A stretch of DNA of 64,000 nucleotides. It comes from a virus. This document shows, one piece after another, positions 1 to 64,000 of this stretch (within the stretch, counting starts at the first letter, position 1; every line of letters starts with the position of its first letter). The DNA lies in IMG/VR virus record IMGVR_UViG_3300035670_010029; one strand, given 5' to 3'. Made by a program: the position numbers and the translations under genes. The notes under the pieces were generated by a model, which had not been told where the DNA came from, did no database searches, and saw nothing but the letters and a program-made list of their open reading frames with translations.

Positions 1-3000
1 TTCTAAAAGTAATATTATCAGAACCCATTTTACTAGTATATCTTGCTCCATTAGCATTGATATAAGATATTATAGATCCTTCAATTTTACCAGCACAACC
101 CTCGTATTGTCTAGCTGATAGATCCGAGTTTTCATTAGAGAAAATACCGGCAAAATCTATTGTATAGTTCCATACAAACGACTGCCTATGATCCATAGAC
201 TGAATCACACCATTAGGTAAGTATTGTATGCTAATAGAATTATTAGCAGTAGCCTCTGTTGTTACATCTTTATGCCAATTTGATAATAGTTCAGTATTAT
301 TATCAGACAAAGTTCGTCCTCTAAGGTAAAATCTACTATATTGAGATGATCCAGCGAAATTAACATTATTACGAACAAAACTACCAGCACCAAATACATG
401 ATTATTATAGCAAGAATTAAGGGCTAGATCTCCTCCAACGGTAACTCCGGGAATAGCATCAACATTAGAAGATGATGATTCTGGCTGATAGGTTCTGAAG
501 CCTATTCCGTGTTCCCACGAATTACCATTATAGGTTAATAACAATCCATTACTTGAAGAAGTTAGAGGAAACCCATTTTTATCTACAGTAGCCAACCTAA
601 GATCTACTCTATCATCGCCTTGGTTAAGTGTAACAGATAGTGGGTGTATTCCTGTGAACTGAAAATTAAAGTCATCTAATACGTTGCCTAATCCAACATT
701 ACCATTAGCATCTAAAATTTTCAGATACTTATTAGCATTAGCAGCACCGGGCAATGTAGTAGGACTATTATCGCTTAACTGTAGACTTCTTGCTCTAATC
801 TTACCATTAACAACGAGTTTACCTGCCTCGTACCACGGACGTATACCATCTGTTAAAGATACGTTCCAATTTTCTTGATTACTTACTCCTATACCCAAAG
901 AGCCTGGAGTATTTTGATTAGCTGGTAGGGGCGTCCCTGCTGTATCGTATATAAGTCCTTTTTTATTAATAGACTCGTTTATGTCTACAACAATAAATTG
1001 ATTAGTAAGACCGGCATTATTAAATATAGTAGCTCCAGCAAAATTACTGCGATTACCGGTGTTTGAACTTAAAACAATATTACTAAAAGTATTAGATGGG
1101 CCAGTAATCAAAGAGGTGTCTGCTCCAGCAGGAGGAGTTCCTGTCATACCAATAGTAATAGCCTGTTCATTAGGATAGTATCTAAAACTATTTACTCCTG
1201 TAGATACATAATTACGATTAGTATACAACACAGAATATGGAGCAAAGCTTTTGCTTAATAGCCTGCCCTGCTGATCACTATACAACAATGTTCCGGTCAA
1301 AGAGGCTGGTAGTCTTATAGAGTTGTTAATATGCATATCAGCCATATAACCAGATACGCCACTAATGTTATATACCTGAATAGCATTTTCTGGTATTCTA
1401 GTTCTTAACAAATATACGCTAAGATCACCATCTACGTCATCTCTGAAACCACTACCCTTAACCACAAAATCATAAGCATAATCATTGCTAACTTCATTTA
1501 TAAACAAACCAGTAGGAGTAAAAATGACTACTCTTTCTTCTATAGATGTAGGATCATCTAAAGATATTGATCCGCCGCTTTCTCTATCTCCTCTTAAATA
1601 ATATAGTTCTTTAGTAGTAGTATTAAATACTAATTCTTTGAGACCACTACCTACTTTATCGGATGTTTTGAATAACAGCCCACTATTTGTTCCAGACAGA
1701 TTAACAGGAAGCTCCCAATTACCAACTCCTTGACTATTAGCTGTTAAAACATGACCAGATGTAGCAGACAACCCTACTCTAACGGACTGAGTGGTGATAG
1801 TGCCACTAACATCAAGATTGGATCTCGGATTGTCATTATTTACTCCTATTCTGTTGGTAGATAAATCTATCTTCATAGCTCTAACGCTATTACCAACAAT
1901 ATCTCCATTACTGCTATTAAAATAAACCGAATTCTGGAATTCTCCTGTATTAAACACGATCATTCTGTCGTCAAGAATCATTTTATTAGTATTATTACTA
2001 CCTATTTGTACAGCATCGTTGTAATATCCGCTAATACCATGACCAATTACTATATGCTTAACTCCTGACACCCTATTATTAGATCCTAATATAATTCCAC
2101 TAGAATGAGCATATCTGTTGTAAGATCCTATAACTACACTTTGAAAACCACATAATGGAGACAATACCGTATCATCTTGGTTCTGAGAAGCTCGTTGCAG
2201 CAACATAACATAACCAGATATCACAGGAGAGGTCCCATAGTCCTGATCAAATGCTTGTACAGTAGAATAGGGGACGGTATCTGCTATGTCTAGGCCATTG
2301 TTAATAACCAAGGTTGTAGTAAAATTTAAGCCTTCATTATTCTTTATTATGCCTAACGGAGAACCATTTTCTTCTCCGTCTAAAATATTGCGGATATAGG
2401 ATGAAACAGATTTTGAGCCAGGAGCATAAACATTGATTAGTAATTTATCTCCCCCGGTATAAGAATCAACATTGCCTTGTATGATAACATTAGTGTCATT
2501 AATAATACATGGATGTCTAATGATTCCAAGAGTATTGTTACTACCATAGATAACATTTAATGGTCCATGTATTTCGTTATCTTGTCCTACTGCCAAGCCG
2601 CTGGTGACTACTTCATTAGCGCCCAAAACAATATTGCCGCTACCAAAAACCTGAGTACGACCAAAAGGATCTGTGGCAACAACTATAGAATTCGAACCTA
2701 TAAGATCAATTTTGTTTCCGATGGTATTGTTATGAGAGCCGACAACAACATTACTGTTACCTATATTCTGGAGATAATTAGCCCCTCTTAAATTATTAAA
2801 AGAGCCTACTGTATTATTGCCCACTCCTGATACTAGTGAACGGTTACCAATAATTACTGCCCCACTAGCATGACTAGCAGCATTATTGATACCAAAAATA
2901 TTGGTATTTGTCATTGAACCATCTACTCTTAATGGAGCACCAACAATTGATCCATCAGAATAAACCCTAGCACCTGAAACATTATTTAATGCTCCAATAA

Positions 3001-4408
3001 TTGTATTGTTAATGCTTGTAGAAGGGGTGGCATTTTTAGGTCCAACAATCACATTGTTAGCAGCCAATCCACTAAGGTTGTTGTCATTGCCGACAATTAG
3101 TGAATCTTTGATAATGGCAACTTTGTTCGCTTGACCAATTACTAATAATCCTGTGGGAGATTCATTATTTGTTGTATTGTTGATACCTAGTACAATGCTT
3201 TCATCAAGACCATTTGAGGTTTGGTTTCCTAGTCCAATAATGACTGATCTTTTACTGTTGGCAAGGTTAATATTGCTACCAATATATATACCACTAGCAA
3301 TATTTTGTGGATTATTGTCGGTACCGATAGATACTATATCATATCCACCAACATCAGAATAACTTCCGTATACAATATTGTTCCATCCAGTAACAGATAT
3401 ATCAGAACCTACAGCAACATCTCTATAACCAGTAATACTAATGTCGTTACCCAAATAAATATTATTATCGCCCACAATATCATTACGAGAACCAAAACCG
3501 ATACCGGACGATCCCATAATGCTGGTTTCATTAAGCAGACCGACAACGGCACTTCCCACAACAGTATTATTGCTTCCTATCAACACATTGCTAGAACCAG
3601 AACTAATAACATTATGACCAATAACAATATTTGATATACCAGAAATATTAGAATCCGTAGTAAACGCTAGATTTAGATTTCCTTCTATATCGCTATTGTT
3701 AGAAATAATGAGTATTTTTTCGCCGCTACCATATACGTCATTGCCAATCACAATACCTGTAGTAGTTACTAATTGATTTTTAGAACCAACGTTTACATAA
3801 GAAACACCAGATAAATTATTGTTATATCCTACTACATTATATTTATGTCCATTAGCAATATTGAGCCCACCAAGAACAGTATCAACAACACTAGATCTAA
3901 AAACTGTTTGGTTAACACCGGTATGATCTACTGTAAAAATCATTTCACCACTAGTTTGACTAGTAGTAGCATTGAGAATACGAGACCTAATTTGTCCATA
4001 TATTATCTGATTATAATTGAGATCTCGTCCAGCCAAATCAATGGTAGCAGGATAACCTCCTACTTCTGGCAATGTTTGAGTATTGTGAATTAAAAGAACT
4101 CTAACGCCAGTAGGACAATTAGTAACATTCTCTATCTTTAAGCCTTCGTTGGCACACGAGGCCAAGATATGTAAAGCAGAGTCGGGATCGTCTAAGCCTA
4201 ATCCTAGGCGACCTGTAGAAGCATCAAAATATAAAACCTTATCTGTTGATTGTCCCTCTACAACAAAATCAATGTTTTGGTTGTTGTTGTTAAATACTGT
4301 AGGAACACCAGAAGTATCAGATAAGATAATATCATAGTTAGGGTCCGTACCAGAACCAACATAAAGAGTGCCCGATACAACATTAATTTCATCAAAATAT
4401 GCTGACAT
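1..4408 (-). CDS. Large fibre/spike-like virion protein with beta-helix/YadA-head-like repeats (partial, >1469 aa, runs off the left edge; absent from the ORF track)
   Basis: ATG at 4408 lies 11 nt after the TMP stop, with AAGGT upstream. My translation begins MSAYFDEINVVSGTLYVGSG. It has many (I/V)x(I/V)G-N/S repeats (about 2050-3880), RLGLGLDDPDSALHI and RIGVNNDNPRSNLDVSG fibre motifs, and GHVLTANSQGVGNW. The frame was spot-checked as consistent at 4408, 1870 and position 2. Confidence 0.8.
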   Translation of the reverse strand, partial: MSAYFDEINVVSGTLYVGSGTDPNYDIILSDTSGVPTVFNNNNQNIDFVVEGQSTDKVLYFDASTGRLGLGLDDPDSALHILASCANEGLKIENVTNCPTGVRVLLIHNTQTLPEVGGYPATIDLAGRDLNYNQIIYGQIRSRILNATTSQTSGEMIFTVDHTGVNQTVFRSSVVDTVLGGLNIANGHKYNVVGYNNNLSGVSYVNVGSKNQLVTTTGIVIGNDVYGSGEKILIISNNSDIEGNLNLAFTTDSNISGISNIVIGHNVISSGSSNVLIGSNNTVVGSAVVGLLNETSIMGSSGIGFGSRNDIVGDNNIYLGNDISITGYRDVAVGSDISVTGWNNIVYGSYSDVGGYDIVSIGTDNNPQNIASGIYIGSNINLANSKRSVIIGLGNQTSNGLDESIVLGINNTTNNESPTGLLVIGQANKVAIIKDSLIVGNDNNLSGLAANNVIVGPKNATPSTSINNTIIGALNNVSGARVYSDGSIVGAPLRVDGSMTNTNIFGINNAASHASGAVIIGNRSLVSGVGNNTVGSFNNLRGANYLQNIGNSNVVVGSHNNTIGNKIDLIGSNSIVVATDPFGRTQVFGSGNIVLGANEVVTSGLAVGQDNEIHGPLNVIYGSNNTLGIIRHPCIINDTNVIIQGNVDSYTGGDKLLINVYAPGSKSVSSYIRNILDGEENGSPLGIIKNNEGLNFTTTLVINNGLDIADTVPYSTVQAFDQDYGTSPVISGYVMLLQRASQNQDDTVLSPLCGFQSVVIGSYNRYAHSSGIILGSNNRVSGVKHIVIGHGISGYYNDAVQIGSNNTNKMILDDRMIVFNTGEFQNSVYFNSSNGDIVGNSVRAMKIDLSTNRIGVNNDNPRSNLDVSGTITTQSVRVGLSATSGHVLTANSQGVGNWELPVNLSGTNSGLLFKTSDKVGSGLKELVFNTTTKELYYLRGDRESGGSISLDDPTSIEERVVIFTPTGLFINEVSNDYAYDFVVKGSGFRDDVDGDLSVYLLRTRIPENAIQVYNISGVSGYMADMHINNSIRLPASLTGTLLYSDQQGRLLSKSFAPYSVLYTNRNYVSTGVNSFRYYPNEQAITIGMTGTPPAGADTSLITGPSNTFSNIVLSSNTGNRSNFAGATIFNNAGLTNQFIVVDINESINKKGLIYDTAGTPLPANQNTPGSLGIGVSNQENWNVSLTDGIRPWYEAGKLVVNGKIRARSLQLSDNSPTTLPGAANANKYLKILDANGNVGLGNVLDDFNFQFTGIHPLSVTLNQGDDRVDLRLATVDKNGFPLTSSSNGLLLTYNGNSWEHGIGFRTYQPESSSSNVDAIPGVTVGGDLALNSCYNNHVFGAGSFVRNNVNFAGSSQYSRFYLRGRTLSDNNTELLSNWHKDVTTEATANNSISIQYLPNGVIQSMDHRQSFVWNYTIDFAGIFSNENSDLSARQYEGCAGKIEGSIISYINANGARYTSKMGSDNITFR

Positions 4409-4419
4409 TTGTTTTACCT

Positions 4420-7400
4420 TTATTGTTTAGTTGGATCTGGAATACTACCTTCTGACTCCGCATTTAATCTACTGAATGCCGATTGTACTTCTCTTCTTAT
4501 TAAACCACTTAAAGGACCGTCCAATAATTCTTGCAGCGCTTGTGCTCCATTAACAACCACTTCTACCTTATGATTACCATTAACATTAATTTCTGGTGGT
4601 AAGTTTAGCTTGCTTAACTGAGTAATAAATTGATCAAATTTAGCTGTAAACTGGCCAAGACCATCTAATCCTCCAACACCATTTGCTTGTACTCCATTAT
4701 TTACACCGCCACCAGCCACGATCTGTTGCATAATAGCGCCAAACTGAGTCATAACCTGATTAACGCCTGTTAATAGGGTTCCAAAAATTGTTAATTGTTT
4801 ATTGACATTTCCAGCATTGCTAGGATCAAATGCTGCTTGTGCTGCCTGTGATACTCTCTGCTGTGTCTGAGGAGATATTTGTGGCATAGCCGCTTGTGCC
4901 GGAGCTTGTCTTTGAGCTGCCACAGGAGCCGCACCAGCAACCAATTGTCTCATAGCTACTTGAGGAGAAATGCCTTGTTCACGAGATATCTCTAGTGCTT
5001 TACCTCTTTGATTTGCTATTTCGCGTGCTTTGGCCTGAGGAGATTTTGCTAATCGCTCTTTTAATACTTCAGAGCCTCTTTCTTCGGAACGCGAACGTAT
5101 TGCGTCTTGTCTGGCTTGTTCAGCTTGTCTTTTTGCTGTCGCTGCTGCTATCCTCTCTGCTTTTATTTTCTCTCTTTCTGCTTTAAGTCTTTCGACTTTT
5201 TCTTCTTTGGTTTCTTTTGTGCCTTCAGACAAATACGAGACAGCACCACCTTTGTTATAGGCCCCACTATTAATCTTGTGTAACAGAGGAAGGTGTGACT
5301 GGGTAGCTTGTCGATTAACAACAAATTCACCAGGAGTAAGCATTGCGGGGATGGTGTCTGTACCTCTTGGTTGATACGGTACCAACATACCTTCGGATGC
5401 ATAAACTGTATCGGGTATGTCTCCTAATACTTGATCTGGTTTAGGTTTGGGCTTAGCTTTATTCTTTTTATCAAAACTGGCCAACCACTTACTACGCATG
5501 GAGTCATTCTTAGTGTTGTAGTAATTATACTCTCCAAGTTTACGTTGATAATAATTATATGCGCTCTTAAATTGCGACTCGATACCTTTTGCAGCAAAAA
5601 TAGCTCGTGTACTTCTATCTCCTTCTTCTATGGTTCTGAGAGGACTGCCATCTCGATTAACAATTGATGGCAAACCACTAGCATCATTAAAAGTGTCATT
5701 TGTCGTAGTTTCAGGTATTGTTGCTGGGCTAGACGATTCAGAACCAGGCCAGGGCATACCTCCTTGGTCGGAATCTACTCCTAAATATTGACGAGGTTTT
5801 CCTCCTTCGCTTAAATAATTAACCAATCCACCAAACGACTTATAACTACCTCTACCTAATCCAGCATTATTTCTTGCATTTTGAGCTAGTTTCTTTTGTT
5901 CTAGTGTTTGAGCATTTAATAGCAATTTTTTGTTTTTTTCAACACTGCCAGCAACAATAGAGCCTCCATCTCTTTCATCAAATGCAGTAAATCGTCCGCT
6001 TTCATTTTTTTCTACGAATTTATTGTCTTGGAAAGATAATGATTTTTCTTTGACATACAAAGCAGGAGTTTTGAACAGGTTTTTGATTGGTGGTTGTGGT
6101 GCGGATCCGTTCTTTATTAAATTGTTTAACCATTCTTTATATGTAAGCTCATCATAATAGTTTGGTAATTCACCATCAGCAATCGGAAGCTCTTCTGGAT
6201 TCATTACGGGAGGAGCGCCCATTGCTATTTTTTGCATAGCAGCATCATTATTTGCTTGTTCTGGCTTGTTTATTATTGGATTATCTGGACTTGGAGGATT
6301 AATATTGTCTGGTGTCTTCGATACTGGTTTGGTATTTTGATTAGCTAATTGAGTAGCGGCATATATTCCTCCCAAGGCTAAAGCTCCAACAATATATTTT
6401 TTTCTACCTCCTAATATATTTTTTGTTTTATTTCTAGTCCAATCGAACCAAGACCTATCCTCAAACTTTATACTAGGATCATCTATACCTTTGCTTAAGG
6501 CTCGTCTACCCTCTTTGGATAGCCCTTGTTCCGCATCTGCTAACGCTTTTGTTCTAGTTTGCTGCCAAACGGTGTCAGATTCCATATCTTTGGATATAAT
6601 ACCTTCAATAACGTCGTCATTGCGAGACACTTTCAAAGGAGGGCCTAAATCTACAGACCATCCTTGTTTCATAGCCTTGTCTGTAAACTCTTCTATGCCT
6701 GAGTCCTTATAAAGAATAGCTTTAAGAGCATCGCTATCAGACACACCACTACTAATAGCATCTTGATAAGCTTTTTGTGTAGCCGTATTGTTGCGAATAA
6801 AATTATCAATAGAGTCAATTCCAAATTCTAGTTCTTTTTCAACATTATCTATATAAGCATTGATCCTATTTGACTGAGCATCTTGTACCATAGCCTTAAA
6901 CTGATTTAACCTGTCTTCTACTAATAATCTCTGTGCTTTAGGTAGTTTAATAATATCACTATTATCAGATGCTTTAGTGGCCAGAGAAGCAGAATCGGTT
7001 ACATCATCAGCTTTATTGGGAACGGAGACGGTTTGTGTGGCAGTTTTTGTCCCAGCATTTCTGTTTGGTCTTAATTGTTTAATAGCGTCACCAAAAGATG
7101 GAGCATCTTCTAGAATTTTAGCTGTTTGAGGATTAACAGCAGCTTCAGCAAAAATATCCAAATTATCTATAACAAAACCGAGTTTATTCGCGCCCTCTCC
7201 CAAATTATTTAACCAACTTTTGAATGTTGGCATAGCTTCGCCAGCAGCAATAATAGTCTTAGCTATACTCGGGGTAATATTTGTCCCCAAAGAAGATATT
7301 CCTTTAACAACATTACCGATCAATGGCAGTTTTTGTGCGCCGCTAACCATTGATCCAACATCAGATAATCTATCTACAACGCTTAATGCTTGTGCTCCTT

Positions 7401-10400
7401 TACCAGCTAGACTTGTTCCTGTGCTAAAACCCATACTAGACAAGGCTTGCGCTGCTTGAGAAGCAACAAAACCTACTGTTTGAGCACCTTCGGTAATAGC
7501 AGCAGCGCTTTCTCCCATGCCCTGTCTTACAGACTCTACTCTAGCCGCATCCCCTACCTGAAGAGCGGTTTGTTCACCTGTCTGAATTGGTCCACTTCCA
7601 GCTAAGGCTTGACCTAACTCTACTGTACTATAAGCTCCTTGTACTAATGCTTGTTCGCCAACCTGAGCAAATGCTTGTCCTGCAGCTTGTCCTGATTCGC
7701 TACCAAGCAAATACGACCCTCCCTGTACAGCGCGACCAGCCACAGAGATACCAGCACCAGCTACCACATTAGCAGCCCCGTAAGCTGCTCTACCAGTAGC
7801 CTCTCCCACTCCTCCTAGCCATCCTAGTCCTGCTATTAGCGGATTTTTACTTTGTATCCATAATTTATTTTGTGCCGTTCCGCCATCTGCTAAGTAATTA
7901 ACAATACCGCCAGAAGACAAAGTGTTACTATTAATAGCTTTTAATAAAGGTAGATTTTTTTGAGTTGCTGATCTATTGACTACAAATTCTCCTGGCGTTA
8001 ACATAGCAGGAACAGTATCTGTCCCTCGTGGTTGAAAATTAACTAAGTTTGCTCCATTCTGAGCATATATTATTCCACCCATAGCCCTATTAACTGGTTC
8101 GGCCACTGCTCCTCTACTGGCAAACCATGATAAGCTAGGTAGCGCACCGAATGCATTAGCAAAACCAAAAAACATATGTGCTTGCATAGCATCGTCATAA
8201 TATTTTTGTCCATCATTAGCAAAAGACGCCGCAAAATTACTCATTCTGGCAGCGTTATCCGGTTGCGCCATAGCATCAAAGAAATAATCTTGACCCACCC
8301 AATTACCTTTGCCTCCATACCAATTCATGAGTCTATATAATCCTTCTCTGATGAAACCTAATGTTATTTGATCAAAATATGGCATACCATTAGGACCACG
8401 TAAATTAAACAAATCATCTCCAAATTTTTGTATTAATCCTGATCTAACTTTTGTTCCATTAAATTCATTATATGGATTAAATAATACCTTTACTAAATCA
8501 TTAACCGTAGCATTTTCTGGAATGGCACCCGCTAGGTTTGTTGGTGTTAGTGTGCCATCTCTACCAACTACTTTAATTTGGGTTCCTTGCAATTGGTTGC
8601 CTAATATATTTTTCCAATCAGGACTTAATTGTAAACCAGCTACTTTGCCGGCTCTTGCTGACATGCCAAAACTACGAAAGACTCCAGCAATCGGCGCTTT
8701 AGCATCATAGAATTGTTTTAATAAAGCGGTGTCTCCTCCAGCAATAGCACCAAAAGCGTTAGCAGCACCGCTGATCATAGTCATAATATTATCTAGAGCA
8801 TTATATGATTGGATACTATTTGCTCTGTTTTGCAATTGAGAAACATACGTTCCGGCTTGATTCAAAATAGAGGACATATATTGAGAGGCTCCTTTAGGAT
8901 TACCTCCTAAAGCTAACCTAATAGCCTGCGGAGCGCCAGCATTAGACAACCATCCAGCAGAGACACCGGGAAGTCTTAATCCTCCAAATAAAGCCATAGA
9001 ACCCCTAATTAGAGCTGCTGTAGCCTGTGGCAGATCCGCATCGGTTAATACAGAACCTTTGGTTATTTTAGACTGATCCACCTTACCAGCAGATAGTGAC
9101 ATTTCTTGTTGAAACTGTGCTAGCTTATCTAGTACAAACTCGCCTATATTCACAGATAATGGCTGCTGGCTTATATCGGTAAATACATCTGCACCTGATG
9201 AGATACTACCTAAATATTTAGTTAAAGACGTACCCTGACCAAACGTTAGATTAAGTTGTGATGCTACTTTAGCTGCTTGTTGTTCAGCGTTGGGGTCTTT
9301 ATTAACTCTCATCTTTATTAGGTCTTGGAAATCCTGAAGTAGTTTTGGATCATTAATACTAGAAGCATTAATAATATCATTAGGTCCATATTGTTTGGCA
9401 GTAAACAGTCTTCTTTGGGACTTGTCTAGTGTGTTAAACAGCGTGCCCACTATGTTATTTGGTAATAGGGTGTCTATTGTTCTATTTGGATCAAATTTAC
9501 CAGTAGTCGCATCATAAAATTGACCCGTATATTTCTCATATGCTATAGGAACATCTATGGAAGGATTTTTGCCATTAATGGGTATTGGTAATGTTAATTT
9601 AATGTTGTCAGATATTAGGCTGCTAGATACCACGCCCTTGGCATTCAGAGTATTTTTTTTCGCCTCGTCCATAAACGTTTGACCAAGATAATCTTCTATG
9701 TTGCCATTGATCATAACTGGAAATGACTTAGAAATACGATTTATTTCATCTGTTAATACGAATGGCTTACCTAAATTAAATTCTGGATCAAATTTTGCCG
9801 GTGGGGCTCCTACCAATCCAAACTTAACTCTATCTCTTCTTGCTCTTTCTATATTAGCTTGTACCGACTCTATAGCTGTTCTAAACGACGGTTCTAATGA
9901 TGGTTGAGCCACAACAGCACTACTCGCGCCTTGAGTAATAAGCTCGTCTAGTGGAGACAATTCAGAGCCAGTTAAAGAAATATATTGTTGTGTATTATTA
10001 AATAATGCAGATAGCTTGTCTCCTAGTGCTTGACCAGATCCGTCATCCACGTAACCCAACCTGCCTTGTAAAAATTCTAGTGTGTTTTTATATAGCTCAT
10101 AGTTTGGTTTATGATTTTTTGTATTAGCTTCGTCTATTTTAAATCCTGGTAAAATATGCTGCTGTTTCGTCATTGGCTCACTTACAAAAGACGGGGTTTG
10201 TCCATTGTGTGGTTCCCAGCTTTCCGAACTCCATTCTGTGTCAGCATATGGACTACCAGTAACAAAAGACGGTTTGTTAACGGACACCGCCATTGCCATT
10301 CCAGGAGCCCAGCCGGCCGGATTGTAAAATGCTCTTTTATAATACCAAACTTTAAAAGCTTGACTTTTTTGTATTTGATCGGAGCTGGCCCCTATATAGG

Positions 10401-13400
10401 GTTTATCAAAAGACACCCCATAACTTTTATCTACTAATGTAGATTCCCACTTATTGGGAGTAGGATCTGGAAAATCTGCTGTGGTTGGTGGTTTATCTCT
10501 ATATAAAGATTTATCTAGTATGCTTTCTGGTTTTGGTCCGCCATCTATACCAAGTAGCATAGTTTTAACTTTGTCTTGATATTCTTTTTCTTGGGCTTGA
10601 AAAATTTGTTTACCGGTAAACGCACCAAGCCCTAAATACAAACTATTGTTATCTTTAACTTTTGCTAAACCACCACGAATCCTAGACGAAGCTTGTGCTG
10701 CAGCGTCGTTCTTTGCGTAATCATACTGATCCCTGCCTTGCTTCACTATTGTTGGCGTTGCGCCAACTCTCACCGAACCCATTGACTTGTCTATAATATT
10801 ATCAGCATTTAGATCAAAAGAGGATGTAGGCAGTGCATTAGAAGCACCAAAAGATAATGTGTAACTATTTGGCAGATCATATATATTACTAGAACCTTTT
10901 TGCCATATTTCTGCTGCAGAGTCTGTTGGTTCAATAATTGGTTTTTCAGTCAACATGCCTTGTTGTTTGATATTGTCTGGCTTTCCCCAGTTTGTGATTA
11001 ATCCTCCAGCGTTATAATATCCGACACGGCCACCCGATTGTAAGCTGTTATTATTAATTTGTTGTAGTAATGGCAGGTGTTTTTGTGTCGCTGATCGATT
11101 AATAACAAACTCGCCAGGAGTTAACATCGCCGGTACGGTATCTGTTCCTCTGGGCTGAAAGTTAACCAACTGACCCTCCGCAGCATAAACTAAACCTCCA
11201 GTAGCTATGCCGGCAACTGGTGGTACCGCTCCAGCTCCTCCTACTGGTGGTTTTGGTTGTTGAGCAATAGATACGAGGGTATTGATGTTTCGTCCAATAT
11301 CGGATAGCTCTCTATTTTGAAATGTTAAAATAGTATTGGTCAAACCATCTATAATAGCTTTGCTGTTTTTGGACGCAATATCGTTTGCCAAATTCTGATC
11401 AAGCTGTCCTAGTAATCTAGTAGCCGCTGATTGTTCCGCTATGGCCTGATTATAATATTGTATAGCTGCGGCAGTCGCTGGATCTTGTTCGGGATTTCTT
11501 AACGAGTTTAAAATTTGTTGAAACATCGGAGAGACCCCCATCCCCGACTCTTGTAGCATAGTTTCTAATACGTTAGCTCTTGTATTGTTGGCTTGTTGAT
11601 TATCTCCTAAAAATGGCAAAATATCCTGTAGTGCTCCTAATGTGTCTTTTCGCTCATTAGCAAAAGCTGTTTGTGCTGCTCTCATTGCTTCCATTGCAGA
11701 AGCACCATTATTAATTGCATCTTGATAAGCTTTTTGGGCTCCAATACTATTTTGTATAGTATTTTGTTGTCCATTCATATTTCTTTGTAGTCTATACAAA
11801 GATTGGTTTAAAGACTCTAGTTCATCGGGAGTGCTAGTAACTACTTTCTCTAAGAAACTTATTCTGCCAGTTGCTTTTTGTTGAGCTTCTTGCATAGCAT
11901 TCATAGCAGCACTAGCTTTTTCAGTATTATTAGCCATCTCTTCTAAAGCTGCTCTGTTTTCTCTTAGAGAAATATTAGTGGCTTTAAGATCATTGTTAAA
12001 TCTAACAAAATCTTGAACACCAGCTGGGCCTTTCTCTGCCGACTGCTGAACAGACGACTGTTGAATTTCTCTGGTTCTATTGAGTTTAAGGACGGCATTG
12101 AAAATATCCGCTGGATCCGTGATTCCTCCTGTTTGTCTACCAACAGAAGCATTTCTTTTAGCAAAAACATCTGCTACAGATATTGTTCGATTTAATGTTT
12201 TTGATAACTCTAACTGAGAGTCGGCCGTAATGTCTATAGACTTTCTGGATCGTTCTCTAGCACTAATTTCTAAATCAATAATTTTATTCAAGTTATTAGC
12301 ATACTGATTAAGAATATTTTGATAATTTTGTAAGGCTTTGATAGCCACAGACTGAGCATCTTTAGCTGTCTCTATAACAGAATTTAATCCAGCCAATTTT
12401 TCTGATAATTGAGCAAAATCCACTTTATCATCGCCGGATTTTCTCAGATCTACCAATGTACTACCGACTTCTTTAGCTAGTTTATCTGCTAATTCTGGAG
12501 GCAAGCCTAAACCCTTAAGCTCAGCTCTTATGTTTTTATCAACGGCCCTAGCAATAACTTCGTTGGAAGAATCTGGTCCTTGGTTTTTTAGTGTATCATT
12601 AATTGTAGACATAACTGTATTTTCTACAGTCTCGCCTAAATTCATTAGTTGTTGCATCTCTGGCTGTCTATTACCAAACAATGATCCGGCTGAGGATTGA
12701 GCTGCTGATACTCGTCCTGCTCCGTATGATCTTGGATTTTCAATAATATTCGCAGATGCTAGATCTATATTTCCTACTTTTGCCTGGCCCTGCAAAGCCG
12801 CTGTTGTTAGATCTATATTTTCTGACATAGACTTAAGAGAGAATGCTGTTGCATTAATGGCCTGTTCCATATTAGTAAACATTCTTTTTAAAGAACGCGT
12901 ATATACAGAAACCATAGCTCCTAAGTTTTTCTGATCTTTTTCTCTCTGAGCAACAGCTGCTGCTTGCCTGGTCTTATTAGCTCCCTCTATAGTAATTATT
13001 TCTTCTATTAGCTCTTTTTTTCTCTTCTCAGTTAAACCAGTACTGAGTTCTATCTGTCTTATTTGCTTATTAAGAGCCGTGTCTGCATAAACCAAAGATC
13101 TGGCAAAATCATCAAATTCTGCACTGCCTAAAATATCTCCTACGTTTTCTCCAGATTTAATACGAGCTTGGATTAGCTGATTAATACCTTCTGCTATTGG
13201 TTGAAAAGATTGACTAGATTCTTGTGCTTGAGCACCGACCATTTTACCAGCTTTAGCCTCGTATGTGTCCGCTCCGCCAAACAATGTACGAAAATATTCT
13301 ATTGTTCCTTCTTTTTCTAAAACCTGAGATCTTACTGCTGCTTGACGAGAAGCCCCATTGCCTTGTATCGAAGAAAATAGAACATCCAATCCATTAATCC

Positions 13401-16400
13401 AACCAGCACTAGCGGTATCTAGAGTTCGTGTTCTAAGATTATCTGCTGATCTAGAGGCATCAATTAAATTTGACTGTATTGACTGTCTTAGATTGACTTG
13501 TGTCAAGTCTTGATTCAGCTTATCGAATTTTTCTGATATACCATTTAAAGCTTGTTCTATTTTATTTTTGGATAATTCTATATAAAATTGTCTCACTCCG
13601 TTATAAGCATCAAGAGCAACTTGCCCCAAAATAGCAACCACCTGCACTGCCTTAGCGCCTCTCAATAATCTGGATGCAAAGCCTGCAAATCTACTATTTG
13701 TGTTGCGTAGGTTTTGTGTGAAATTATCTAGTTCACCGATAGCTGCTTGGGTATATGAAAAAGCTTGCGAACCTCCTCTAATACCACCAGAGATACCTGC
13801 TTCAATAGCACTAGATTTAGCATTAATAGAATCGGCGATAATATTTCCAACGGTGATGACACCAAAAGATAGGGCTAAACTAGCCTGTCTATCAAAATTT
13901 CTCTGCTCATCTGGACCTCTTTCTCCTCTAGAAGCAGCCGCTTGTTCTATAGCTGTTCTGCGAGCCCTAATTTCTTCGTTTATGGCTCTAACTTGCTCTT
14001 GTGCTTGGTCTTGTGTAATTCTTCCGGCTCTTAATTCGGCATCAATAGTAGCTCTGCGTGTCTGGATATATCTTTGGTCCATTTGCTCTAGTGTTCGCGC
14101 ATCTCTAGTAAGATTTTGTAATACTCGTGCTAGGTCATCTCCGGTAGCATTTAACGTACTAAGATCTATAGAGGTTCCTAATCCACCTCCCGTGGCTATG
14201 TCTTCATATGCAGTACGACTTCGTACTGCGGCTCCTGCTCTTAATTCTGCTTGTACTTCTTCTTCTGTTCTGGGCGATCCGCTAGTTCCTGGAGTAGTAC
14301 GTAAAACATTTTCTTCTGCTTGTCTAAGAGCTTCTATTCTACCTTCTACAGCATCTAATGCGTCTTGAATAGCTTGTCCAGTAATATTTCCTAATCTTTG
14401 TTGTATATCTAATTCTGCTTGTGCTGCTCTATTAGCGTTATTTATGGCTTGTTGTAGGTCATACAATGTTTCCGCACTTGCTCCAGCCGCACGAGCCATG
14501 TTAAAATCAGCTTCTGCAGCTCTTCTAGCTTCGGCAGCAGTGGCCTGATAGCTTCGATTTAATAATCTGGCAGATTCTGATCCACTGACACCTAGTTGTG
14601 TTAATACGTCTGCTAGTTGAGTTAATGCTGTGGTAGCTAAAGTAGTAGCTCCTATAGTGTCTGCATTAATAACTTCTGGTCTAGCTGATGGCCCTCTGGA
14701 TCTACCGCCCAAAAAGAATCTTTCTACTCCAACAGCTCCGCCCCTATTTAAACCCAAAGCTTTTGTCGCTTTTTCTCTTATTACAAAACTACCAACTGGC
14801 AAATTAGCTGGTATACTATCACTGGTACCTGTACCCGGACCCTTAAATACGCTAATACCGCCATCAGCAAATCGCCCCATACCATTACGATCAGCCTGAT
14901 TCATTTTATTTAATTTGCCATAACCAATTCTTTTAGCAAGCTTGGGTGGTACATAAGCTTCACCATTGCTTACTAGAGCCGGAACCGTGCCTCCGTCTGC
15001 TAATCCTATAGCTTGTTCTTTGTAGTATCTATCAAATTCTCCACGGGCTTTTTCAAACGCACTCCCATTAAGTGTTCTTTTAATTTCTGTAGGAATATTA
15101 TCTGGTAAGCCAAAGAATTGGGCAGCTCGTCCCAATCCTCCTGGAAAATCTATAGCCCTATTAGACTCTAAAGTTTCTATAGGAGGAAGATTAGCTCCTA
15201 AAATAGCTAAAGCTTTTTCAATAACGGCACCCTCAATATTTCCTTGTCCCATCAGCTCATCTAATTCTGGTTTGGCTTGCGGCTCAGTATATAAGAAGCC
15301 AGACTTTTTGCTTTTTTGAACAGCTCGTATATTATCTAAGCTATCATCAATTAATTTTTCTGTTTGTGCTAAATTTTGTGCTTTAGCTCTTGGTACTTTA
15401 ACGCCTTCTCCTCCAACACCAGTAATGTCCGAGGCTTGGTAAGGTAATCCAAAGCTTTGTAAAGATTGAGCTAATAAGTCTACAGTACTAGCGGGTCTAG
15501 CGGTAAGTATTCGTGTGTTTTTAATAAACTCTGGATCAGCATCTATTAATGTTTTAAGTTTAGCACCCAAACGTGTAAGTCTACCCCCTTTTAGATATTC
15601 TTCAACAACGGTTCTGTCTGAATATCTGGGAATGTCTGGCTTTCCTTCTTCGTTAAGAATATCGGTACCAGAAACTAAAGTTTCATCAAAATCAAAAACT
15701 AATTTTTCTTTACCTCCAAAAATTTTGGTATATTGTACATTTTCTGCAAAGTTTCTAGCAGCTAGTGCTGTTTCTCTGCTCATTTGTTGTGCGGCTGGTA
15801 GGTATTCTTTGTCAAAACCTTTTATAGTGGCATAGATAGTTTTACTACTTTCTGGCAGGACCCATTCGTTGGTGTCACTGTAACCCATTGGCAATAAGCC
15901 GGCTATTGCTACTTGTGTTAGACTAGCTATTCTTTTAGCTTCAGCCGCATCACTCTTGCCCGATACGAATAATGCTCTATTGACATAGTCTTTAGCTATT
16001 TCTATCCCTTTATTTGCTTTAATATTATTAGCATTTAAAACAGATCGTGTTCGACTATCTCCGGCACCAATACCTAATATGGTTCGAACTCCGGCAGGTC
16101 CACCCAAACCCCTTAGTTGTTCTAGCAATGTTTCTTGAATACTTTGACCTTTGGTTTGAGCCAAAGCAGACACCCTGTCTCTGATTCTTGGTGCCTCTTT
16201 AACAGCTCCTGCTTCCGCAAATTTTTGAATCATACCGCCTAAAGAAAATCTTGGTTTGCCCTTTCGTTTTTTAATATCTTTTGCCCATTCGTACATCGAA
16301 CCAAAACTATCGCCTTCTATGTCCTCAACAGCATCTTCGCTTAGATACTTGTCCATGTATGCTTTAGTCAATACCATACCATCAATAACCGTAGGCTTAC

Positions 16401-19400
16401 CATCTTTGGTATAGCCCATGTTCGAACCACCAGCGTCGATCCAATGTAATCCTCGTTCAGCTAATTTACCCTGCAATAGCTCTGCATCTTTCATGCCTTT
16501 TTCTGTATCAGAGATTCTTACTTTGTCTTGTATTGCGGCTGTTAATTTACCAAAAGTCTTAACTTTTCTATATCCAGAAACATGCTCCATCCCTTCGGGA
16601 AGCTGATAATTACCAATCTCTTTAATTTGTTTTTTACGGAAGCCTACATCCTCAGCTATTTGCTGTATTCCAAATCCCGTGCGAGAAATTTTTAACACTT
16701 CGTTACCTATATCAAAAGACACATTTTCTCCACCGGCTCCCAGTACTTTTGCTGACGAAACACCATATTCATTTTCTATTTGGGAAAGATACTTAGGTAA
16801 TCCTTTAACGGCTAAAATTTCTGGCGTCACTTCTCCAAAAAAAGTTTTATTCGTAGTAGAATATGTCTGTAATGCTGCTAATAATTTAGAGACTGAAGAA
16901 ACCTTGTCTGTGGATTTTTTAGCTTTTCCACCCACTTTATATTCCTGTCTTTTTATACCAGTACTACCCAATAATTCACTAAGCGTACTGTCTAAAACAC
17001 TTTGTAGTTTACTATCAAGAACAGGAGCTTTTTGCACTAAAGTTGTTAAAAACTCTTCTTTTCCATTATCTTCTGTTCTGGTTATATGAGCTTGTTCGAA
17101 ACCAGCCGATAATAATGTTTGATTCACACCGGGATTGATCGGTCTGTATTCTCTGGCTTTTTTAGCATCATCAGAAGCCTTGATATATGAAGCTAGTTCT
17201 TTTTCCATTTCTGGATTGCGCTTTTCTGGATTATCTCTTAGTCTAATGTTTTGTAGCTGAGCACTTTCCAAAAGACTTTGTTTATATTTGCGTCCATACA
17301 CCACGTCTGCACTAGTATATCCTCCGCCATTACCAGAAGATAAAGCATCAAAAGCATCTGCCAAACCATCATTGTCCGTATTGAATAGAAAATCAACTCT
17401 TTCCCTATATTTGGAAAAACTTTCTGCTGAACGAGCCCTTAAACCACTAAACAATTGGTGTGTTAATTCGTGATACAATACGTCTTGTCCTGGTTTATCA
17501 AAAGCTGTACCTAACGATATACTGCCTCGTCCGGTAGCTGACATTGTTTGCTTCTTAGACTCAACTGCGGCTTCTATTGCTCTGCGTTCTTTTCCTTTGA
17601 TATCCGAAATTTTCTTTTGTAAAGTTTTTATTTCATCAAAAACGCTGACAAAAGCTTCTCTGTCGTATGAAAAAGACCCATCATCAAAAGTTTCAATAGG
17701 GGTTTTTAGAATTTTATTTTGTAATTTCTTTTTTTCTTCTACCAACTTCTCATAACCAAATAAGTCTTGTTTATCTTTGTCTGTGTATCCAAAAACGCTT
17801 AGGTCCCAACCTTCAGAGCCACGACTACCTAACGGAGAATCATTAAATAGTCCTCCTCCTATCACTTTTCTACCTATACTACCAGCGTTACCAAAATCTA
17901 TCTGTGCCGGCAATGCAACGCTCAAATCTTCTTGTGGCAAACCTATAAATTTGGCAAAATCGCCTATACTTTTTAATAAAGAATCTCGTTTAACCTTACC
18001 TTTAAAAGAAGCCAAAAACGCCGCACGATCAAAAGGCTCAGTCATTCTGGACCCAACAGCTTGGTCGTCTATAGATATGCGTTCATCTGTAGGGACATTA
18101 CTTGCTAGTTGTTTCCATTCGGCTGCTTGTTGTTCTTTTATTATTTGTTTAGCATACGCATTGGTTATGCGGCGTGGAAATTTTGTTTCTCCTGTGCCGA
18201 AAGATTCCTGTGTTTGTTTAACTCCACCAGGTGATCCTGTCATAAATTTTTGAATGAATCCACCAACAAATTTTTCGTTAACTACCTGTTGTTCTGGATT
18301 CTGTGTTCTTTTCTTTTGCAAGAAGTTGAGGACTTCGTCAAAAGACCCACTATAAATGACCTCAGATGCCCCTTTGTCTCCGTGCTCAAACACATCATAC
18401 CATGTTCGTTTAGCATTAGCGCTGTCATAAAATGATTTGTTTTCAGCCCATGTATATTGTGATTTGCCGCCTTCAGCAAAAGCTTTAATTTGACCACCTT
18501 TGATAAAACCTGGTGTTTTCTGTTGTTGTTGCTTATTAATAAAATCATAAAACTGTTTTTTGGTATCGCCAGCCCAGTAATAGTCCAGGGTTCCTATATT
18601 AACGTCGTCGATTTTAGGCGCAGGAAGGTTTTCTTTAAAATATCTATTAACGCTTTTTTTCTCTATACGATATCTTAATAATTTGCTAATCAAATCAGCA
18701 TCATCTGTTTTTGTAGTTCTAAATTTGACTTCACCTATTCTGCTTATAGCATTGTTCTTAAGTCGTTTAAGTATATCAACAGGATAGTTGGTTTTATCGC
18801 TGGCTTTCTCCCATTGGCCAGACAGTTTTTCTATGAGCAATTGTTCATATGCTAAACCCCAACGACCTTCTGCACTTTGTAAACGACTAATAGAATCTGA
18901 TGTTTGTTGTCCATAAGATTGTTTAATTTGTTTTTGTTCTGATCGATTTTTACCAGATAGCTCTCTCAATATATCTCGGTTCTTTTGACTAATATCTATA
19001 CCGGCATAGCTCTTATAGTGTCCTGAACCTTGTGCTGCTTGATTTTCTGCTGTATTCCATATTTTTAGAAAATCTTGATCCTCTAATTTAACTGTTTTCG
19101 GTTTTATTTTGATAGAGACTTTATCGTCTGCTTCTAAATTGGTTGAACCTATGGCTTTAGCAATAGCTGCTGCGCCTGATCTGTTTAATAGATCGGAGAC
19201 TAATACAGGTCCTCCGTCAGCATATCTGTTCATCCTAACCAAATTTCCCCTACCATACTTATTAACAGCTCGTTTATTGACGACAAATTCTCCAGGAGTC
19301 AACATAGCTGGTACACTGTCTGCGTTACCAGATCCTGGTACTATTCCTCCTCTGGCAAATCCGTATATACGACCTCCGTCTTGTGCTCTTCTAGTTCCTC

Positions 19401-20931
19401 TAAAACCCCCACCAAAACCACCAGCAAATTGTGTTAAAGCACTAACCCCCCTAAAAGCTGCCATAATACCGATTAAAGGTAAAACACCTTTGGTAGCATC
19501 AGCAATTTTGATTAGAGCGCTTGCAAGATCAAGACCCAATCTAACCATTGTTTTAAAGCCATCACTATCACCTACGCTTCTCACTAAAGCTGTAAATTCT
19601 TCTCTAACTTTTTGTATTTGAACAGCTAACGCTAGTTGACCTTTGGCCGCGTCTGTAGCTAATGATCCTTGTCCTTGTTGAGCTACCTTAAGAGCATCTT
19701 GAGCAGTGGCGAATTGTTGGATAAGAGGAAGTACTTTACCAATCTGACGGAAACCACCAAGCTCTTCAACTATTTGAGAGAACTTTAAGTCTCTAGGATC
19801 CAATCTGCCTAATCCTTCGGCCAATCTTTGAACAGCAACATAAGGCCCAACGAATTTACCCTCTAGATCAGTTAATTGAACACCATACTCTTTAAGAGCT
19901 TCTATAGTGTCGCCTCTTTGTATTCTGGTAAATATTGTTCTCAAACCAGTAGCAATAGTTTCTGCACTTTCGCGAGTAGTAGCTCTAATACTAGTAAACA
20001 CAGCCAAAAATTCGTTTAAGGCATCGGTGCCTGAACTAACTCCTCTACTAGCAGAAGCAAACACGCCACCAGTACGCTGTATAGCAGCAATAAGGTCGCT
20101 AGCTTCTACTGCAAACCCAGCCGCTACAGCATTGATACTACCTAAAGCCCCTTCTAGTTGATTGGCACTAATACCAAACTGTCTCATCAAAGCAATAGAA
20201 CCTTCTACTGTTTGATTAAGATTATCAAAAGATGGAGCTAATGCACTTTTAGCTAAGGCTTCTAGTGCTTTTCTGGTATCTCCCGCAGTAAAACCTGCCT
20301 GAGCTAGCGTTACCGATACTTGAGCCAAATCTTCTGACGCAACACCCATAGATGTAGATAATCTGGTAATCTCAGATGTCATACTACTCAAACTGGCTTT
20401 GCTTTCATTTGTTACCTGACTCAAACGAGTAATCTGACGATCAAATTCTATATATTGTTTTATACCGGCACTTAACGCATTACTAAATCCGTATATAACA
20501 GATGTCACAGCACTAAAGGCCGCAAATCTTCTTACGGCTAACCCAGCTTGTCTTCCGAAGTCTTCAAACTCGGTACGCGTTCTTGATACGGCCGCACTAG
20601 CGTTATTAGCACTAGAAGCCAACCTTACCATGGGAGCTTGTACTGTTTGCGGTAAATTAACATTACCAACCGATCTCATCGCAGCTGCCAAATTAGTAAA
20701 AGCTTGCGCTGCGGAGGTTGTTGACGATGTGGTTGCAGCTAGCGTGGTATTAAGAGTCCCAAGACTAGTATTAACTTGTCTGATTGATCCTAAAGTTGTT
20801 CTATTTATATTCAGATTAACATTAGCATTAATAGAACCAAGTTGTCTACGAATATTATTTACTATGGGACGAATATTGGTCGGCCCCCTAAGATTAATTT
20901 CTGCGGTTAAGCTGAATCCTCTTGCTGCCAT
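4420..20931 (-). CDS. Tape measure protein (TP901-like N-terminal core), 5503 aa, with embedded enzyme-like cargo domains
   Basis: The Ala/Gln/Leu-rich helical N-terminus has typical TMP motifs (LAQAGF, AAGFAVEASDL, ETIATGLRTIFTRI, LGGFRQIGK). The gene lies after the tube and chaperone genes, carries repeated DxVPAMLTPGEFV motifs, and has an AGGAG Shine-Dalgarno sequence. Confidence 0.93.
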   Translation of the reverse strand: MAARGFSLTAEINLRGPTNIRPIVNNIRRQLGSINANVNLNINRTTLGSIRQVNTSLGTLNTTLAATTSSTTSAAQAFTNLAAAMRSVGNVNLPQTVQAPMVRLASSANNASAAVSRTRTEFEDFGRQAGLAVRRFAAFSAVTSVIYGFSNALSAGIKQYIEFDRQITRLSQVTNESKASLSSMTSEITRLSTSMGVASEDLAQVSVTLAQAGFTAGDTRKALEALAKSALAPSFDNLNQTVEGSIALMRQFGISANQLEGALGSINAVAAGFAVEASDLIAAIQRTGGVFASASRGVSSGTDALNEFLAVFTSIRATTRESAETIATGLRTIFTRIQRGDTIEALKEYGVQLTDLEGKFVGPYVAVQRLAEGLGRLDPRDLKFSQIVEELGGFRQIGKVLPLIQQFATAQDALKVAQQGQGSLATDAAKGQLALAVQIQKVREEFTALVRSVGDSDGFKTMVRLGLDLASALIKIADATKGVLPLIGIMAAFRGVSALTQFAGGFGGGFRGTRRAQDGGRIYGFARGGIVPGSGNADSVPAMLTPGEFVVNKRAVNKYGRGNLVRMNRYADGGPVLVSDLLNRSGAAAIAKAIGSTNLEADDKVSIKIKPKTVKLEDQDFLKIWNTAENQAAQGSGHYKSYAGIDISQKNRDILRELSGKNRSEQKQIKQSYGQQTSDSISRLQSAEGRWGLAYEQLLIEKLSGQWEKASDKTNYPVDILKRLKNNAISRIGEVKFRTTKTDDADLISKLLRYRIEKKSVNRYFKENLPAPKIDDVNIGTLDYYWAGDTKKQFYDFINKQQQQKTPGFIKGGQIKAFAEGGKSQYTWAENKSFYDSANAKRTWYDVFEHGDKGASEVIYSGSFDEVLNFLQKKRTQNPEQQVVNEKFVGGFIQKFMTGSPGGVKQTQESFGTGETKFPRRITNAYAKQIIKEQQAAEWKQLASNVPTDERISIDDQAVGSRMTEPFDRAAFLASFKGKVKRDSLLKSIGDFAKFIGLPQEDLSVALPAQIDFGNAGSIGRKVIGGGLFNDSPLGSRGSEGWDLSVFGYTDKDKQDLFGYEKLVEEKKKLQNKILKTPIETFDDGSFSYDREAFVSVFDEIKTLQKKISDIKGKERRAIEAAVESKKQTMSATGRGSISLGTAFDKPGQDVLYHELTHQLFSGLRARSAESFSKYRERVDFLFNTDNDGLADAFDALSSGNGGGYTSADVVYGRKYKQSLLESAQLQNIRLRDNPEKRNPEMEKELASYIKASDDAKKAREYRPINPGVNQTLLSAGFEQAHITRTEDNGKEEFLTTLVQKAPVLDSKLQSVLDSTLSELLGSTGIKRQEYKVGGKAKKSTDKVSSVSKLLAALQTYSTTNKTFFGEVTPEILAVKGLPKYLSQIENEYGVSSAKVLGAGGENVSFDIGNEVLKISRTGFGIQQIAEDVGFRKKQIKEIGNYQLPEGMEHVSGYRKVKTFGKLTAAIQDKVRISDTEKGMKDAELLQGKLAERGLHWIDAGGSNMGYTKDGKPTVIDGMVLTKAYMDKYLSEDAVEDIEGDSFGSMYEWAKDIKKRKGKPRFSLGGMIQKFAEAGAVKEAPRIRDRVSALAQTKGQSIQETLLEQLRGLGGPAGVRTILGIGAGDSRTRSVLNANNIKANKGIEIAKDYVNRALFVSGKSDAAEAKRIASLTQVAIAGLLPMGYSDTNEWVLPESSKTIYATIKGFDKEYLPAAQQMSRETALAARNFAENVQYTKIFGGKEKLVFDFDETLVSGTDILNEEGKPDIPRYSDRTVVEEYLKGGRLTRLGAKLKTLIDADPEFIKNTRILTARPASTVDLLAQSLQSFGLPYQASDITGVGGEGVKVPRAKAQNLAQTEKLIDDSLDNIRAVQKSKKSGFLYTEPQAKPELDELMGQGNIEGAVIEKALAILGANLPPIETLESNRAIDFPGGLGRAAQFFGLPDNIPTEIKRTLNGSAFEKARGEFDRYYKEQAIGLADGGTVPALVSNGEAYVPPKLAKRIGYGKLNKMNQADRNGMGRFADGGISVFKGPGTGTSDSIPANLPVGSFVIREKATKALGLNRGGAVGVERFFLGGRSRGPSARPEVINADTIGATTLATTALTQLADVLTQLGVSGSESARLLNRSYQATAAEARRAAEADFNMARAAGASAETLYDLQQAINNANRAAQAELDIQQRLGNITGQAIQDALDAVEGRIEALRQAEENVLRTTPGTSGSPRTEEEVQAELRAGAAVRSRTAYEDIATGGGLGTSIDLSTLNATGDDLARVLQNLTRDARTLEQMDQRYIQTRRATIDAELRAGRITQDQAQEQVRAINEEIRARRTAIEQAAASRGERGPDEQRNFDRQASLALSFGVITVGNIIADSINAKSSAIEAGISGGIRGGSQAFSYTQAAIGELDNFTQNLRNTNSRFAGFASRLLRGAKAVQVVAILGQVALDAYNGVRQFYIELSKNKIEQALNGISEKFDKLNQDLTQVNLRQSIQSNLIDASRSADNLRTRTLDTASAGWINGLDVLFSSIQGNGASRQAAVRSQVLEKEGTIEYFRTLFGGADTYEAKAGKMVGAQAQESSQSFQPIAEGINQLIQARIKSGENVGDILGSAEFDDFARSLVYADTALNKQIRQIELSTGLTEKRKKELIEEIITIEGANKTRQAAAVAQREKDQKNLGAMVSVYTRSLKRMFTNMEQAINATAFSLKSMSENIDLTTAALQGQAKVGNIDLASANIIENPRSYGAGRVSAAQSSAGSLFGNRQPEMQQLMNLGETVENTVMSTINDTLKNQGPDSSNEVIARAVDKNIRAELKGLGLPPELADKLAKEVGSTLVDLRKSGDDKVDFAQLSEKLAGLNSVIETAKDAQSVAIKALQNYQNILNQYANNLNKIIDLEISARERSRKSIDITADSQLELSKTLNRTISVADVFAKRNASVGRQTGGITDPADIFNAVLKLNRTREIQQSSVQQSAEKGPAGVQDFVRFNNDLKATNISLRENRAALEEMANNTEKASAAMNAMQEAQQKATGRISFLEKVVTSTPDELESLNQSLYRLQRNMNGQQNTIQNSIGAQKAYQDAINNGASAMEAMRAAQTAFANERKDTLGALQDILPFLGDNQQANNTRANVLETMLQESGMGVSPMFQQILNSLRNPEQDPATAAAIQYYNQAIAEQSAATRLLGQLDQNLANDIASKNSKAIIDGLTNTILTFQNRELSDIGRNINTLVSIAQQPKPPVGGAGAVPPVAGIATGGLVYAAEGQLVNFQPRGTDTVPAMLTPGEFVINRSATQKHLPLLQQINNNSLQSGGRVGYYNAGGLITNWGKPDNIKQQGMLTEKPIIEPTDSAAEIWQKGSSNIYDLPNSYTLSFGASNALPTSSFDLNADNIIDKSMGSVRVGATPTIVKQGRDQYDYAKNDAAAQASSRIRGGLAKVKDNNSLYLGLGAFTGKQIFQAQEKEYQDKVKTMLLGIDGGPKPESILDKSLYRDKPPTTADFPDPTPNKWESTLVDKSYGVSFDKPYIGASSDQIQKSQAFKVWYYKRAFYNPAGWAPGMAMAVSVNKPSFVTGSPYADTEWSSESWEPHNGQTPSFVSEPMTKQQHILPGFKIDEANTKNHKPNYELYKNTLEFLQGRLGYVDDGSGQALGDKLSALFNNTQQYISLTGSELSPLDELITQGASSAVVAQPSLEPSFRTAIESVQANIERARRDRVKFGLVGAPPAKFDPEFNLGKPFVLTDEINRISKSFPVMINGNIEDYLGQTFMDEAKKNTLNAKGVVSSSLISDNIKLTLPIPINGKNPSIDVPIAYEKYTGQFYDATTGKFDPNRTIDTLLPNNIVGTLFNTLDKSQRRLFTAKQYGPNDIINASSINDPKLLQDFQDLIKMRVNKDPNAEQQAAKVASQLNLTFGQGTSLTKYLGSISSGADVFTDISQQPLSVNIGEFVLDKLAQFQQEMSLSAGKVDQSKITKGSVLTDADLPQATAALIRGSMALFGGLRLPGVSAGWLSNAGAPQAIRLALGGNPKGASQYMSSILNQAGTYVSQLQNRANSIQSYNALDNIMTMISGAANAFGAIAGGDTALLKQFYDAKAPIAGVFRSFGMSARAGKVAGLQLSPDWKNILGNQLQGTQIKVVGRDGTLTPTNLAGAIPENATVNDLVKVLFNPYNEFNGTKVRSGLIQKFGDDLFNLRGPNGMPYFDQITLGFIREGLYRLMNWYGGKGNWVGQDYFFDAMAQPDNAARMSNFAASFANDGQKYYDDAMQAHMFFGFANAFGALPSLSWFASRGAVAEPVNRAMGGIIYAQNGANLVNFQPRGTDTVPAMLTPGEFVVNRSATQKNLPLLKAINSNTLSSGGIVNYLADGGTAQNKLWIQSKNPLIAGLGWLGGVGEATGRAAYGAANVVAGAGISVAGRAVQGGSYLLGSESGQAAGQAFAQVGEQALVQGAYSTVELGQALAGSGPIQTGEQTALQVGDAARVESVRQGMGESAAAITEGAQTVGFVASQAAQALSSMGFSTGTSLAGKGAQALSVVDRLSDVGSMVSGAQKLPLIGNVVKGISSLGTNITPSIAKTIIAAGEAMPTFKSWLNNLGEGANKLGFVIDNLDIFAEAAVNPQTAKILEDAPSFGDAIKQLRPNRNAGTKTATQTVSVPNKADDVTDSASLATKASDNSDIIKLPKAQRLLVEDRLNQFKAMVQDAQSNRINAYIDNVEKELEFGIDSIDNFIRNNTATQKAYQDAISSGVSDSDALKAILYKDSGIEEFTDKAMKQGWSVDLGPPLKVSRNDDVIEGIISKDMESDTVWQQTRTKALADAEQGLSKEGRRALSKGIDDPSIKFEDRSWFDWTRNKTKNILGGRKKYIVGALALGGIYAATQLANQNTKPVSKTPDNINPPSPDNPIINKPEQANNDAAMQKIAMGAPPVMNPEELPIADGELPNYYDELTYKEWLNNLIKNGSAPQPPIKNLFKTPALYVKEKSLSFQDNKFVEKNESGRFTAFDERDGGSIVAGSVEKNKKLLLNAQTLEQKKLAQNARNNAGLGRGSYKSFGGLVNYLSEGGKPRQYLGVDSDQGGMPWPGSESSSPATIPETTTNDTFNDASGLPSIVNRDGSPLRTIEEGDRSTRAIFAAKGIESQFKSAYNYYQRKLGEYNYYNTKNDSMRSKWLASFDKKNKAKPKPKPDQVLGDIPDTVYASEGMLVPYQPRGTDTIPAMLTPGEFVVNRQATQSHLPLLHKINSGAYNKGGAVSYLSEGTKETKEEKVERLKAEREKIKAERIAAATAKRQAEQARQDAIRSRSEERGSEVLKERLAKSPQAKAREIANQRGKALEISREQGISPQVAMRQLVAGAAPVAAQRQAPAQAAMPQISPQTQQRVSQAAQAAFDPSNAGNVNKQLTIFGTLLTGVNQVMTQFGAIMQQIVAGGGVNNGVQANGVGGLDGLGQFTAKFDQFITQLSKLNLPPEINVNGNHKVEVVVNGAQALQELLDGPLSGLIRREVQSAFSRLNAESEGSIPDPTKQ
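5270..5375 (-). repeat. TMP internal module QPRGTDTIPAMLTPGEFVVNR..T..HLPLL (copy 5)
   Basis: Protein-level repeat, close to the copies at 7935-8040 and 11055-11160. Confidence 0.9.
7935..8040 (-). repeat. TMP internal module QPRGTDTVPAMLTPGEFVVNRSATQKNLPLL (copy 4)
   Basis: Protein-level repeat. Confidence 0.9.
11055..11160 (-). repeat. TMP internal module QPRGTDTVPAMLTPGEFVINRSATQKHLPLL (copy 3)
   Basis: Protein-level repeat. Confidence 0.9.
14760..14995 (-). repeat. TMP internal module, two divergent copies (VPALVSNGEAYV and GPGTGTSDSIPANLPVGSFVI) (copy 2)
   Basis: Same motif spacing as the other copies, but more diverged. Confidence 0.75.
15020..15250 (-). other. Second PD-(D/E)xK-like domain within the TMP
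   Basis: GAVIEKAL, then RAIDFP, then PTEIKRT, in the same E / D / ExK order. Confidence 0.5.
15290..15710 (-). other. HAD-superfamily phosphatase domain within the TMP
   Basis: All four HAD motifs occur in order: LVFDFDETLV (I), ILTAR (II), K of KAQNL (III) and LIDDSLDNI (IV). Confidence 0.85.
16250..16930 (-). other. Protein-kinase-like domain within the TMP
   Basis: Gly-loop VLGAGGENVSF, beta3 lysine VLKI, catalytic-loop-like WIDAGGSNMG (DxxxxN) and DFG-equivalent VIDG. Confidence 0.75.
16940..18230 (-). other. Zincin-like metallopeptidase domain within the TMP
   Basis: VLYHELTHQLF (HExxH at 17458-17472) plus a downstream KEEFLT helix that could supply the third ligand. Confidence 0.75.
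18540..18880 (-). other. PD-(D/E)xK nuclease-like domain within the TMP
   Basis: WGLAYEQLL helix, then NYPVDIL, then IGEVKF. Confidence 0.65.
19265..19345 (-). repeat. TMP internal module PGSGNADSVPAMLTPGEFVVNKRA (copy 1)
   Basis: Protein-level repeat at the end of the N-terminal helical core. Confidence 0.9.
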
Positions 20932-20946
20932 AGTTAATTATCTCCT

Positions 20947-20987
20947 AAAAAACAACGCCACGCACAGTAAATATGCATGGCGCTATT
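20947..20987 (-). terminator. Putative intrinsic terminator/attenuator immediately upstream of the TMP ribosome-binding site
   Basis: The minus strand reads AGCGCCATGCA-TATTTACTG-TGCGTGGCGTT, an 11-bp stem with G-U pairs. It is followed by GTTTTTT and then AGGAG. Confidence 0.7.
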
Positions 20988-21017
20988 ATTGTAATCAAAA
21001 AGATAAAGAAGACACAG

Positions 21018-21902
21018 TTATGTAGTGCTGGTTGTTGCTTCGGTAGCAGCTGTAGCTTCATTGGTAACTGGTGCTTCATTAGTGGTCTCAACTGTTTTTG
21101 CTTCCTCTTCTAAAACTACTGGCCGACCATGATCATCTAAGAACGGCTGTGTCTCAACGAGATATTCTCCATCCTCGTCAACCCTATTACCGTCTTTATC
21201 AACATACTCACCTGCCTCATTAATATACCTACCGTCTTTATCTACTAATCTGCCTTCACTATCAATTGTTCTGCCCTGTTTGTCAATAAATCTTAAATCA
21301 TCATTAACAAACTTATATTTTTTCAAGAACTTATTTTCTGGTAAATTTTTCTCAAAATTATTATCCAAGCCATAAATCATATTTGCTAACTTTTGCGCAC
21401 CAGCCAAGGCTACAGGATCATCAATGCGATTCATATAGTCTTCAAGGTTAGCAAAATACGCTTTATCGCTATCTTTATACACCACACATACCGATACCAA
21501 ATAATTAAACCTAGCATTATCAGCTTGGCCTTCAGCGCTATGATTGTCTAAAGATGTCCTAACACTAATTAGCTCTCGTATTTTATTTCGTACATCTCGC
21601 ATCTTTATGGCCAGTTTTTTAGCTTCTGATAAAGCAAAACCACCCTTAGCTAAACGTCGCTCTCCGTCTAAAAGTTCTTGTTGCAGAGTGGTGTATTCGG
21701 CCTGTTTTCCTGCGTTCCATAATCCTTGATCTTCTAATAGATCGTCCATTTTGGCTCGTACCACACTTTTGCTTTTTATAGCATCAGTGAAAGCCTGATT
21801 ATAAACTTTCTGAGCTTCTCTTTGATCGTGTAATGTTGGGGTTCTAACCATAAAAGTTTTTTCTTCCCCGTTGATTGTAACCTTAAAGTCCTGAGTTTTC
21901 AT
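21018..21902 (-). CDS. Putative tail assembly chaperone with acidic (I/V)DxxG repeats in the C-terminal region
   Basis: Lies directly upstream of the TMP. It begins FKVTINGEEKTFMVRTPT and has a helical core. Confidence 0.65.
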   Translation of the reverse strand: MKTQDFKVTINGEEKTFMVRTPTLHDQREAQKVYNQAFTDAIKSKSVVRAKMDDLLEDQGLWNAGKQAEYTTLQQELLDGERRLAKGGFALSEAKKLAIKMRDVRNKIRELISVRTSLDNHSAEGQADNARFNYLVSVCVVYKDSDKAYFANLEDYMNRIDDPVALAGAQKLANMIYGLDNNFEKNLPENKFLKKYKFVNDDLRFIDKQGRTIDSEGRLVDKDGRYINEAGEYVDKDGNRVDEDGEYLVETQPFLDDHGRPVVLEEEAKTVETTNEAPVTNEATAATEATTSTT

Positions 21903-21955
21903 AGTATAAAACCTTTCTGATTTTCTTGGTAATGTAAATAGTGAAAATAATAATA

Positions 21956-22264
21956 TTATTTATTGTTTGATCCACGAGGTTTGCCAAAATTATAACTGTA
22001 AGATTTGTGACAACCAGGACCCCACTTATCAAAATCTTCCTTGAGCTGTCTAATCTGAGTATTACCCTGATTAAGAATTTGATTACGTGTAAAATCCCAT
22101 ATATTAGCAAATTTTTCTTCTTCTGCAGTCAAGGGTATACTTTCGTCTTTGTCTAGACCCCAAAGAAAACCAAGATTGTCCTCTACTCTAGCTAATGCCC
22201 CTATCATAGTTGTTTGTATTCTTTTTTCTACAAAATATCGTAGTCTGTCCAGATTTTCTTGCAT
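21956..22264 (-). CDS. Hypothetical protein (102 aa) in the tail assembly module
   Basis: Clean ORF with AGGAAGG Shine-Dalgarno, co-oriented with its neighbours. Confidence 0.75.
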   Translation of the reverse strand: MQENLDRLRYFVEKRIQTTMIGALARVEDNLGFLWGLDKDESIPLTAEEEKFANIWDFTRNQILNQGNTQIRQLKEDFDKWGPGCHKSYSYNFGKPRGSNNK

Positions 22265-22286
22265 AATAAATGATCCTTCCTATTAA

Positions 22287-23327
22287 TTATTTTTTATTTA
22301 GTTCCATTAATCTTTGTTTGATTTCTCTCTGTACGTCCGGTAACTCGTGCTCTTTTAATGCTCTATCGCTATTAAAAACAGCCTGAGTCTTTTCTTGAAT
22401 GCGCTGAGTACTTTCCGCAGAATTAAGAGACAAAATGTGTTCTTTTTGCTCTTGGTCCTTCGCCAACAAAAATATTTCGCGTGAATTTTTTACTTTATCA
22501 CTCAATATATTATCTACACCCTTTTGTTGTTTTTGCTTTTTATTTTCTTCCTGCTGTTGAAGCATCCAACCATCTAGCGCATCATCATCTTCTATAATAT
22601 CGGAATCGGGACAATCCGGATGTTCATATATTCGATCATACATAATACTGGTATTAAGTAGTGCTCTTTGTTCTTCTGAAAGTTCTATAGCAGAACACCC
22701 GAATACATCTTGTTTATTTGTGTGATAATAATTTCTCCAATAATCACTACGAGCTATTTTTTTATATTGACTAATATCTATTACATTATCAGCTATAGTT
22801 TGCATAAGACCATTAAAAAAATCATAATCAATATTTTTATGATCAGAAAAAACGATATTTTCTGTATCTCTATAAAATAAAGAATTCAATATAATGTATT
22901 GGTTTTTAATGTTTTCACAATAATTTTCTAAAGTCAAAAAATCTAAACTGTGCTGAGTCTGATAAGCGGAGGACAGCTGTGTTTTAACAGAAGCAACGGT
23001 TTGTTTAATTTTTTTTCGTTTAGTTAAATCCGTCCAATTTTTAAATAGATCTATTTTTGCGGTATTAAGTTTTTTTTCAGTGTTTTCAAGATCTTTTTTG
23101 AATAGGGGAGTTGTTATTCCGTATTCTATCAAAAGATTGGGTATATCTTCTTCAAAAAGAAAATTATTAAATAAATTATCTTCGTACGTTGTCCGATATA
23201 TATCGTCAGCCATTCTTTTTAGCTTTAAAGATGGCTTGTGTAGATGATAATACGTATCTTTGTAAAAGAAAAACTGGTCCCCAGACATGATTCTGTGGAC
23301 CAGAAATTCTATATCCTTATTATTCAC
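22287..23327 (-). CDS. Putative tail assembly chaperone, paralog of 21018..21902 with a C-terminal extension
   Basis: The N-terminal ~150 aa align by eye to 21018..21902. The C-terminal part contains IYEHPDCPDSDIIEDDDALDGW. GTG start. Confidence 0.55.
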   Translation of the reverse strand: MNNKDIEFLVHRIMSGDQFFFYKDTYYHLHKPSLKLKRMADDIYRTTYEDNLFNNFLFEEDIPNLLIEYGITTPLFKKDLENTEKKLNTAKIDLFKNWTDLTKRKKIKQTVASVKTQLSSAYQTQHSLDFLTLENYCENIKNQYIILNSLFYRDTENIVFSDHKNIDYDFFNGLMQTIADNVIDISQYKKIARSDYWRNYYHTNKQDVFGCSAIELSEEQRALLNTSIMYDRIYEHPDCPDSDIIEDDDALDGWMLQQQEENKKQKQQKGVDNILSDKVKNSREIFLLAKDQEQKEHILSLNSAESTQRIQEKTQAVFNSDRALKEHELPDVQREIKQRLMELNKK

Positions 23328-23328
23328 A

Positions 23329-23478
23329 TTATTCTGAAGATTGTGAAATTATTGATTGTTGTAAGCTAGCTATTTCTTTGTCTTTATTTTCTATTTGCTT
23401 TTGTAATTCAGCAATAGCCTTTTGAGACTGAACGATATCTAGATACATTTTACCTATAATACTAAACACTTCATCCAT
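23329..23478 (-). CDS. Small coiled-coil protein, 49 aa (MDEVFSIIGKMYLDIVQSQKAIAELQKQIENKDKEIASLQQSIISQSSE); not in the ORF track
   Basis: Strong AGGAGG Shine-Dalgarno, heptad pattern, and it fills the gap between the tube and chaperone genes. Confidence 0.8.
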   Translation of the reverse strand: MDEVFSIIGKMYLDIVQSQKAIAELQKQIENKDKEIASLQQSIISQSSE

Positions 23479-23523
23479 TTTTGTCCTCCTGGAAAAATTC
23501 TTTAATTACTAAAACGAATTAGC

Positions 23524-24531
23524 TTATGATGGATTTGTTTCAACCACATCAGTGTAAGCTAAAGCTCCATCATTAGCCAATAAGGTTGAGTCTGGAGCAG
23601 TATAGCAGAAGTCGTTGAATGTCTGATAACTATATGTTACTTCAGCATTACCACCACCAGTGTCTCCACCGGTATAATTAACACTTGTAAGCTTATTCTT
23701 AGTGCCAAGATCTATTACGGTGCCATCGCACAATTTGATAACGATGGTCTGATCAGTAAGAGCTTTTGGGTTATTGCAAGCAGCGTCTGTACTGCCGGCA
23801 ACTCCAACCTGATCTCCGTTAGTTGCTGTTTTGGTAATTTCTGTGGTGATTTCTACAGGGAAATTAACATAACGCAAATAGGGCGTTCTACGACCTAACT
23901 GACGAAGTTCTTCTCGTCCAAGATTCATACTGACGGTAATATTGGTGACACCACCCAAGCCTCCTGGAATAGTACTTGTTGCGTCGAATAGGGCTCGACG
24001 CAAGATACCAACACCTTCTGGACTTGCAAGAGCAGGAGCGTTAGTTGCACCAGCTGCAGCCGATACCCATGTTTTGTCATTACTAACCAAGGTCACTTCT
24101 TCTGTAAAATTACCTTCTGTTGGGAAAGTGTATGTTACAGAACTAAGGTATGCTGGGACACATTCGACCTGAGCCACAGGTACTGTTGTAGCATTTGCCG
24201 ATACGTTATCCGGGAAGATAGAAAGCTTCACACCGCATCTGTTATTGGCTAAAGCACTCAGGCATCCTGTGCCCATAGCCATAGCGTAAATAGTTGGCTG
24301 ACCATCTAAAACCTTATTGAGAGTTACTTCAACTTCTGGAATTTCTTCATAATTATCATACAAAGACAATTGTCCCATTTGATAAATAGGCTCAAGATTG
24401 AAGTTGGTGTTCATACCAACGCTCTGTAGGCCCTGAACGGTGTCCCAAGCTGTACTACCAGTTCCGGTTGTACCCGATGGTCCGTTAAGTTGAACGCTTT
24501 GGCAGGCATAATAAATACGATTATTGGACAT
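23524..24531 (-). CDS. Major tail tube protein (non-contractile type)
   Basis: 335-aa Thr/Gly/Ala-rich beta protein with an internal two-fold repeat (VGMNTNFNLEPIYQMG / VSMNLGREELRQLG). It sits between the terminator and chaperone genes and has a GGAG Shine-Dalgarno. Confidence 0.75.
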   Translation of the reverse strand: MSNNRIYYACQSVQLNGPSGTTGTGSTAWDTVQGLQSVGMNTNFNLEPIYQMGQLSLYDNYEEIPEVEVTLNKVLDGQPTIYAMAMGTGCLSALANNRCGVKLSIFPDNVSANATTVPVAQVECVPAYLSSVTYTFPTEGNFTEEVTLVSNDKTWVSAAAGATNAPALASPEGVGILRRALFDATSTIPGGLGGVTNITVSMNLGREELRQLGRRTPYLRYVNFPVEITTEITKTATNGDQVGVAGSTDAACNNPKALTDQTIVIKLCDGTVIDLGTKNKLTSVNYTGGDTGGGNAEVTYSYQTFNDFCYTAPDSTLLANDGALAYTDVVETNPS

Positions 24532-24554
24532 GTGTTAGGTCTCCAGATTAATGG

Positions 24555-25517
24555 TCAGATAATAACTTGTGCGGTCAATCTTATTGTACACCAATATATA
24601 TTTTTATTTGCACTTTCCATATCAAGGGTGATAACATCACTAAAAAAGCATTTGTGCCACTTTGTAGAACTGTCTGAGATGAGATCAAAATAGTTTTTTG
24701 CTAGAGTATTTAACGATCCGTTATGATAAAAAGCCTGATATCCACTATTGACCACTTTATTAATATCGTACATTTGAATAGTTTTTTCTTTTTGTAGTCT
24801 AATAATATCTACAATTCTATTATTGTCTGTTTTATTTTCTGTAAATACATGTAATAATATGTCCTGGCTGACTTCAAAATTAGATGAACCTAATTGCCAC
24901 GGCTTAGAATCGCTTCTGGCAATAGGTTCTATGATAATACATGGCATTTGTATCCGGTGGTTGGCCGATATACTGTAATCTCCCTTATTGGTTGGAGATG
25001 TTCTTGTAAAAGGTTTGGTTGTTAATTCTTGAAGTTCTATCCAATATGGATAAGTACTACTCTTGTGAACCTGACACCACCTATAAGAATACGACATATT
25101 AACATTTGATCTGGCCCCAAGAGACCTATCAAAGACTACTTGTCCCATAGGATAATTCAAAGTGTAGCCCATATTACCACTTCCTGTTGGAGCAGGATAA
25201 AATGTTGAGTCTACATGAATACCAGATATATTAATAGGACTATAATTATTGTATGTTACTCCTGTTTCCCAAACCCAATCTTTTTTGAATGTTTGCCATA
25301 CTTGACCTTTAGAAAAACCTGGTTCTTCGATATTGTTAAGCTGGCTATAAGAACCGGTATAAAGTCCGCTGGTTGGGTAATTAATATTGATAAAGCCTCC
25401 AATGTGTAAAAATCCCCAGTCTAAAAATCCTTTAATATTATCTTCTAGTTGATTAATCAGATTATTGTCGTTAAGACTAGATATATTGTTAAATTTAGCA
25501 TATTCTGGGCAGCTCAT
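24555..25517 (-). CDS. Putative tail terminator/completion protein with an inserted beta domain
   Basis: Lies immediately upstream of the tube gene. It contains MPCIIIE, WQLG and DILLHVFTE motifs typical of terminator folds, and an internal YTLNYPMGQVVF segment. Confidence 0.55.
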   Translation of the reverse strand: MSCPEYAKFNNISSLNDNNLINQLEDNIKGFLDWGFLHIGGFININYPTSGLYTGSYSQLNNIEEPGFSKGQVWQTFKKDWVWETGVTYNNYSPINISGIHVDSTFYPAPTGSGNMGYTLNYPMGQVVFDRSLGARSNVNMSYSYRWCQVHKSSTYPYWIELQELTTKPFTRTSPTNKGDYSISANHRIQMPCIIIEPIARSDSKPWQLGSSNFEVSQDILLHVFTENKTDNNRIVDIIRLQKEKTIQMYDINKVVNSGYQAFYHNGSLNTLAKNYFDLISDSSTKWHKCFFSDVITLDMESANKNIYWCTIRLTAQVII

Positions 25518-26158
25518 AAAACCCTCTCTAATTCTTGTATCATTAGATTAATAATTTCATCGTTAACATTTTCTAATGATCTGGTGATCCAATTATTTTT
25601 CTGAGTACCGGCAAATTCTGGAGGAACTCTCCAGTTTTGATCAGACTCTACCATGATGGCATATTGTGTTCTAGATCTATTGTTGGGTCCAAATTTAACG
25701 CTATAGTTTTTTACTAAAATTTTTCCTCCATCTAACAGCAACCACTGCAACCAAGGAATAACAATACCGCTCAATTGATCGGTTACTATAGCCGCTTCAG
25801 AAGACAGTATATCACTATAATCTTCTTTTATCATATCTACACTAAAAGTAGCGCTTAATCCTATTCCTGTTTGTTTAATATTTCCATAATTAACCCGGAT
25901 GTTGCTGCTCCAAATATCTATAATAGAAGATACTCTATTGGCCGCATCAGGTACTCCAAGCTCAAACTTTAAGGCTCCGTTTAGCAAAGACTGATACTCC
26001 GGCTGAGACCTAATTGCATTAGCAACTATTCCCGGCAAGACGTTAGATAAATTTTGTGTAGCTATTATAAATTTAGGCTTTATATAGTCAGTAATACTTT
26101 GAAGTATTTTCGTACGAATCTGAGCATCTGACTCCATTAGCTTTAGAGATATATTCAT
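25514..26158 (-). CDS. Putative neck/tail-completion protein
   Basis: Position between closure and terminator genes. IPWLQWLL and GTQKNNWITR resemble the HK97 gp10-like pattern. Confidence 0.5.
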   Translation of the reverse strand: MNISLKLMESDAQIRTKILQSITDYIKPKFIIATQNLSNVLPGIVANAIRSQPEYQSLLNGALKFELGVPDAANRVSSIIDIWSSNIRVNYGNIKQTGIGLSATFSVDMIKEDYSDILSSEAAIVTDQLSGIVIPWLQWLLLDGGKILVKNYSVKFGPNNRSRTQYAIMVESDQNWRVPPEFAGTQKNNWITRSLENVNDEIINLMIQELERVL

Positions 26159-26680
26159 TTATAATCTTTTCCAAAGAGTTACGATATAATCATGGTTGCC
26201 CAAGCCCACAGGCTCAGGATCCCCTGCTCTAGTATAATTATAATTACCGTAGTTATTCATATTCTGATTAACTATCATTTCTTTGCAGTTTACAATTTTA
26301 GGCATATACTGAATAGAACATATGGTTTGAATCATGCCGTCATTAATATTGACGGTTTTTGAACCCCAATTAAGCCAGTATTTATGATCAAAAAGTACGG
26401 CCATGTAAATAGTTTCGTCCTTTGATTTGTCTATCATGCCAGCACCCTGACACACAGGACAGATACTATATTCTGGAAATGGTGACGGACCAGTATTATT
26501 ATATCTATTAGTTGATCGATGCTGTATAGTATCAAATATACAATTACCGCAAAATTCTTTGTTCATAGAATCAAATTTCAATAAACAAGGAACAGCTAAA
26601 GAATTAGTGGGATTTAGCAGAGCATTTATAGCGTCTGAATAGATTTGTTTAAATTGTGGCACTAAAATTTGATCAAACAT
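26159..26680 (-). CDS. Putative head-closure (stopper) protein with a CxxC..CPxCxG insert
   Basis: CGNC and CPVCQGAG motifs, a beta-rich C-terminus, and gene order. Confidence 0.5.
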   Translation of the reverse strand: MFDQILVPQFKQIYSDAINALLNPTNSLAVPCLLKFDSMNKEFCGNCIFDTIQHRSTNRYNNTGPSPFPEYSICPVCQGAGMIDKSKDETIYMAVLFDHKYWLNWGSKTVNINDGMIQTICSIQYMPKIVNCKEMIVNQNMNNYGNYNYTRAGDPEPVGLGNHDYIVTLWKRL

Positions 26681-26711
26681 TATTAGCCTCTTTTGTATAA
26701 TATATGATACA

Positions 26712-29093
26712 CTATTGATGTCTTTGCTGTCTTGAATAAGGACCTACTATATAGGGGTATTTAGGTATAGATAGGCTGTTATCACTAAAAGCTAAATAAT
26801 AGGCGTATACGCCCTCTGGGTACTCTGGTGTGATCGAAAATCTACCGTTGTATTGATCTAACAAACCAGAACCCTCAAAAAAATCAAAATCATCAACAAA
26901 TGCACCAGCAGTTAACATATAATTAATACTGTTTATTACAACAGCATTATTAAATTTCCAGTCTGGTGGCCTGTGATCGTCTGTTTGTTTTGCGACATAC
27001 GAACTGGTAGCAAGAGTTACTCCGCTAGCTGATTGTTCTGGATGGATATAAGTATAAGGACCATATATAGGATATCCATCAAAACAAAAACCAATAATCT
27101 TAGAGTGTCCATCAGGATGTCTAAAATAATCATCTTCAAAAGAAGAGTCTTTATAATAACTACTACTATTTATAAATAATTCATTGTTCCAACAATTTTT
27201 TAAAAAACCACCATGTAAATACCTATAAGATCTGTCAAAAATAACTTCTCCGCCGCAAGCATCTAATTGAAAATATGTGCTAAAAAATAACTTGTTAAAC
27301 TTAAGGCCACTAGGAACATTAAAAATATTCAACGTATTAGATTCTATGCGAGCACCACAACACACAACACCGTTATTCATAATTCCAATAGGTTCAGTAA
27401 CTACCTCGTGTGGATTAGAGGAAAATGATGGTCCTCTGTATCGAAAAACCTTGTAATAAGACTGATCTTGAATATCATAACTACCAAAAAAGCCTAAACG
27501 AGGAGTTAATCCGTCATTAGTTAAATTTTGACCAGCTTTAGCTGGATACGGATCTCCGTTTGACGAAACAATTATATTAGACCCAGAAAAAGCTATAGTA
27601 GTAACACTGGGATATGTTCCGCTATTCTTGGACACAGATACAGTTGTTGGATCAAACCAATATTGTTGAAGTGGCAGTTTTTTCCAAAAATTATTTTGTA
27701 CGCAAACATATAACCATTGTTCGTCATGGGCCACATTTCCTGGTTGACCAGAAGTGGTTGGGCTATACAGGGTACCACTATAAATAGGGTTATAGGTTTG
27801 AGTTAAGGATAAAACTACAGATTTATGAATATCACTATATGAACTAGTAATACCGTTTTTGCCTACTATATTCAGTCTTTCTCCATCCGATAAATTACAT
27901 ATAATTCTATTGTCTCCAGCGCCAAATTCGGCATTTCCAATAATTAAATTGGTATCTGGAAAATCAGGAAAAGTGATAGAATTATTGGGCACTTTAACAT
28001 ACTGTAAATTATTCCATTCTGTAATATTATCTCCAACTTTTAAAAATCTCGTGTCTGTTTCATAACCAGCTTCGCCTAAACCCAAAATAGGATTTACGCC
28101 ACTCCATGATGTAGAGGTATCTCTTCTTAATCTTATTCGAGTATAATTGGCTTCGTTATAGGTTGAAGATACTCTAGGGGCGGCTGTATATTCTGGAGAA
28201 ATAATAGGAGACACAGCACTATATGATCCTATACCAACGGCATTTCTGGCTCTGACTCTAAAAATATATTGTTGACTATTGGATAAATTGTTAACAGCTA
28301 CTGAGTTAGTATTAGTAGTTGGCCCAACAATCCAATCTCCTGTAGCCACATTATTACTATCAATCAATCGATATTCTACAGTATAATCTATAATTGGCGA
28401 CCCGCCATCATCACTGGGTGGTAACCAAGCAACAAATATTTGGTTAAATCCCGGTGAAACTTCTATACCAAGAGGACTAAATGGCTGAACAGCATTATAT
28501 TGAACAAAAACATATGATTGATACAAATTTATATACAATAAATTATTGGCTGAGGTAAGTGCTTCTATAAAAAATGTAAATCTATTATTAGTAGACCAAA
28601 AAGATGAAGATGTAGCATAGTCTATTAGAGATGTTATATCGATATTATTTGACCCAACCGTAAGGTTATGATTAATAGACGTATTATATCTAGATAGACC
28701 AAGCGTTGTATTATAGTCATCACTAGGAACAATGTTTGTGTTTTCTGTTGTAGAAACTTTAATGGAGAAAGAGCTTCCGTAAAGAGGAACACTAGTACAT
28801 GACAAAACCAGGGTGGCTGATACAAGCTGATCTTTATAGACAGGTAAATTTTGGTAAGATACCAAATCCATTTTAGAAAATGCTCCGCTGTCAGTAGAAG
28901 CTGTTTCATCATTAGGCAGGGGTATATCGGATGAATCACCCTCTACTCTATTACCCAATAACATTGGACGTAGAATGCGATTACCATTAATGTCTGTAAA
29001 AAATGCTGGAGTGTCCAGCGACAAAGAGAATAAATTAATATTATAGTTTGTACCAGAAGCTAGTGGTATGGCTTTACTTACAACAATACTCAT
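26712..29093 (-). CDS. Multidomain virion protein: FN3 + Mtd-N-like fibre domain + YHYH-like C-terminal domain
   Basis: FN3 (WLPPSDDGGSPIIDYTVEY..FRVRARNAVG). Mtd N-terminal motif (IRLRRDT..W..VNPILGLGEAGYETDT..LKVGD). YHYH-family motifs (HSKIIGFCFDGYPIYGPY, LDQYNGRFSITPEYPEGVYAY). Confidence 0.75.
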   Translation of the reverse strand: MSIVVSKAIPLASGTNYNINLFSLSLDTPAFFTDINGNRILRPMLLGNRVEGDSSDIPLPNDETASTDSGAFSKMDLVSYQNLPVYKDQLVSATLVLSCTSVPLYGSSFSIKVSTTENTNIVPSDDYNTTLGLSRYNTSINHNLTVGSNNIDITSLIDYATSSSFWSTNNRFTFFIEALTSANNLLYINLYQSYVFVQYNAVQPFSPLGIEVSPGFNQIFVAWLPPSDDGGSPIIDYTVEYRLIDSNNVATGDWIVGPTTNTNSVAVNNLSNSQQYIFRVRARNAVGIGSYSAVSPIISPEYTAAPRVSSTYNEANYTRIRLRRDTSTSWSGVNPILGLGEAGYETDTRFLKVGDNITEWNNLQYVKVPNNSITFPDFPDTNLIIGNAEFGAGDNRIICNLSDGERLNIVGKNGITSSYSDIHKSVVLSLTQTYNPIYSGTLYSPTTSGQPGNVAHDEQWLYVCVQNNFWKKLPLQQYWFDPTTVSVSKNSGTYPSVTTIAFSGSNIIVSSNGDPYPAKAGQNLTNDGLTPRLGFFGSYDIQDQSYYKVFRYRGPSFSSNPHEVVTEPIGIMNNGVVCCGARIESNTLNIFNVPSGLKFNKLFFSTYFQLDACGGEVIFDRSYRYLHGGFLKNCWNNELFINSSSYYKDSSFEDDYFRHPDGHSKIIGFCFDGYPIYGPYTYIHPEQSASGVTLATSSYVAKQTDDHRPPDWKFNNAVVINSINYMLTAGAFVDDFDFFEGSGLLDQYNGRFSITPEYPEGVYAYYLAFSDNSLSIPKYPYIVGPYSRQQRHQ

Positions 29094-32000
29094 AATTTTT
29101 TAACTCCAAACAAAAAGCCCGATGTTTCTATTAGTCCTGTGGTCCATGGTTGTTGTGTTGCAGGATTAGACATGGAGTAATATTGGATAGTATTATATCT
29201 TGTTCTAGTTAAGGTATGAATATCCCCTACCTGATAGTAATCATCGTAAACACTAGGAAACGGTGCGTCTACTACATCAAAATTTTGCCAATACCTAGTT
29301 CTAGACTGCAAGCCTTGTATATATGATGTACCATGTGTAAATCGATAGTTGTCGATATGTCCACCGCCCCCAATAAATAATGGGAATCTCTGCGCGTTAT
29401 TAGAAGTATCTGTATATTCATCTGTAAATTTACCAACTATAGAGACTGGCCTAGTAAAATATGGCATATTACTTTGCCAATAATATTGTTGAGTATTAAC
29501 ATATTCTGTTGGTAAAGTATAAATACCTTGTTGTATCGGAGAAGATAAAGATAGCTGTAAAGAAACAGACGGAGGATTTGTGGTGGTTAATGAAGGATAG
29601 GTTGCATAATCAGCCCTTAAGGTAATAATATCGCCTGACACAACTGGTAATATTCCAGATAAAACACCATCTGAGTTTCGACTGAGATTGCGTTGAGCAA
29701 TATTATTTTTTAACAATGTAAACGTTGTATTAGAATTATTCGCGGTATTAATTACAATTTTTGCGCTAGCTTCGTATAGACTTTCTGCTGCCAACAAATT
29801 TTCCGTAGTAGGAGCCGTCTGTTCGGCAACATACTTAGCATAAAAATTATTGTTAAATTCATTATTGTTGTATAGTCCACTACCTATAACCCATCGCCTA
29901 GAACCTAAATAAGACGGATTGTAGAGATAATAATCAGGGTTATCAGTATTTACATAATAAAAAGCATTATTAAATATACCATCTAAACAGTACAATCCAG
30001 TTAGTTCTGGTAATCCGGCAGAAGTAATCATATAGGCAAGCCTATTATTACAACGAGTTGGTAATATATTTAATGCAGACATGTTGGGTATGGGTAAAGT
30101 ATAAGCCAGCTGTCCGTTTATTGGAACATTGGGATTCGGAACAGATCCTGTGGTAAACCAATTTGTCTTTGGGGGAACTGGGGTGTCCGAATAGGCAACA
30201 AAAAAATCTTGTTGATATCCGGAGCTATAAATTACCCAGGCGCTGCCGTTCCAGCGAATAATAAAACTATTAGCACCCCATGGGCCAAAAGTAGAATTCC
30301 ATACTGGTCTACCATTATAGAGACCGGCTAAAACAAAAGATCCGTTAGCATCTCCTGGCCAGCCACCGGGTAAACCGAAATTGGAGCCTATAATATTAGT
30401 AGGAAAATTAATTAGTTCTCTCCATGTGGTATTTTCTGGTATTTTGATAGTAGGAAAATATTCTTGAAATAATCCTGTTAGAGGGGAAAGGTTATTTCCT
30501 AAACCAGACACCGCCCCAGCTACAGCAAGAACAGAGACGCCGCTAATATTTGGGCCAAAGTCTAAATTGACGCTAGTAGAATAACTATTAGCGGAGGGGC
30601 TCCAACCATATGGGTTGCCGTTGGTTGTATAAACGGATAAATTATTGTCCAGATTATTCCAAATGGTATGAGTTGTCCCAGATACTCCATTTAGATAGGA
30701 TATTAATCTATATTGATGATTATAATATCTAACATTATTAATGAGTGTGCCTCTAAAATCTTGTATGGCGTCATTAACTAAAGCAACGTGATTCCATGTT
30801 CCGGTAGGGACGCTTTGAGGAAAATATAGTCTACGATATCCTAATAATTCATCGTCTATATAAGTACTATACTGTATATATCCTGTTGTGCATACTATAT
30901 CAAAATTAGTTGAAGGAATATCCAGACGAAAATCAGCAATTTGAGGATAGCTCGTTGGTGGTTTTTTGCCATATAAAGTAATTTTTTCATTGCCATTTTG
31001 AAAATAAACCCATGATTCTATGGTAAAAAAGTTATCTGGATGAGGATACGGAAAACCTGCGCTGCTCTCAGAGCGATAGAGGTTTCCATAAGGCATATAC
31101 AAATAAGATTCATTATTAGGAAAATATATGCTAGGATCATCAAATTTTTGTATACCATAAGACAACGATATAGGCTCTATCTTAGACAAAGTATTTTTAT
31201 TGGTCACATCATATATATCTCTATCGGTATTGATAAGTAACTGTGTATAAGTAGCTTGGTTGTCAGAAATGCCAGTAAAAAACACATTAGCAAATTGAGT
31301 ATCTAAAAAGTTTTTGCGAGCATTGTTATAAATCTTTATGCCAGCTATACCATCGTTAAATTGTGTTCTCCAAGCCGAAGAAGAATCTGCCCCAAAATTA
31401 TGGTTATCAAATCTAACGGCAGAAATAGCTCCACTTACTGTGGTTTCCAACACACCAATGTCTCCATCAAAATTTTTCAAAGCCCTTCTTTGACTAGAAC
31501 TGTTGGTTGTCCACTCTAATAATCCATCGCTAATGTTGCCATTATTGTCTAAATTAGTGCTAATACCTGGACTAAGTGGTAATACTTTAGCGGTGGGACC
31601 TAACCAAAAACCGGGTTGTCCTACATCGTCTATTAGAGTAATATCGTCGATGAGTGTAGTAGCACCTCTAGTATAATAAGCGCTATGATTAACCACTCTA
31701 AATGAATCAACATTATATGGCTGACCATCATAGAGATTGGGCTCCAACCATAAAGGGATTAAGTCTTTATAGTAGGTCCTATTAAAAAATCGAATATTAT
31801 TGTAAGCAAAACCGCTTATTGGTATTTCTAATAGCCATGTTTCTTTATCACTGTTGGTGTCGTCTATGTCTATAACAGGCACATCTACGCCCTCAATTTT
31901 AGCTGCTATATAAGAATTTTCTCCGTCTTTATTAATTAAAAACTCTAAATGATTCCATCTAGAAAAAAGGAAAGTCAAGTCTGAACGATAACTGTACATA

Positions 32001-32770
32001 TTTGGTGCTGTGCGTATATATCCTAAGGTAAGAATTTTACCACCAATGTCATCAATAGTAGCTCCTCCAGCATAATTATGAAATACAGAAGATAAATGGT
32101 ATTGATTAATAGTATCGTTCATATTCAAATCAAACACACCAAGAATTTGTCCATTTTGTTCCACCTGGAGTCCCATGGTCATTTTTTGATTTTCTAGTAA
32201 CTGTAAATTATTGCCGGTTGCTTTAATTATACTTATCAAAAGACCAGTTGTGTTACCGCTACAAAAAGCCAAAAGAGGATGACGATAATCAAAACGACCA
32301 GGTTTATCGAAACGCAAAGAATCTATTCTAGAGTCATAATCGGTATGTTTGGTTTCTAGTCCTAAAAATCTGGCTCCGAAATATGTTTTGGTTCCTTGAG
32401 CCTGAGGAAAGCCGCTCAGCTGTATATACGTAATGGGAGCCAAAAAATTAGTGTCGTTAATAGGAATATTAGACAAAGCTAAAAATCCAGGAGGAGTACC
32501 AAATGCCGGATAGTAATTCCCAGGAAAATCATATCCCCCAAAAGGATTGGTGTTTTCACCAAAGTCTCCATAAAAAGTACCAGAAGGCAATGTGCCATTA
32601 TTAATACTAACAGTTTTATATTGATTACTATAATTTGTACTATTGTGGTCATACGAATAGCCGCCAAAAGCATAGCCAGGGTCATTACGATACTGGGTTG
32701 ACCAGTATTGTGGGTCTAATCTTCCTAAGACCGTACCCCTATCGAAACCATCAAAAAATAAAGTGGCCAT
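29090..32770 (-). CDS. Virion structural protein (MxxLFFDGFD type) with a nested LamG-like lectin domain
   Basis: N-terminal LFFDGFD, C-terminal NPATQQPWT..FGVK, and internal FTIESWVYF..WNHVALV..YLNG..LFIG..IDNYRFT. Confidence 0.65.
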   Translation of the reverse strand: MATLFFDGFDRGTVLGRLDPQYWSTQYRNDPGYAFGGYSYDHNSTNYSNQYKTVSINNGTLPSGTFYGDFGENTNPFGGYDFPGNYYPAFGTPPGFLALSNIPINDTNFLAPITYIQLSGFPQAQGTKTYFGARFLGLETKHTDYDSRIDSLRFDKPGRFDYRHPLLAFCSGNTTGLLISIIKATGNNLQLLENQKMTMGLQVEQNGQILGVFDLNMNDTINQYHLSSVFHNYAGGATIDDIGGKILTLGYIRTAPNMYSYRSDLTFLFSRWNHLEFLINKDGENSYIAAKIEGVDVPVIDIDDTNSDKETWLLEIPISGFAYNNIRFFNRTYYKDLIPLWLEPNLYDGQPYNVDSFRVVNHSAYYTRGATTLIDDITLIDDVGQPGFWLGPTAKVLPLSPGISTNLDNNGNISDGLLEWTTNSSSQRRALKNFDGDIGVLETTVSGAISAVRFDNHNFGADSSSAWRTQFNDGIAGIKIYNNARKNFLDTQFANVFFTGISDNQATYTQLLINTDRDIYDVTNKNTLSKIEPISLSYGIQKFDDPSIYFPNNESYLYMPYGNLYRSESSAGFPYPHPDNFFTIESWVYFQNGNEKITLYGKKPPTSYPQIADFRLDIPSTNFDIVCTTGYIQYSTYIDDELLGYRRLYFPQSVPTGTWNHVALVNDAIQDFRGTLINNVRYYNHQYRLISYLNGVSGTTHTIWNNLDNNLSVYTTNGNPYGWSPSANSYSTSVNLDFGPNISGVSVLAVAGAVSGLGNNLSPLTGLFQEYFPTIKIPENTTWRELINFPTNIIGSNFGLPGGWPGDANGSFVLAGLYNGRPVWNSTFGPWGANSFIIRWNGSAWVIYSSGYQQDFFVAYSDTPVPPKTNWFTTGSVPNPNVPINGQLAYTLPIPNMSALNILPTRCNNRLAYMITSAGLPELTGLYCLDGIFNNAFYYVNTDNPDYYLYNPSYLGSRRWVIGSGLYNNNEFNNNFYAKYVAEQTAPTTENLLAAESLYEASAKIVINTANNSNTTFTLLKNNIAQRNLSRNSDGVLSGILPVVSGDIITLRADYATYPSLTTTNPPSVSLQLSLSSPIQQGIYTLPTEYVNTQQYYWQSNMPYFTRPVSIVGKFTDEYTDTSNNAQRFPLFIGGGGHIDNYRFTHGTSYIQGLQSRTRYWQNFDVVDAPFPSVYDDYYQVGDIHTLTRTRYNTIQYYSMSNPATQQPWTTGLIETSGFLFGVKKL

Positions 32771-32809
32771 TTAAGCTCCTATAAAATATCTATAAACAGC
32801 ATATGATTA

Positions 32810-34249
32810 CTATACCCCATCAACAACGTCTACGGTTAAATTAGTCACTGGTCCAGGAGCATAACATTCGGCACAGTTAAAAACATTAGAGTATTGTGCA
32901 GGAATGAAATTTTTACGGTATCTGGCTCCACGGCTAATCAATATATCATCAATATTTCCTACAAAAGGATTTTCTGTATATACTCTACCTATTTCAAAAG
33001 TGTCATAAGAGTAATTGTATCGTGTGTGATCTGCTCCAATAATCAACCAATCTGTATTCAGTGGTATATCATAAGGAAAATAGTTCTGATATGTCTCATT
33101 GCCATTAATATAAAGTCGCAAATATCCGTTAGATCGACAAACCGTAAAATGAGTGAAGTTTGATATCGATACTATAAAGTTAGTATTCGCATTAAGGCTC
33201 TGATAAGTCCAATCTCCTGTATTGTAGTCATAATAGTCTAGATTAACATTGAAGTAAATGCGATTAGAAGAATCAAGATATATCTTAAAATAACTATAAT
33301 TGCTATAATCAAAGTTTTCTTGAGAATAAGCAGATAAGAGAGTTCGATTTGCTGTAGTATTAGAGCCATCGGGTCTTAGCCACATTTCTATTGTAAAATC
33401 ATTATACAAAGACCAAAAAAGATTGTTTGTTGAAGAAAGATCTCTTGTGGCCTTAAGATGATGCGCTGTACTAAAATAAGGAAACTGGTTAGGGTCATTT
33501 GCTACGTCTATTTGACCATCAAACAGCAAACTTCTTCCCCCAAACTGGTAATTATCACTATCGCTTTCAATACCTATATGGTTTATAACACATCCGCTAC
33601 AAGATAAATCATCTATGGTTCCCACATCAATAGCATCAGGTTGTATTAATAGTTTCACAGAACACGGCGAGCTGTCTCCGCCAGAAGGAGTAATAGTATT
33701 ACTAAAACCATAAAGACCTGTTCCTATAGAATTTACAGCCGCCACCCTAAATTCGTAAGTAATATTATTGGTAAGTCCATCCACAGTTAAGCTTGTAGAA
33801 ACATTTATCCCGTCTGATACCGTACCCCATTCAAACTCTTCAACATTCTTATATTGTATTACATAATCGGTCAAAGGAGATCTATTATCATAAGGAGCTG
33901 TCCAGCTTAAATAAACCAAAGAATCTCCATCTAAAGCCGTCACAAAATCTGGTGGTAGTGGTGGCTCTGGAAGTGGTTCATAAGACAAAATATCCAAAAC
34001 ACAATATGATACAGTTGACGGACTTGTTGGTCTGGAATAAGATAACACATCAGAAGATAACCATGTAATATTAATAGGGTTATCTACAATAGTATAAGAT
34101 AAAATATCAGAATTAACATACGTTATTGTTAATTTATTTGTAATGGCAGCATAAGTAAGAACATCTGTAGACAAATAAGAGTGCTTTAAACCATAAATTT
34201 CTCTTTCTTTATATGGTAAGTATAGACCAAAAAAAGGAGGAACTATCAT
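32810..34249 (-). CDS. FN3 + LamG/concanavalin-A-like lectin virion protein
   Basis: FN3 (LSWTAPYDNRSPLTDYVIQY..FRVAAVN) and LamG (DFTIEMWL..THFTVCR..LYING..FVGNIDDILIS). Confidence 0.8.
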   Translation of the reverse strand: MIVPPFFGLYLPYKEREIYGLKHSYLSTDVLTYAAITNKLTITYVNSDILSYTIVDNPINITWLSSDVLSYSRPTSPSTVSYCVLDILSYEPLPEPPLPPDFVTALDGDSLVYLSWTAPYDNRSPLTDYVIQYKNVEEFEWGTVSDGINVSTSLTVDGLTNNITYEFRVAAVNSIGTGLYGFSNTITPSGGDSSPCSVKLLIQPDAIDVGTIDDLSCSGCVINHIGIESDSDNYQFGGRSLLFDGQIDVANDPNQFPYFSTAHHLKATRDLSSTNNLFWSLYNDFTIEMWLRPDGSNTTANRTLLSAYSQENFDYSNYSYFKIYLDSSNRIYFNVNLDYYDYNTGDWTYQSLNANTNFIVSISNFTHFTVCRSNGYLRLYINGNETYQNYFPYDIPLNTDWLIIGADHTRYNYSYDTFEIGRVYTENPFVGNIDDILISRGARYRKNFIPAQYSNVFNCAECYAPGPVTNLTVDVVDGV

Positions 34250-34251
34250 AT

Positions 34252-35430
34252 TTATGGTCCACTATTATTACGAGTAGTATCTCCAGACAAAACTACTTTA
34301 ATGGGATTATTTGAAATTTTTACTAGCGTAGCAACAGAGTACTGTCCTACTAATTTATCGTGTCCGTATCTATTATAAATATTGCTTCCAAATCTCACCT
34401 GTCCCTCACCTCCTTGTACAATCAAACAATTAAATCCCAACAATAAATTTTCGCTTATAGTAACCAATACAGCAAAATCATTATTAGATAGCGTTATTAC
34501 TTTACCGTTATCGTTCTGAGTAATTTCATAAGTAATACCTGTTTGTTCATTAATATATGCGGAAAAACGATTAATTATACCGTCCCCAAAATCCTGATCT
34601 CCAGTAAAATTATTACCACCTTGTATTTTGGCAAAATCATCGATATTTTCGGTAGCAATAGATCCTAAGCCTAGAGTTTGTCTTTGTGCAACCGGGGACG
34701 GGTCATCTAGTAGTTGCTTAGATGTGTTGGAAAGATTGATTAGAGATAAGGTTCCGTTAGCACTACCATATAGTAGAGTACCAGAAGAAATATTAAGGTT
34801 TGAAATATTTTGCAGAATACTGCTGTATTCTTGTATGTTTTGTCCTATGTCAAGTCCGGTGACACTTATTCTGATTTTATTATGATCAAGGTCTAGATAC
34901 TCTATATCTATGTGCTGACCCGACTCCAATAGGTCTCCCACCCTATCATCTATAGTCTCGTTCAACAACACAATATCCGATGCTGTATGATTGTGTGTTA
35001 CTGGTGCATATAAACCTTCTGTGATAGGAGACGAAACCAACAATGTTTTATTTTCTGGATGTAAAGCTACTATTGTAGCTCCAGACCCAACGACTGTTAA
35101 TGTGCTATGGCTTTCGTCGATTGTGACACTGTTGCCATAAGAATCCGAAAATTGCATATCTAAAAGGCCAGAACCGGGAGGACCTTGTGGTCCTGGAGGT
35201 CCTGGTAAGCCTGATCCTGGTGGCCCTGGAGGCCCAGGAGGTCCCGGTAAACCAGAGCCAGGTGGTCCTTGTATTCCTCTTTCTGTGGCTATAATAGAAA
35301 CAATTTTGTTGCCATCGTCTGTAATTTGTAGATTAGTAGTAATTACATTTGTAGAATCAGTACCATCAATATTTTGATTAATTACAACTCTCTTTGGAGG
35401 AGCGCTTTCTAGAATATTAAGTGTGGCCAT
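34252..35430 (-). CDS. Collagen-like fibre protein with an HxH motif and a C-terminal adaptor-like beta domain
   Basis: GPP/GPQ triplets, HNHTASDI, AQRQTLGLG, and a C-terminal NEQTGITYEI..DNGKVI..GQYSVATLVK..LSGD segment. Confidence 0.75.
   Translation of the reverse strand: MATLNILESAPPKRVVINQNIDGTDSTNVITTNLQITDDGNKIVSIIATERGIQGPPGSGLPGPPGPPGPPGSGLPGPPGPQGPPGSGLLDMQFSDSYGNSVTIDESHSTLTVVGSGATIVALHPENKTLLVSSPITEGLYAPVTHNHTASDIVLLNETIDDRVGDLLESGQHIDIEYLDLDHNKIRISVTGLDIGQNIQEYSSILQNISNLNISSGTLLYGSANGTLSLINLSNTSKQLLDDPSPVAQRQTLGLGSIATENIDDFAKIQGGNNFTGDQDFGDGIINRFSAYINEQTGITYEITQNDNGKVITLSNNDFAVLVTISENLLLGFNCLIVQGGEGQVRFGSNIYNRYGHDKLVGQYSVATLVKISNNPIKVVLSGDTTRNNSGP
35170..35277 (-). repeat. Collagen-like Gly-X-Y repeat (GPPGSGLPGPPGPP.. 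duplicated)
   Basis: Direct translation. Confidence 0.9.
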
Positions 35431-35440
35431 ATTTTTTCTC

Positions 35441-38400
35441 TTATATCATAGCAACTTGAATAATATCAAAACCTGTGTCATCTGACACTTTAACATATAT
35501 GTGTTCATAAGCACCCCAATTTATAGCGTTATTTCCTCGTAATTGCACAACCAATTGATCGTTAACAGCATCATAACTATCTTTAAGCGTTTCGGTAACC
35601 GATGATCTGGTGAAGCCGCAATAATTAAAGTTTTCGCCGTCTACAGAGATTGATACATCCGGAGTATAGTTCTGAACCGGTCTTGATCCTCCTTCTATGC
35701 GGAATGTTAAAATCCAGCTAGAACCCATTCCTGTTTTGTTGATACTGCTTGGTAATACTGAAATAGGTTTATTTACATAAAGAGGATAATTAACAAAATA
35801 GCGCTTAGGAACTATATCACCGCCGTTAAAAATAGGCATGTTCATATTTTCCATAGTGCATATCTTATATATGTAATCTTTGTACAGTACGTTTGATCGT
35901 CCTGTTATCTGGAACACATACCTACCCTCAGTATTTGATGTTATATTATCGGGCATAATTTTAATATTGTCATCGAAATTTTGCATTAGAGTAACAGGAC
36001 TATTCCAATTCAAACTATTAATCCACCCACTATCCGAAACATTATTATTTGTGACATATAGTGTAGAATTATCTCCTGAAGTAACCGTCAGTGATCCTGC
36101 TTTATCAAGTAAATACAAACTAGTAGAAATATGATTATTTTGGTCTATAGATACTACATCACCAGTAGACAAAGGTAGTCCATTATGTTTAATAACCAAA
36201 GAATTATTTTCTGGTATATATCCTGTAACACGTGGGCTTAAATCAATTAAATATTTGCCGTTGAAGTTTTGTATGCCTGCACTTAAAGGTACATCTAAAA
36301 TAGTGGCACTAGTAATGTTAGAGGTGTTGACTTCTAAGTCTATGTAATATGGAGGAGTAATTAAAGTATCACCAAAAGAAGAACGATACAACTGCAATTT
36401 AATATTATATCCTGTTTCTATGCTATTACTAGGTATAGTTAAACGAGCTATATTATTTTGATAAGTAAAATCTCCGCTCATAATGGGTTTATCGAAAGTT
36501 TTTTGTATAATACCAGAAATCAAAGGCTTATAATTTCTCGATAACCAAGGAGAACCTATTTCTGTAACATATCCTCCTACGGCTAAACCAAACACCGGAG
36601 TCATCACTGTGCCATTTGGGTCTTCGTCACTAGTATCATTAATAACCGATATGTATCCAGGGTCTAATAGAGGATAAACAGGAGGAAATGATGTTTGTCT
36701 CGGAGTGGTAACCAGGTTGTCCCCCTTGTGTACCCATACATAAGTATTTCTAGCAGAGGGTAGTGCATTGTAGCTATAGGTGGGGAATCTGTCTCCTTGA
36801 TGACTAATAAACACCCCATATACTGTACCAGAAGCAGAGTTTAAAACAGGGGTATCGAAACTAGAAAAAGAAGAAACAGAACCGTTAACGAGGGTGGTAT
36901 TCGAAATAAGATCTTTAATAGAATATTGAAGCGAACGCCCTCTTCTCTGGTTCTCTATCAGAAGTTTCTGTGCTTCATTGTCACCAAATACTAACTTCGT
37001 GGCTAAAGCATAAACTTGTCCATTGAAAGAGAATGGGGCAAAATCTTGAGCTGGTGGAGGGTCAGGTATTTCCACGTTGATTGGCGGAATTATAATACCA
37101 CTAATTCTAACATAACCAGTTTCCCAGCAATTAAACCATTTCATAGTAGAATAATTATCAATATCTCCATTGAGATCAACCAAATTCAGTCCTGTTAAAA
37201 ACACATCATTACTGGCAAAAATATTCATACCAGTTAAAGAACCGCTTATGGATGGAATCAATAATCCGCCCAAACCTAATGGACTATCGCCTCCAGTCTT
37301 TGTGGGATCCCTAACAAGAGAACCACCACCCAACAAACATTTACTAGCACTGGTATCCAGCGTAGAATCACCAAAGAAATTATCAAAATTCCTAATGTTA
37401 ACAGATTTAGAAATACCTCTTACTAACCGACCACTACCAGAACTTGGAATAATATTAACTCCTGGATTAATAAAAAATTGATTATTTTCTGTAAAGACAT
37501 TATATGTTGAATTTAAGGGATGGCCTGGATTATCATTAAATTCAATATATATTTGAGTATTATTAGCTATAGTTGACTGTCCGAGCGGAATTAATCTAAT
37601 ATTAGTATTGGTTGTTGTAGTACCGCTATAAGAAACATATTCTATTGCACATTTATTATGAGGTAATACACTATTACATACTAGGTCATATGCTGCCGGT
37701 GCTGGTCTGTATGCTGTCACAGTATCTGCGTCCACTGGAGCAAGTCCTGTTTTTGGACTTAGTACTGGTTTATACGAATCAAAATATATAGGGAAACTAA
37801 TATTAGGATCATTGGGGCTAGAAGAATCTGAGAATTTTATTACCCTATTAGCCTTAAGATTCCTAGCATCTGTTACAGTTAATCCAAATTCTTCTGGGTA
37901 TTGTCCACCATTTGCGAATGTCGTAGGAAAGCCCTCTATAATCAGATAGCCACTACCAAGATTTGAGTACGGAGGTTCTGGATTAGGATTGTCCCCTAAG
38001 CCAGGAAAAAATACAGAATATGACAAACCAGGAGGAAGAGTGCCGCTTACATCTATCGTTCTAATTCCTGTAGCAATACCGCACAAGGGAGCTTGTCCAG
38101 GTCCGAATAATAGCTTTTGTTGATATTTTTCGCCACAAAAAGGTTTAATAACGGTTTGTGCTGGATAATTAGGATCATCAATAATTTGAGGTGGATTACT
38201 ACCAACAATTAATTCGTTATAAACAAAGAAGTACTCTACTGTATCGCTGTCTGGCAAATATGGGTTTTGTAAAGTAGGATTGGTGTCTATCGCTGTAATA
38301 GTAAAATCCTTTCTTCCCAACAAAGTACAAGAAGGTACACCAGAAAAAACGTATGACCAAGATCCACCCATGTCATCAGCATTCCATTTTGGCGCTTGAG

Positions 38401-41400
38401 GTATACACTGCTCCTGCGTAGATAACAAAGGGTTATATCCATTGCAGAATGTAGGCATGTTTTGTAATATAATTGTAGGAGGATATCGATGATCAGCCAA
38501 TCCTCCGATAGTCTTAAATCTTAAATTCCAGGCACTTTCTCCTTGAGAGAATGGCGTTCCTTCAACAGGATTATAGCCGACTATACCAGTAATAGTTAGT
38601 GGTAATCCTGCCAGTTCGCTGCTTTCAATTTCCACCATATTCAACTTAGCAACAGCCACTATCTTGTCTCTACCTAGACCTTTGCATTGGACAGCTAAGT
38701 TATTGTTGTTCACCACTATTTGTGCATCATATTTTTCTGTGAATTTAGTGCCGGTAAAGCTATATTGCCAAATTTTAAAGTCGGTGTCATAATTGGCTTT
38801 ACTTCTGTTAATCTGTATAGATGGTTCTTTAAGAGAGCCTATGATATTCGTGATTGTGGTACCATTGGTATCGAGGTCCGTAAGATCTGCATTAGCAAAA
38901 AATTCATTATCAGGAGTAGCATAGACTGTATTTTGTATATTTTTCAGTGTTTGTTTTTGAACATATGTAACAGATGTAGTGTCGTAAGCTGCATCAAATA
39001 AACCGTCATGAACACTAATATATAAAGGATAAACTCCTGTGTCATATACATATTTACCGAAGAAGTCTCGTTTTGCCGCTATAGTAGCTGACCATCTTTT
39101 TCTTTCGCTATTGTATTCCCAGTCTAAATTATATTCCACCGGAAAGTTTTCATAAGAGCCGAGATTGGGGGTATTATGTATTCTGACTCTAGGACGTAAG
39201 GTAGGATTGTGCGCAGTAATGCCATCTGTAACATCCAACTGCAAAAACCACGGTTGATCCAACGCAAAAACCAAGCTATTATCAAATAAAGTTTTGGATA
39301 GTCTAACAGGCAGATAAAATACAGTATCAAACGAAACACTTCTGCTTACTGGTACGTATGTAGCGTTTCCAAAATCGTCATAGACAGGCTGTTGCATAGA
39401 TACGATCATTGTTTGATTAGTATATCTATCGGTAAAGTTTACATAGTTAAAGTCTCCAGAACCGATAGGCCTAGCAATAATATGAAAACGCTCCAGATCA
39501 TAATCATATGCATTAGAAATAACTTGCAATCTATAATTAGGATTTGTGATAAAAGACACTTGACAATTCACGAAATCGGGCGTTGGACCCAGATTGGCCG
39601 GGATATCAAATGTTAACAATCCCGTAGACTTAGATACATCAAAATAGTATGCTGTGTCCAAGTTATTAAAAACTAAATTAAACGGCGGTCTCTGGGAATA
39701 GTTATTGACTATAGATATCATTCCTGTTCCAGAGGATAGGATGCTGAATGGTTCTGTTCTAAAATCTCTCAGTTTAAGAACTACAGGAAAATGACCACTT
39801 GTTGGACTAGAAGACCCACTTAATACCACAGAATGATCGTTTACATATTTAATTCCAAATGATCCTGATGGTGTGTTTTCTAATTCAAAACCCAAATCTC
39901 CATTGATCCACAAATCATATACGTCAATTTGATCAATATCGAAACCTAGGGACCATACGCTGTTAGGTGTGCTATAAGATACAGCAAAAGGAGTGATAGA
40001 AGGTATAATCTTTTTATTAAGGGTTATATTTAGATCACCAAAACCAGTTAAATCCTTGGCTCTTATTGTGACCGGCAATGATTCATATTCGTATCTGGGC
40101 AAAGTTATTTCTGCTCCAAGTACCCAGCCTGAACCGTGATAGTTGTATTGCGAAGGTTTGTTGGTGTCTATAGTATAATCAAATAAGCCAGACATGTCTA
40201 CTTTTGGCATGGACGGAGTATATTGTCCTAATAGTTTTTGTTCTCCGTCAAGCGTAGTTATTCTTAATGTCAAAAAGGTTTCATTGCTAGGTACGGCAAT
40301 AGTATTGTTTGCTACAGGAGTGAAAGTTTCGGTTAATGTGCCAAATTTGTATTCTAAACCAGAAATTCTAATAGTTGCAGGATTAAGAGATAATAGGGTG
40401 GTGTTTGTGCCATTTAAAGATACGTTGTGTCCTGTATATGAAATATTGTCTTTTAGGTGAACAGCGTGTTTCCATCTCTTAGTGTCATGATCAAAATAAT
40501 TAAAAATATTACCATCAACAAGAGAAGTATTACTAATAGACCCTTGTGATATAATAAATTGATTATTTTTGTTAGGATTAAGATGACTCTTTATGTCTTC
40601 TTCGCTATCTATAATATAGACTATACCAGCCTTACCCATAAAACTATCTCTATATGGTATACTGATACTGATAGTTTTTGGGTCTATAAAATCATTGATG
40701 TAATAAGAGCCATTAATTTCTGCAAAACCATCTGAGAAATCAAAATACATTTTTTTATCAACACCATATGGTCTAACATAGCCTGTACCATTCGGTGTTT
40801 GAACAGTATTGGCGAATTGCCCAAAATTACTACGATTATTAATGTCCTTAATGCCGGTAAAAGAAATATTGTTAAAACCAGATATTGTAACGCATAAAGT
40901 ACCAGAAGAACAACTAGAAGGATTATGTGAGACAAAATAAATACCTGTTTGTATTTGTGGTACTATTTTACCAATACTGTCCATTGGCCAGGTAGCGGTT
41001 GATCCACCATATGTATGGTAATAGAGATTATTGTAATCGAGTACATCTACGCTACCAGAAGTAGATTTAATGTAATCCAAAGAACCGACATATGGTAAAT
41101 ATTTATTGTGTACATTACCCAATACTTTATTGAATCTGTTTGTGTCCTCATAAATCTCATTAAATCGATAAGTGCCTGCTCTTGGAGAAATAGTTCTTTG
41201 TCCATCTATAATTATACCTGTCAAAAATGTTAAGTTATTAGAGGAATCTATTTTGGTAATGTGCTTGCCCGTTTTAGTATTTACAGATATGTTTTGGTTA
41301 TTAAATTTTAAAATTTCAAATTCATCATATTGTTGAGCATATGTTTTAGGAACGTTTAATTTGTCTATAACAATAGTATTACCATTAAAAAATAATTGAG

Positions 41401-44400
41401 TATTTTTGGACACTAGAGCATTGCAGTATTTTAAATTGGTTCTAACAAAAGGCAATATATAATATGGACTATTTTTAAATAGTGTATATTCGGGGTCTAT
41501 AACAGGAATATATTGTGGTTGTATAGTGTTGCAATCTACTGGTCCTTCTATAGATTCTAGGTTGGCCCTATATACATAAGATGGTTCTTCCGGATTTAAA
41601 TAGGGTATAAAGAGATCTCCTGTATTTAATATGTCGCTTGAATCTAGTATCCATGGCTTAGGACTAACGTTATTTAGTATAGTTGTGTGTAATTCAAATT
41701 TATTATTTTGTACAGCATTTGGTTGTATGACTACTCTAAATTGGTCAAATTTTTGTATGCCGGTTACAAAATTAATATTGCCTGACATCATACCCGCACT
41801 AAAAATAGGAGATACTCCTGAGGTTATACCTTTTGCTGATAGCTTTACCAGCTGTGTTTGCGTTTCTAGGTCATATCTATATATAGATACTTGAGATACT
41901 CCACTTAATACTGCTTCTCCATAAAAGCTTACTTGGTTATTATTGTCTCCTAAATATAAAAAGTCATAAGCTATAGAATTAGGTCTAGGTTTAATTACTT
42001 CAAAATAAGGATTGTGAGGAGCACCTATTCCACTAAAAAAAGTTTTTTCTGGAGTAATGCCTGTTGATCCAACAAAATAATATTCTGTATATCCTATATC
42101 ATTAATTTCTGCTTTTCTTAGTAGCCTACCTCCTTGGAGCAATCCGTTAGTACCACTATTGAACACAGAAGCGAAACCAATATGTTCAGAAGAAAGTGAG
42201 TTATCTATGTTGGTAGAGATAACATTATTCAGTCGTGGTACGAAGCCGCTAAAATTAAAACCAGGAACTATATCTAAAATAGCATGTCCTTCATGTAAAC
42301 CATTTTCATAATTAATTAGATAGCCTGGTTGTAGTCTATGCTCTATTTTAAGATCAAGATCACAAGTACCTCTAAGATCTCTATTAATATTTGATAAAGA
42401 AGCTTTAAAGGTTAATTTTTGAGTATATTCTGGTTGCAGATAAGACTGGGAAGACTCAAGTAGAATATTGTCTTTTAGAGGCTCCAAGTCGTCGAATAGT
42501 CCTGATCTAACGTTAATAGTGTTTGTATCTATTAATTTATATACCGGCGATGTGTCATACCCAACACCATTAGGGAATTTTACAATCAGATCATCAAATG
42601 GTCTGACAGAACCGGATGGCAAATTGATATTCAACTCAGAATTATTACTATTATAGTAGTACTCAAAAGTCGATTTTTTCAAAATTCTTTCTAAGGTATG
42701 TAAATCATATCTAATGTCATAAAAATTAGCATTATTATAAAATGCCGTTCCACTAAAAGCTAGACCATTAGTAATATAACGAGCATTAATAGGCTGATCA
42801 AAATAATCTGGACGACCTTGTTCTTTAAGTAAATAATTTCTAAAATCATCTACTATAACTTTATTACCACTAATACTACGAATATTAAAAATATTATCTT
42901 TTGGTCTCAGTGTGGCGTCTGTGCTAATACCATTCAAAGACTTTTTAACGTTTAGAAATCTAGCAGGTACATGGTTAAGTTGAGTTGTGTTGGTAAGAGT
43001 ATACCCATGATTTTTATCTATATTAGCGGCAAATTTACCAGAACTTACTCTGCCGGACTCGGGCAATAAAAACCTATTATAGATTTGAACAGAATTGTTT
43101 GTGACATTCGTAAGATAGGCTTTTGTATAGTTACCTTGAGCTGGCACTGGTGTGTTCTGCGAAGAAGTTTTTACAAAAGTATGCAAAAAGACATTGTTCT
43201 CGTGGCGAGTATCTAGATTGGTGTCTTTGTCAAATGTAAGGTTAATAACCCCAGTACCAGCATCTGTATAAAAATCAACTAGTCCGGTTACATAGTTTGT
43301 GTGAAAATTAGATAATTCGAATCCTTTGATACCAGTAGTTGGTACATCAAAAACACAATCGCCTTCTGGAGACAGATAAACATAGTTCTGTAATCCGCTG
43401 ACACTATAATTAGATGTCTCTGGTAAAGCACCCGAATAGACAACCATACCAGCGGCAGATTGTCCGACGTATGCTTGATTAGTTCTCACAAAATACTTGT
43501 TGGTTGAAAAATTAAAGGGAATCAAGGAGCCAACAGTATGCCACATATTTTTATTGTAATCTTCAAAGCTATCTCTGTCAGTGATTGGAGGATATTCAAC
43601 GCTAATAGACCTTAAATCGGATTTGGGAAACAATACAAAAGCATTACCACTTTTTGCTGTAATAGCATAATCATGGACCATAGGTTGATTGTCTTCTGTA
43701 GTCAGAAAATCCCAGTCCTTTTGTAGTCCGAGCCTACCGTTATTCTTGTATACTCTTTCTTGGTCCAAAATTTCATAGTTATTGGACATAATGACTCTTG
43801 AACCATGATCGAAAAAAGAATCTGAAATCAAGACACTATCATCATTAGCAGATAAGACATGTTCGTCCTCAGTTAATAAGTCTCCCCAAGAATCAACACC
43901 CACAGCATATAAAGCCAAGACAGGATTATTTACAGGTTCAGTAAAAGAAATACTGGTACGACCAACACTCATTTGTGTGGCTTTGAGATTATTGGTTGCG
44001 GGAGGATTCAATTTTTGTAAAGATCTCTTCAGTGTCGATTGATCGCAAACTAAAGATTCTTCTAATTCAGTAAATAGATTTTCTGTGTTTTCTGCGTCTA
44101 TAGGATCGTAAATATTTCTATGTAAAACAGCGCCGCTTGGATAATACAATATCATAGAGCCATTAAGAAGATCTGCTTCTGAGCACTCTTGGTATCCAGA
44201 CGACCAAACAGTATTAACCCCAAGCTTGTCCTGTAAAAGAAGTCTAGATGAATTTTCTGATAATATATTGTCTTTGTTTTCTGTGTCTAGTCCGTTTAGT
44301 GTTTGTCTAGGGTCTTGATGTAGTAAAACATCGTCTTGCTCTGTCCATAATAAATATTCGTTCTCTTGTAAGATAACAGAGTTAATTCTAAAAGAATAGT

Positions 44401-47400
44401 AATCCCAGGTTTTCACAGTAGTATTTGGGTCAAAATACTGAGCTTCAGCAAAAACTTTGATACCACTATATATTGTTTGATCATAAGACTTATTATTATC
44501 TGTAAAAATAACTGTGTCTGAATCTATCAGTGGTGTTCCAGAAAATACCGAGGGTTTATATACATGCGTAACAATAGTATTATCAGGTAAAGAGCCTTGA
44601 TGATTCCATGAGCTGAACCAAGACGAAACCAAAGACCCAGTTGCTAAAAGAAGAGGAGTACCAGTCAGATTAGTTGTCGGGTATTGACTATTAGTAACAG
44701 GTATAGCCTCTATAAGAGGAGATTTGTTTCTAAAAATACCGCTAAAATTGTTATAAGCAGATCGAAAAATGCAAAAAGGATCATAAGATCCTTGACAAGA
44801 TATTGACCCAACTAATGTATTAGATGGTAAATTTTCTTCAATTGTATAGTTAGACAGAAAGATATTTTGTATTGTGGGTTTTTGTGTGTTGCTAGGGTCA
44901 TTATAGAATGATAGTCTTTGTACTGTCGGGTCGGTTACATTTATTCTAAAGTCTATATGTTCATATGCTCCAGAGACATTTGTTGCTATTACTCTGATGG
45001 TCTGAGGACCTAAAGAACAACCACTAGGAATACCACTAAAGGTGCCTATAGTTGAGTCAAAAGCTAACCAATCGGGTAAAGAATGCCAGTTCTTGATAGT
45101 AGCAGAAAGAGTTATAGGACCGCCGTTTTCTTCTTCTACAAATAAATTTGAAGGCAAAGTATAGGTAAAAGGTTCAAGTACAGTTGCTGTTTGATGCGGC
45201 AGTGACGCTATATTTAGATAGGGCCTTATGCTGTCTTGTAGGTAAACAAAAATATTTTTTTCTAGGGTATGTTGTTGTGAATTATCTATAGCCTTAATTC
45301 TAACGGAATAGATATCTTGTTCTTCATAATTAAATCTTTGATTAGTTCTCAAAAAGTATTTGTCGTTATTTTCTTCTATATAAAATTTATTGTTGTCTGT
45401 GTCGCCATATCCAGCAACTAGACTATACCTCACAGGAGCAAAGGGTAGTGATATTGGCTCTAATTTGCTATTATATACCTGTAATCTAGAAGATGACCCT
45501 TCAGGAATTCTTCTATAAATACCCTGATATTTTGGAAATACTGTATTAAGAGTATTATATGTGCCAGTATAATCGCTTTTGTGATGCAATGTGACCGTAC
45601 CAGTATTGCTATACATAGGAGTAATAGCCACAGGAACACCGCTACGATAAACTGATTGTTTGGATACTATAACATCAAGACCTATAGAAGCACGATGAGA
45701 AAAATCAAGTGTTTCATATATACCACTATTTTGCGGATACAATAAAGGAAAACCTGTAGCTGGAGCCGGTGTTCCTGGTATGTTGTATGGGTTGTAGTTT
45801 TGAAAGTTTGTTCCTGTTGCTGGAATGCTATAAAAATTAGCAAAAAACTGACCAACAGAACCATCTGTATTATTAACAAAAAGACGTCGCGATATTTTTA
45901 ATAGATGATAAGAATACTCTATAGAATACAAATTAATGGTAGTATTAGTAATAGGCGTGTTGTTAGTATCGTATATTGGTGAATTAATAGATATATTATT
46001 ACTAGAAACAGAAACCACAATCCTGTCATGTACAATACCTGACAGCAAAATTTTGATATTCATGCCGGGTCTAAGAAATTTAACTAATCTTTGATCTAAG
46101 ACGTTGCTAATATCTGTGTTGTTTAATGTGGCTTGCGTCTCGAAATAAAAGTGTTTGTCTGCTTCTATTAAACTGTCTTGATTAATTATAATAGTTGCAA
46201 TATCAAATTCGTCTGAATATGGCTTATATGATAAATATCCCGTAAGAGCTGCTGACTCCACATAAAAAAACTTATTTGACGAACCAACCACTTGACGTTT
46301 TTGATTTGATAGTGGTATTCCGGAAGGATAACTAGCAACAAAGACCGGATCTATATATGTATTTGGAATTGTACTATGATTAGGAGATGTAATTCTAATC
46401 CCTGGAGTACTGAGATTCTGGTCAAAAGTACCAGAAAATATTGGTTTAGATATATCTAGCTCTAAAGCGCCACTATTGAGTTTTTTGTATACTCCTGTTG
46501 TGCTAATTTTTTCTGGGGTATATCGATAATAACGGTCTACATTTTGTGTAGACAATTCCTGTATTTTTAATGGTAAATCAGTAACCATCACATTTTGTTG
46601 TATACGAATGTCGTTGCCTAACTCGTATGTGTGAAAATGTGTTTTTATTTGAGAATTATTAAAACCAGCAATTTTTTTTGTTAGTTGTGGATGAGCTGTA
46701 ACATTAGCAATTTGTATAGGATCATCAGGATTTCTAAAAGAAGCATTTTTAACAATACCACTAGCAAAATGAAAATGAGCTACGCCAGTACCAAAAACCT
46801 TACTAATTAAAATTTCTATATCATAAGCAATAGTCTTGTTTCGAGGAATAGGAACTAATGGCTGCATAGTTCTCCAAGACCCATGAGCCTCTGTTCCAGC
46901 CAAATACATAGTTGTTGTACTCTGTTGCCCCTGCTCTATAGAAGCATTAGACGAATCGAGAACCCTAAAAGCTCCTATTGCTAACTGGTTGGGAAGCCAA
47001 GTGTATCCGTGAGAACCGGCTGCTATAGAATGAATAGCATCAGTACTAGTTTTGGATTTATAGTTTAGAGCTAAAGAATTATCTCCACTAGCCTGATTGG
47101 CTTCTCCTATTGCTGCAGAATTGACGGTTGACACTTTATTGTCGGTTCCAACTACAATAGAGTTTTCTGCTCCTATAAGATTATTCTCATCTCCTCCAAC
47201 AGAAACATTGTATCCAAAATCAAGTCTCATATTACCAAATGAATCTTGATACAGATTTGAGTCGGATATTTTACCTGCTACCTCTGATTGTGGATCAGAA
47301 AATTTTGGGATAAAATTATGGGTACCTTGAATGTGATCAAAACGCACATTATTATAATCAAATGAACCGGTAACATTAGCTGCATTGCGATAAAAATTTC

Positions 47401-49102
47401 CATGATTACCGTCTAAATAATCAGCATTTAGATTAGTAACAACTAAATTATTATCTCCAATATTCAGTGGAGGTTTATCAGGATTAGGCCTATCGTATAT
47501 TACAATCTGGTTACTAACAGCAATACCATCCAAAAAAGTTTTGAAACCATTGACATTTTGCTCTGTAGTGCTTTTAACATACAGAGTATCAGCTATGTGT
47601 CTTAACAAAACTGTTGATTGGTCACCATCTAAATTTTCTACAATAAATATTGATTGTGCATTACCTCCATTAATATCGTCTTGATTTGGTGGTGTTTCAC
47701 CCCCATCAAGATCTGCCCCAGAAGCGAAAATATTTGTAACAAGTTTTAGTTCATTGTCTGTTGGATAATATGCAATAATACCTGTTTTAGTATTATACAA
47801 TCCTCCATATTTAAAACTTATACCTCTAGGAGCTGAAGGCAAAATATTGGTACTATTTAATGCAAATAAAGGCAAATTATCATATACTTCTAATTCTCCT
47901 CCCACATTCAAATTTTGATTGATATTAAGATTAGTATTGATAGTTCCGCCGCTAGTATTTAGAGGAACATATCCTAAAGAAGAAATAATATCTTGTTGAT
48001 CGGCATAGTATGTACCTTCTATTAATCCCTTAGTATTGACAGCAACTTTTGTATAAAGACCAGGACTGGGGATAGTGTCGGGTAGTACAGATGTATCTAA
48101 AACACCGGTAATATTAATAGCATCTCTATAAAATGCTCCGTGCTGACCATCTAATAAGTCGGCATCCAAAGCAGAACCGGGTCCGTCATTACCTGGATGA
48201 TATGGCGTGTACCCAAGAATACCTATGATATCTTCTCTAGTCAAAACGGAACCACTTACCACTCTACCCTTAGCGTCTGTTATAACTTTACTATATGTGC
48301 CTGGCAAGCCTGTGAGACTTAACTTAACCAAATTGTCTTCTATTATGATGTCGGCAGATTCTGGTATATTGAGAACAACGGACCCATTAGGGACATTAAG
48401 ACTACCCCCGCCAGTTAAACCTGAACCAGCAACAATATCAACAAAAGTATTGCCGCTTAATAGAAAGCGACCGGTCTCTATGGGATAGGAGCGTATTCTT
48501 GTACCATCAAAATATACCAAACGATTTTGATTAAAAAAAGTATTATTCGTACCACCCTTATTAATAGGCAACATGCCTTCTATATTACCCAGACTAAGCT
48601 GAGACACTCTAGCAATTGTGTCGTCTACAATAATAGCATTATTTTCATTAAACGATAAGCCATCGCCCAAAACAACGCTTAGGTCTACTACGCTGTTGTC
48701 GTTCCGAAAAACGCTATTCAATCCCGATGAAGCAACAATACCTGTAATATTATTAGTGTTGTTGTTTGTTGTATTGATATCAGATAAAGACACCGAAGCA
48801 CTAGCCAATTTACTACCATCATAATATATAATGTATCCACTATTAAAAATAGTATTATTGGTGCCACCACTATTAATAGGTAGTATATCAAAAACTACTC
48901 CGTCTTTACCTGCCGGTCCTTGTGGTCCTATTGGCCCAGACTCTCCTTGAGGCCCCTTTTCTATAGTTAAAAGATTGACCTGATTAACTCTGGTGTCAGA
49001 GATAATTAGTCTAGTAGTAATAGTAGTTTCAGGATCTTTTTGTTGTGATACAATCAGGTATTTTGATGGCTGAAACTGTTCATTGATAGATACTATGCTC
49101 AT
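35441..49102 (-). CDS. Giant (4553 aa) fibre/adhesin-like virion protein
   Basis: Contains an N-terminal collagen stretch, LPINxGGTNNT x2, PGxYxKVxxxxKG x2, LGYxP x2 and (D/N)ADxLDGxHG x2. These are followed by YadA-head-like repeats, cadherin-like and He_PIG/Ig-like domains (LPDWLAFDSTIGTFSGIP; GTLPPGLS) and LxTE repeats. Confidence 0.8.
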   Translation of the reverse strand: MSIVSINEQFQPSKYLIVSQQKDPETTITTRLIISDTRVNQVNLLTIEKGPQGESGPIGPQGPAGKDGVVFDILPINSGGTNNTIFNSGYIIYYDGSKLASASVSLSDINTTNNNTNNITGIVASSGLNSVFRNDNSVVDLSVVLGDGLSFNENNAIIVDDTIARVSQLSLGNIEGMLPINKGGTNNTFFNQNRLVYFDGTRIRSYPIETGRFLLSGNTFVDIVAGSGLTGGGSLNVPNGSVVLNIPESADIIIEDNLVKLSLTGLPGTYSKVITDAKGRVVSGSVLTREDIIGILGYTPYHPGNDGPGSALDADLLDGQHGAFYRDAINITGVLDTSVLPDTIPSPGLYTKVAVNTKGLIEGTYYADQQDIISSLGYVPLNTSGGTINTNLNINQNLNVGGELEVYDNLPLFALNSTNILPSAPRGISFKYGGLYNTKTGIIAYYPTDNELKLVTNIFASGADLDGGETPPNQDDINGGNAQSIFIVENLDGDQSTVLLRHIADTLYVKSTTEQNVNGFKTFLDGIAVSNQIVIYDRPNPDKPPLNIGDNNLVVTNLNADYLDGNHGNFYRNAANVTGSFDYNNVRFDHIQGTHNFIPKFSDPQSEVAGKISDSNLYQDSFGNMRLDFGYNVSVGGDENNLIGAENSIVVGTDNKVSTVNSAAIGEANQASGDNSLALNYKSKTSTDAIHSIAAGSHGYTWLPNQLAIGAFRVLDSSNASIEQGQQSTTTMYLAGTEAHGSWRTMQPLVPIPRNKTIAYDIEILISKVFGTGVAHFHFASGIVKNASFRNPDDPIQIANVTAHPQLTKKIAGFNNSQIKTHFHTYELGNDIRIQQNVMVTDLPLKIQELSTQNVDRYYRYTPEKISTTGVYKKLNSGALELDISKPIFSGTFDQNLSTPGIRITSPNHSTIPNTYIDPVFVASYPSGIPLSNQKRQVVGSSNKFFYVESAALTGYLSYKPYSDEFDIATIIINQDSLIEADKHFYFETQATLNNTDISNVLDQRLVKFLRPGMNIKILLSGIVHDRIVVSVSSNNISINSPIYDTNNTPITNTTINLYSIEYSYHLLKISRRLFVNNTDGSVGQFFANFYSIPATGTNFQNYNPYNIPGTPAPATGFPLLYPQNSGIYETLDFSHRASIGLDVIVSKQSVYRSGVPVAITPMYSNTGTVTLHHKSDYTGTYNTLNTVFPKYQGIYRRIPEGSSSRLQVYNSKLEPISLPFAPVRYSLVAGYGDTDNNKFYIEENNDKYFLRTNQRFNYEEQDIYSVRIKAIDNSQQHTLEKNIFVYLQDSIRPYLNIASLPHQTATVLEPFTYTLPSNLFVEEENGGPITLSATIKNWHSLPDWLAFDSTIGTFSGIPSGCSLGPQTIRVIATNVSGAYEHIDFRINVTDPTVQRLSFYNDPSNTQKPTIQNIFLSNYTIEENLPSNTLVGSISCQGSYDPFCIFRSAYNNFSGIFRNKSPLIEAIPVTNSQYPTTNLTGTPLLLATGSLVSSWFSSWNHQGSLPDNTIVTHVYKPSVFSGTPLIDSDTVIFTDNNKSYDQTIYSGIKVFAEAQYFDPNTTVKTWDYYSFRINSVILQENEYLLWTEQDDVLLHQDPRQTLNGLDTENKDNILSENSSRLLLQDKLGVNTVWSSGYQECSEADLLNGSMILYYPSGAVLHRNIYDPIDAENTENLFTELEESLVCDQSTLKRSLQKLNPPATNNLKATQMSVGRTSISFTEPVNNPVLALYAVGVDSWGDLLTEDEHVLSANDDSVLISDSFFDHGSRVIMSNNYEILDQERVYKNNGRLGLQKDWDFLTTEDNQPMVHDYAITAKSGNAFVLFPKSDLRSISVEYPPITDRDSFEDYNKNMWHTVGSLIPFNFSTNKYFVRTNQAYVGQSAAGMVVYSGALPETSNYSVSGLQNYVYLSPEGDCVFDVPTTGIKGFELSNFHTNYVTGLVDFYTDAGTGVINLTFDKDTNLDTRHENNVFLHTFVKTSSQNTPVPAQGNYTKAYLTNVTNNSVQIYNRFLLPESGRVSSGKFAANIDKNHGYTLTNTTQLNHVPARFLNVKKSLNGISTDATLRPKDNIFNIRSISGNKVIVDDFRNYLLKEQGRPDYFDQPINARYITNGLAFSGTAFYNNANFYDIRYDLHTLERILKKSTFEYYYNSNNSELNINLPSGSVRPFDDLIVKFPNGVGYDTSPVYKLIDTNTINVRSGLFDDLEPLKDNILLESSQSYLQPEYTQKLTFKASLSNINRDLRGTCDLDLKIEHRLQPGYLINYENGLHEGHAILDIVPGFNFSGFVPRLNNVISTNIDNSLSSEHIGFASVFNSGTNGLLQGGRLLRKAEINDIGYTEYYFVGSTGITPEKTFFSGIGAPHNPYFEVIKPRPNSIAYDFLYLGDNNNQVSFYGEAVLSGVSQVSIYRYDLETQTQLVKLSAKGITSGVSPIFSAGMMSGNINFVTGIQKFDQFRVVIQPNAVQNNKFELHTTILNNVSPKPWILDSSDILNTGDLFIPYLNPEEPSYVYRANLESIEGPVDCNTIQPQYIPVIDPEYTLFKNSPYYILPFVRTNLKYCNALVSKNTQLFFNGNTIVIDKLNVPKTYAQQYDEFEILKFNNQNISVNTKTGKHITKIDSSNNLTFLTGIIIDGQRTISPRAGTYRFNEIYEDTNRFNKVLGNVHNKYLPYVGSLDYIKSTSGSVDVLDYNNLYYHTYGGSTATWPMDSIGKIVPQIQTGIYFVSHNPSSCSSGTLCVTISGFNNISFTGIKDINNRSNFGQFANTVQTPNGTGYVRPYGVDKKMYFDFSDGFAEINGSYYINDFIDPKTISISIPYRDSFMGKAGIVYIIDSEEDIKSHLNPNKNNQFIISQGSISNTSLVDGNIFNYFDHDTKRWKHAVHLKDNISYTGHNVSLNGTNTTLLSLNPATIRISGLEYKFGTLTETFTPVANNTIAVPSNETFLTLRITTLDGEQKLLGQYTPSMPKVDMSGLFDYTIDTNKPSQYNYHGSGWVLGAEITLPRYEYESLPVTIRAKDLTGFGDLNITLNKKIIPSITPFAVSYSTPNSVWSLGFDIDQIDVYDLWINGDLGFELENTPSGSFGIKYVNDHSVVLSGSSSPTSGHFPVVLKLRDFRTEPFSILSSGTGMISIVNNYSQRPPFNLVFNNLDTAYYFDVSKSTGLLTFDIPANLGPTPDFVNCQVSFITNPNYRLQVISNAYDYDLERFHIIARPIGSGDFNYVNFTDRYTNQTMIVSMQQPVYDDFGNATYVPVSRSVSFDTVFYLPVRLSKTLFDNSLVFALDQPWFLQLDVTDGITAHNPTLRPRVRIHNTPNLGSYENFPVEYNLDWEYNSERKRWSATIAAKRDFFGKYVYDTGVYPLYISVHDGLFDAAYDTTSVTYVQKQTLKNIQNTVYATPDNEFFANADLTDLDTNGTTITNIIGSLKEPSIQINRSKANYDTDFKIWQYSFTGTKFTEKYDAQIVVNNNNLAVQCKGLGRDKIVAVAKLNMVEIESSELAGLPLTITGIVGYNPVEGTPFSQGESAWNLRFKTIGGLADHRYPPTIILQNMPTFCNGYNPLLSTQEQCIPQAPKWNADDMGGSWSYVFSGVPSCTLLGRKDFTITAIDTNPTLQNPYLPDSDTVEYFFVYNELIVGSNPPQIIDDPNYPAQTVIKPFCGEKYQQKLLFGPGQAPLCGIATGIRTIDVSGTLPPGLSYSVFFPGLGDNPNPEPPYSNLGSGYLIIEGFPTTFANGGQYPEEFGLTVTDARNLKANRVIKFSDSSSPNDPNISFPIYFDSYKPVLSPKTGLAPVDADTVTAYRPAPAAYDLVCNSVLPHNKCAIEYVSYSGTTTTNTNIRLIPLGQSTIANNTQIYIEFNDNPGHPLNSTYNVFTENNQFFINPGVNIIPSSGSGRLVRGISKSVNIRNFDNFFGDSTLDTSASKCLLGGGSLVRDPTKTGGDSPLGLGGLLIPSISGSLTGMNIFASNDVFLTGLNLVDLNGDIDNYSTMKWFNCWETGYVRISGIIIPPINVEIPDPPPAQDFAPFSFNGQVYALATKLVFGDNEAQKLLIENQRRGRSLQYSIKDLISNTTLVNGSVSSFSSFDTPVLNSASGTVYGVFISHQGDRFPTYSYNALPSARNTYVWVHKGDNLVTTPRQTSFPPVYPLLDPGYISVINDTSDEDPNGTVMTPVFGLAVGGYVTEIGSPWLSRNYKPLISGIIQKTFDKPIMSGDFTYQNNIARLTIPSNSIETGYNIKLQLYRSSFGDTLITPPYYIDLEVNTSNITSATILDVPLSAGIQNFNGKYLIDLSPRVTGYIPENNSLVIKHNGLPLSTGDVVSIDQNNHISTSLYLLDKAGSLTVTSGDNSTLYVTNNNVSDSGWINSLNWNSPVTLMQNFDDNIKIMPDNITSNTEGRYVFQITGRSNVLYKDYIYKICTMENMNMPIFNGGDIVPKRYFVNYPLYVNKPISVLPSSINKTGMGSSWILTFRIEGGSRPVQNYTPDVSISVDGENFNYCGFTRSSVTETLKDSYDAVNDQLVVQLRGNNAINWGAYEHIYVKVSDDTGFDIIQVAMI

Positions 49103-49539
49103 TCACATGTCCTGCAGTCATCTTGGGTGTCAAGGTCACACACAAACGCGTCGGTTCCAGGCACATTTCTTTCTACCAACGCAATAGAACCCTGCAATAT
49201 TCTAAATACCTTTTTGCCACCACCACTATACAAATCATTGGGCTCTTGTAGTTCAAAGTCATATCTAGCGGTATTAAAAGTGTAAAGAGCTGTTTGTGCT
49301 GCTGGTATTTTTAATAATACTTTGCCCAATAGTGGGTCTATAGTGAATTCGTATTCTGAACTACGAGTATTTGTAATAAATGTTCTGATAATAGGATTGG
49401 TTGATTGGTCTTCGATCCAACGAATTCTTGCACACCAGTTGGTTATGTCGATAGGAATATTGTTGTCATTTCTATATTCAAAAGCTATTACAAAAGCCGT
49501 ACCTTTTTCTATACTAAAATTATATTCAGCAGCTGGCAT
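49099..49539 (-). CDS. Small beta-sandwich virion adaptor protein (BppU/LtfC-like pattern)
   Basis: YNFSIEKG..PIDIT..G.V.L.I.A.QT..YDFEL..RILQG, a pattern typical of fibre-attachment proteins. ATGA overlap with the giant fibre gene. Confidence 0.6.
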   Translation of the reverse strand: MPAAEYNFSIEKGTAFVIAFEYRNDNNIPIDITNWCARIRWIEDQSTNPIIRTFITNTRSSEYEFTIDPLLGKVLLKIPAAQTALYTFNTARYDFELQEPNDLYSGGGKKVFRILQGSIALVERNVPGTDAFVCDLDTQDDCRTCE

Positions 49540-49549
49540 ATGTTAATCC

Positions 49550-50068
49550 TTATGAATAAAAATATCGAGACCTGTCACTATTAGTTTGTAAATATCTAGG
49601 ATCAAACTTGTTACCAACAAAAGGACTAAGAATAGCTCTAATAGCAGTAGCTTCTTTAACATCCCAATGCGATGTTAGCTCATCATATGCCGCGCAAGGG
49701 CCTTTATCTATAATTAAATTAAAACCGGTCAAATTACCAGTAACACTCAGTTGTGCGGGACCTAGTGCTGCTCTAATACCTTCGAGCGCAGCGCGTGTTC
49801 TGAGTGCGCTTTGATCAATAATACAGGCTGATTTTAGGGCAACCAAACTAATGAAGATACTATCATCTCTTTCGCTAGGGTCGGGGGTAATATTGGGGCT
49901 TACTACATCAATAGTGTATTTTTGGTCCAAAGATATATCAAATTGAACATATTTAGCTGCAACCACAATCACTTGTTGTAGTCTTTCGTCTGAATATGTC
50001 TGTTTGGTATCGTCTAAATCATTAACTAGGGTGCGGACCATGATAGGAATTTCAGCTTGCCAAGACAT
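49550..50068 (-). CDS. Putative head-tail adaptor/connector
   Basis: Helical 172-aa protein beginning VRTLVNDLD..YSDERL, a typical adaptor opening. AAGGA Shine-Dalgarno. Confidence 0.55.
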   Translation of the reverse strand: MSWQAEIPIMVRTLVNDLDDTKQTYSDERLQQVIVVAAKYVQFDISLDQKYTIDVVSPNITPDPSERDDSIFISLVALKSACIIDQSALRTRAALEGIRAALGPAQLSVTGNLTGFNLIIDKGPCAAYDELTSHWDVKEATAIRAILSPFVGNKFDPRYLQTNSDRSRYFYS

Positions 50069-50114
50069 AATTTAGTCCTTTTTTACAAATAAATAGATCA
50101 TTACGACATAACAA

Positions 50115-50122
50115 TATACACC
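50115..50122 (-). promoter_or_regulatory. GGTGTAT(A/T) motif, putative late promoter element
   Basis: Intergenic, about 46 nt upstream of the 50068 start. The motif recurs in five intergenic gaps. Confidence 0.6.
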
Positions 50123-50177
50123 TACAATAGTATATTATTGTGCCTGATCTCTGGTTACAGATTTGATCGTATTTGTA

Positions 50178-51020
50178 TTAAATCAGCAAAGTTTCCTTGG
50201 CTTTTTGGAGAAGATTTTGAAGAGTGGCTTCTGCAACCCTGTTTTTAAAATGATTATATGTGTCTTTGATCATTTGATGATTTGGGTCTCTCGTAATTTC
50301 TAACCATCCCACAAAATAATTCCATATTCTATCTTCTAAAATAAGAGGATATTTGACTCCTTCTGGTCTGCCAAATCTATGTACCCATTGTAATTGTGGT
50401 AAGCAAATGTTTTTACCTCCGTTTCTCCTAAATTTTTCTGCTATATAACCTTCTTCTGCTCCAAAACCCTTGAAATGACAACTAATGCCTGGCCAGTTTT
50501 CTTTTTCGAAAGAACATAGGCCCATACCCTGCATTTTGATTTCAAAAGGTTCTCCTTTAATATAGGCATCCTGATTAGAGTGCCATATACCATACATGTC
50601 TCCTCTCCACTCGTCCTTAAATTCTGTAGCATAATTTTGGAGATCGTCATACAACAATGGTCCCTGGATTAAGTCTTTGCAGTTGGGATGCTTTGCATAA
50701 TATGCTAATAAACTATCTAATGCTCCAGGTATTAATAATACATGACAATCTAAAATAAGAATATATTTACCAAGAGCATAGTTTACTGCTTTATATTTAT
50801 TGAATGAGGATATTGTATTTTGAAACGGAATGTATTTAATTAAACCGTTTGTCCATTGATCTACAAATTCTTTTGTTTTTTGTCCATACTTACTGTCTGG
50901 ATGATTATCTAAAATAATAATTTCTGTATCTAATAAATTATGATACATACGTAATGACTGAGTTGTAAAATATACACCATCATAGTCATCATACGTTGAC
51001 ATGGCAATGGTGAGCAGCAT
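50178..51020 (-). CDS. GT-A fold glycosyltransferase (GT2/GT27-like, DxH motif)
   Basis: LTIAMSTY, EIIILDN, ALGKYILILDCHV, MGLCSF, and GFGAEEGYI..GG..LP..VHRF. Confidence 0.85.
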   Translation of the reverse strand: MLLTIAMSTYDDYDGVYFTTQSLRMYHNLLDTEIIILDNHPDSKYGQKTKEFVDQWTNGLIKYIPFQNTISSFNKYKAVNYALGKYILILDCHVLLIPGALDSLLAYYAKHPNCKDLIQGPLLYDDLQNYATEFKDEWRGDMYGIWHSNQDAYIKGEPFEIKMQGMGLCSFEKENWPGISCHFKGFGAEEGYIAEKFRRNGGKNICLPQLQWVHRFGRPEGVKYPLILEDRIWNYFVGWLEITRDPNHQMIKDTYNHFKNRVAEATLQNLLQKAKETLLI

Positions 51021-51051
51021 ATTATTGCATTACCTTTGTTGTGTAGCGTCG

Positions 51052-51171
51052 TTACGGGGCGATAAAAAACACCAGCGTCCACCGGGCGATCCACACGCCC
51101 AACACGCCGCCAGCCACGCCTGCGGGGAATGAGGCGAGAACCAGCGCGGCGGCGAAGGCGTCGTTGTTCAA
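51052..51171 (-). CDS. Possible 39-aa hydrophobic membrane peptide (MNNDAFAAALVLASFPAGVAGGVLGVWIARWTLVFFIAP)
   Basis: The TTG start overlaps the upstream TGA stop (TTGA). The ORF fills the GC-rich gap and has a GxxxG-containing hydrophobic stretch. Confidence 0.45.
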   Translation of the reverse strand: MNNDAFAAALVLASFPAGVAGGVLGVWIARWTLVFFIAP

Positions 51172-52040
51172 CTGATGCCCCATTTGGCCAGCAGGTATTC
51201 CTCCACCAGCGACCGATCTTCAGCCGCCAGCGAGGCGTCGTAAACGACGATTTCAAAAATCAGACCATTGAAAAACACCGCCGGATTGAGTCGCGGCAAA
51301 CTGCCGATAGCGACCTGATTGGCCGTAATGCCACTAGCATGGGAAATGTTGGTTGCTGAAACATCAGGCACGCCGTTTAGAAAAACTTGGCCGTTGGTTC
51401 CGTCGAAGACCCACGCGGCCACCTTCGCGGCAGTGCCGATGCTTGTGGCTCCCACTGCGCTTTTAGTTACACCCGGGCTTCCTTCCTCTCGCGCCAGCAC
51501 AACCTTCTGACTGCCATTGTTCCACACGGCCCGCACGTTTTCGTCATCGCTGGCAGAGTTGGCGGCAGCGAGAACGTCTTGAGTTGATCCCGTGGCGTCT
51601 GTCTTCGCGACTGCCAGAATTGTGAATTCGTCGTTGATGCCGTCAAAAAATGCAGCCAGTGCGTCGCACCGCAACGTATCGTCTGATCCGTCAAACTCCA
51701 GGCCATCCAAGCCATTCAACTGGGCGGCCCTTCGCAGCGGCCTAGCGCCAGCCGTTGCCTGCGTAGCGTGGCGCGAGTTGCCCGATTTGTCCTGCCACCG
51801 CGCTACGGCACCGTCCGCCGCAACGAGCGAGCCGCCGGTTGTGGCGTCATAAAGAGTGCTGGCATCAGAGGCGTCAAGCCAGAGCTGAAGACCAGGAACC
51901 TGCGTTGGTAATAACAACGGAGATCCGCTAGCTAATGCGCTCCATGGGCCCTGTCCGTTTTGATTAACAGCAGCAACTCTAACTTTATATGTTATATTGT
52001 TAGTTAATCCAGTAATAAGACCAGAAGTAGCAACACTCAT
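51168..52040 (-). CDS. C-terminal half of an FN3 domain fused to a GC-rich LamG-like domain
   Basis: Begins with ITGLTNNITYKVRVAAVN..GPWS, then LQLWLDASD..RWQDKSGN..LEFDGSDD..EIVVYD..VEEYLLAKWG. Confidence 0.8.
   Translation of the reverse strand: MSVATSGLITGLTNNITYKVRVAAVNQNGQGPWSALASGSPLLLPTQVPGLQLWLDASDASTLYDATTGGSLVAADGAVARWQDKSGNSRHATQATAGARPLRRAAQLNGLDGLEFDGSDDTLRCDALAAFFDGINDEFTILAVAKTDATGSTQDVLAAANSASDDENVRAVWNNGSQKVVLAREEGSPGVTKSAVGATSIGTAAKVAAWVFDGTNGQVFLNGVPDVSATNISHASGITANQVAIGSLPRLNPAVFFNGLIFEIVVYDASLAAEDRSLVEEYLLAKWGIS
51777..51887 (+). repeat. Diverged repeat of the LamG-like N-terminal segment, copy A
   Basis: About 17 mismatches in 111 bp against 53911..54021 (manual count). 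Confidence 0.85.
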
Positions 52041-52051
52041 AATATTTTACC

Positions 52052-52414
52052 TTAATTATTAATTGCTATCCAAGACAATGATGATTCATCCCACGAATAT
52101 GGTTGACCATCATTCGGATAAGGAGTTGGAGGATTCCATCTATATGTGGACGTATCTAATATCCAAGAATCAAAAGGCTTAGGAGGCACAAAAGCATCGT
52201 TAGTAGCATCATAAAAAAATCCAATGCCAGCATAATTATATCTAATTTTATTATTATAGCTAGTTTGTTTCCATCTATTGTGTCCAAATAATCCTTGTAG
52301 AAACTCTACTCCTTTATCTTCGCTCTCAACCCCATTATCCATTAACTCATTATTATTTACCACAATAACTTGAGTTACTATATTATTGTCGTCTAATTCA
52401 GCAAAATGAGCCAT
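52052..52414 (-). CDS. Conserved phage protein (MAHFAEL type), usual partner of glycine-rich fibre proteins, possibly a fibre chaperone
   Basis: MAHFAELD..WKQTSYN..RYNYAGIG..DAFVPPKPFDSW..W.PPTPYP..Y.WDE. GGAG Shine-Dalgarno. Confidence 0.65.
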   Translation of the reverse strand: MAHFAELDDNNIVTQVIVVNNNELMDNGVESEDKGVEFLQGLFGHNRWKQTSYNNKIRYNYAGIGFFYDATNDAFVPPKPFDSWILDTSTYRWNPPTPYPNDGQPYSWDESSLSWIAINN

Positions 52415-52425
52415 ATTATTCTCCT

Positions 52426-54675
52426 TTAGAATGTTATTGAACCTGTACCAGTAAATGTGTAGATAGTGTCTTGTCCTACAACGGTAACAGTTGGGGAGCC
52501 TGTAGTAGATGATGCTGCTGCCGAACAGCGTAAAATGACTACTCCTGAGCCTCCATCTCCTCCGTTCGAACCAACGCTTCCGCTTCTACCAGAACCGCCA
52601 CCACCACCGCCTCCAGTGTTGGGTGAGCCGGTACTTCCTGGCGACGATGAGTTGTATGGTCCGGCATTGCCTCCGCCTCCAGTACCTCCAGATCCCACAA
52701 CGCTGTTTTCATGATTACCTCCACCACCACCACCGGCACGAAAAGTTGAATTCCCATCAACAGAGGACAGCAATCCAGCGCCTCCGTTTCCTCCAGCAGC
52801 AGTACCTGTAGAAATACCAGCCTCTCCAGCACCACCACCACCACCTCCATTTGCACCAGTACCACCAGTGCCGCCTCCATAGCCCTGTCCGACAGTTCCA
52901 CTACCACCTGGTGCCGAATACGCGCCACCACCACCGCTACCTCCATCGCCACCTGTACTTGCGGTATTCGGATGACTAAAGCCACCACCTCCACCAACTG
53001 AAGACAAAGAACCAAATACTGAACTGGATCCATCAGATCCTCTGTTTAAAGATGTGCTCCCAACTCCGCCTGCTCCTACTGTAACCGTATAGGTCGTCCC
53101 AGACGTTGGATAGAAGATTGCTTCTGCAACCGAACCACCACCAGACGACTCTCCAGCAACGCTAGATCGGTATCCGCCAGCGCCACCTCCACCACCGCCG
53201 TTGGTTCCTCCACCACCTCCTCCCGCAACCACAAGATACTGTACCTGAACTGGCTGAGGAATCTCAATACCCCACTTCGCCATCAAGTAGGACTCTATGG
53301 CAGTTCGGTCGGTGTCACTGAGAGCAGTATTATAAATTATGATCTCAGCGATGTCTGTTCCGGTGAATGTCTGACTAGGCGCATATTGGTCTCTACAAAT
53401 CGTCAGTCCGTAAGTAGAATTACTTGTGCTAATAGTGCCTGTATTTGTATTGTTAGTAGCAGCAGGACCTCCGTTAGAACGCAAGGAAGACCTAGTAGAT
53501 ACTGTTCCGTTAGTAGGTTTGCTGATAACAGATAGGACACTGAATCCATCAGAGAGAAAACCATTTCCACTATTGTTGTTAGATACTTCCGACGAATTTA
53601 TTCCATTCGCAATCAAGGCAACCACCCTGTCATTTATTTCGCTACCATTTGCGACGTAAAGAGCAAATCCTATGTTGACCGATGAAGTGTCGTAGGTGTT
53701 CAACACCGGCCTGTAATTGCCGGCAGTAGGGCGTTGGAATACAACAAATACCGTACTGTCCGTACTATGCAGAAACTTAAAAGTCTCCGTACTATTAGGA
53801 ACAGAAAGAGAGTCATCACTGCCGTCAAATCGCAGCACATCCTTGCCGCCCTGAATAGCAGTTTTTCGCAACGGCCGACTGCCAGCCGTGCCCTGCGTCA
53901 TGTGTCGCACGTTGCCCGACTTGTCTTCCCACCGTGCCACGCCACCGTCCGCCACGACCAGCGAGCCGCCGCTGGTGGCGTCATAAAGAGTACTAGCATC
54001 TGAGGCATCTAGCCAGAGTTGCAGTCCGCTGATTGTTGGCACCGGCACAAAGAACGGCGTACCACTCACTGTATTACTCCACGTACCACGAGTATAATTA
54101 ATAGCAGCCACTCTAACAGAATGCAACAAACCATTTGTTAAATTATTAGTAATATAACTAGTAGCATTACTTCCAACGAATACACTATTAGCAGATCCTC
54201 CGGAGGGAGTAATTTCAACAAGATAATCAGATACGGCACCACTAGGAGCAAACCAATTCAAGCTTAATGAGCCATCTCCTGGAACAGCTGTTAATCCTGT
54301 TGGCGCAGATAAACCTCCGTCAAAAGTATTCCAATTAGCACCGTCGTCCTCACTGTACTGTAAAATATATTCTGTAATAGGGGCTGTACCAGACCTGGCC
54401 GGAGTACCCCATAATGCTAATAATTGTGAATTTCCTGGTGTTAATGATAGCCCTGTTGGTGCAGACGGAAGAGGGTCGATGGCCGTAACAGAACAGGTTT
54501 GACCATAATTAACCAAATAAATATTATATTGTCCATAAATATCATCACCAATTCTAATATAGGGTATATTTTGTACGCCAAGATCAACTGGGGTAGAAGG
54601 ATTGTTGATAGAATAAAACGTAATTAGACCAGACTGTCCGCTATAATTATTTGAATCTATTTGTATTCTTGGCAT
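52426..54675 (-). CDS. Appendage protein: N-terminal anchor module + 1.5 FN3 + LamG-like + glycine-rich C-terminal domain
   Basis: Contains LQLWLDASD and a glycine-rich domain (VQYLVVAGGGGGG..YTVTVGAGG..GGSGVVILR..YTFTGTGSITF). Confidence 0.8.
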   Translation of the reverse strand: MPRIQIDSNNYSGQSGLITFYSINNPSTPVDLGVQNIPYIRIGDDIYGQYNIYLVNYGQTCSVTAIDPLPSAPTGLSLTPGNSQLLALWGTPARSGTAPITEYILQYSEDDGANWNTFDGGLSAPTGLTAVPGDGSLSLNWFAPSGAVSDYLVEITPSGGSANSVFVGSNATSYITNNLTNGLLHSVRVAAINYTRGTWSNTVSGTPFFVPVPTISGLQLWLDASDASTLYDATSGGSLVVADGGVARWEDKSGNVRHMTQGTAGSRPLRKTAIQGGKDVLRFDGSDDSLSVPNSTETFKFLHSTDSTVFVVFQRPTAGNYRPVLNTYDTSSVNIGFALYVANGSEINDRVVALIANGINSSEVSNNNSGNGFLSDGFSVLSVISKPTNGTVSTRSSLRSNGGPAATNNTNTGTISTSNSTYGLTICRDQYAPSQTFTGTDIAEIIIYNTALSDTDRTAIESYLMAKWGIEIPQPVQVQYLVVAGGGGGGTNGGGGGGAGGYRSSVAGESSGGGSVAEAIFYPTSGTTYTVTVGAGGVGSTSLNRGSDGSSSVFGSLSSVGGGGGFSHPNTASTGGDGGSGGGGAYSAPGGSGTVGQGYGGGTGGTGANGGGGGGAGEAGISTGTAAGGNGGAGLLSSVDGNSTFRAGGGGGGNHENSVVGSGGTGGGGNAGPYNSSSPGSTGSPNTGGGGGGGSGRSGSVGSNGGDGGSGVVILRCSAAASSTTGSPTVTVVGQDTIYTFTGTGSITF
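53911..54021 (+). repeat. Diverged repeat of the LamG-like N-terminal segment, copy B
   Basis: About 85% identical to 51777..51887. Confidence 0.85.
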
Positions 54676-54741
54676 AATAATCGATCTTTCGGCTGGTCTT
54701 ATTTTAGAATTGATTATTTATTTAAACGAGCATATTCATAG

Positions 54742-54749
54742 TATACACC
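54742..54749 (-). promoter_or_regulatory. GGTGTAT(A/T) motif
   Basis: Intergenic, upstream of the 54675 start. Confidence 0.6.
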
Positions 54750-54754
54750 CATAA

Positions 54755-55468
54755 TTAGTCCCACCAAGTGTATATTTTGGACTTGTCATATACATAGTTT
54801 GATGTATTTATTATATCTGGCAAGTTAGATACTGTAAAGTCGCAAGACGGATTAATCAAGCCGCTAGCAACAAAGTCACACGGTAATGACAAAATAACTG
54901 GATTAGAACCAGAGCTATAAATACCAGTACCATAAAGATTAACCGCAGCTACTCTAGCTATATAAGTATTATTAGGCGATAGTCCTGTAATATTAATATT
55001 TGTAGATATATTAATATCATCTATATAAGTAGTCCAATTCGCTCCGCTATTAGACGAATATTGAATAATATAATCAGTAATTAATGATCCTCCATTATCA
55101 GGAGCAGACCATAGCAAGTTTAGACTATAATTATTATTATCTGATAGCAAGAGGTCGGTAGGAGCCAAAGGAGCAGTAGGAGGAGGTGGCGCTGGTGTCG
55201 TTGTTGTCGTAGGCGCTGGTGTCGTTGTTGTCGTAGGTGCTGGTGTTGTTGTAACCACAGGAGTAGTAGAGTTAATTACAACCGAACAAGTTGTATCATA
55301 GTCACCAAAATAGATTTGATATGTTCCATATATATCAGTAGCGTTACGAATGTATGGAATAAATCTCAGACCCAAATCAACAGGTTCGCTCGGGCTATTG
55401 CTAGAAAAAAAGGTGACTAGTCCTGATTGGCCACTGTAGTTTGTAGAATCTATCTTTATTCTGGGCAT
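54755..55468 (-). CDS. Appendage protein: N-terminal anchor module + Thr/Pro linker + FN3 (start moved to ATG 55468)
   Basis: The MPRIKIDS start matches its paralog MPRIQIDS at 54675. The track's TTG start at 55480 overlaps the upstream gene. Confidence 0.8.
   Translation of the reverse strand: MPRIKIDSTNYSGQSGLVTFFSSNSPSEPVDLGLRFIPYIRNATDIYGTYQIYFGDYDTTCSVVINSTTPVVTTTPAPTTTTTPAPTTTTTPAPPPPTAPLAPTDLLLSDNNNYSLNLLWSAPDNGGSLITDYIIQYSSNSGANWTTYIDDINISTNINITGLSPNNTYIARVAAVNLYGTGIYSSGSNPVILSLPCDFVASGLINPSCDFTVSNLPDIINTSNYVYDKSKIYTWWD
55191..55250 (-). repeat. 24-bp tandem repeat (~2.5 copies) encoding PTTTTTPA
   Basis: gctggtgtcgttgttgtcgtagg(c/t) is repeated. Confidence 0.9.
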
Positions 55469-55473
55469 ATTAT

Positions 55474-58400
55474 TTAACAACCATAAAAACGTTTACGAGT
55501 ATAAGTATACCCAGCTCCACTATACTGATTACTCCAAACACTAAATTTAATAAACCACATTTTACCTGTAGAAATTTGTCTCATAATTAATTCATCATTT
55601 ACTATATAATTACCAATACCTCCACCACCCCAAATGTAGTAAAAACTAGACCAAGAACGACCCGATAAGTCGCACTCATTAGTCCAAGATCTAGTCCATT
55701 CTGTGTCTGATGGTCCGTTTCCATCCCAGCCGGTCTGATTCACAGCATTGTATAATCCTTGAGCCGACCCTCTTGTTAAATGCAAAGACCCAGGAACAAT
55801 ATAGTCTATAGTAGACGGAAAAGCATAATTCGCTTCTGTAACAGTTAGGGTGGGACCAAATCCTGTTGCTGTTCCTGGTGTTCCCGTAAGAGTGTTAGAA
55901 GGCTGTCCACTACCCACTGAATTGGTTGCCTTAACCCTAACAGTATATGTAGTGCCGTTAGTTAAACCAGTTATAGTATAATTACTAGAGCTAACTCCTA
56001 TTATAGCACTAGATGCTGTCCAGTTAGTACCATCTGTAGACCACTCTACAATATAGCTTATTGGTTGAGGAATAATACTTACATCATTAAGAGATAATGG
56101 TGTCCAGTATACATCTAATGAAGTAGATGATTCGGGTAAAACATGCGTTAATGTTGGTGCTGTAGACGGAGCCGAATTGTCGCAATTTAAAAATTCTTGT
56201 CTAGTATAAGCAAACCCTCCTCCTTGTGCTCCTTGTTGCCAACTAGAAAAATCTATTTTCCAATATCTATTAGTTGGAACGTGTTTCATAACCAGATCAG
56301 CACCCAAAACATTATTACCAATTCTATACTGTAAAACATTTACAAAAGTGGTCCAATCTGTTCTGGTTCCAAGACCACAAAAATTATTCCAGCCCACCGC
56401 CCACTGAGTATTACTGGGTGAAACAGAAGAATTCCATCCTGTTTCTCCAGCAGCCGGATTGTAAATACCGTTTTGGTTAGCACGCGTAATAGATAAAGCT
56501 CCTGGAATAATAGTATCTATCTCTGAGCCATAATTAGATTTGGTAAATGATACAGAAGGACCAAAAGCACTAAACGCCGGCACAACAGCATCTGACCAAG
56601 CTGTCCAATCACTGTCTCCTGCAGAATTGGTGGCTTTTACCCTAAAAACATAGGATGTACCATTAACCAATCCGGTCACATTGTATAGGAAATTATTTGT
56701 AGTAGCCGACCCCAATACTGTTGAACCTCCGTTTGATGACCATTCTACGGTATATGTTGTTAGAGGTCCCTTGTAGGACCACTCCAAACTTGCTCCATTA
56801 TTTAATGGATAAACAGTAAGATTGGTTGGGGTGTCTGGAGTATTTATAACAGCAAGAAATTGCATTTCAGCAATCCATGCCCGACTAGCTTCTGTGCCAG
56901 GACCATCTGCCCTAGCAGCTGACACAAATAATCTATAATATCTATAGTTTCCAGGACTTGCAACAACAAATTGACCGTAAGGATTATTAGCAGGAGAGGA
57001 TGAGGTGACTAATGGTAAATAAACATTATTCCTAGTGTCTATTGTTTGCCAAGTTCCAAACGTGCTGTTGCCTGCATTATTAGGTAAATTTGTCCAATCT
57101 GATTCAGTATTTGAGCCTTGTAGTATCCAGTTTGTTGGGGTGTTTTGATTACCGGTATTTCGCCACATACGATAACGCAATACTTGCTGGCTGATTCCGA
57201 AATCAATACCAAAAGCACGATTTAATGATGTTGCTTTCCATTGATTGTCATTGTTGTCTGTCAAATTATTGTCAAAAATTTTATTAGCAGTAGATGTGGA
57301 GTACCAGCTATCGTCTTGGCCAAAAGATACTCCTGCATACATTGGCCTAATAGAAGGATTAGGGAACGATGCTGTTGCTAAGATGAAATCAGAGGTGTAC
57401 CTAGCTACATAATTAGTAATTCTGAGTTCATCCAAATATCCGTTGAAAGATCTATTAGTTCCAGTGGTTTGTCCTCCAATAATTAGTTTATCATTTGCAT
57501 TGTAATATAAAGAACCACTAAATCCATATGTATTTATTAACACACCATCAATAAATACTAATAAACTATTATTGTTACGTACTACAGCTATATGTGTCCA
57601 TGTACTCAACGGTATTGTAGTAACAGACGAAATTCCTATTACGTTCCAGTTGCTCCCATTATTAGAAGAATATATAGATAACTCTCCAGAAGGACCAAGA
57701 CCAATACTAATCGCTGCATAAGTATCTGCGTCTCGACTCTGTACAAGCCTGGAATAATTAGGATTATAGCTAGATGGATTTATCCAAAATTCTATAGTAA
57801 AATTATTACTAGCAAAATTAAAATCATTACTCATACCAACAGATAAAGAATCTCCGTTACCGTCAAAATAAATACTGCCTCCACCAAACCGGCTCTGAGA
57901 TGTACTAATAGAAACATCTCCGGTAAGCATAATAGTTTTTATTTCAGTGCTGGCGTCAACGATAGAAGTAGAACCATTTGAGCCGTCTCCGTGTAGTAGT
58001 AAACTAACATTATATTCATACGGATCAGAACCAACACCAACCCCAAAATCTCCCCCAATGAGTCTCTGAGGTTGAACAGACGACGGGGTTATAGGACCTA
58101 CAATGTTGCTATAGGAACTACTGCCAATAATATTGTTTGCTCTAATACTACAATAATAAGGGGTTCCGTTTGATAATCCTGTGATAGTATACGAGGTAGG
58201 CAAGGTAGGCTCGGATATCGACAAATTATTGACGTTTGCTCCAGACATATCAGAGTTTATAGAATATGCTATATCATAACTTGTTATATCAGATCCTCCA
58301 TTGAAAGCATTGTCCCAAAATAATTCAATAGACTGATCTCCATACAAAGCGTCTACACTTAAAGCAGGAGTAAACGGGGGTGTCTCTTGTTCCACAACAG

Positions 58401-59190
58401 AAAATGGAATACTAGGAGCAGTAAAATTAGAAGTATATCTTGCTACTCCAATAGAAAATCTAAGCTCTGTCATATGACCAACAAAAGACTGATTATCATA
58501 ATTTCCTATTCTAATAGTAGTAGCTGTGTGTATTTTAGTTGTGTTCGCTGTAGAGCCGTATTGAACGCCATTTACAAAACACTTTAGAGAAGTTCCAGAT
58601 TTGACAAAGACAATATGGTGCCAAGAACCAGCACTAACATTAATTCCGCCGGTTATATTGCCAAAAACCCAATTGCCGAAACCTCCGTCAGCAAAAATTC
58701 TTCCGTCATTATCAAAACCAAATACTGCTCCGTCTCCACTGTTTTTATATGTGCTGAATAATGTATAGTATCCATTGGGTTGTCTTTTGATTGGCTTAAA
58801 CCAACACTCAATAGTATAGTCTTTACTATTTATGCTTAGGTTTGTATTGCTGCTTGTAACAATAGAAGCATATGATCCATTAACATCAGAGTAATCATCA
58901 TTATAAATAGCATTAACTGGAAAATTATTAGGACCAACAATAATTTGTTTAGTAAACTTAGTGATATTTAGAGATATAGCAAAGTTAGACACATCTGTTA
59001 TATTTGCTGTTCTAGAAGTTAACAATAGGCTATTGCTATCAAAATATATATCTTTTGATGCTTCCACAGAACCTGGCCAGACACCAGCTTCTCTAAGAGC
59101 ATACACTTCATTTATTCCCCAAACCCCGTTATTATTGTTGTCTCCAATATATTTAGGGTCTAGCTTATTAAAGCGGCCACCATACATCAT
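55474..59190 (-). CDS. Multidomain lectin-like appendage protein: 2 LamG, 3 FN3, 1 discoidin/F5-8C-like and 2 copies of a ~130-aa module
   Basis: N-terminal GVWGINEVY..WP. LamG motifs DYTIECWF and NFTIEFWI. Discoidin-like PTNWILQGSN..YRYYRL..IAEMQF. Duplicated ITR...GIYN...LVM...W.I.FS.W...F.YTR module. Confidence 0.8.
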   Translation of the reverse strand: MMYGGRFNKLDPKYIGDNNNNGVWGINEVYALREAGVWPGSVEASKDIYFDSNSLLLTSRTANITDVSNFAISLNITKFTKQIIVGPNNFPVNAIYNDDYSDVNGSYASIVTSSNTNLSINSKDYTIECWFKPIKRQPNGYYTLFSTYKNSGDGAVFGFDNDGRIFADGGFGNWVFGNITGGINVSAGSWHHIVFVKSGTSLKCFVNGVQYGSTANTTKIHTATTIRIGNYDNQSFVGHMTELRFSIGVARYTSNFTAPSIPFSVVEQETPPFTPALSVDALYGDQSIELFWDNAFNGGSDITSYDIAYSINSDMSGANVNNLSISEPTLPTSYTITGLSNGTPYYCSIRANNIIGSSSYSNIVGPITPSSVQPQRLIGGDFGVGVGSDPYEYNVSLLLHGDGSNGSTSIVDASTEIKTIMLTGDVSISTSQSRFGGGSIYFDGNGDSLSVGMSNDFNFASNNFTIEFWINPSSYNPNYSRLVQSRDADTYAAISIGLGPSGELSIYSSNNGSNWNVIGISSVTTIPLSTWTHIAVVRNNNSLLVFIDGVLINTYGFSGSLYYNANDKLIIGGQTTGTNRSFNGYLDELRITNYVARYTSDFILATASFPNPSIRPMYAGVSFGQDDSWYSTSTANKIFDNNLTDNNDNQWKATSLNRAFGIDFGISQQVLRYRMWRNTGNQNTPTNWILQGSNTESDWTNLPNNAGNSTFGTWQTIDTRNNVYLPLVTSSSPANNPYGQFVVASPGNYRYYRLFVSAARADGPGTEASRAWIAEMQFLAVINTPDTPTNLTVYPLNNGASLEWSYKGPLTTYTVEWSSNGGSTVLGSATTNNFLYNVTGLVNGTSYVFRVKATNSAGDSDWTAWSDAVVPAFSAFGPSVSFTKSNYGSEIDTIIPGALSITRANQNGIYNPAAGETGWNSSVSPSNTQWAVGWNNFCGLGTRTDWTTFVNVLQYRIGNNVLGADLVMKHVPTNRYWKIDFSSWQQGAQGGGFAYTRQEFLNCDNSAPSTAPTLTHVLPESSTSLDVYWTPLSLNDVSIIPQPISYIVEWSTDGTNWTASSAIIGVSSSNYTITGLTNGTTYTVRVKATNSVGSGQPSNTLTGTPGTATGFGPTLTVTEANYAFPSTIDYIVPGSLHLTRGSAQGLYNAVNQTGWDGNGPSDTEWTRSWTNECDLSGRSWSSFYYIWGGGGIGNYIVNDELIMRQISTGKMWFIKFSVWSNQYSGAGYTYTRKRFYGC

Positions 59191-59558
59191 GATATTACCT
59201 CATAGCTTACTACAATACTTAAACCAGATGGTATACTAGATGTGGCTCTAATAGATCTAGCCTCATTTAGATATACTGGTGCATGTTGTGATACCGGCAC
59301 GACCGATTGGCTGTGAGGAACGTTCATATTTTTAGTAAAATAAGCCATAATTGATGAGCTTGAGTTATTGTATAAATCAATAGTAAGATCAGCATCATCT
59401 GTTGGATGAATATTAGACACATAAATAGTATTAATTTTATATACGAATCCGCTACTATCGTTGTTTACTAAGATACCGGTTGGTGTGGTAGGAATATTTA
59501 CGATTCCTTCTCCTATACCATAAACATTATTAAGATTTTTTAAGTCTGGGTTGGCCAT
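59187..59558 (-). CDS. Small beta-sandwich virion protein (MANP.. type), probable docking adaptor
   Basis: MANPD..SSGFVYKINTIYVSNI..VYLNE..VVSYEVIS. ATGA coupling to the following lectin gene. AGGAG Shine-Dalgarno. Confidence 0.6.
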   Translation of the reverse strand: MANPDLKNLNNVYGIGEGIVNIPTTPTGILVNNDSSGFVYKINTIYVSNIHPTDDADLTIDLYNNSSSSIMAYFTKNMNVPHSQSVVPVSQHAPVYLNEARSIRATSSIPSGLSIVVSYEVIS

Positions 59559-59583
59559 ATAACTATATCTCCTTTTACTTGTT

Positions 59584-59591
59584 AATACACC
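59584..59591 (-). promoter_or_regulatory. GGTGTAT(A/T) motif
   Basis: Intergenic, upstream of the 59558 start. Confidence 0.6.
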
Positions 59592-59632
59592 TTTGTGGAT
59601 GTGTGAAATAAATATCGTTCAATATTAGAAAA

Positions 59633-61234
59633 TTAGGATGTTCCTGTATTTATGTCGTAATTAAGCTCGTAAATTGTATTCTTGGCATTCTCAATATAAA
59701 CTAGATTCATAATTTGATATACATAGTTTGACGAAATAACATCCGGCAATATTTCTGATGTAAGATCACACAATGGAGCCTGAGATAGATATCCGCTATT
59801 AGAAGCTAAACTATAACTGCCCGTTCCAAAAATATTGACAGCAGCAACACGAGCAACATATGTATTGTCTGGTACAAGTCCTGTTAGCTTAATGTTGGTA
59901 CCTGTACTAACAATATCGGTATATGAAGTCCAGGATAAGCCATTATCATTGGAGTATTGGATAATATAATCGACAATATCAGAACCACCATTGTATGGTT
60001 CATTCCAAGATAGTATAAGTCTGGCCGGAAGTTCTGTAATAAATACACTATCTGGCGCATTCGGCACTGTAGCAGGGATACCTGTAATAAACGAACTATA
60101 CAAACCAGTACCTAATATATTTATAGCAGCAACACTGAAAAAATAACCTGTTCCGTTTGACAGACTAGTGAAAGTGTAGTCTGTGATTGTGCTATTTGTG
60201 TTTACTAACAAAGGCTCATTATTACCAGAACTATATTGTATACTATAGTTCAAAATATTTCTGCCACCATTAAAAGGGGCTTGCCAAGATAATTGTATGG
60301 TACTATCCCCGGTAACAGCAGATAAGTTAGTTGGTGTGTCAGGTATGGTGGCTGGTATGCCCGAGGTGATACTATAATTACCAGTAGCAAAACTATTAAT
60401 GGCGGCTATTCTTATAGTATATAATGAACCATTATTTAATCCGCTAAGCACATGTAGTAGCTGGTTTGTTCTTCCTAATAAAAACGAAACTGGAGATTGA
60501 TTGTTTTCAGTATATTCTACAACATAATCTATAATATCGTCGCCATTATCATCTAAAGGAGTATTCCAAGATAAACCCAAGGTAGTATTGCCAAACTCGT
60601 TGTTCAGATCAACGGGGGGCGTTGGTCCTGTAATGGGTGTGCCTGTGATTGGAAAGGGGCCTTTTGGAGGTTCAAAATTATTCAGATATCGTGCTCCACT
60701 AACACCTTTGGTTATTCTAAAGTCATCAATATATCCTAAATATTGCTCGTTTAACGGAGGATAGTTTCCTATATAAATAGGAGCAGGAATATTTGTGTTT
60801 GTGATATTAGAAGATAGCACACCAGTACCGTTAAGATAGAGCTTAAGATTGCCTGTTTGATATACGGCGGCTATGTGATTCCATGCTCCCGACACAGGGC
60901 TTGTGTTACCCGTATAAGCCACACCATTATAAAAAGATAAGTTCCCATTAGAGCTATTTAAATATACGCCCCAAGCGCACCCAGAAGCTTCTGATCTTTT
61001 GGCCACAATTGTACGATTAGAGCTATAATTCCCAGAAGGCTTAATCCAGCACTCAATAGTATACTCATTATCTGCTAAATTAAAGTCCTTATTATCATCA
61101 ATATACAAAAAACTGCCCAAATCTGGACAGTACAAACTAGCAGAACCAAACTTACCGTATCCGCTAGCTATAGTGGCATTACCACTAATAGATATGTTTT
61201 TAGGTTTAGGAGAATAATCGTTAATAACGGCCAT
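59633..61234 (-). CDS. LamG-like domain (lacking its first strand) + 3 FN3
   Basis: KFGSASLY..EYTIECWIKP..WNHIAAV..YIDDFRITKG, followed by three FN3 repeats. Confidence 0.8.
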   Translation of the reverse strand: MAVINDYSPKPKNISISGNATIASGYGKFGSASLYCPDLGSFLYIDDNKDFNLADNEYTIECWIKPSGNYSSNRTIVAKRSEASGCAWGVYLNSSNGNLSFYNGVAYTGNTSPVSGAWNHIAAVYQTGNLKLYLNGTGVLSSNITNTNIPAPIYIGNYPPLNEQYLGYIDDFRITKGVSGARYLNNFEPPKGPFPITGTPITGPTPPVDLNNEFGNTTLGLSWNTPLDDNGDDIIDYVVEYTENNQSPVSFLLGRTNQLLHVLSGLNNGSLYTIRIAAINSFATGNYSITSGIPATIPDTPTNLSAVTGDSTIQLSWQAPFNGGRNILNYSIQYSSGNNEPLLVNTNSTITDYTFTSLSNGTGYFFSVAAINILGTGLYSSFITGIPATVPNAPDSVFITELPARLILSWNEPYNGGSDIVDYIIQYSNDNGLSWTSYTDIVSTGTNIKLTGLVPDNTYVARVAAVNIFGTGSYSLASNSGYLSQAPLCDLTSEILPDVISSNYVYQIMNLVYIENAKNTIYELNYDINTGTS

Positions 61235-61270
61235 TATTGGTCCTTAAAATAGAATGCAACCTCAGAAAAT

Positions 61271-61289
61271 AATACACCCTTTATACACT
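61271..61289 (-). promoter_or_regulatory. GGTGTAT(A/T) motif preceded by an AGTGTATA variant
   Basis: Intergenic, upstream of the 61234 start. Confidence 0.6.
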
Positions 61290-62146
61290 TATAGTAAGTC
61301 ACCCATTCTTAATACTACTCTTGTCTTGTTATGCAGATTGTCGAAGGGAGTCTCGTAAGTAAAGGGCTGTTGATTGTGTATACTTTGCAAAGATTTGTTC
61401 AATGACGATATACGATAAAAATATGATGTTGTGTTATAAATATCAGAAGATTGATAGTATGTTGTGCCGGAAGGTAGTCTATCTATAACAATCCAATTAG
61501 ATCCATTAATACTATACTCTATTATATATTCGGTTAAATCTGTCTTTGGTTCTTCCCAAGTTAATCCTATTAGTTGGTCTGTCTCAGGATAAGCATAAAA
61601 AGTGGTAATTGGAGATGGCTTACTAATTGGCACCAAGCCAGTAATCATGTTAGAAAACAAACCTGTTCCTACGCTATTAATAGCAGCAACACGTATAGAG
61701 TAAGGGTTATTGTTGATCAAATTGAACAGAATATACTTGTTGTCTGTGCCTTCGGTATTTACGTAAACTGATTCTTCATTATTTTTATAATACTCTATAA
61801 TATAGTCTTTAATAAAACATCTTCCATCCTCCTGCGGAGGATCCCAATATAGGTCTAGTTTACGATCTCCTGTAATCGCAACTAAATTTATTGGAGTCGA
61901 TGGAGGCGACCCAAGAACCATACCAGAAACAACATTAGAATACAGTCCAGTTCCTACACTATTAGATGATGCTACTCTAAAACGATAAAATGAACAATCG
62001 TCTAAACCTGAAACAAATCCGGATGTTTGTGTGCTAATTCCATCGTTATATATTTTCCAGTCTTCGTCGTGTAAACTATACTCAATAATATAGTCATCTA
62101 CAACAGAGTTTGATGGAGCATCCCATGATAAAAGAAATTGTTTCAT
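61289..62146 (-). CDS. Three-FN3 protein (first FN3 lacks strand A)
   Basis: LSWDAP..YIIEYS..FRVASSN, repeated three times. Confidence 0.8.
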   Translation of the reverse strand: MKQFLLSWDAPSNSVVDDYIIEYSLHDEDWKIYNDGISTQTSGFVSGLDDCSFYRFRVASSNSVGTGLYSNVVSGMVLGSPPSTPINLVAITGDRKLDLYWDPPQEDGRCFIKDYIIEYYKNNEESVYVNTEGTDNKYILFNLINNNPYSIRVAAINSVGTGLFSNMITGLVPISKPSPITTFYAYPETDQLIGLTWEEPKTDLTEYIIEYSINGSNWIVIDRLPSGTTYYQSSDIYNTTSYFYRISSLNKSLQSIHNQQPFTYETPFDNLHNKTRVVLRMGDLL

Positions 62147-62154
62147 GTGTACTT

Positions 62155-63222
62155 TTATTCAAAAGATAGTAACAGTCTTGTCTTATTGTATAGGTCGTCT
62201 CCTGAGATCACTATGACATCAGAAGCAAAAGAATATGGTCCCGTTCCGCTACTATTAACTGCAGCTACACGAAACATATAGGTTAAGCCATTGGTTAAGC
62301 CAGTAACAATAGCGAATAGGTCAGAACCTAATAGTGAAGGATAGTTTATCCAGGACTGGCCGTAATCTAAAGAGTATTGAACTACATAATTAGTAATTAC
62401 ATATTCACCATCACATTTGGGTGTGGTCCAAAATAAATATGCAGCAGAATCTAGTGCTGAGGCTACAAGATCTTGTGGAGCATCAGGTGGTCCAACGTAA
62501 GGCACACATTCTCCAAACGTATCTACACTATAACAGTCGGGACAAGATACGGCTTGTTCTATAATTTTAAGATCCCAGATATATGAAACAACTTCTTCAG
62601 GCGATAAAGCAGCATCAATACCTGCTATTAGATATGAGTATAAACTTAAAATAGCACTATTAGCACTAGTATATTTTTTATACAAAACTATTAATTGTTC
62701 ATAAGACAAAGACAGAGGCTGTCCATTAATATCATAAATAGTAGGCATAATAGCATTGGTGTCATTACTATATAATATGTTTGCAGACAAAACTGCTGTA
62801 GCTAAGTTAGCCTGTGCTTCTGTGGTTAAACCCAAAATGACTCTAGTTCCATCAGAGGTTGTGGTATTGTATCCTTGATCTATACGCGCTTTATATGCTT
62901 TATCAATAATTTCTTTTTGTGTGGCACGATACGTCTCTAACGGAGGTTCATCAGGAGTATTGCCGCAATCATCGAGCCAAATTCTATAACATTCCCATGC
63001 TGAAATAATATCAAATTCCTCGTTTGCTGAACATGGTTCGATAGTGAGGCTAGAAGTATTGGTCAAAAGTATTATATCATTAGTGTCTATGTCGAGACGA
63101 TATACAGGAGCATCAAAAGCAGAAACTGGTACTGCTCTAGTACCATCACTGATTGTTGCTGCATACTGATATCTATACTTATTACAACATAGATCGTTAA
63201 TGTTTTGATAATTACAAAGCAT
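62155..63222 (-). CDS. Cys-rich N-terminus + DUF4376-like domain + FN3
   Basis: EAQANL..IYDINGQPLSLSYEQL..IDAALSPEEV.SYIW resembles DUF4376. C-terminal FN3. Confidence 0.6.
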   Translation of the reverse strand: MLCNYQNINDLCCNKYRYQYAATISDGTRAVPVSAFDAPVYRLDIDTNDIILLTNTSSLTIEPCSANEEFDIISAWECYRIWLDDCGNTPDEPPLETYRATQKEIIDKAYKARIDQGYNTTTSDGTRVILGLTTEAQANLATAVLSANILYSNDTNAIMPTIYDINGQPLSLSYEQLIVLYKKYTSANSAILSLYSYLIAGIDAALSPEEVVSYIWDLKIIEQAVSCPDCYSVDTFGECVPYVGPPDAPQDLVASALDSAAYLFWTTPKCDGEYVITNYVVQYSLDYGQSWINYPSLLGSDLFAIVTGLTNGLTYMFRVAAVNSSGTGPYSFASDVIVISGDDLYNKTRLLLSFE

Positions 63223-63258
63223 GGTTAATAATATTAGACTTAATTGGATATATTGGTA

Positions 63259-63266
63259 TATACACC
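63259..63266 (-). promoter_or_regulatory. GGTGTAT(A/T) motif
   Basis: Intergenic, upstream of the 63222 start. Confidence 0.6.
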
Positions 63267-63278
63267 TATTGCAAATAA

Positions 63279-64000
63279 CTAGTACTGTATGGTAATCGGA
63301 CTATTCCAACCCGCGGTGTCTGTCCATCCAACTTCTGGAGGCTGTGGCGTATCAGCGGTATTGATCATGTACGGATTGTGGTTCATATACTGATAGTGCT
63401 TCAATTCCCATTGTGAGCCAGACCAGTAAATTAAAAACGCTCCACCAGCTAATCTATACTGCGGCTTTCCGTTGGTAATGCCATCAATAGCATACGTCCC
63501 TCTGTGTTCGAGTTGAGCGCCACTAGCCACCAGTAAAGACGGAGGAGCAATGTAGTTATTGGTAGCAAGCGGTGTTGCCGCATTGGATAAAGCAGACCAA
63601 GCGCTGGTGCCGCAAGTACTGATGCCAACCGCAGCAACTCTAAATACATATGCTAAACTATTAGATAGTCCGTAAATTAACGTAGATGTAGCAGAGGCGG
63701 GGGAAGTGTTGTCTGCAAAGCTGGTCCACGACACACCGCCATCGGAACTATATTGTACTATATAATCCACGACGATAACGTTGGTGACCGGTGCTGTCCA
63801 AGACAATGCAATTTGTTGATTGCCCGCCGCAGCAACCACAGATGTTGGCTGTGTTGGCGGACCATAGCACACAGTAATCGGACTATTCCAACCCGCGGTG
63901 TCTGTCCATCCAACTTCTGGAGGCTGTGGCGTATCAGCGGTATTGATCATGTACGGATTGTGGTTCATATACTGATAGTGCTTCAATTCCCATTGTGAGC
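63279..64000 (-). CDS. FN3-containing appendage protein with a duplicated small module (partial, starts beyond the right edge)
   Basis: The track start at 63986 is an internal TTG: by identity with the second repeat copy it is the Leu of WELKHY. The frame is open to the window edge. Confidence 0.8.
   Translation of the reverse strand, partial: SQWELKHYQYMNHNPYMINTADTPQPPEVGWTDTAGWNSPITVCYGPPTQPTSVVAAAGNQQIALSWTAPVTNVIVVDYIVQYSSDGGVSWTSFADNTSPASATSTLIYGLSNSLAYVFRVAAVGISTCGTSAWSALSNAATPLATNNYIAPPSLLVASGAQLEHRGTYAIDGITNGKPQYRLAGGAFLIYWSGSQWELKHYQYMNHNPYMINTADTPQPPEVGWTDTAGWNSPITIQY
63292..63418 (+). repeat. Perfect direct repeat, copy A (127 bp visible)
   Basis: Identical to 63874..64000, with a spacing of 582 bp (in frame). 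Confidence 0.95.
63874..64000 (+). repeat. Perfect direct repeat, copy B (continues off the window)
   Basis: Identical to 63292..63418. Confidence 0.95.

Follow-up and report, generated by a model that had tools for sequence, protein, structure and literature searches.

Double-Glycine Boxes Separate Exchangeable Cassettes along a 5,503-Residue Phage Tape Measure Protein

Introduction

The IMG/VR virus record IMGVR_UViG_3300035670_010029 provided a stretch of 64,000 nucleotides, referred to here as the window, in which one giant open reading frame (ORF) is punctuated by double-glycine (GG) motifs. An earlier note on this DNA had read these motifs as protease cleavage or packaging signals that release individual cargo domains, and possibly as sites of cargo-module exchange. 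Here, we ask what the motifs are and which of these roles the evidence favors.

The Tape Measure Protein and Its Double-Glycine Boxes

The product of the ORF is a tape measure protein of the TP901 family. Its core matched the Pfam family PF10145 with E 2e-23 and a score of 83.7 bits (gathering cut-off 33.2), and PHROG tape-measure families matched as well. No close DNA relatives were found when 12 kb were compared with cultured phages by megablast, a PDB sequence search with 5,000 residues of the protein returned no match, and an ESM Atlas search gave only weak tape-measure leads, below 0.9. None of the polyvalent-protein domains of Pfam was detected in the ORF. Giant relatives of 3.3–7.9 kaa (101 proteins) possess a common backbone, while their cargo sets and orders vary. 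The conserved C-terminal segment is likely the tail-tip-binding end, by analogy with lambda, T5 and Douge, in which helices at the C terminus bind the hub.

All eleven GG doublets of the earlier note were present in the translation, no more than about 40 nt from where they had been placed, with first GG pairs at residues 519, 812, 890, 1565, 2064, 3245, 3300, 4285, 4341, 5034 and 5228. The single motifs were also recovered (residues 570–574, 1331–1335, 1977–1981, 2021–2025 and 5173–5177). A loose pattern, defined as GG, any residue, an aliphatic residue, 0–4 residues, an aromatic residue, 2–4 residues and G, matched 11 times, compared with 0.75 ± 0.87 expected from 2,000 shuffles (maximum 6). 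A strict pattern matched 10 times, compared with 0.03 expected, and had no match in the remaining 15,463 residues of the window ORFs. In a six-frame scan of the window, HMMs of the box and of the module described below hit the tape measure ORF alone; the search for other GG-tagged proteins thus yielded none within the window.

Each box unit has a large residue (K/R/F/Y/L/M) first, a small one (A/S/N) second and any residue third, ahead of two glycines. It is usually found in tandem, the second copy following after 3–6 residues that include I/V and an aromatic residue. Across 2,434 boxes, the preferred residues at positions −3 and −2 were present in 68–86% depending on the class (N-box 83%, C-box 86%, stand-alone 68%); both positions lie outside the pattern by which the boxes were picked. 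At −3, basic as well as aromatic residues occur, an unusual combination for one protease and a point against cleavage.

Four of the eleven doublets stand alone between cargo segments. The other seven form the edges of a module of about 65 residues that is present in six copies (Table 1).

Table 1. Positions of the giant tape measure ORF and its features in the window, with residue numbers (aa) of the translation.
Feature	Position	Strand	Basis or remark
Giant tape measure ORF	4420..20931	-	5,503 aa; PF10145 and PHROG matches
PF10145 tape-measure core, aa 187-391	19759..20373	-	Common to 97 of 101 giant relatives
Hydrophobic then glycine-rich stretch directly N-terminal to module M1, aa 481-515	19387..19491	-	Read from translation
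Module M1, aa 516-577: N-box doublet, core, helix, single C-box	19201..19386	-	i-E 1.6e-21
Stand-alone GG box, aa 809-822	18466..18507	-	Coverage by relatives falls from 23 to 5 here
Stand-alone GG box ahead of cargo S2, aa 887-903	18223..18273	-	pLDDT below 50
Cargo S2, aa ~910-1334: predicted compact, mostly helical, invariant HExxH	16930..18204	-	AlphaFold2
Half box capping S2, aa 1331-1335	16927..16941	-	P0138 identity stops right after its GG
Stand-alone GG box between cargo S3 and S4, aa 1562-1575	16207..16248	-	
Tandem modules M2a and M2b, aa 1976-2076	14704..15006	-	i-E 5.9e-19 and 3e-18
Module M3, both boxes, aa 3242-3310	11002..11208	-	i-E 2.8e-34; coverage falls from 95 to 23 just after
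Module M4, both boxes, aa 4282-4351	7879..8088	-	i-E 1.1e-32; coverage falls from 96 to 3 just after
Stand-alone GG box, aa 5031-5044	5800..5841	-	Motif pattern
Module M5, aa 5172-5237: degenerate N-box lacking GG, intact C-box	5221..5418	-	i-E 6.7e-32
Conserved C-terminal segment, aa 5400-5503	4423..4734	-	Common to 35-43 relatives

The Connector Module

The module is built around the core D-[ST]-[VI]-P-A-x-L-x-x-G-E-[FY]-V. A short helix with N or M at its end comes next, and large-small-x-G-G boxes flank the core on both sides at fixed spacing. A module HMM recovered all six copies (i-E 3e-18 to 2.8e-34). The same element matched 22,884 protein clusters at E ≤ 1e-3, with 477 confirmed matches in viral contigs and 171 phage records, most of them annotated as tape measures. 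No Pfam model covers it, and PHROG 35029 catalogs it in part; the analysis defines it as a widespread building block. AlphaFold2 modeling of a single module as a monomer gave a pLDDT of 60.8 and a helix only, at model residues 51–65. A hairpin reading of the module was discarded, the low-confidence model containing no hairpin. Compared with a typical cut site, both motif and module have greater length and stronger conservation, an observation that weighs against cleavage and fits docking or oligomerization too.

Domain Boundaries and Cassette Exchange

The boxes had been said to fall between domains rather than inside them, which was borne out by AlphaFold2 modeling of the S2 region and by the ends of homology blocks. 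Residues 880–1345, modeled on a 12-sequence alignment, gave a pLDDT of 80.6 and a pTM of 0.73. Residues ~910–1334 were predicted to form a compact fold, with the residue 890 box in a tail of pLDDT below 50, and confidence collapsed at the half box of residues 1331–1335. The residues of the box ahead of S2 are invariant or nearly so in 12 relatives, as are, without exception, model residues H275, E276 and H279 of S2. In these models, the connectors lie in predicted flexible linkers that border segments with folds of their own.

The HExxH domain of S2, a candidate zincin, had no Pfam match, and a fold search of S2 (Foldseek and VIA-align against PDB folds) gave nothing above helical background; neither Pfam nor fold search placed any cargo domain in a known enzyme family. 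S2 is carried by 20 of the 101 relatives, which excludes its HExxH domain as the general processing enzyme. Its absence from about 80% of the box-bearing relatives is also an observation against cleavage.

Homology blocks common to the 101 giant relatives terminate at boxes, and 52% of homology breakpoints lie within 10 residues of a box, compared with 11% expected. A low-complexity masking artifact in this test was rejected by an unmasked re-run that bridged gaps of up to 40 residues. Besides the drops listed in Table 1, coverage by relatives falls from 72 to 5 just after M5.

The junctions can be followed most closely in blocks of 91–93% identity, which start and stop inside boxes of proteins that are otherwise 33–61% identical. 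A 91% identical block of relative P0144 ends at the C-box of M1. Another, also of 91%, in P0138 begins at the box ahead of S2 and breaks off at the half box that caps this cargo, where P0138 continues with a full box. P0132 has a 93% identical block ending at the C-box of M2a/M2b and carries a 380-residue insert at the box of residues 1562–1575, with one box on each side. Neither P0132 nor P0138 had a high-identity match in IMG/VR. Fourteen further S2 copies in viral contigs end in the large-small-x-G-G cap and are followed by differing neighbors; the cap is intact in 13 of them, and in the remaining one (L084) its second G is replaced by R.

Cargo reshuffling and near-identical blocks bounded by boxes strongly support the proposal that the boxes are cargo-swap junctions. 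As judged from these alignments, the connectors are points at which cargo cassettes are exchanged between phages, and the GG doublets separate swappable, enzyme-like cassettes along the 5,503-residue tail ruler. Recent mosaicism of this kind in tape measures could not be confirmed by Smug et al. (PMC10684548); here, cassette exchange at connectors is resolved to the residue level in tape measures of one family of uncultured phages of 100–240 kb.

Possible Functions of the Boxes

We consider the doublets to be a conserved tape-measure connector that serves as a cassette junction and as a putative maturation cut site, and give this combined reading a little under an even chance. Cleavage at the boxes is plausible by analogy, given the precedents of T5 pb2 and lambda gpH. 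The tail would be built first, and the connectors would then act as recognition and cut sites, as when gpH is converted to gpH* and gpHC in lambda and pb2 to pb2* and pb2C in T5. The ruler would become a train of separate pieces, enzyme-like cargo included, and the released pieces would exit by way of the tail before the DNA does. The wider proposal is that box and module form the recognition element of a general tape-measure maturation cleavage, coupled to tail assembly, in lambda, T5 and thousands of phages, the giant tape measures of jumbo phages having become polyproteins through multiplication of the element and being cut in the tail into separately acting, exchangeable enzymes that are injected before the DNA; we regard it as possible and rather doubtful.

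The candidate protease sought after the earlier note did not emerge. PHROG and Pfam searches detected no protease domain in any window ORF, and the neighboring ORFs had fibre-like domains only, with no protease, JAB, NlpC, C39 or M23 domain. Among 333 proteins, no natural gene split or protein end was found at a box, another point against cleavage. Two known routes were also considered and set aside, namely autoprocessing of the Tal M23 type (no PF01551 match in the tape measure or its neighbors) and double-glycine leader export through C39 (the motifs are internal and repeated, and no C39 or transporter domain is present in the window ORFs).

The lack of a protease domain in the window ORFs would also fit if the boxes and module were an uncut structural joint for docking or oligomerization and the giant protein stayed whole, which we find quite possible, if short of probable. 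They might act as strands that hold three or six chains to one another, or as binding elements for the tube lumen, the hub or assembly chaperones; the junctions would then mark no more than places that accept insertions. Conservation over 12–65 residues exceeds what a protease site needs, the succession of aromatic, small, x, GG, x, V/I and aromatic residues would be typical of tight inter-strand turns, and no independent fold is predicted for the monomer, in line with an element that folds on a partner. However, the only two tape measures whose processing has been mapped, exactly or approximately, are cut at or beside this element, and enzyme-like cargo tethered in a chain of 5,503 residues would presumably reach its targets poorly.

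A loading or export tag, read by tail assembly chaperones or another threading factor, would agree with motifs that occur once per cassette in accessible linkers. Such a role is improbable: a covalent link ties the cargo to the tape measure from the start, and no partner was identified. Since no other window protein carries the tag, it does not mark a separately packaged set of proteins. Thus, of the interpretation in the earlier note, the cassette-swap junctions stand, while nothing was found in support of packaging signals.

The boxes might also matter as DNA, i.e., as short homology patches for cassette exchange that encode a peptide of no function, and the exchange junctions do coincide with them. 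Modules M3, M4 and M5 are 82–88% identical as protein but 68–75% as DNA, they share at most 8 consecutive identical nucleotides, and the codon is the same at 36–46% of identical residues. Conservation therefore acts on the peptide, and the connectors are kept by selection on the protein. The conserved −3 and −2 positions, together with the single module kept in lambda, where no cassettes are swapped, also argue against a DNA patch, which we consider very unlikely. Chance or low-complexity glycine richness is practically negligible as an explanation: the protein is 9.1% glycine and its GG dipeptides are modestly enriched (60 observed, about 45 expected), but the shuffles rule it out, as does the recurrence of the boxes at constant distances from the core across hundreds of proteins.

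Comparison with Known Systems

Lambda gpH contains one copy of the module at about residues 733–785, with the N-box GG at 736–737, the core from 747 and the C-box GG at 781–782. M1 aligned to gpH 710–785 (E 0.015) and to Douge gp16 (E 6.7e-8), and the module HMM aligned to gpH 747–785 (i-E 2e-6 at Z=1); PF09718 spans gpH 627–701, outside the module. As in M1, a hydrophobic and glycine-rich stretch precedes the lambda module, but gpH has a single module and no cargo, whereas the present protein has six modules and cargo. Mycobacteriophage Douge gp16 (1,699 residues; PDB 8ZDO; PMC13033339) has two copies, at 963–1031 and 1411–1464, and no described cargo array. In a PDB sequence search, the modules matched only unmodeled parts of the two chains, the modeled residues being 818–849 in gpH and 1658–1699 in gp16.

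After tail assembly, gpH is matured to gpH* and gpHC (Tsui and Hendrix 1983; PMC12617516). The cut lies in a glycine-rich region at about residues 690–730, its site and catalyst being stated as unknown (PMC12617516), and falls within about 25 residues of the box. A cut just before the N-box would leave about 79.5–80 kDa, compared with the 78 kDa estimated for gpH* (PMC12617516). In T5, pb2 is cut after R1127 into pb2* and pb2C, with GG at 1130–1131 (PMC10038345). This cut falls between the −3 and −2 positions of a box-like motif, R|A-E-G-G, followed by two hydrophobic residues, Y, x and G. The motif comes after a hydrophobic stretch and ahead of the tip-retained fragment; in lambda as in T5, the elements before the cut follow the order seen before M1, hydrophobic then glycine-rich. 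Five Demerecviridae tape measures, at 37–70% identity, all have R-A-x-G-G. Unlike the modules here, pb2 lacks the P-A-x-L-x-x-G-E-F-V core. The module HMM had no match in pb2, and hhalign paired the T5 motif with its closest counterpart, the M4 N-box (residues 4282–4293), at a non-significant E of 0.24, so the likeness stays at the level of a 10-residue box. Among N-boxes in general, 43% have K/R at −3 and 67% have A/S at −2. By analogy with R1127/A1128 of T5, the lambda cut is predicted at −3/−2 of the N-box, about F733/A734. The question of the gpH cut has been open since 1983, and the box offers a concrete, conserved candidate element.

Thermus phage P23-45, a cultured siphophage, encodes a 5,002-residue tape measure (gp96) with an annotated metallopeptidase domain; it has no module, core motif or box enrichment and is thus a precedent in size only. 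The tail-associated lysins (Tal) of TP901-1 and Tuc2009 offer a further cleavage precedent in a different protein: a glycine-rich motif is cut where the linker meets the enzyme, and Gly-to-Arg changes block the cut (PMC11409707). Unlike the boxes, the Tal motif is a G/N/S run with no aromatic or aliphatic pattern.

The polyvalent proteins of Iyer et al. (2017, PMC5512222) are giant injected polypeptides with several enzyme-like domains and a proposed cleavage, and tape measures receive no mention in that work. Processing is ascribed there to a metallopeptidase within the polypeptide rather than to a linker motif; here, at least one confidently predicted non-ruler fold is present (S2, with its HExxH), and cargo segments are exchangeable. 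If the cargo is released, these phages would deliver a customizable set of proteins through the tail, and the polyvalent-protein idea would extend to the ruler itself.

Double-glycine boxes and a repeated module in the giant tape measure

All of the paired double-glycine motifs (boxes) listed in the earlier note were found where they had been placed, within the giant tape measure. GG dipeptides as such were mildly enriched in this protein (60 versus approximately 45 expected at 9.1% glycine). The loose motif expression returned 11 matches versus 0.75 ± 0.87 expected from 2,000 shuffles (maximum 6), and the strict expression 10 versus 0.03 expected. The strict pattern had no match in the remaining 15,463 residues of the window ORFs, and a six-frame scan of the window with box and module HMMs matched nothing outside the tape measure.

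Self-comparison revealed a module of approximately 65 aa present in six copies (M1, M2a, M2b, M3, M4 and M5), the edges of which account for seven of the 11 doublets. Each module begins with an N-terminal box (N-box) and closes with a C-terminal box (C-box); between them lie, in this order, a core that hardly varies, D-[ST]-[VI]-P-A-x-L-x-x-G-E-[FY]-V, and a short helix with N as its last residue. In a set of 333 related proteins, which yielded 2,434 distinct boxes, position -3 is occupied by K, R, F, Y, L or M, and position -2 by A, S or N in 68–86% of the boxes, depending on the box class. Since these positions, which lie upstream of the pattern used for picking boxes, are also conserved, the true unit is a large residue, a small residue, x, G, G. 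A doublet consists of two such units spaced a few residues apart, and the "singles" of the earlier note are lone units. AlphaFold2 modeling of one module (69 aligned sequences) gave low confidence (pLDDT 60.8) with only the helix visible; a monomer of the module would probably not form a globular domain on its own. M4 is flanked by aromatic/hydrophobic and glycine-rich hydrophobic stretches resembling the membrane-active stretches that precede the lambda and T5 cut sites.

Coordinates of the tape measure, its elements and selected genes in the window
Feature	Window position	Strand	Residues (aa)	Remarks
Giant tape measure ORF, 5,503 residues	4420-20931	minus		Holds all doublets
Module copies M1, M2a, M2b, M3, M4, M5			516-577, 1976-2026, 2021-2076, 3242-3310, 4282-4351, 5172-5237	~65 aa each
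Stand-alone doublets (n = 4)			809-822, 887-903, 1562-1575, 5031-5044	
Cargo S2	16930-18204	minus	910-1334	Mostly helical ~425-aa domain, pLDDT 80.6
M4-flanking stretches	7700-7870 and 8150-8320	minus	~4205-4265 and 4355-4410	
793-aa protein	26712-29093	minus		fn3, Mtd_N (major tropism determinant N-terminal) and YHYH domains
Second giant ORF, 4,553 aa	35441-49102	minus		Ig-like (He_PIG) and cadherin-like matches
Family-2 glycosyltransferase gene	50178-51020	minus		Among fibre-like genes, within a higher-G+C stretch

Genomic context

A PF10145 tape-measure core was recognized at residues 187-391 (E 2e-23, Pfam), and the N-terminal ~600 residues match several PHROG tape-measure families; beyond PF10145, the Pfam scan recognized nothing in the protein. 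All genes around it are likewise on the minus strand; they encode fibre-like proteins in which fn3, LamG, Ig-like and YHYH domains occur. Among them, the second giant ORF, free of boxes and modules, probably encodes a fibre or adhesin, and the 793-aa product is likely a receptor-binding protein. G+C content reaches 0.45–0.47 at 50–54 kb of the window. No DNA-level similarity to the window was found among cultured phages.

Boxes as junctions of exchangeable cassettes

About 100 tape-measure relatives (P0122-P0222; 3.3–7.9 kaa, on viral contigs up to 238 kb) were compared with the window protein. The N-terminal core with M1 is covered by 97 of them, cargo segments S1, S2 and S3 by 23, 20 and 7, S4 with M2 by 42–76, the long central segment with M3 by approximately 90, and residues 4400-5150 by 3–14; each step in coverage falls at a box or module. 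Cargo order also varies: S4 precedes S2 in six relatives (P0122, P0123, P0134, P0150, P0154 and P0164), and S3 is located at aa 6777 in P0136. Some relatives carry precomputed Pfam matches to ADP-ribosyltransferase (PF03496), EF-hand or SHD1, or the source name thermonuclease, which suggests that the family's cargo repertoire is large and varied.

With low-complexity masking off and small gaps bridged, 52% of 509 homology breakpoints lay no more than 10 aa from a box or module (11% expected). For 22 family members chosen at random, the share lying within 10 aa of a unit was 36% of 9,432 breakpoints (6.8% expected). Because the relatives are not independent, these figures carry no probability. 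Three relatives were followed at the level of single residues. P0138 is 91% identical to the window protein over aa 888-1335 and 58%, 46% and 33% elsewhere, this block starting inside the aa 890 box and ending right after the GG at 1334-1335. P0132 shares 93% identity over 1350-1578 and again over 1565-2077; in P0132 these two blocks lie on either side of a 380-aa insert, itself flanked by boxes, and the second ends at the C-box of M2. P0144 is 91% identical over 3-574, up to the C-box of M1. Such 229–574-aa blocks of 91–93% identity inside proteins otherwise 33–61% identical indicate that single cassettes were recently exchanged between distantly related phages. The same cap closes a further 14 copies of S2 from viral contigs, with G-G intact in 13 and the second G replaced by R in the remaining one (L084); the neighbour that comes next varies, and in three of the 14 it is directly the core of the next module. 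The coverage steps, shuffled cargo order, breakpoint enrichment and residue-level block ends support the proposal of the earlier note that the doublets are junctions at which cargo is swapped.

An element acting purely as a DNA recombination linker could also lie at such junctions. The cores of M3, M4 and M5, however, share 82–88% identity as protein versus 68–75% as DNA, no identical DNA run among them exceeds 8 nt, and identical residues share a codon only 36–46% of the time, which makes this reading unlikely.

Boxes at domain edges

AlphaFold2 modeling of aa 880-1345 (12 aligned relatives) yielded a compact, confident fold for S2 (pTM 0.73). The aa 890 box lies within a tail of pLDDT <50, and confidence falls off exactly at the half box 1331-1335. 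Despite this disorder, the box residues vary little or not at all among relatives only approximately 50% identical overall, which is the behaviour of a functional linear motif. S2 contains an HExxH motif invariant in the 12 relatives; because it has neither a Pfam match nor a convincing PDB fold match, it could represent a new metalloenzyme family.

Distribution of the module

M1 aligns with lambda gpH 710-785 (E 0.015) and, at two places, with mycobacteriophage Douge gp16 (E 6.7e-8). In gpH, GG pairs at 736 and 781 mark the two boxes, and the core starts at 747; the Pfam lambda model PF09718 covers gpH 627-701, leaving the module outside. The last nine residues of gpH (aa 845-853) are also box-like, with GG, two residues including F, and a GGG run. 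A search with the six-copy window profile retrieved 22,884 cluster representatives at E ≤ 1e-3, of which 923 also passed E ≤ 1e-30; a single protein contains as many as 11 copies. In viral contigs, the module was confirmed 477 times. Phage records with a confirmed match number 171 and are annotated mostly as tape measures; they include Gordonia phages in which it occurs twice. No solved structure models the module residues, lambda showing only 818-849 and Douge only 1658-1699. The repeated element is old, widespread and uncatalogued.

Are the boxes cut sites?

The earlier note also took the doublets for protease cleavage sites. This is plausible, if somewhat short of probable, the case being built on precedent. 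In T5, the cut in the tape measure pb2 comes after R1127 (PMC10038345) and is followed by A-E-G-G, two hydrophobic residues, Y, x and G; it thus separates positions -3 and -2 of a motif resembling a box. Five Demerecviridae tape measures at 37–70% identity invariably carry R-A-x-G-G. The module HMM did not match pb2, and the best local match between T5-family and module profiles, that of the T5 cut site with the N-box, spans only 10 columns (E 0.24); we regard this as resemblance, with homology not established. Downstream of the cut, G-E-[HN]-G-x-E, read earlier as a zinc carboxypeptidase motif, is likewise invariant in the Demerecviridae tape measures (T5 and L106-L109), down to 37% identity.

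In lambda, a C-terminal piece of ~14 kDa is removed from a glycine-rich region of gpH, leaving gpH* of ~78 kDa, with site and enzyme unknown (PMC12617516). Cutting just before the N-box would give calculated products of ~79.5–80 and ~12.5 kDa, which is within gel error. Lambda, T5 and M1 share the order hydrophobic stretch, glycine-rich stretch, box. Tape-measure cleavage has also been proposed for myophages from six-fold versus three-fold tape-measure symmetry (PMC11972413), and in TP901-1 Tal a glycine-rich motif is cut at the linker/enzyme junction (PMC11409707).

Against cleavage count the chemically mixed position -3, an element exceeding the size of a simple cut site, and the presence of the HExxH cargo in only 20 of 101 relatives. 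Two negative results add to these: no protease domain was found in the window, and no natural gene split at a box among the 333 proteins. The additional proposal of a packaging signal is unsupported.

Comparison with known systems

Double-glycine leader and Tal/M23 systems were rejected for the window protein because the partner domains that define such systems are missing. The 5,002-aa giant tape measure of a cultured phage, Thermus phage P23-45, is, unlike the window protein, entirely devoid of the module. The giant tape measure works similarly to the polyvalent proteins of Iyer et al. (PMC5512222), although tape measures go unmentioned in that study and Pfam detected no polyvalent-protein domain in the window protein. 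The protein itself belongs with the tape measures of PF10145, and the repeats within it with the lambda gpH-type module.

Follow-up and report, generated by a model that had tools for sequence, protein, structure and literature searches.

The tape measure protein (TMP) encoded in a 64,000-nucleotide stretch of viral DNA (IMG/VR record IMGVR_UViG_3300035670_010029; hereafter the window) carries a block of about 1,500 residues made up of discrete, conserved, enzyme-like modules rather than helical or disordered filler, and our analyses support reading this block as a series of cargo cassettes. The modules all follow a TP901-type core, in the order M1, M1b, M2 and M3, and then a bracket domain into which a HAD domain is inserted. 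On balance, we favor the view that the TMP doubles as a scaffold for a modular enzyme set and, by analogy with the systems compared below, the phage tail probably brings ready-made enzymes into the host.

A Giant Tape Measure Protein with an Atypical Internal Block

A single uninterrupted frame on the minus strand (positions 4420-20931) encodes P0001, a protein of 5,503 aa. Within its N-terminal core (aa 1-514; 19390-20931, minus strand), residues 187-391 match Pfam PF10145 (PhageMin_Tail) at 87.3 bits (cut-off 33.2) and 13 TMP PHROGs together cover aa 26-510; these sequence matches identify P0001, from an uncultured large phage, as a TP901-type TMP. Its same-strand neighbors include tail-fibre-like and virion structural proteins, and the genes immediately upstream and downstream had no family match. 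Positions 14700-19390 correspond to residues 514-2077, which are unlike ordinary TMP sequence, and a search of residues 500-5503 returned no Pfam family at E<=1. The original prediction of a non-TMP-like block inside the TMP is thereby confirmed within one ORF, and the second helical region that it placed from ~14700 fits a crude composition measure, by which the sequence after residue 2077 has more helix-forming residues and few aromatics.

Every motif listed in that prediction was located in the TMP where it had been placed: AYEQ (694), YPVD (716), GEVK (733), HELTH (1154), KEEF (1291), LGAGGE (1397), EVLK (1411), DAGGSN (1499), VIDG (1515), DFDET (1747), LTARP (1809), IDDS (1861), IEKAL (1904), AIDF (1926) and TEIK (1948). 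These motifs exceed chance, because their residues are invariant or nearly so across homologs at 23-60% identity. The count of five units proved too low; the additional ones are a small module at residues 823-899 and a well-folded conserved domain at ~1585-1738 (M4N, below).

The block opens with a GG linker and a VPAMLTPGEFV mini-domain (aa 519-574; 19210-19377, minus strand), where matches to PHROG 35029 and TMP PHROGs are restricted to the VPAMLTPGEFV motif and to which similarity to cyanophage S-SM2 is confined. It ends with linkers and a second PGEFV-like mini-domain (aa 1976-2077; 14701-15006, minus strand), kept in ~90 of 107 homologs. The modules in between are bounded by a linker of the GGxIQKFxxGG type, the strict form of which occurs 7 times in the TMP against 0.44 expected. 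In homologs, the linker marks module borders as well, being found at 41 of 52 M2 starts compared with 14 of 240 random positions. These glycine-rich linkers would give the chain flexible joints and mark the boundaries at which modules recombine, and they might conceivably also be cleaved.

Enzyme-like Modules of the Block

The first module, M1 (aa 575-822; 18466-19209, minus strand), has a PD-(D/E)xK-like core (E696 / P717-x-D719 / E734-x-K736), as had been predicted. P717, D719 and E734 never vary in either of our alignments (10 and 13 homologs, 27-70% identity). The smaller set shows E696 and K736 without variation too, and in the larger both are near-invariant, K736 being once replaced by Arg and one added fragment stopping short of the E696 column. 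The model of M1 is poor (pLDDT <60), and neither Pfam nor PDB gave a sequence match. Judged by their conserved motifs only, M1 and M4b (below) are supported as nuclease-like units, both of them bearing the E ... (P)D ... (D/E)xK signature of the PD-(D/E)xK superfamily. M1b, the small module that follows (aa 823-899; 18235-18465, minus strand; linkers at 812 and 890), is carried by only ~3-8 homologs and its model likewise has low pLDDT.

M2 (aa 900-1335; 16927-18234, minus strand) contains the HExxH motif (H1154, E1155, H1158), invariant in 52 homologs and modeled on a helix with a strand before it, together with an invariant EDxGKEEF at 1287-1294. The helix bearing the latter, 135 residues downstream of HExxH, is by inference only a candidate for the third zinc ligand. 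M2 folds confidently in the predicted structure, and the searches run gave no convincing known fold or family match. The motif of the predicted metallopeptidase stands, its assignment as a peptidase being putative. M2 is probably a zinc hydrolase of unmatched fold. In the search made, M2 occurred only inside giant TMPs, with no stand-alone homologs; this, like the lack of a convincing structural relative, would be expected as well of a module whose job in structure or processing is peculiar to TMPs.

Several lines of evidence converge on M3 (aa 1336-1570; 16222-16926, minus strand) as a probable minimal protein-kinase-like domain, in keeping with the kinase-like domain originally proposed, its fold and profile matches being weak but concordant. 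The glycine-loop Gly (loop at 1398-1401), K1414, D1499, N1504 and D1517 do not vary among 13 sequences that share 28-97% identity, and in the model (pLDDT 60-86) the strands come in the order of a kinase N-lobe followed by its catalytic loop and the equivalent of DFG. Kinases made up 14 of the 19 matches in a PDB profile search, all weak or sub-threshold. Weak Foldseek matches comprised Rio2 (probability 0.66), a Bacillus phage Anath kinase (0.57) and a Marseillevirus kinase (0.69), whereas the VIA list was filled by HAD matches. The nearest Pfam-bearing protein-language-model clusters were Kinase-PolyVal (at 0.91) and T7 kinase, and comparison with the Kinase-PolyVal Pfam profile (PF18762) itself gave nothing at E<=1. 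M3 ends ~50 residues past the DFG equivalent, so that the usual C-lobe is absent; GGE-N is present, with the Glu in most members, and the Gln is invariant. It shares with the kinases described by Iyer et al. (2017; PMC5512222) a lost C-lobe, a Glu before strand 2 and a conserved Gln where the N-lobe ends. M3 is rare, with 16 matches among 1.84 billion representatives.

The strongest case is the HAD-superfamily phosphatase domain (aa 1739-1883; 15283-15717, minus strand), in which all four catalytic motifs (DxDxT, T/S, K, DD) are present as D1747-x-D1749-x-T1751, T1810, K1850 and D1862-D1863. D1747, D1749, T1751 and D1863 never vary across 65 homologs, at least 90% of which also retain T1810, K1850 and D1862. 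No curated sequence family matched the domain (Pfam E<=1, residues 500-2100), nor did a PDB profile search; its predicted structure has the Rossmannoid HAD fold and appears closest to the 3'-phosphatase of T4 polynucleotide kinase (Pnkp; PDB 5uj0, 1ltq). The modeling thus confirms one phosphatase fold in the block, and the complete HAD phosphatase that had been proposed holds on both motif conservation and fold.

On either side of the HAD domain lie M4N (aa 1571-1738; 15718-16221, minus strand), a linker followed by a helical and three-stranded bracket domain, and M4b (aa 1890-1975; 15007-15264, minus strand), a second E-D-ExK unit (E1905 / D1928 / (E/D)1949-x-K1951-R1952). M4N is confidently folded (pLDDT >90), yet had no convincing structural relative in the searches run. 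Among 30 homologs, D1928, K1951 and R1952 of M4b are invariant, at least 90% keep E1905, and residue 1949 is an acidic one (E or D), as the proposed second PD-(D/E)xK-like domain would predict. M4b is confidently modeled, with the E within a helix and the ExK within a strand; HAD matches crowded its fold-search lists, and hhalign paired its E and D motifs with those of M1 weakly (probability 12%). M4b looks like scaffold rather than variable cargo because it is present in 91 of 107 homologs, and the same appears true of M4N (86 of 107). The HAD core itself is present in 72 of 107, and in 13 of the 19 homologs that have M4b without it, M4N and M4b adjoin within 3-15 residues. The HAD domain is thus, as judged from sequence comparison, a clean insertion into a conserved bracket domain.

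Profiles of four modules gave nothing significant against PDB sequences. As for the concern that the predicted enzymes might lack an enzyme fold or conserved motif residues, the HAD domain answers it on both counts and the other four on motif conservation.

Module Variation across Homologous TMPs

Homologs were gathered from several sources, on contigs up to ~250 kb, and comprise 107 giant TMPs of 3,100-7,700 aa. They were picked by similarity to the block region itself, which biases module frequencies: within this set, the N-terminal core occurs in ~98, M1 in ~28-43, M2 in ~53, M3 in 6-8 and the HAD region in 58-75. From one homolog to the next, a module may be there, missing or at another place in the order. 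Cargo segments thus vary while the helical cores are kept, the pattern that the original prediction had anticipated for related phages. Identity is also unevenly distributed along individual pairs. Compared with P0001, P0002 is 89% identical in M3 and 93% in M4, against 61.6% in the N-terminal core and 35% in the downstream core, and P0003 is 90% identical in M2 against 59% in the core. These sequence comparisons show modules to have been gained, lost, reordered and horizontally exchanged between related phages. Some homologs bear different conflict-type enzymes instead: ADP-ribosyltransferase modules matched PF03496 (cut-off 23.4 bits) at 36.3 bits in P0011 and at 26.5 bits in P0002. The many-enzyme cassette, originally described as unusual, remains so against the literature searched; within this metagenomic TMP family it is common.

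Comparison with Known Systems

The closest precedents are the TMP-RNA polymerase fusion of Thermus phage P23-45, T5 pb2C and the polyvalent proteins. The direct precedent for enzyme delivery by a TMP is P23-45 gp96 (Chaban et al., 10.1101/2022.12.01.518664), which at 5,002 aa is likewise a TMP of ~5,000 aa and carries a virion RNA polymerase that is active, a non-muralytic enzyme acting on cytoplasmic substrates after infection. It differs in having one N-terminal enzyme; a linker-bounded array is absent, cassette exchange has not been reported, and the enzyme kinds of P0001 (phosphatase, kinase-like, nuclease-like, HExxH) are others; no sequence relation between the two was seen. The T5 TMP pb2 is metastable in the tube, expelled on receptor binding and cleaved, and its muralytic C-terminal part, pb2C, is freed into the host envelope or periplasm, probably after refolding (Linares et al., 10.1101/2022.09.20.507954). 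Whereas T5 carries this single C-terminal muralytic metallopeptidase, the predicted enzymes of P0001 are mostly of cytoplasmic-substrate type.

Polyvalent proteins are very large, virion-associated proteins of phages and conjugative elements that mix a kinase without C-lobe, zincin-like peptidases, ADP-ribosyltransferases and nucleases in variable architectures and are presumed to act during the earliest minutes of invasion (Iyer, Burroughs, Anand, de Souza and Aravind, 2017; PMC5512222). P0001 resembles them in combining several unrelated catalytic domains, here predicted, in one giant protein of variable architecture. It differs in being anchored by a TMP core, with a distinct linker of the GG type and PGEFV mini-domains that recur. 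Tape measure proteins do not occur in the text of PMC5512222 (0 occurrences), and no PolyVal or LPD Pfam model matched P0001 at E<=1, the weak leads being LPD34 by shape (TM 0.28) and LPD23 by language-model features (0.84).

Alternative Explanations

The modules might instead work in cis, in tail assembly or envelope penetration, in which case the HExxH module would, like T5 pb2C, be a peptidase with a muralytic or processing task while the others anchor, trim or remodel the TMP or the envelope. Muralytic and metallopeptidase domains are indeed the established TMP-borne enzymes (T5; the P23-45 TMP has one too), and the confinement of M2 to giant TMPs in the search made, the near-universal M4N and M4b and the glycine-rich linkers of every homolog all suit such a role. 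However, the linkers are also present in homologs without M2, the modules are optional and traded between divergent backbones, unlike an essential assembly function, and the Pnkp-like HAD domain, the kinase-like domain and the ADP-ribosyltransferases have cytoplasmic substrates (nucleotides, nucleic acids, proteins) rather than envelope ones. We therefore consider a purely in cis role rather unlikely.

Still less probable, in our estimation, is that the modules catalyze nothing and are relics or spacers that give length, bulk or a tube plug, their motifs kept just for folding. Such a role would agree with the lack of a family-level sequence match for any module and with the P23-45 tail, whose length (800 nm for 5,002 aa) scales with that of the entire TMP, the enzyme part counted in, but it is precisely the catalytic residues that are invariant (HAD motifs I-IV, kinase K/D/N/D, E-D-ExK, HExxH) while their surroundings fall to 23-35% identity, and a spacer needs neither a complete HAD active site nor a kinase catalytic loop. 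An ORF of 16.5 kb in metagenomic-type sequence also raises the question of an assembly or gene-calling artefact fusing separate genes; given an unbroken reading frame, a core-cargo-core layout common to 107 independent homologs and no stand-alone module forms in the searches made, we regard this as extremely improbable.

Proposed Mechanism and Implications

If the TMP does deliver its modules as enzymes, the chain would be held extended or metastable inside the tail tube, as are the T5 and P23-45 TMPs, and at infection would be expelled before the DNA, whereupon the modules could refold in the periplasm or cytoplasm and act ahead of any phage gene expression. Likely targets of the HAD and nuclease-like modules would be nucleic-acid ends or nucleotides, and those of the kinase, and of the ADP-ribosyltransferases of relatives, host proteins. 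A broader proposal, which we advance tentatively as possible though doubtful, is that the TMP family provides a general scaffold for injection that recombination can program: GG-linker-delimited cassettes (kinase, Pnkp-like phosphatase, nuclease-like, zinc hydrolase, ADP-ribosyltransferase), borne on a conserved ruler, would be traded between distant phages and freed in the host before phage gene expression, possibly via HExxH cleavage of the linkers, to disarm defence or mend defence-inflicted nucleic-acid damage.

Tape measure proteins serve as length rulers and channel formers, and the only non-muralytic TMP enzyme in the literature we found was the P23-45 RNA polymerase. The present arrangement raises the physical question of how a tail tube can store folded domains of 20-50 kDa and let them thread through it. 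If our reading is true, this family, with over 100 giant TMPs whose enzyme cassettes can be exchanged, would carry the concept of polyvalent proteins into the tail lumen, provide a second route besides the capsid for bringing pre-made proteins into the host, and offer candidate early anti-defence and host-takeover enzymes from abundant uncultured aquatic phages.

Domain Content of the Tape Measure Protein

The tape measure protein (TMP) P0001 is encoded on the minus strand at window positions 4420-20931 as a single uninterrupted frame of 5,503 aa. PF10145 (phage minor tail/TP901 tape measure) matched residues 187-391 at 87.3 bits (cut-off 33.2), and residues 26-510 were covered by 13 TMP PHROGs. 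When the whole protein was searched against Pfam in four pieces, PF10145 was the sole family returned, with none at E<=1 from residue 500 to the end; PHROG matches comprised TMP cores and a PGEFV motif only, being confined past residue 500 to the short repeated 'VPAMLTPGEFV'. Among GenBank phages, P0001 had no relative by DNA and no close relative by protein, the PGEFV motif being the only match. The original prediction had described a delivery polyprotein with an array of effector-like enzymes between window positions 14700 and 19390, which correspond to residues 2077 and 514, and every motif that it listed was found at its predicted place. Profiles of all four modules (M1 to M4), as well as of the trimmed M1 and M4b cores, gave no significant match to PDB sequences, and three of the five domain calls are best described as conserved sequence motifs without a confirmed fold.

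Modular Variation Among Homologs

A search with P0001 residues 560-2080 identified 107 homologous proteins of 3,100-7,700 aa, nearly all with PF10145, on metagenomic contigs of up to ~250 kb; the set is biased by the query and the frequencies that follow should be read accordingly. BLAST coverage of P0001 by these homologs was stepwise: ~98 of the 107 covered the TMP core (residues 1-560), 28-43 covered M1 (600-800), ~53 M2 (900-1340), only 6-8 M3 (1350-1550), 58-75 the HAD region (1600-1900), ~92 M4b with the adjoining mini-domain (1900-2050) and ~87 the downstream core (2450-3300). Module HMMs showed that order also varies, with M2 ahead of M4 in some homologs and behind it in others, and M3 at residue ~800 or ~1700. 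Relative to P0001, the homolog P0002 is 89% identical in M3 and 93% in M4 but only 61.6% in the N-terminal core and 35% in the downstream core, whereas P0003 is 90% identical in M2, 59% in the core and 46% in M4. Judged from these identities, the two comparisons show module exchange across backbones.

P0002 carries, between M3 and M4 (aa ~1321-1472), an ADP-ribosyltransferase domain (PF03496, 26.5 bits vs. a cut-off of 23.4) that is absent from P0001; the same family scored 36.3 bits in P0011 and more weakly, below threshold, in P0003 and P0009. The variable regions of the homologous TMPs, P0001's closest relative included, hold PF03496 modules, along with a weak match to the cytidylyltransferase-related PF16581.

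Two further stretches of P0001, aa ~3320-4250 (window 8182-10974) and ~4400-5150 (window 5482-7734), both on the minus strand, contain few helix formers. Neither matches a Pfam or PHROG family, and both, found in only ~2-31 of the 107 homologs (<10 along most of each stretch), may be further cargo.

The Kinase-Like Module

M3 (aa 1336-1570) is probably a kinase-like module. The family is rare, with 16 matches at E<=0.001 in 1.84 billion representatives; distant matches carrying BamE-type repeats (P0113, P0114, P0116, P0119 and P0120) were rejected as spurious. In an alignment that includes distant members (28-36% identity), the glycine-loop Gly, K1414, a Gln, D1499, N1504 and D1517 are invariant. 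In the model (pLDDT 60-86), the glycine loop joins strands 1 and 2 and strand 3 bears the Lys; helices follow, then a strand that runs into the D..N loop, and two more strands precede DG. The module ends soon after DG and therefore has no C-lobe.

While the M3 profile found no significant match among PDB sequences, 14 of the 19 sub-threshold matches were kinases aligned in the correct regions, among them APH(2''), YopO, PKC, KSR2 and minimal effector kinases of the NleH/OspG type. Foldseek returned Rio2 and two viral protein kinases (probability 0.57-0.69) in lists mostly filled by HAD matches, and the protein-language-model clusters with a Pfam family nearest to M3 were Kinase-PolyVal (0.91) and T7 kinase. 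Polyvalent-protein kinases are described as lacking a C-terminal subdomain, with a Glu ahead of strand 2 and an N-lobe that ends in a conserved Gln (PMC5512222), and M3 has in common with them the missing C-lobe, the Glu and the Gln; the Kinase-PolyVal Pfam model itself did not match P0001 at E<=1.

E-D-ExK Units, the HAD Insertion and the HExxH Module

M1 (aa 575-822) and M4b (aa 1890-1975) are, by motif, putative E-D-ExK nuclease-like units. P717, D719 and E734 of M1 are invariant in both alignments (10 and 13 sequences; 27-70% identity); the smaller set also keeps E696 and K736 without exception, and both are near-invariant in the larger, where one homolog has Arg for K736 and one added fragment stops short of the E696 column. 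The M1 model was poor (pLDDT <60) because it was built from a combined multi-module alignment in which only three M1 homologs were correctly placed; in alignments of this kind M1 fragments repeatedly misaligned onto M2. M4b was confidently modelled, and the model places its Glu on a helix and ExK on a strand; the 30 homologs aligned all keep D1928, K1951 and R1952, nearly always have E1905, and carry either E or D at position 1949. A profile comparison of M1 with M4b paired the E and D motifs with a probability of only 12%, and we make no claim of paralogy.

M4b occurs in 91 of the 107 homologs and therefore behaves as scaffold. The HAD core (aa 1739-1883) was present in 72 of the 107, while 19 had M4b without it, and in 13 of these 19 M4N and M4b lie 3-15 residues apart; the HAD core has therefore been inserted cleanly into a bracket that is itself conserved. 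M4N (window 15718-16221, minus strand, aa 1571-1738), which with M4b brackets this insertion, is conserved in 86 of the 107 homologs and was modelled as a helical and three-stranded unit (pLDDT >90). It had no function or fold match in searches with the M3-M4 model, where HAD matches filled the lists and left little room for M3, M4N or M4b. For the HExxH module M2 (aa 900-1335), searches with the M1-M2 model (Foldseek against the PDB, VIA wide, VIA on the Foldseek list and the ESM Atlas) gave helical-hairpin noise and no convincing zincin, and the protein-language-model Atlas gave no neighbor at >=0.9.

Linkers and Repeated Mini-Domains

Between the modules lies a glycine-flanked motif of the GGxIQKFxxGG type. 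The strict pattern occurs seven times in P0001 (residues 519, 812, 890, 1565, 3300, 4341 and 5034) vs. 0.44 expected from shuffles. Among homologs, a linker lies within 30 residues of the module border at 41 of 52 M2 starts and 7 of 7 M3 ends, compared with 14 of 240 random positions; some circularity is built into this test, since linker residues form part of the module profiles. Cleavage of the TMP at these linkers is at most a possibility, and we claim no likeness between them and the cleavage site of T5 pb2. M2 as the responsible protease is speculation, as linkers are equally present in homologs that lack M2.

A mini-domain of ~60 residues around '(S/T)D(S/T)VPAMLTPGEFV..', with GG linkers on either side, is present in five minus-strand copies, at window 19210-19377 (aa 519-574), 14701-15006 (aa 1976-2077), 10996-11199 (aa 3245-3312), 7879-8079 (aa 4285-4351) and 5221-5406 (aa 5176-5237). 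Among GenBank phage proteins, no other part of P0001 matched the TMPs of other phages or cyanophage S-SM2.

Other Features of the Window

A second giant minus-strand ORF (window 35441-49102; 4,553 aa), with Ig-like (He_PIG) and cadherin-like matches only, is presumably a fibre or adhesin. The 793-aa protein encoded at 26712-29093 (minus strand) has FN3, Mtd_N (major tropism determinant N-terminal) and YHYH domains, and is therefore tail-fibre or receptor-binding-like. GC content rises to 0.45-0.47 at ~50000-54000, compared to 0.32-0.41 in the rest of the window; the ORFs beneath this rise match 'virion structural protein' PHROGs.

Proposed Delivery and Predicted Roles

A TMP occupies the tail tube in a metastable state and is expelled at infection; that of T5 undergoes cleavage, which frees the enzymatic part into the periplasm, probably after refolding (10.1101/2022.09.20.507954). 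In P23-45, the 5,002-aa TMP bears a virion RNA polymerase, which is active and transcribes the pre-early genes (10.1101/2022.12.01.518664). The nearest known systems to P0001 are this TMP-RNA polymerase fusion, the cleaved muralytic C-terminal part of the T5 TMP (pb2C) and the polyvalent proteins (Iyer et al., 2017, PMC5512222), whose description makes no mention of TMPs; the literature searched gave no account of a multi-enzyme TMP that exchanges cassettes. P0001 would hold its modules extended and send them into the host in advance of the DNA, to act there while phage genes are still unexpressed. The kinds of enzyme present, namely a phosphatase like that of T4 polynucleotide kinase/phosphatase (Pnkp), a protein-kinase-like domain, nuclease-like units and, in relatives, ADP-ribosyltransferases, suggest cytoplasmic targets, which makes early takeover, anti-defence or the repair of damage likelier functions of the modules than wall digestion.

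Follow-up and report, generated by a model that had tools for sequence, protein, structure and literature searches.

Two neighbouring genes of a large uncultured phage, A and B, raise the question of how the two parts of a divided LamG domain are related. The N-terminal domain of B does not hold the full LamG strand set in one chain, and the 3' end of A codes for the missing N-terminal strand. The strand might be a relic of fission or recombination, might serve another socket, might be joined to B by recoding, or might complete the fold of B in trans. Here we weigh these readings on the anatomy of the locus, its conservation in relatives, the selection acting on the strand and structure models.

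Anatomy of the locus

The window (the whole stretch of DNA analysed) comprises 64 kb of a contig whose recorded length is 161,496 bases, and genes A, B and C in it encode tail-fibre or minor-tail proteins; the PHROG matches of A belong to tail categories. When re-read from the sequence, the coordinates and peptides of the three genes agreed in full with the original prediction. The features are listed in Table 1. The 123-aa gene that follows B (59187..59558) had no family.

Table 1. Features of the divided LamG locus and of the intact reference domain in the window
Feature	Position	Strand	Description	Evidence
Gene C	62155..63222	(-)	355 aa, tail-fibre-like; DUF4376-like region, one FN3	ORF, Pfam, PHROG
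C tail	62158..62199	(-)	second beta1-type tail, at the C end	
Gene A	61289..62146	(-)	285 aa, three FN3 and C-terminal tail	ORF; Pfam fn3 E 5.2e-25
A tail, residues 267-285	61292..61348	(-)	orphan LamG beta1 strand, proposed donor plug	MAFFT alignment, conservation, pN/pS, AF2
A-B gap	61235..61288	(-)	54 nt; two further in-frame stops; GGTGTAT 61272..61278; AAGGA Shine-Dalgarno before B ATG	sequence
Gene B	59633..61234	(-)	533 aa; N-terminal LamG without beta1, then FN3 domains; proposed acceptor	Pfam
B LamG	60650..61234	(-)	approximately residues 1-195	
Intact LamG reference	57346..58038	(-)	own beta1 directly upstream, within 55474..59190	Pfam Laminin_G_3 E 5.8e-41; HMM match

Residues 50-176 of B scored 77.9 bits with Laminin_G_3 (PF13385), for which the curated cut-off is 27.6 (E 1.2e-21), and its FN3 region matched fn3 with an E of 3.9e-37. 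B started just past the beta1-beta2 turn, at the same residue in all orthologues. Five LamG domains were detected in the 64-kb window, to which this count applies, and that of B was the only one without beta1; the window and the fetched loci together yielded 208 LamG-type domains, and the internal ones that were inspected had their upstream strand in the same ORF. Both Pfam and the alignment bore out the earlier claim that B carries a LamG domain minus the strand that is present in 55474..59190.

In a MAFFT alignment with 22 fused LamG repeats, the A tail aligned with the beta1 motif and Met1 of B with the residues that follow the beta1-beta2 turn, and together the A tail and the B N-domain matched one fused Laminin_G_3 repeat column for column. 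P0006 and P0007, which are the closest among the fused homologues (44% identity), had the strand in one chain. The tails of A and C were closely similar, with a core of NKTR and three aliphatic residues in both. As a chance check, a beta1 mini-HMM was built without the window's own domain and run on 2003 ORF C-termini, and the best scores were given almost only by A- and C-type tails and their orthologues. The bit scores were 7.1-14.1 for the A-tail orthologues and 7.1-16.9 for the C-type tails; the window's A tail was weak alone, at 1.2 bits with 84 of the 2003 C-termini as good or better, and the significance of the match therefore rests on the family and not on the single window copy. At the level of sequence and homology, an acceptor domain encoded without beta1 was accompanied by a terminal strand that matches it on a different polypeptide, and both were conserved. 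An apparent further split, in P0065/L007, was due to a mis-called start, and the true ORF included the strand.

Conservation of the split and selection on the tail

Relatives were drawn from a metagenome protein index. There were no close relatives among INPHARED phages in a DNA search or in IMG/VR by protein patterns, and a representative-library search, which was dominated by multi-repeat LamG proteins, was used for N-terminal examples only. The A/B split was kept in six lineages (window/L004/L010/L011; P0002+P0017; L006; L001/P0018; L002/L003; L060), with B-domain identity as low as 59-68%, and no fused A-B form was present in either the near or the longer length class of relatives found. 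Conservation of the split point in related phages, which had been put forward as a check on the original prediction, was seen in every relative found.

Across 7 orthologues, 9 of the 19 positions of the A tail were invariant. The pN/pS of the tail was 0.20-0.29 at a pS of 0.73-1.04, compared with 0.30-0.50 for the whole gene and 0.25-0.82 for the preceding linker. The orphan strand is under purifying selection at the protein level. A DNA-level recombination or regulatory site was ruled out as the cause of conservation, because the synonymous sites in the tail were saturated. The C tail was conserved in L001 and L004, and it was kept in L006 although the N-terminal part of the protein there is a different, Mtd_N-like module; the L006 upstream protein and C have only the last 110 aa (FN3 and tail) in common, at 54% identity.

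The strongest alternative is that the strand was left over from fission or recombination, that the LamG of B is stable without it, and that contacts between A and B, if any, lie elsewhere. This would agree with L009, in which three paralogues start with a LamG domain without beta1 and no upstream gene ends in a donor tail, so that beta1 may be dispensable, and with an L049 protein that ends in an orphan beta1 after a complete LamG and is followed by no acceptor. Other truncated FN3 pieces and domain stubs at gene ends in the window fit frequent recombination scars, L008 resembles a recent frameshift at this position, and the AF2 docking is homology-driven. A useless tail, however, should drift or vanish, whereas the A tail was constrained at least as strongly as the FN3 domains at saturated synonymous divergence and was present in all six lineages. 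The tail was also kept when the protein body was swapped, and it had no confident cis partner when A was modelled alone. A relic is, in our judgement, unlikely, while still carrying appreciable weight. Leftover gene fission had been named as the alternative to the original prediction; fission is probably the origin of the arrangement and not a rival explanation, and the data argue against a decaying leftover.

Structure models and the fit of the tail

The AF2 model of A alone contained three FN3 domains and gave the tail a pLDDT below 50, and packing of the tail in cis on these FN3 domains was thus unsupported. In a read-through construct (pTM 0.84), the tail was modelled as a strand in the first-strand position with a pLDDT of ~91 and the translated gap had values below 50; since the alignment behind this model was dominated by fused homologues, it shows mostly compatibility with the slot and not binding in trans. 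AbnA domain 4 (5hon_A) was the best solved match to the model in VIA-align (Z 21.5, rmsd 2.3 Å, 188 residues), and this alignment started at model residue 23, inside the tail. In the model, the N-domain of B had a jelly-roll fold that matched solved Laminin_G_3/ConA-like members. These models showed that the tail is compatible, both sterically and in sequence, with the predicted empty first-strand slot of B. Matches of the model to clostridial toxin binding domains denote the fold class only.

The tails might instead plug another socket, for example if the C tail completed the first FN3 of A or if the partner lay outside the window. The first FN3 of A has no strand A and begins at strand B in all orthologues, and it was modelled with a lower pLDDT (~70) than the others (~88-92); the gene that carries the plug always stands immediately before A; and the visible 64 kb is a part of the contig. 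However, both tails match the LamG beta1 motif rather than the Pro-rich motif that marks FN3 strand A in this phage, an FN3 strand-A-like stub is already present at the end of another gene (32810..34249), and no LamG other than that of B was seen to lack beta1 in the window. Another socket is accordingly improbable.

The gap between A and B

In the window, the gap is in frame with both A and B, and three in-frame stops (TAA, TGA, TAA) were found when that of A itself is included. The gap had been described as containing an in-frame TGA, a Shine-Dalgarno sequence and GGTGTAT; all of these are present, but the TGA is not the sole stop. Across the lineages the gap measured 54, 44, 44, 50 and 72 nt. 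A promoter-like GGTGTAT occurred in every A-B gap, 42-49 nt upstream of the B start. Programmed recoding by readthrough, frameshift or bypass would call for an open path and conserved spacing, and neither was found. The shared frame and the shortness of the gap in the window would suit a single A and B polypeptide made by readthrough, frameshifting or ribosome hopping, but this is contradicted by the three stops, by the gaps of relatives, which range over 44-72 nt with different frame offsets and with the B frame closed inside each, and by the conserved Shine-Dalgarno sequence, ATG and promoter-like motif. A and B are separate genes, and the view that the arrangement is not simple readthrough held.

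A proposed trans complementation

The separate genes, the conserved split, the purifying selection on the tail and the strand modelled in the slot of B together fit trans complementation between A and B. We consider it reasonably likely that a gene fission has been kept functional by strand complementation in trans, with A plugging into B. With the cut kept under selection in six lineages, the A and B proteins are probably held together through the completion of a single fold. The donor-strand link that had been predicted between A and B is supported by the separate genes, the conserved split, the selected tail and the fit to the slot, and the binding itself is a proposed one. We infer this binding and its stoichiometry, as well as the role of C.

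In the proposed mechanism, an ancestral gene of the type FN3...-LamG-FN3... would have been cut in the turn between strands 1 and 2 of the LamG jelly-roll, so that A retained strand 1 as a free C-terminal tail and B began with strand 2. Since the cut holds the promoter-like GGTGTAT and a ribosome-binding site, B could be expressed independently of A. Once translated, the A tail would enter the vacant first-strand position of the B LamG, probably beside the conserved last strand, and restore the sandwich; the tie between A and B would be non-covalent.

Comparison with known systems

In the chaperone-usher pili (Pap/Fim), one polypeptide supplies a terminal extension that completes, in trans, a beta-sandwich of another that lacks a strand. 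What the Ig-like pilin lacks is its C-terminal G strand, an N-terminal extension acts as the donor, and the process depends on a periplasmic chaperone and an usher. Completion in trans is the likeness to the arrangement proposed for A and B; no counterpart of the G strand, the N-terminal donor or the chaperone and usher of Pap/Fim was seen here, and neither a chaperone or usher nor a processing protease was found among the Pfam and PHROG matches of the neighbouring genes.

A solved siphophage adhesion device offers a phage precedent. In the baseplate tripod of the Lactococcus phage Tuc2009, a C-terminal extension of BppU (residues 296-321) completes a beta-sheet of the beta-sandwich of BppA domain 2, and the composite resembles a whole Ig-like domain (PMC4742702). 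A C-terminal extension that completes the sandwich of another protein would be common to both, the analogy being a predicted one for A and B. The Tuc2009 donor, however, is a beta-hairpin and the composite titin/Ig-like, whereas a single strand is predicted for A and the first-strand slot of B is LamG/ConA-like; also unlike BppU-BppA, the A and B halves can be recognised as a cut version of one domain, which homologues have in fused form.

In the type V pili FimA and Mfa1, a C-terminal donor strand replaces an N-terminal strand in the beta-sandwich of the acceptor in a stable non-covalent link (PMC13655056, which also mentions the chaperone-usher case). The acceptor there is made complete, its own strand is removed by a protease and the subunits homopolymerise, whereas the acceptor B is encoded without the strand, A and B as proposed partners are two distinct proteins, and nothing implies a protease. 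Terminal strands also augment the sheets of neighbours among the contractile sheath protomers of phage-like injection systems (PMC13266070), but these form a homotypic lattice, in contrast to a lectin-like domain cut across two different fibre proteins. The fused PF13385 repeats of phage and bacterial surface proteins (P0006, L007-L009) belong to the same family as the B domain and have strand 1 and the rest in one chain.

If the tail does plug into B, the locus would illustrate a way for a phage to divide a long fibre gene with its products staying joined, and the level of expression could then differ between the products and their receptor-binding parts could be exchanged. The one solved phage two-gene beta-sandwich, that of Tuc2009, would also gain a counterpart among LamG lectin domains, which abound in the fibres of environmental phages. 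For annotation, an orphan first strand at a gene end beside a domain without it would then mark a protein-protein joint, and a short natural plug-and-socket pair of this kind could serve as a protein-assembly tag.

Gene C and a possible general socket

C carries the same plug, as does, in relatives, a different protein with the same FN3 and tail unit, and C would probably dock in the same kind of socket. The original prediction had taken the two tails as alternative donors for one acceptor; use of the B socket by C is plausible, given that its tail is of the same plug type and that B has the sole beta1-less LamG in the window. We put forward tentatively that the B LamG is a general socket and that FN3 with a beta1 tail is a portable plug for exchangeable distal fibre modules. 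Such a socket would yield a branched or exchangeable adhesin with a composition set by separate promoters, and gene fission within a fold would be how phages make a modular kit from one long fibre gene. The plugs might, equally tentatively, be A and C, the L006 replacement of Mtd_N type and perhaps an internal copy in L002; in L002 the C-type motif lies within the protein, ahead of a non-LamG domain, a placement that speaks against strand complementation.

Division of a LamG domain between two genes

The genes of the region all lie on the minus strand. Three of them, referred to as A, B, and C (Table), had Pfam and PHROG matches to fn3, to Laminin_G_3, and to tail-protein categories, among them minor tail protein and tail fibre. 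Very large structural proteins, one of 5,503 aa, are also encoded in the window, and no close relative was found in the phage collection or IMG/VR. The C-termini of A and C were closely alike, sharing an NKTR core and then three aliphatic residues, and B started at the point where a LamG domain would go on past its first strand. When a read-through of the A–B junction was aligned with 22 LamG repeats having their own first strand, the tail of A (its last 19 residues) aligned on the first-strand motif, the translated A–B gap formed an insertion, and the first residues of B aligned to the segment past the beta1–beta2 turn. The nearest fused homologues of B, the metagenome proteins P0006 and P0007 (44% identity), carried the strand in the same chain, and B was the only strand-less one among the five LamG domains found in the window with a LamG profile. 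A short first-strand profile, from which the window's own domain was left out, was run against 2003 C-termini of ORFs in the window and in every fetched locus; its best matches were almost only A- and C-type tails and their orthologues. The A tail of the window alone was a poor match (1.2 bits); A-tail orthologues scored 7.1–14.1 bits and C-type tails 7.1–16.9 bits. The alignment and the profiles bear out the original prediction of a LamG domain split across genes, with the first strand at the ends of A and C and B lacking it.

Table. Features of the locus and of related segments in the window
Feature	Position	Strand	Description
C	62155..63222	minus	355 aa; DUF4376-like / tail-fibre-like region and one FN3
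A	61289..62146	minus	285 aa; three FN3 domains
B	59633..61234	minus	533 aa; N-terminal Laminin_G_3, then FN3 domains
GGTGTAT	50116..50122, 54743..54749, 59585..59591, 61272..61278, 63260..63266	minus	also in gaps of L001, L002, L006, L060
NKT triplets of tails	61310..61318, 62176..62184
Start of A	62104..62146	minus
Gene with C-terminal stub	32810..34249		stub at 32810..32870
Gene starting mid-FN3	51168..52040		290 aa
Gene directly after B	59187..59558		119–123 aa in relatives
Glycosyltransferase-like gene	50178..51020

A and B as separate genes

In the window, A and B are in one frame with three stops between them (TAA, TGA, TAA), and an AAGGA and the ATG come after these stops. Metagenome assemblies yielded the following orthologous loci: L004, L010, and L011 (all nearly identical to the window's sequence); P0002 with P0017; L006; L001 (P0018); L002 and L003; and L060. 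Each had an A of 285–291 aa ending in the tail, represented in L060 by its 3' end alone on the contig, and then a B starting at the same residue, and the split point is thus conserved in relatives. Even P0170 of L060, a B of 1,456 aa that carries additional domains at its C-terminus, had an unchanged N-terminus. The A–B gaps were 54, 44, 44, 50, and 72 nt, with varying frame offsets and with the frame of B closed within the gap. No fused A–B protein was found in searches of the near and longer length classes. The three stops, the differing offsets, and the closed frame agreed with the earlier claim that the junction is not simple readthrough, and on the same grounds recoding into one A–B chain was rejected.

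GGTGTAT was present in each A–B gap, 42–49 nt upstream of the start of B, and also in most other intergenic gaps of the orthologous loci and the window, so B is probably under a promoter, or some comparable control element, of its own. GGTGTAT(A/T) lay 25–65 nt ahead of start codons in most intergenic gaps of >25 nt and was kept at the orthologous gaps of relatives. This conserved placement points to a phage promoter or an element with a similar control function; the count in the window (10 versus 8.6 expected) was not above chance, and it is the placement that is striking.

Conservation of the tail

In comparisons of the window with L001, L006, and L002, the last 19 codons of A had pS of 0.73–1.04, i.e., saturated synonymous sites, and pN/pS of 0.20–0.29, with 0.30–0.50 for the whole A gene and 0.25–0.82 for the 20 codons preceding the tail. 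Nine of the 19 residues were invariant in seven orthologues. Because synonymous sites were saturated, pN/pS was low, and these residues were invariant, the constraint is, as judged from these comparisons, on the peptide rather than the DNA. Both L001 and L004 have a conserved C-type tail. The gene preceding A in L006 encodes a different protein, with an Mtd_N-like N-terminal part similar to a portion of the 793-aa protein of the window; the L006 protein has in common with C the last 110 residues only (FN3 and tail, 54% identity). Such retention of an FN3–tail unit while the rest was exchanged would be expected of a docking element.

Structure models

The minus-strand translation of window positions 60635–61393, with stops read as Gly (one chain made up of the 34 C-terminal residues of A, the gap, and residues 1–200 of B), was folded with a 31-row alignment. 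The model had a pTM of 0.84; the tail core was a beta-strand (block mean pLDDT 91), and the translated gap had pLDDT <50. Solved ConA-like jelly rolls aligned to the model over a stretch beginning within the tail and reaching the domain's end, as with AbnA domain 4 (model 23..244 versus chain 643..845; Z 21.5, rmsd 2.3 Å, 188 residues), and because the alignments start inside the tail, it sits in the first-strand position of the model. Matches to clostridial toxin binding domains reflect a common lectin-like fold only. Full-length A folded alone gave three FN3 domains and a tail with pLDDT <50, and therefore no partner in cis was apparent. The read-through alignment was dominated by fused homologues, and the model indicates that the tail fits the slot, not that it binds in trans. 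A possible compensating pair, found in the window/L004 lineage only (tail Val for Leu with Phe for Leu at residue 171 of B), is a single event and weak evidence.

Proposed assembly and alternative explanations

On comparative and modelling evidence, we consider it most likely, with moderate confidence, that a LamG domain underwent fission at its beta1–beta2 turn and that the cut has been retained because its products remain able to assemble. In this scheme, the empty slot of B would be filled by the A tail, probably beside the conserved last strand, and the cut would permit separate expression of B. The tail of C is, by its sequence, the same kind of putative plug as that of A; its docking in B in the same way, perhaps in competition with A, is a tentative and rather doubtful idea, and it may bind elsewhere. 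An observation that argues against the proposed assembly is that the C-like protein of L002 (3943–7068; 1,041 aa) has the C-type motif internally, at about residue 897, followed by a non-LamG domain of about 140 aa that occurs twice, there without the motif, in the window's 1,238-aa protein.

In the solved Tuc2009 baseplate, BppU contributes a C-terminal hairpin that completes one sheet of a BppA beta-sandwich (PMC4742702). In type V pili, a C-terminal donor strand takes the place of the acceptor's N-terminal strand (PMC13655056), and sheath protomers of injection systems swap terminal strands (PMC13266070). The present case differs from these in its LamG jelly-roll fold, in an acceptor encoded without its strand, and in that both halves are visibly one cut domain.

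An unlikely alternative is that the first strand is a dispensable relic. Three paralogues in L009 (L009:336, L009:3001, L009:12852; multi-LamG genes) start with a strand-less LamG and no upstream gene there ends in a donor tail, and therefore the strand may be dispensable in some contexts. At L049:4600–4672, a 1,111-aa protein with a complete LamG ends in a further strand motif, 18 residues short of the stop; the gene that follows is unrelated and offers no possible acceptor. Other cut domains in the window, namely the first FN3 of A, the FN3 strand-A-like stub, and the gene starting mid-FN3 (Pfam fn3 profile positions 52–79 at residues 8–35, then LamG), may represent additional joints, or may have been left behind by frequent recombination among repeats. 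Against a relic, however, stands the constraint on the tail peptide at saturated synonymous sites.

That the tails plug another socket, for example the incomplete first FN3 of A, is improbable. In all orthologues this FN3 starts with strand B, and its model in A alone was less confident than those of the two remaining FN3 domains; together with an FN3 strand-A-like stub at the end of another gene (Table), it may form a second split-domain joint.

Similar cuts and minor observations

At L008:2900–3060, on an unrelated contig of high AT content, a protein with a PKD domain ends in a LamG first strand and three tandem TAA stops, and the next gene, 10 nt on, begins with a LamG that lacks this strand and is cut where A and B are. 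Because a +1 frame reading restores a plausible turn of normal length, this cut could reflect a recent frameshift, an error in the assembly, or +1 recoding. The case of L008 counts among the evidence against the proposed assembly of A and B. P0065 (L007:1150–1212) was rejected as a split: its called start is an internal Met, and the ORF begins 20 codons farther upstream and takes in the first strand; the case is an annotation artefact imitating a split.

P0072 and P0038 have two tandem copies of the first-strand motif in their N-terminal 70 residues, before a single LamG; extra copies of the strand therefore occur in fused proteins too. The gene directly after B is conserved in all relatives and belongs to no Pfam or PHROG family. 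A glycosyltransferase-like gene had been noted within the structural operon in the first reading of the sequence. The strand motif contains an Asn-x-Thr/Ser triplet, which is NKT in the tails and often NVS in a set of fused LamG repeats with their own first strand (A3).
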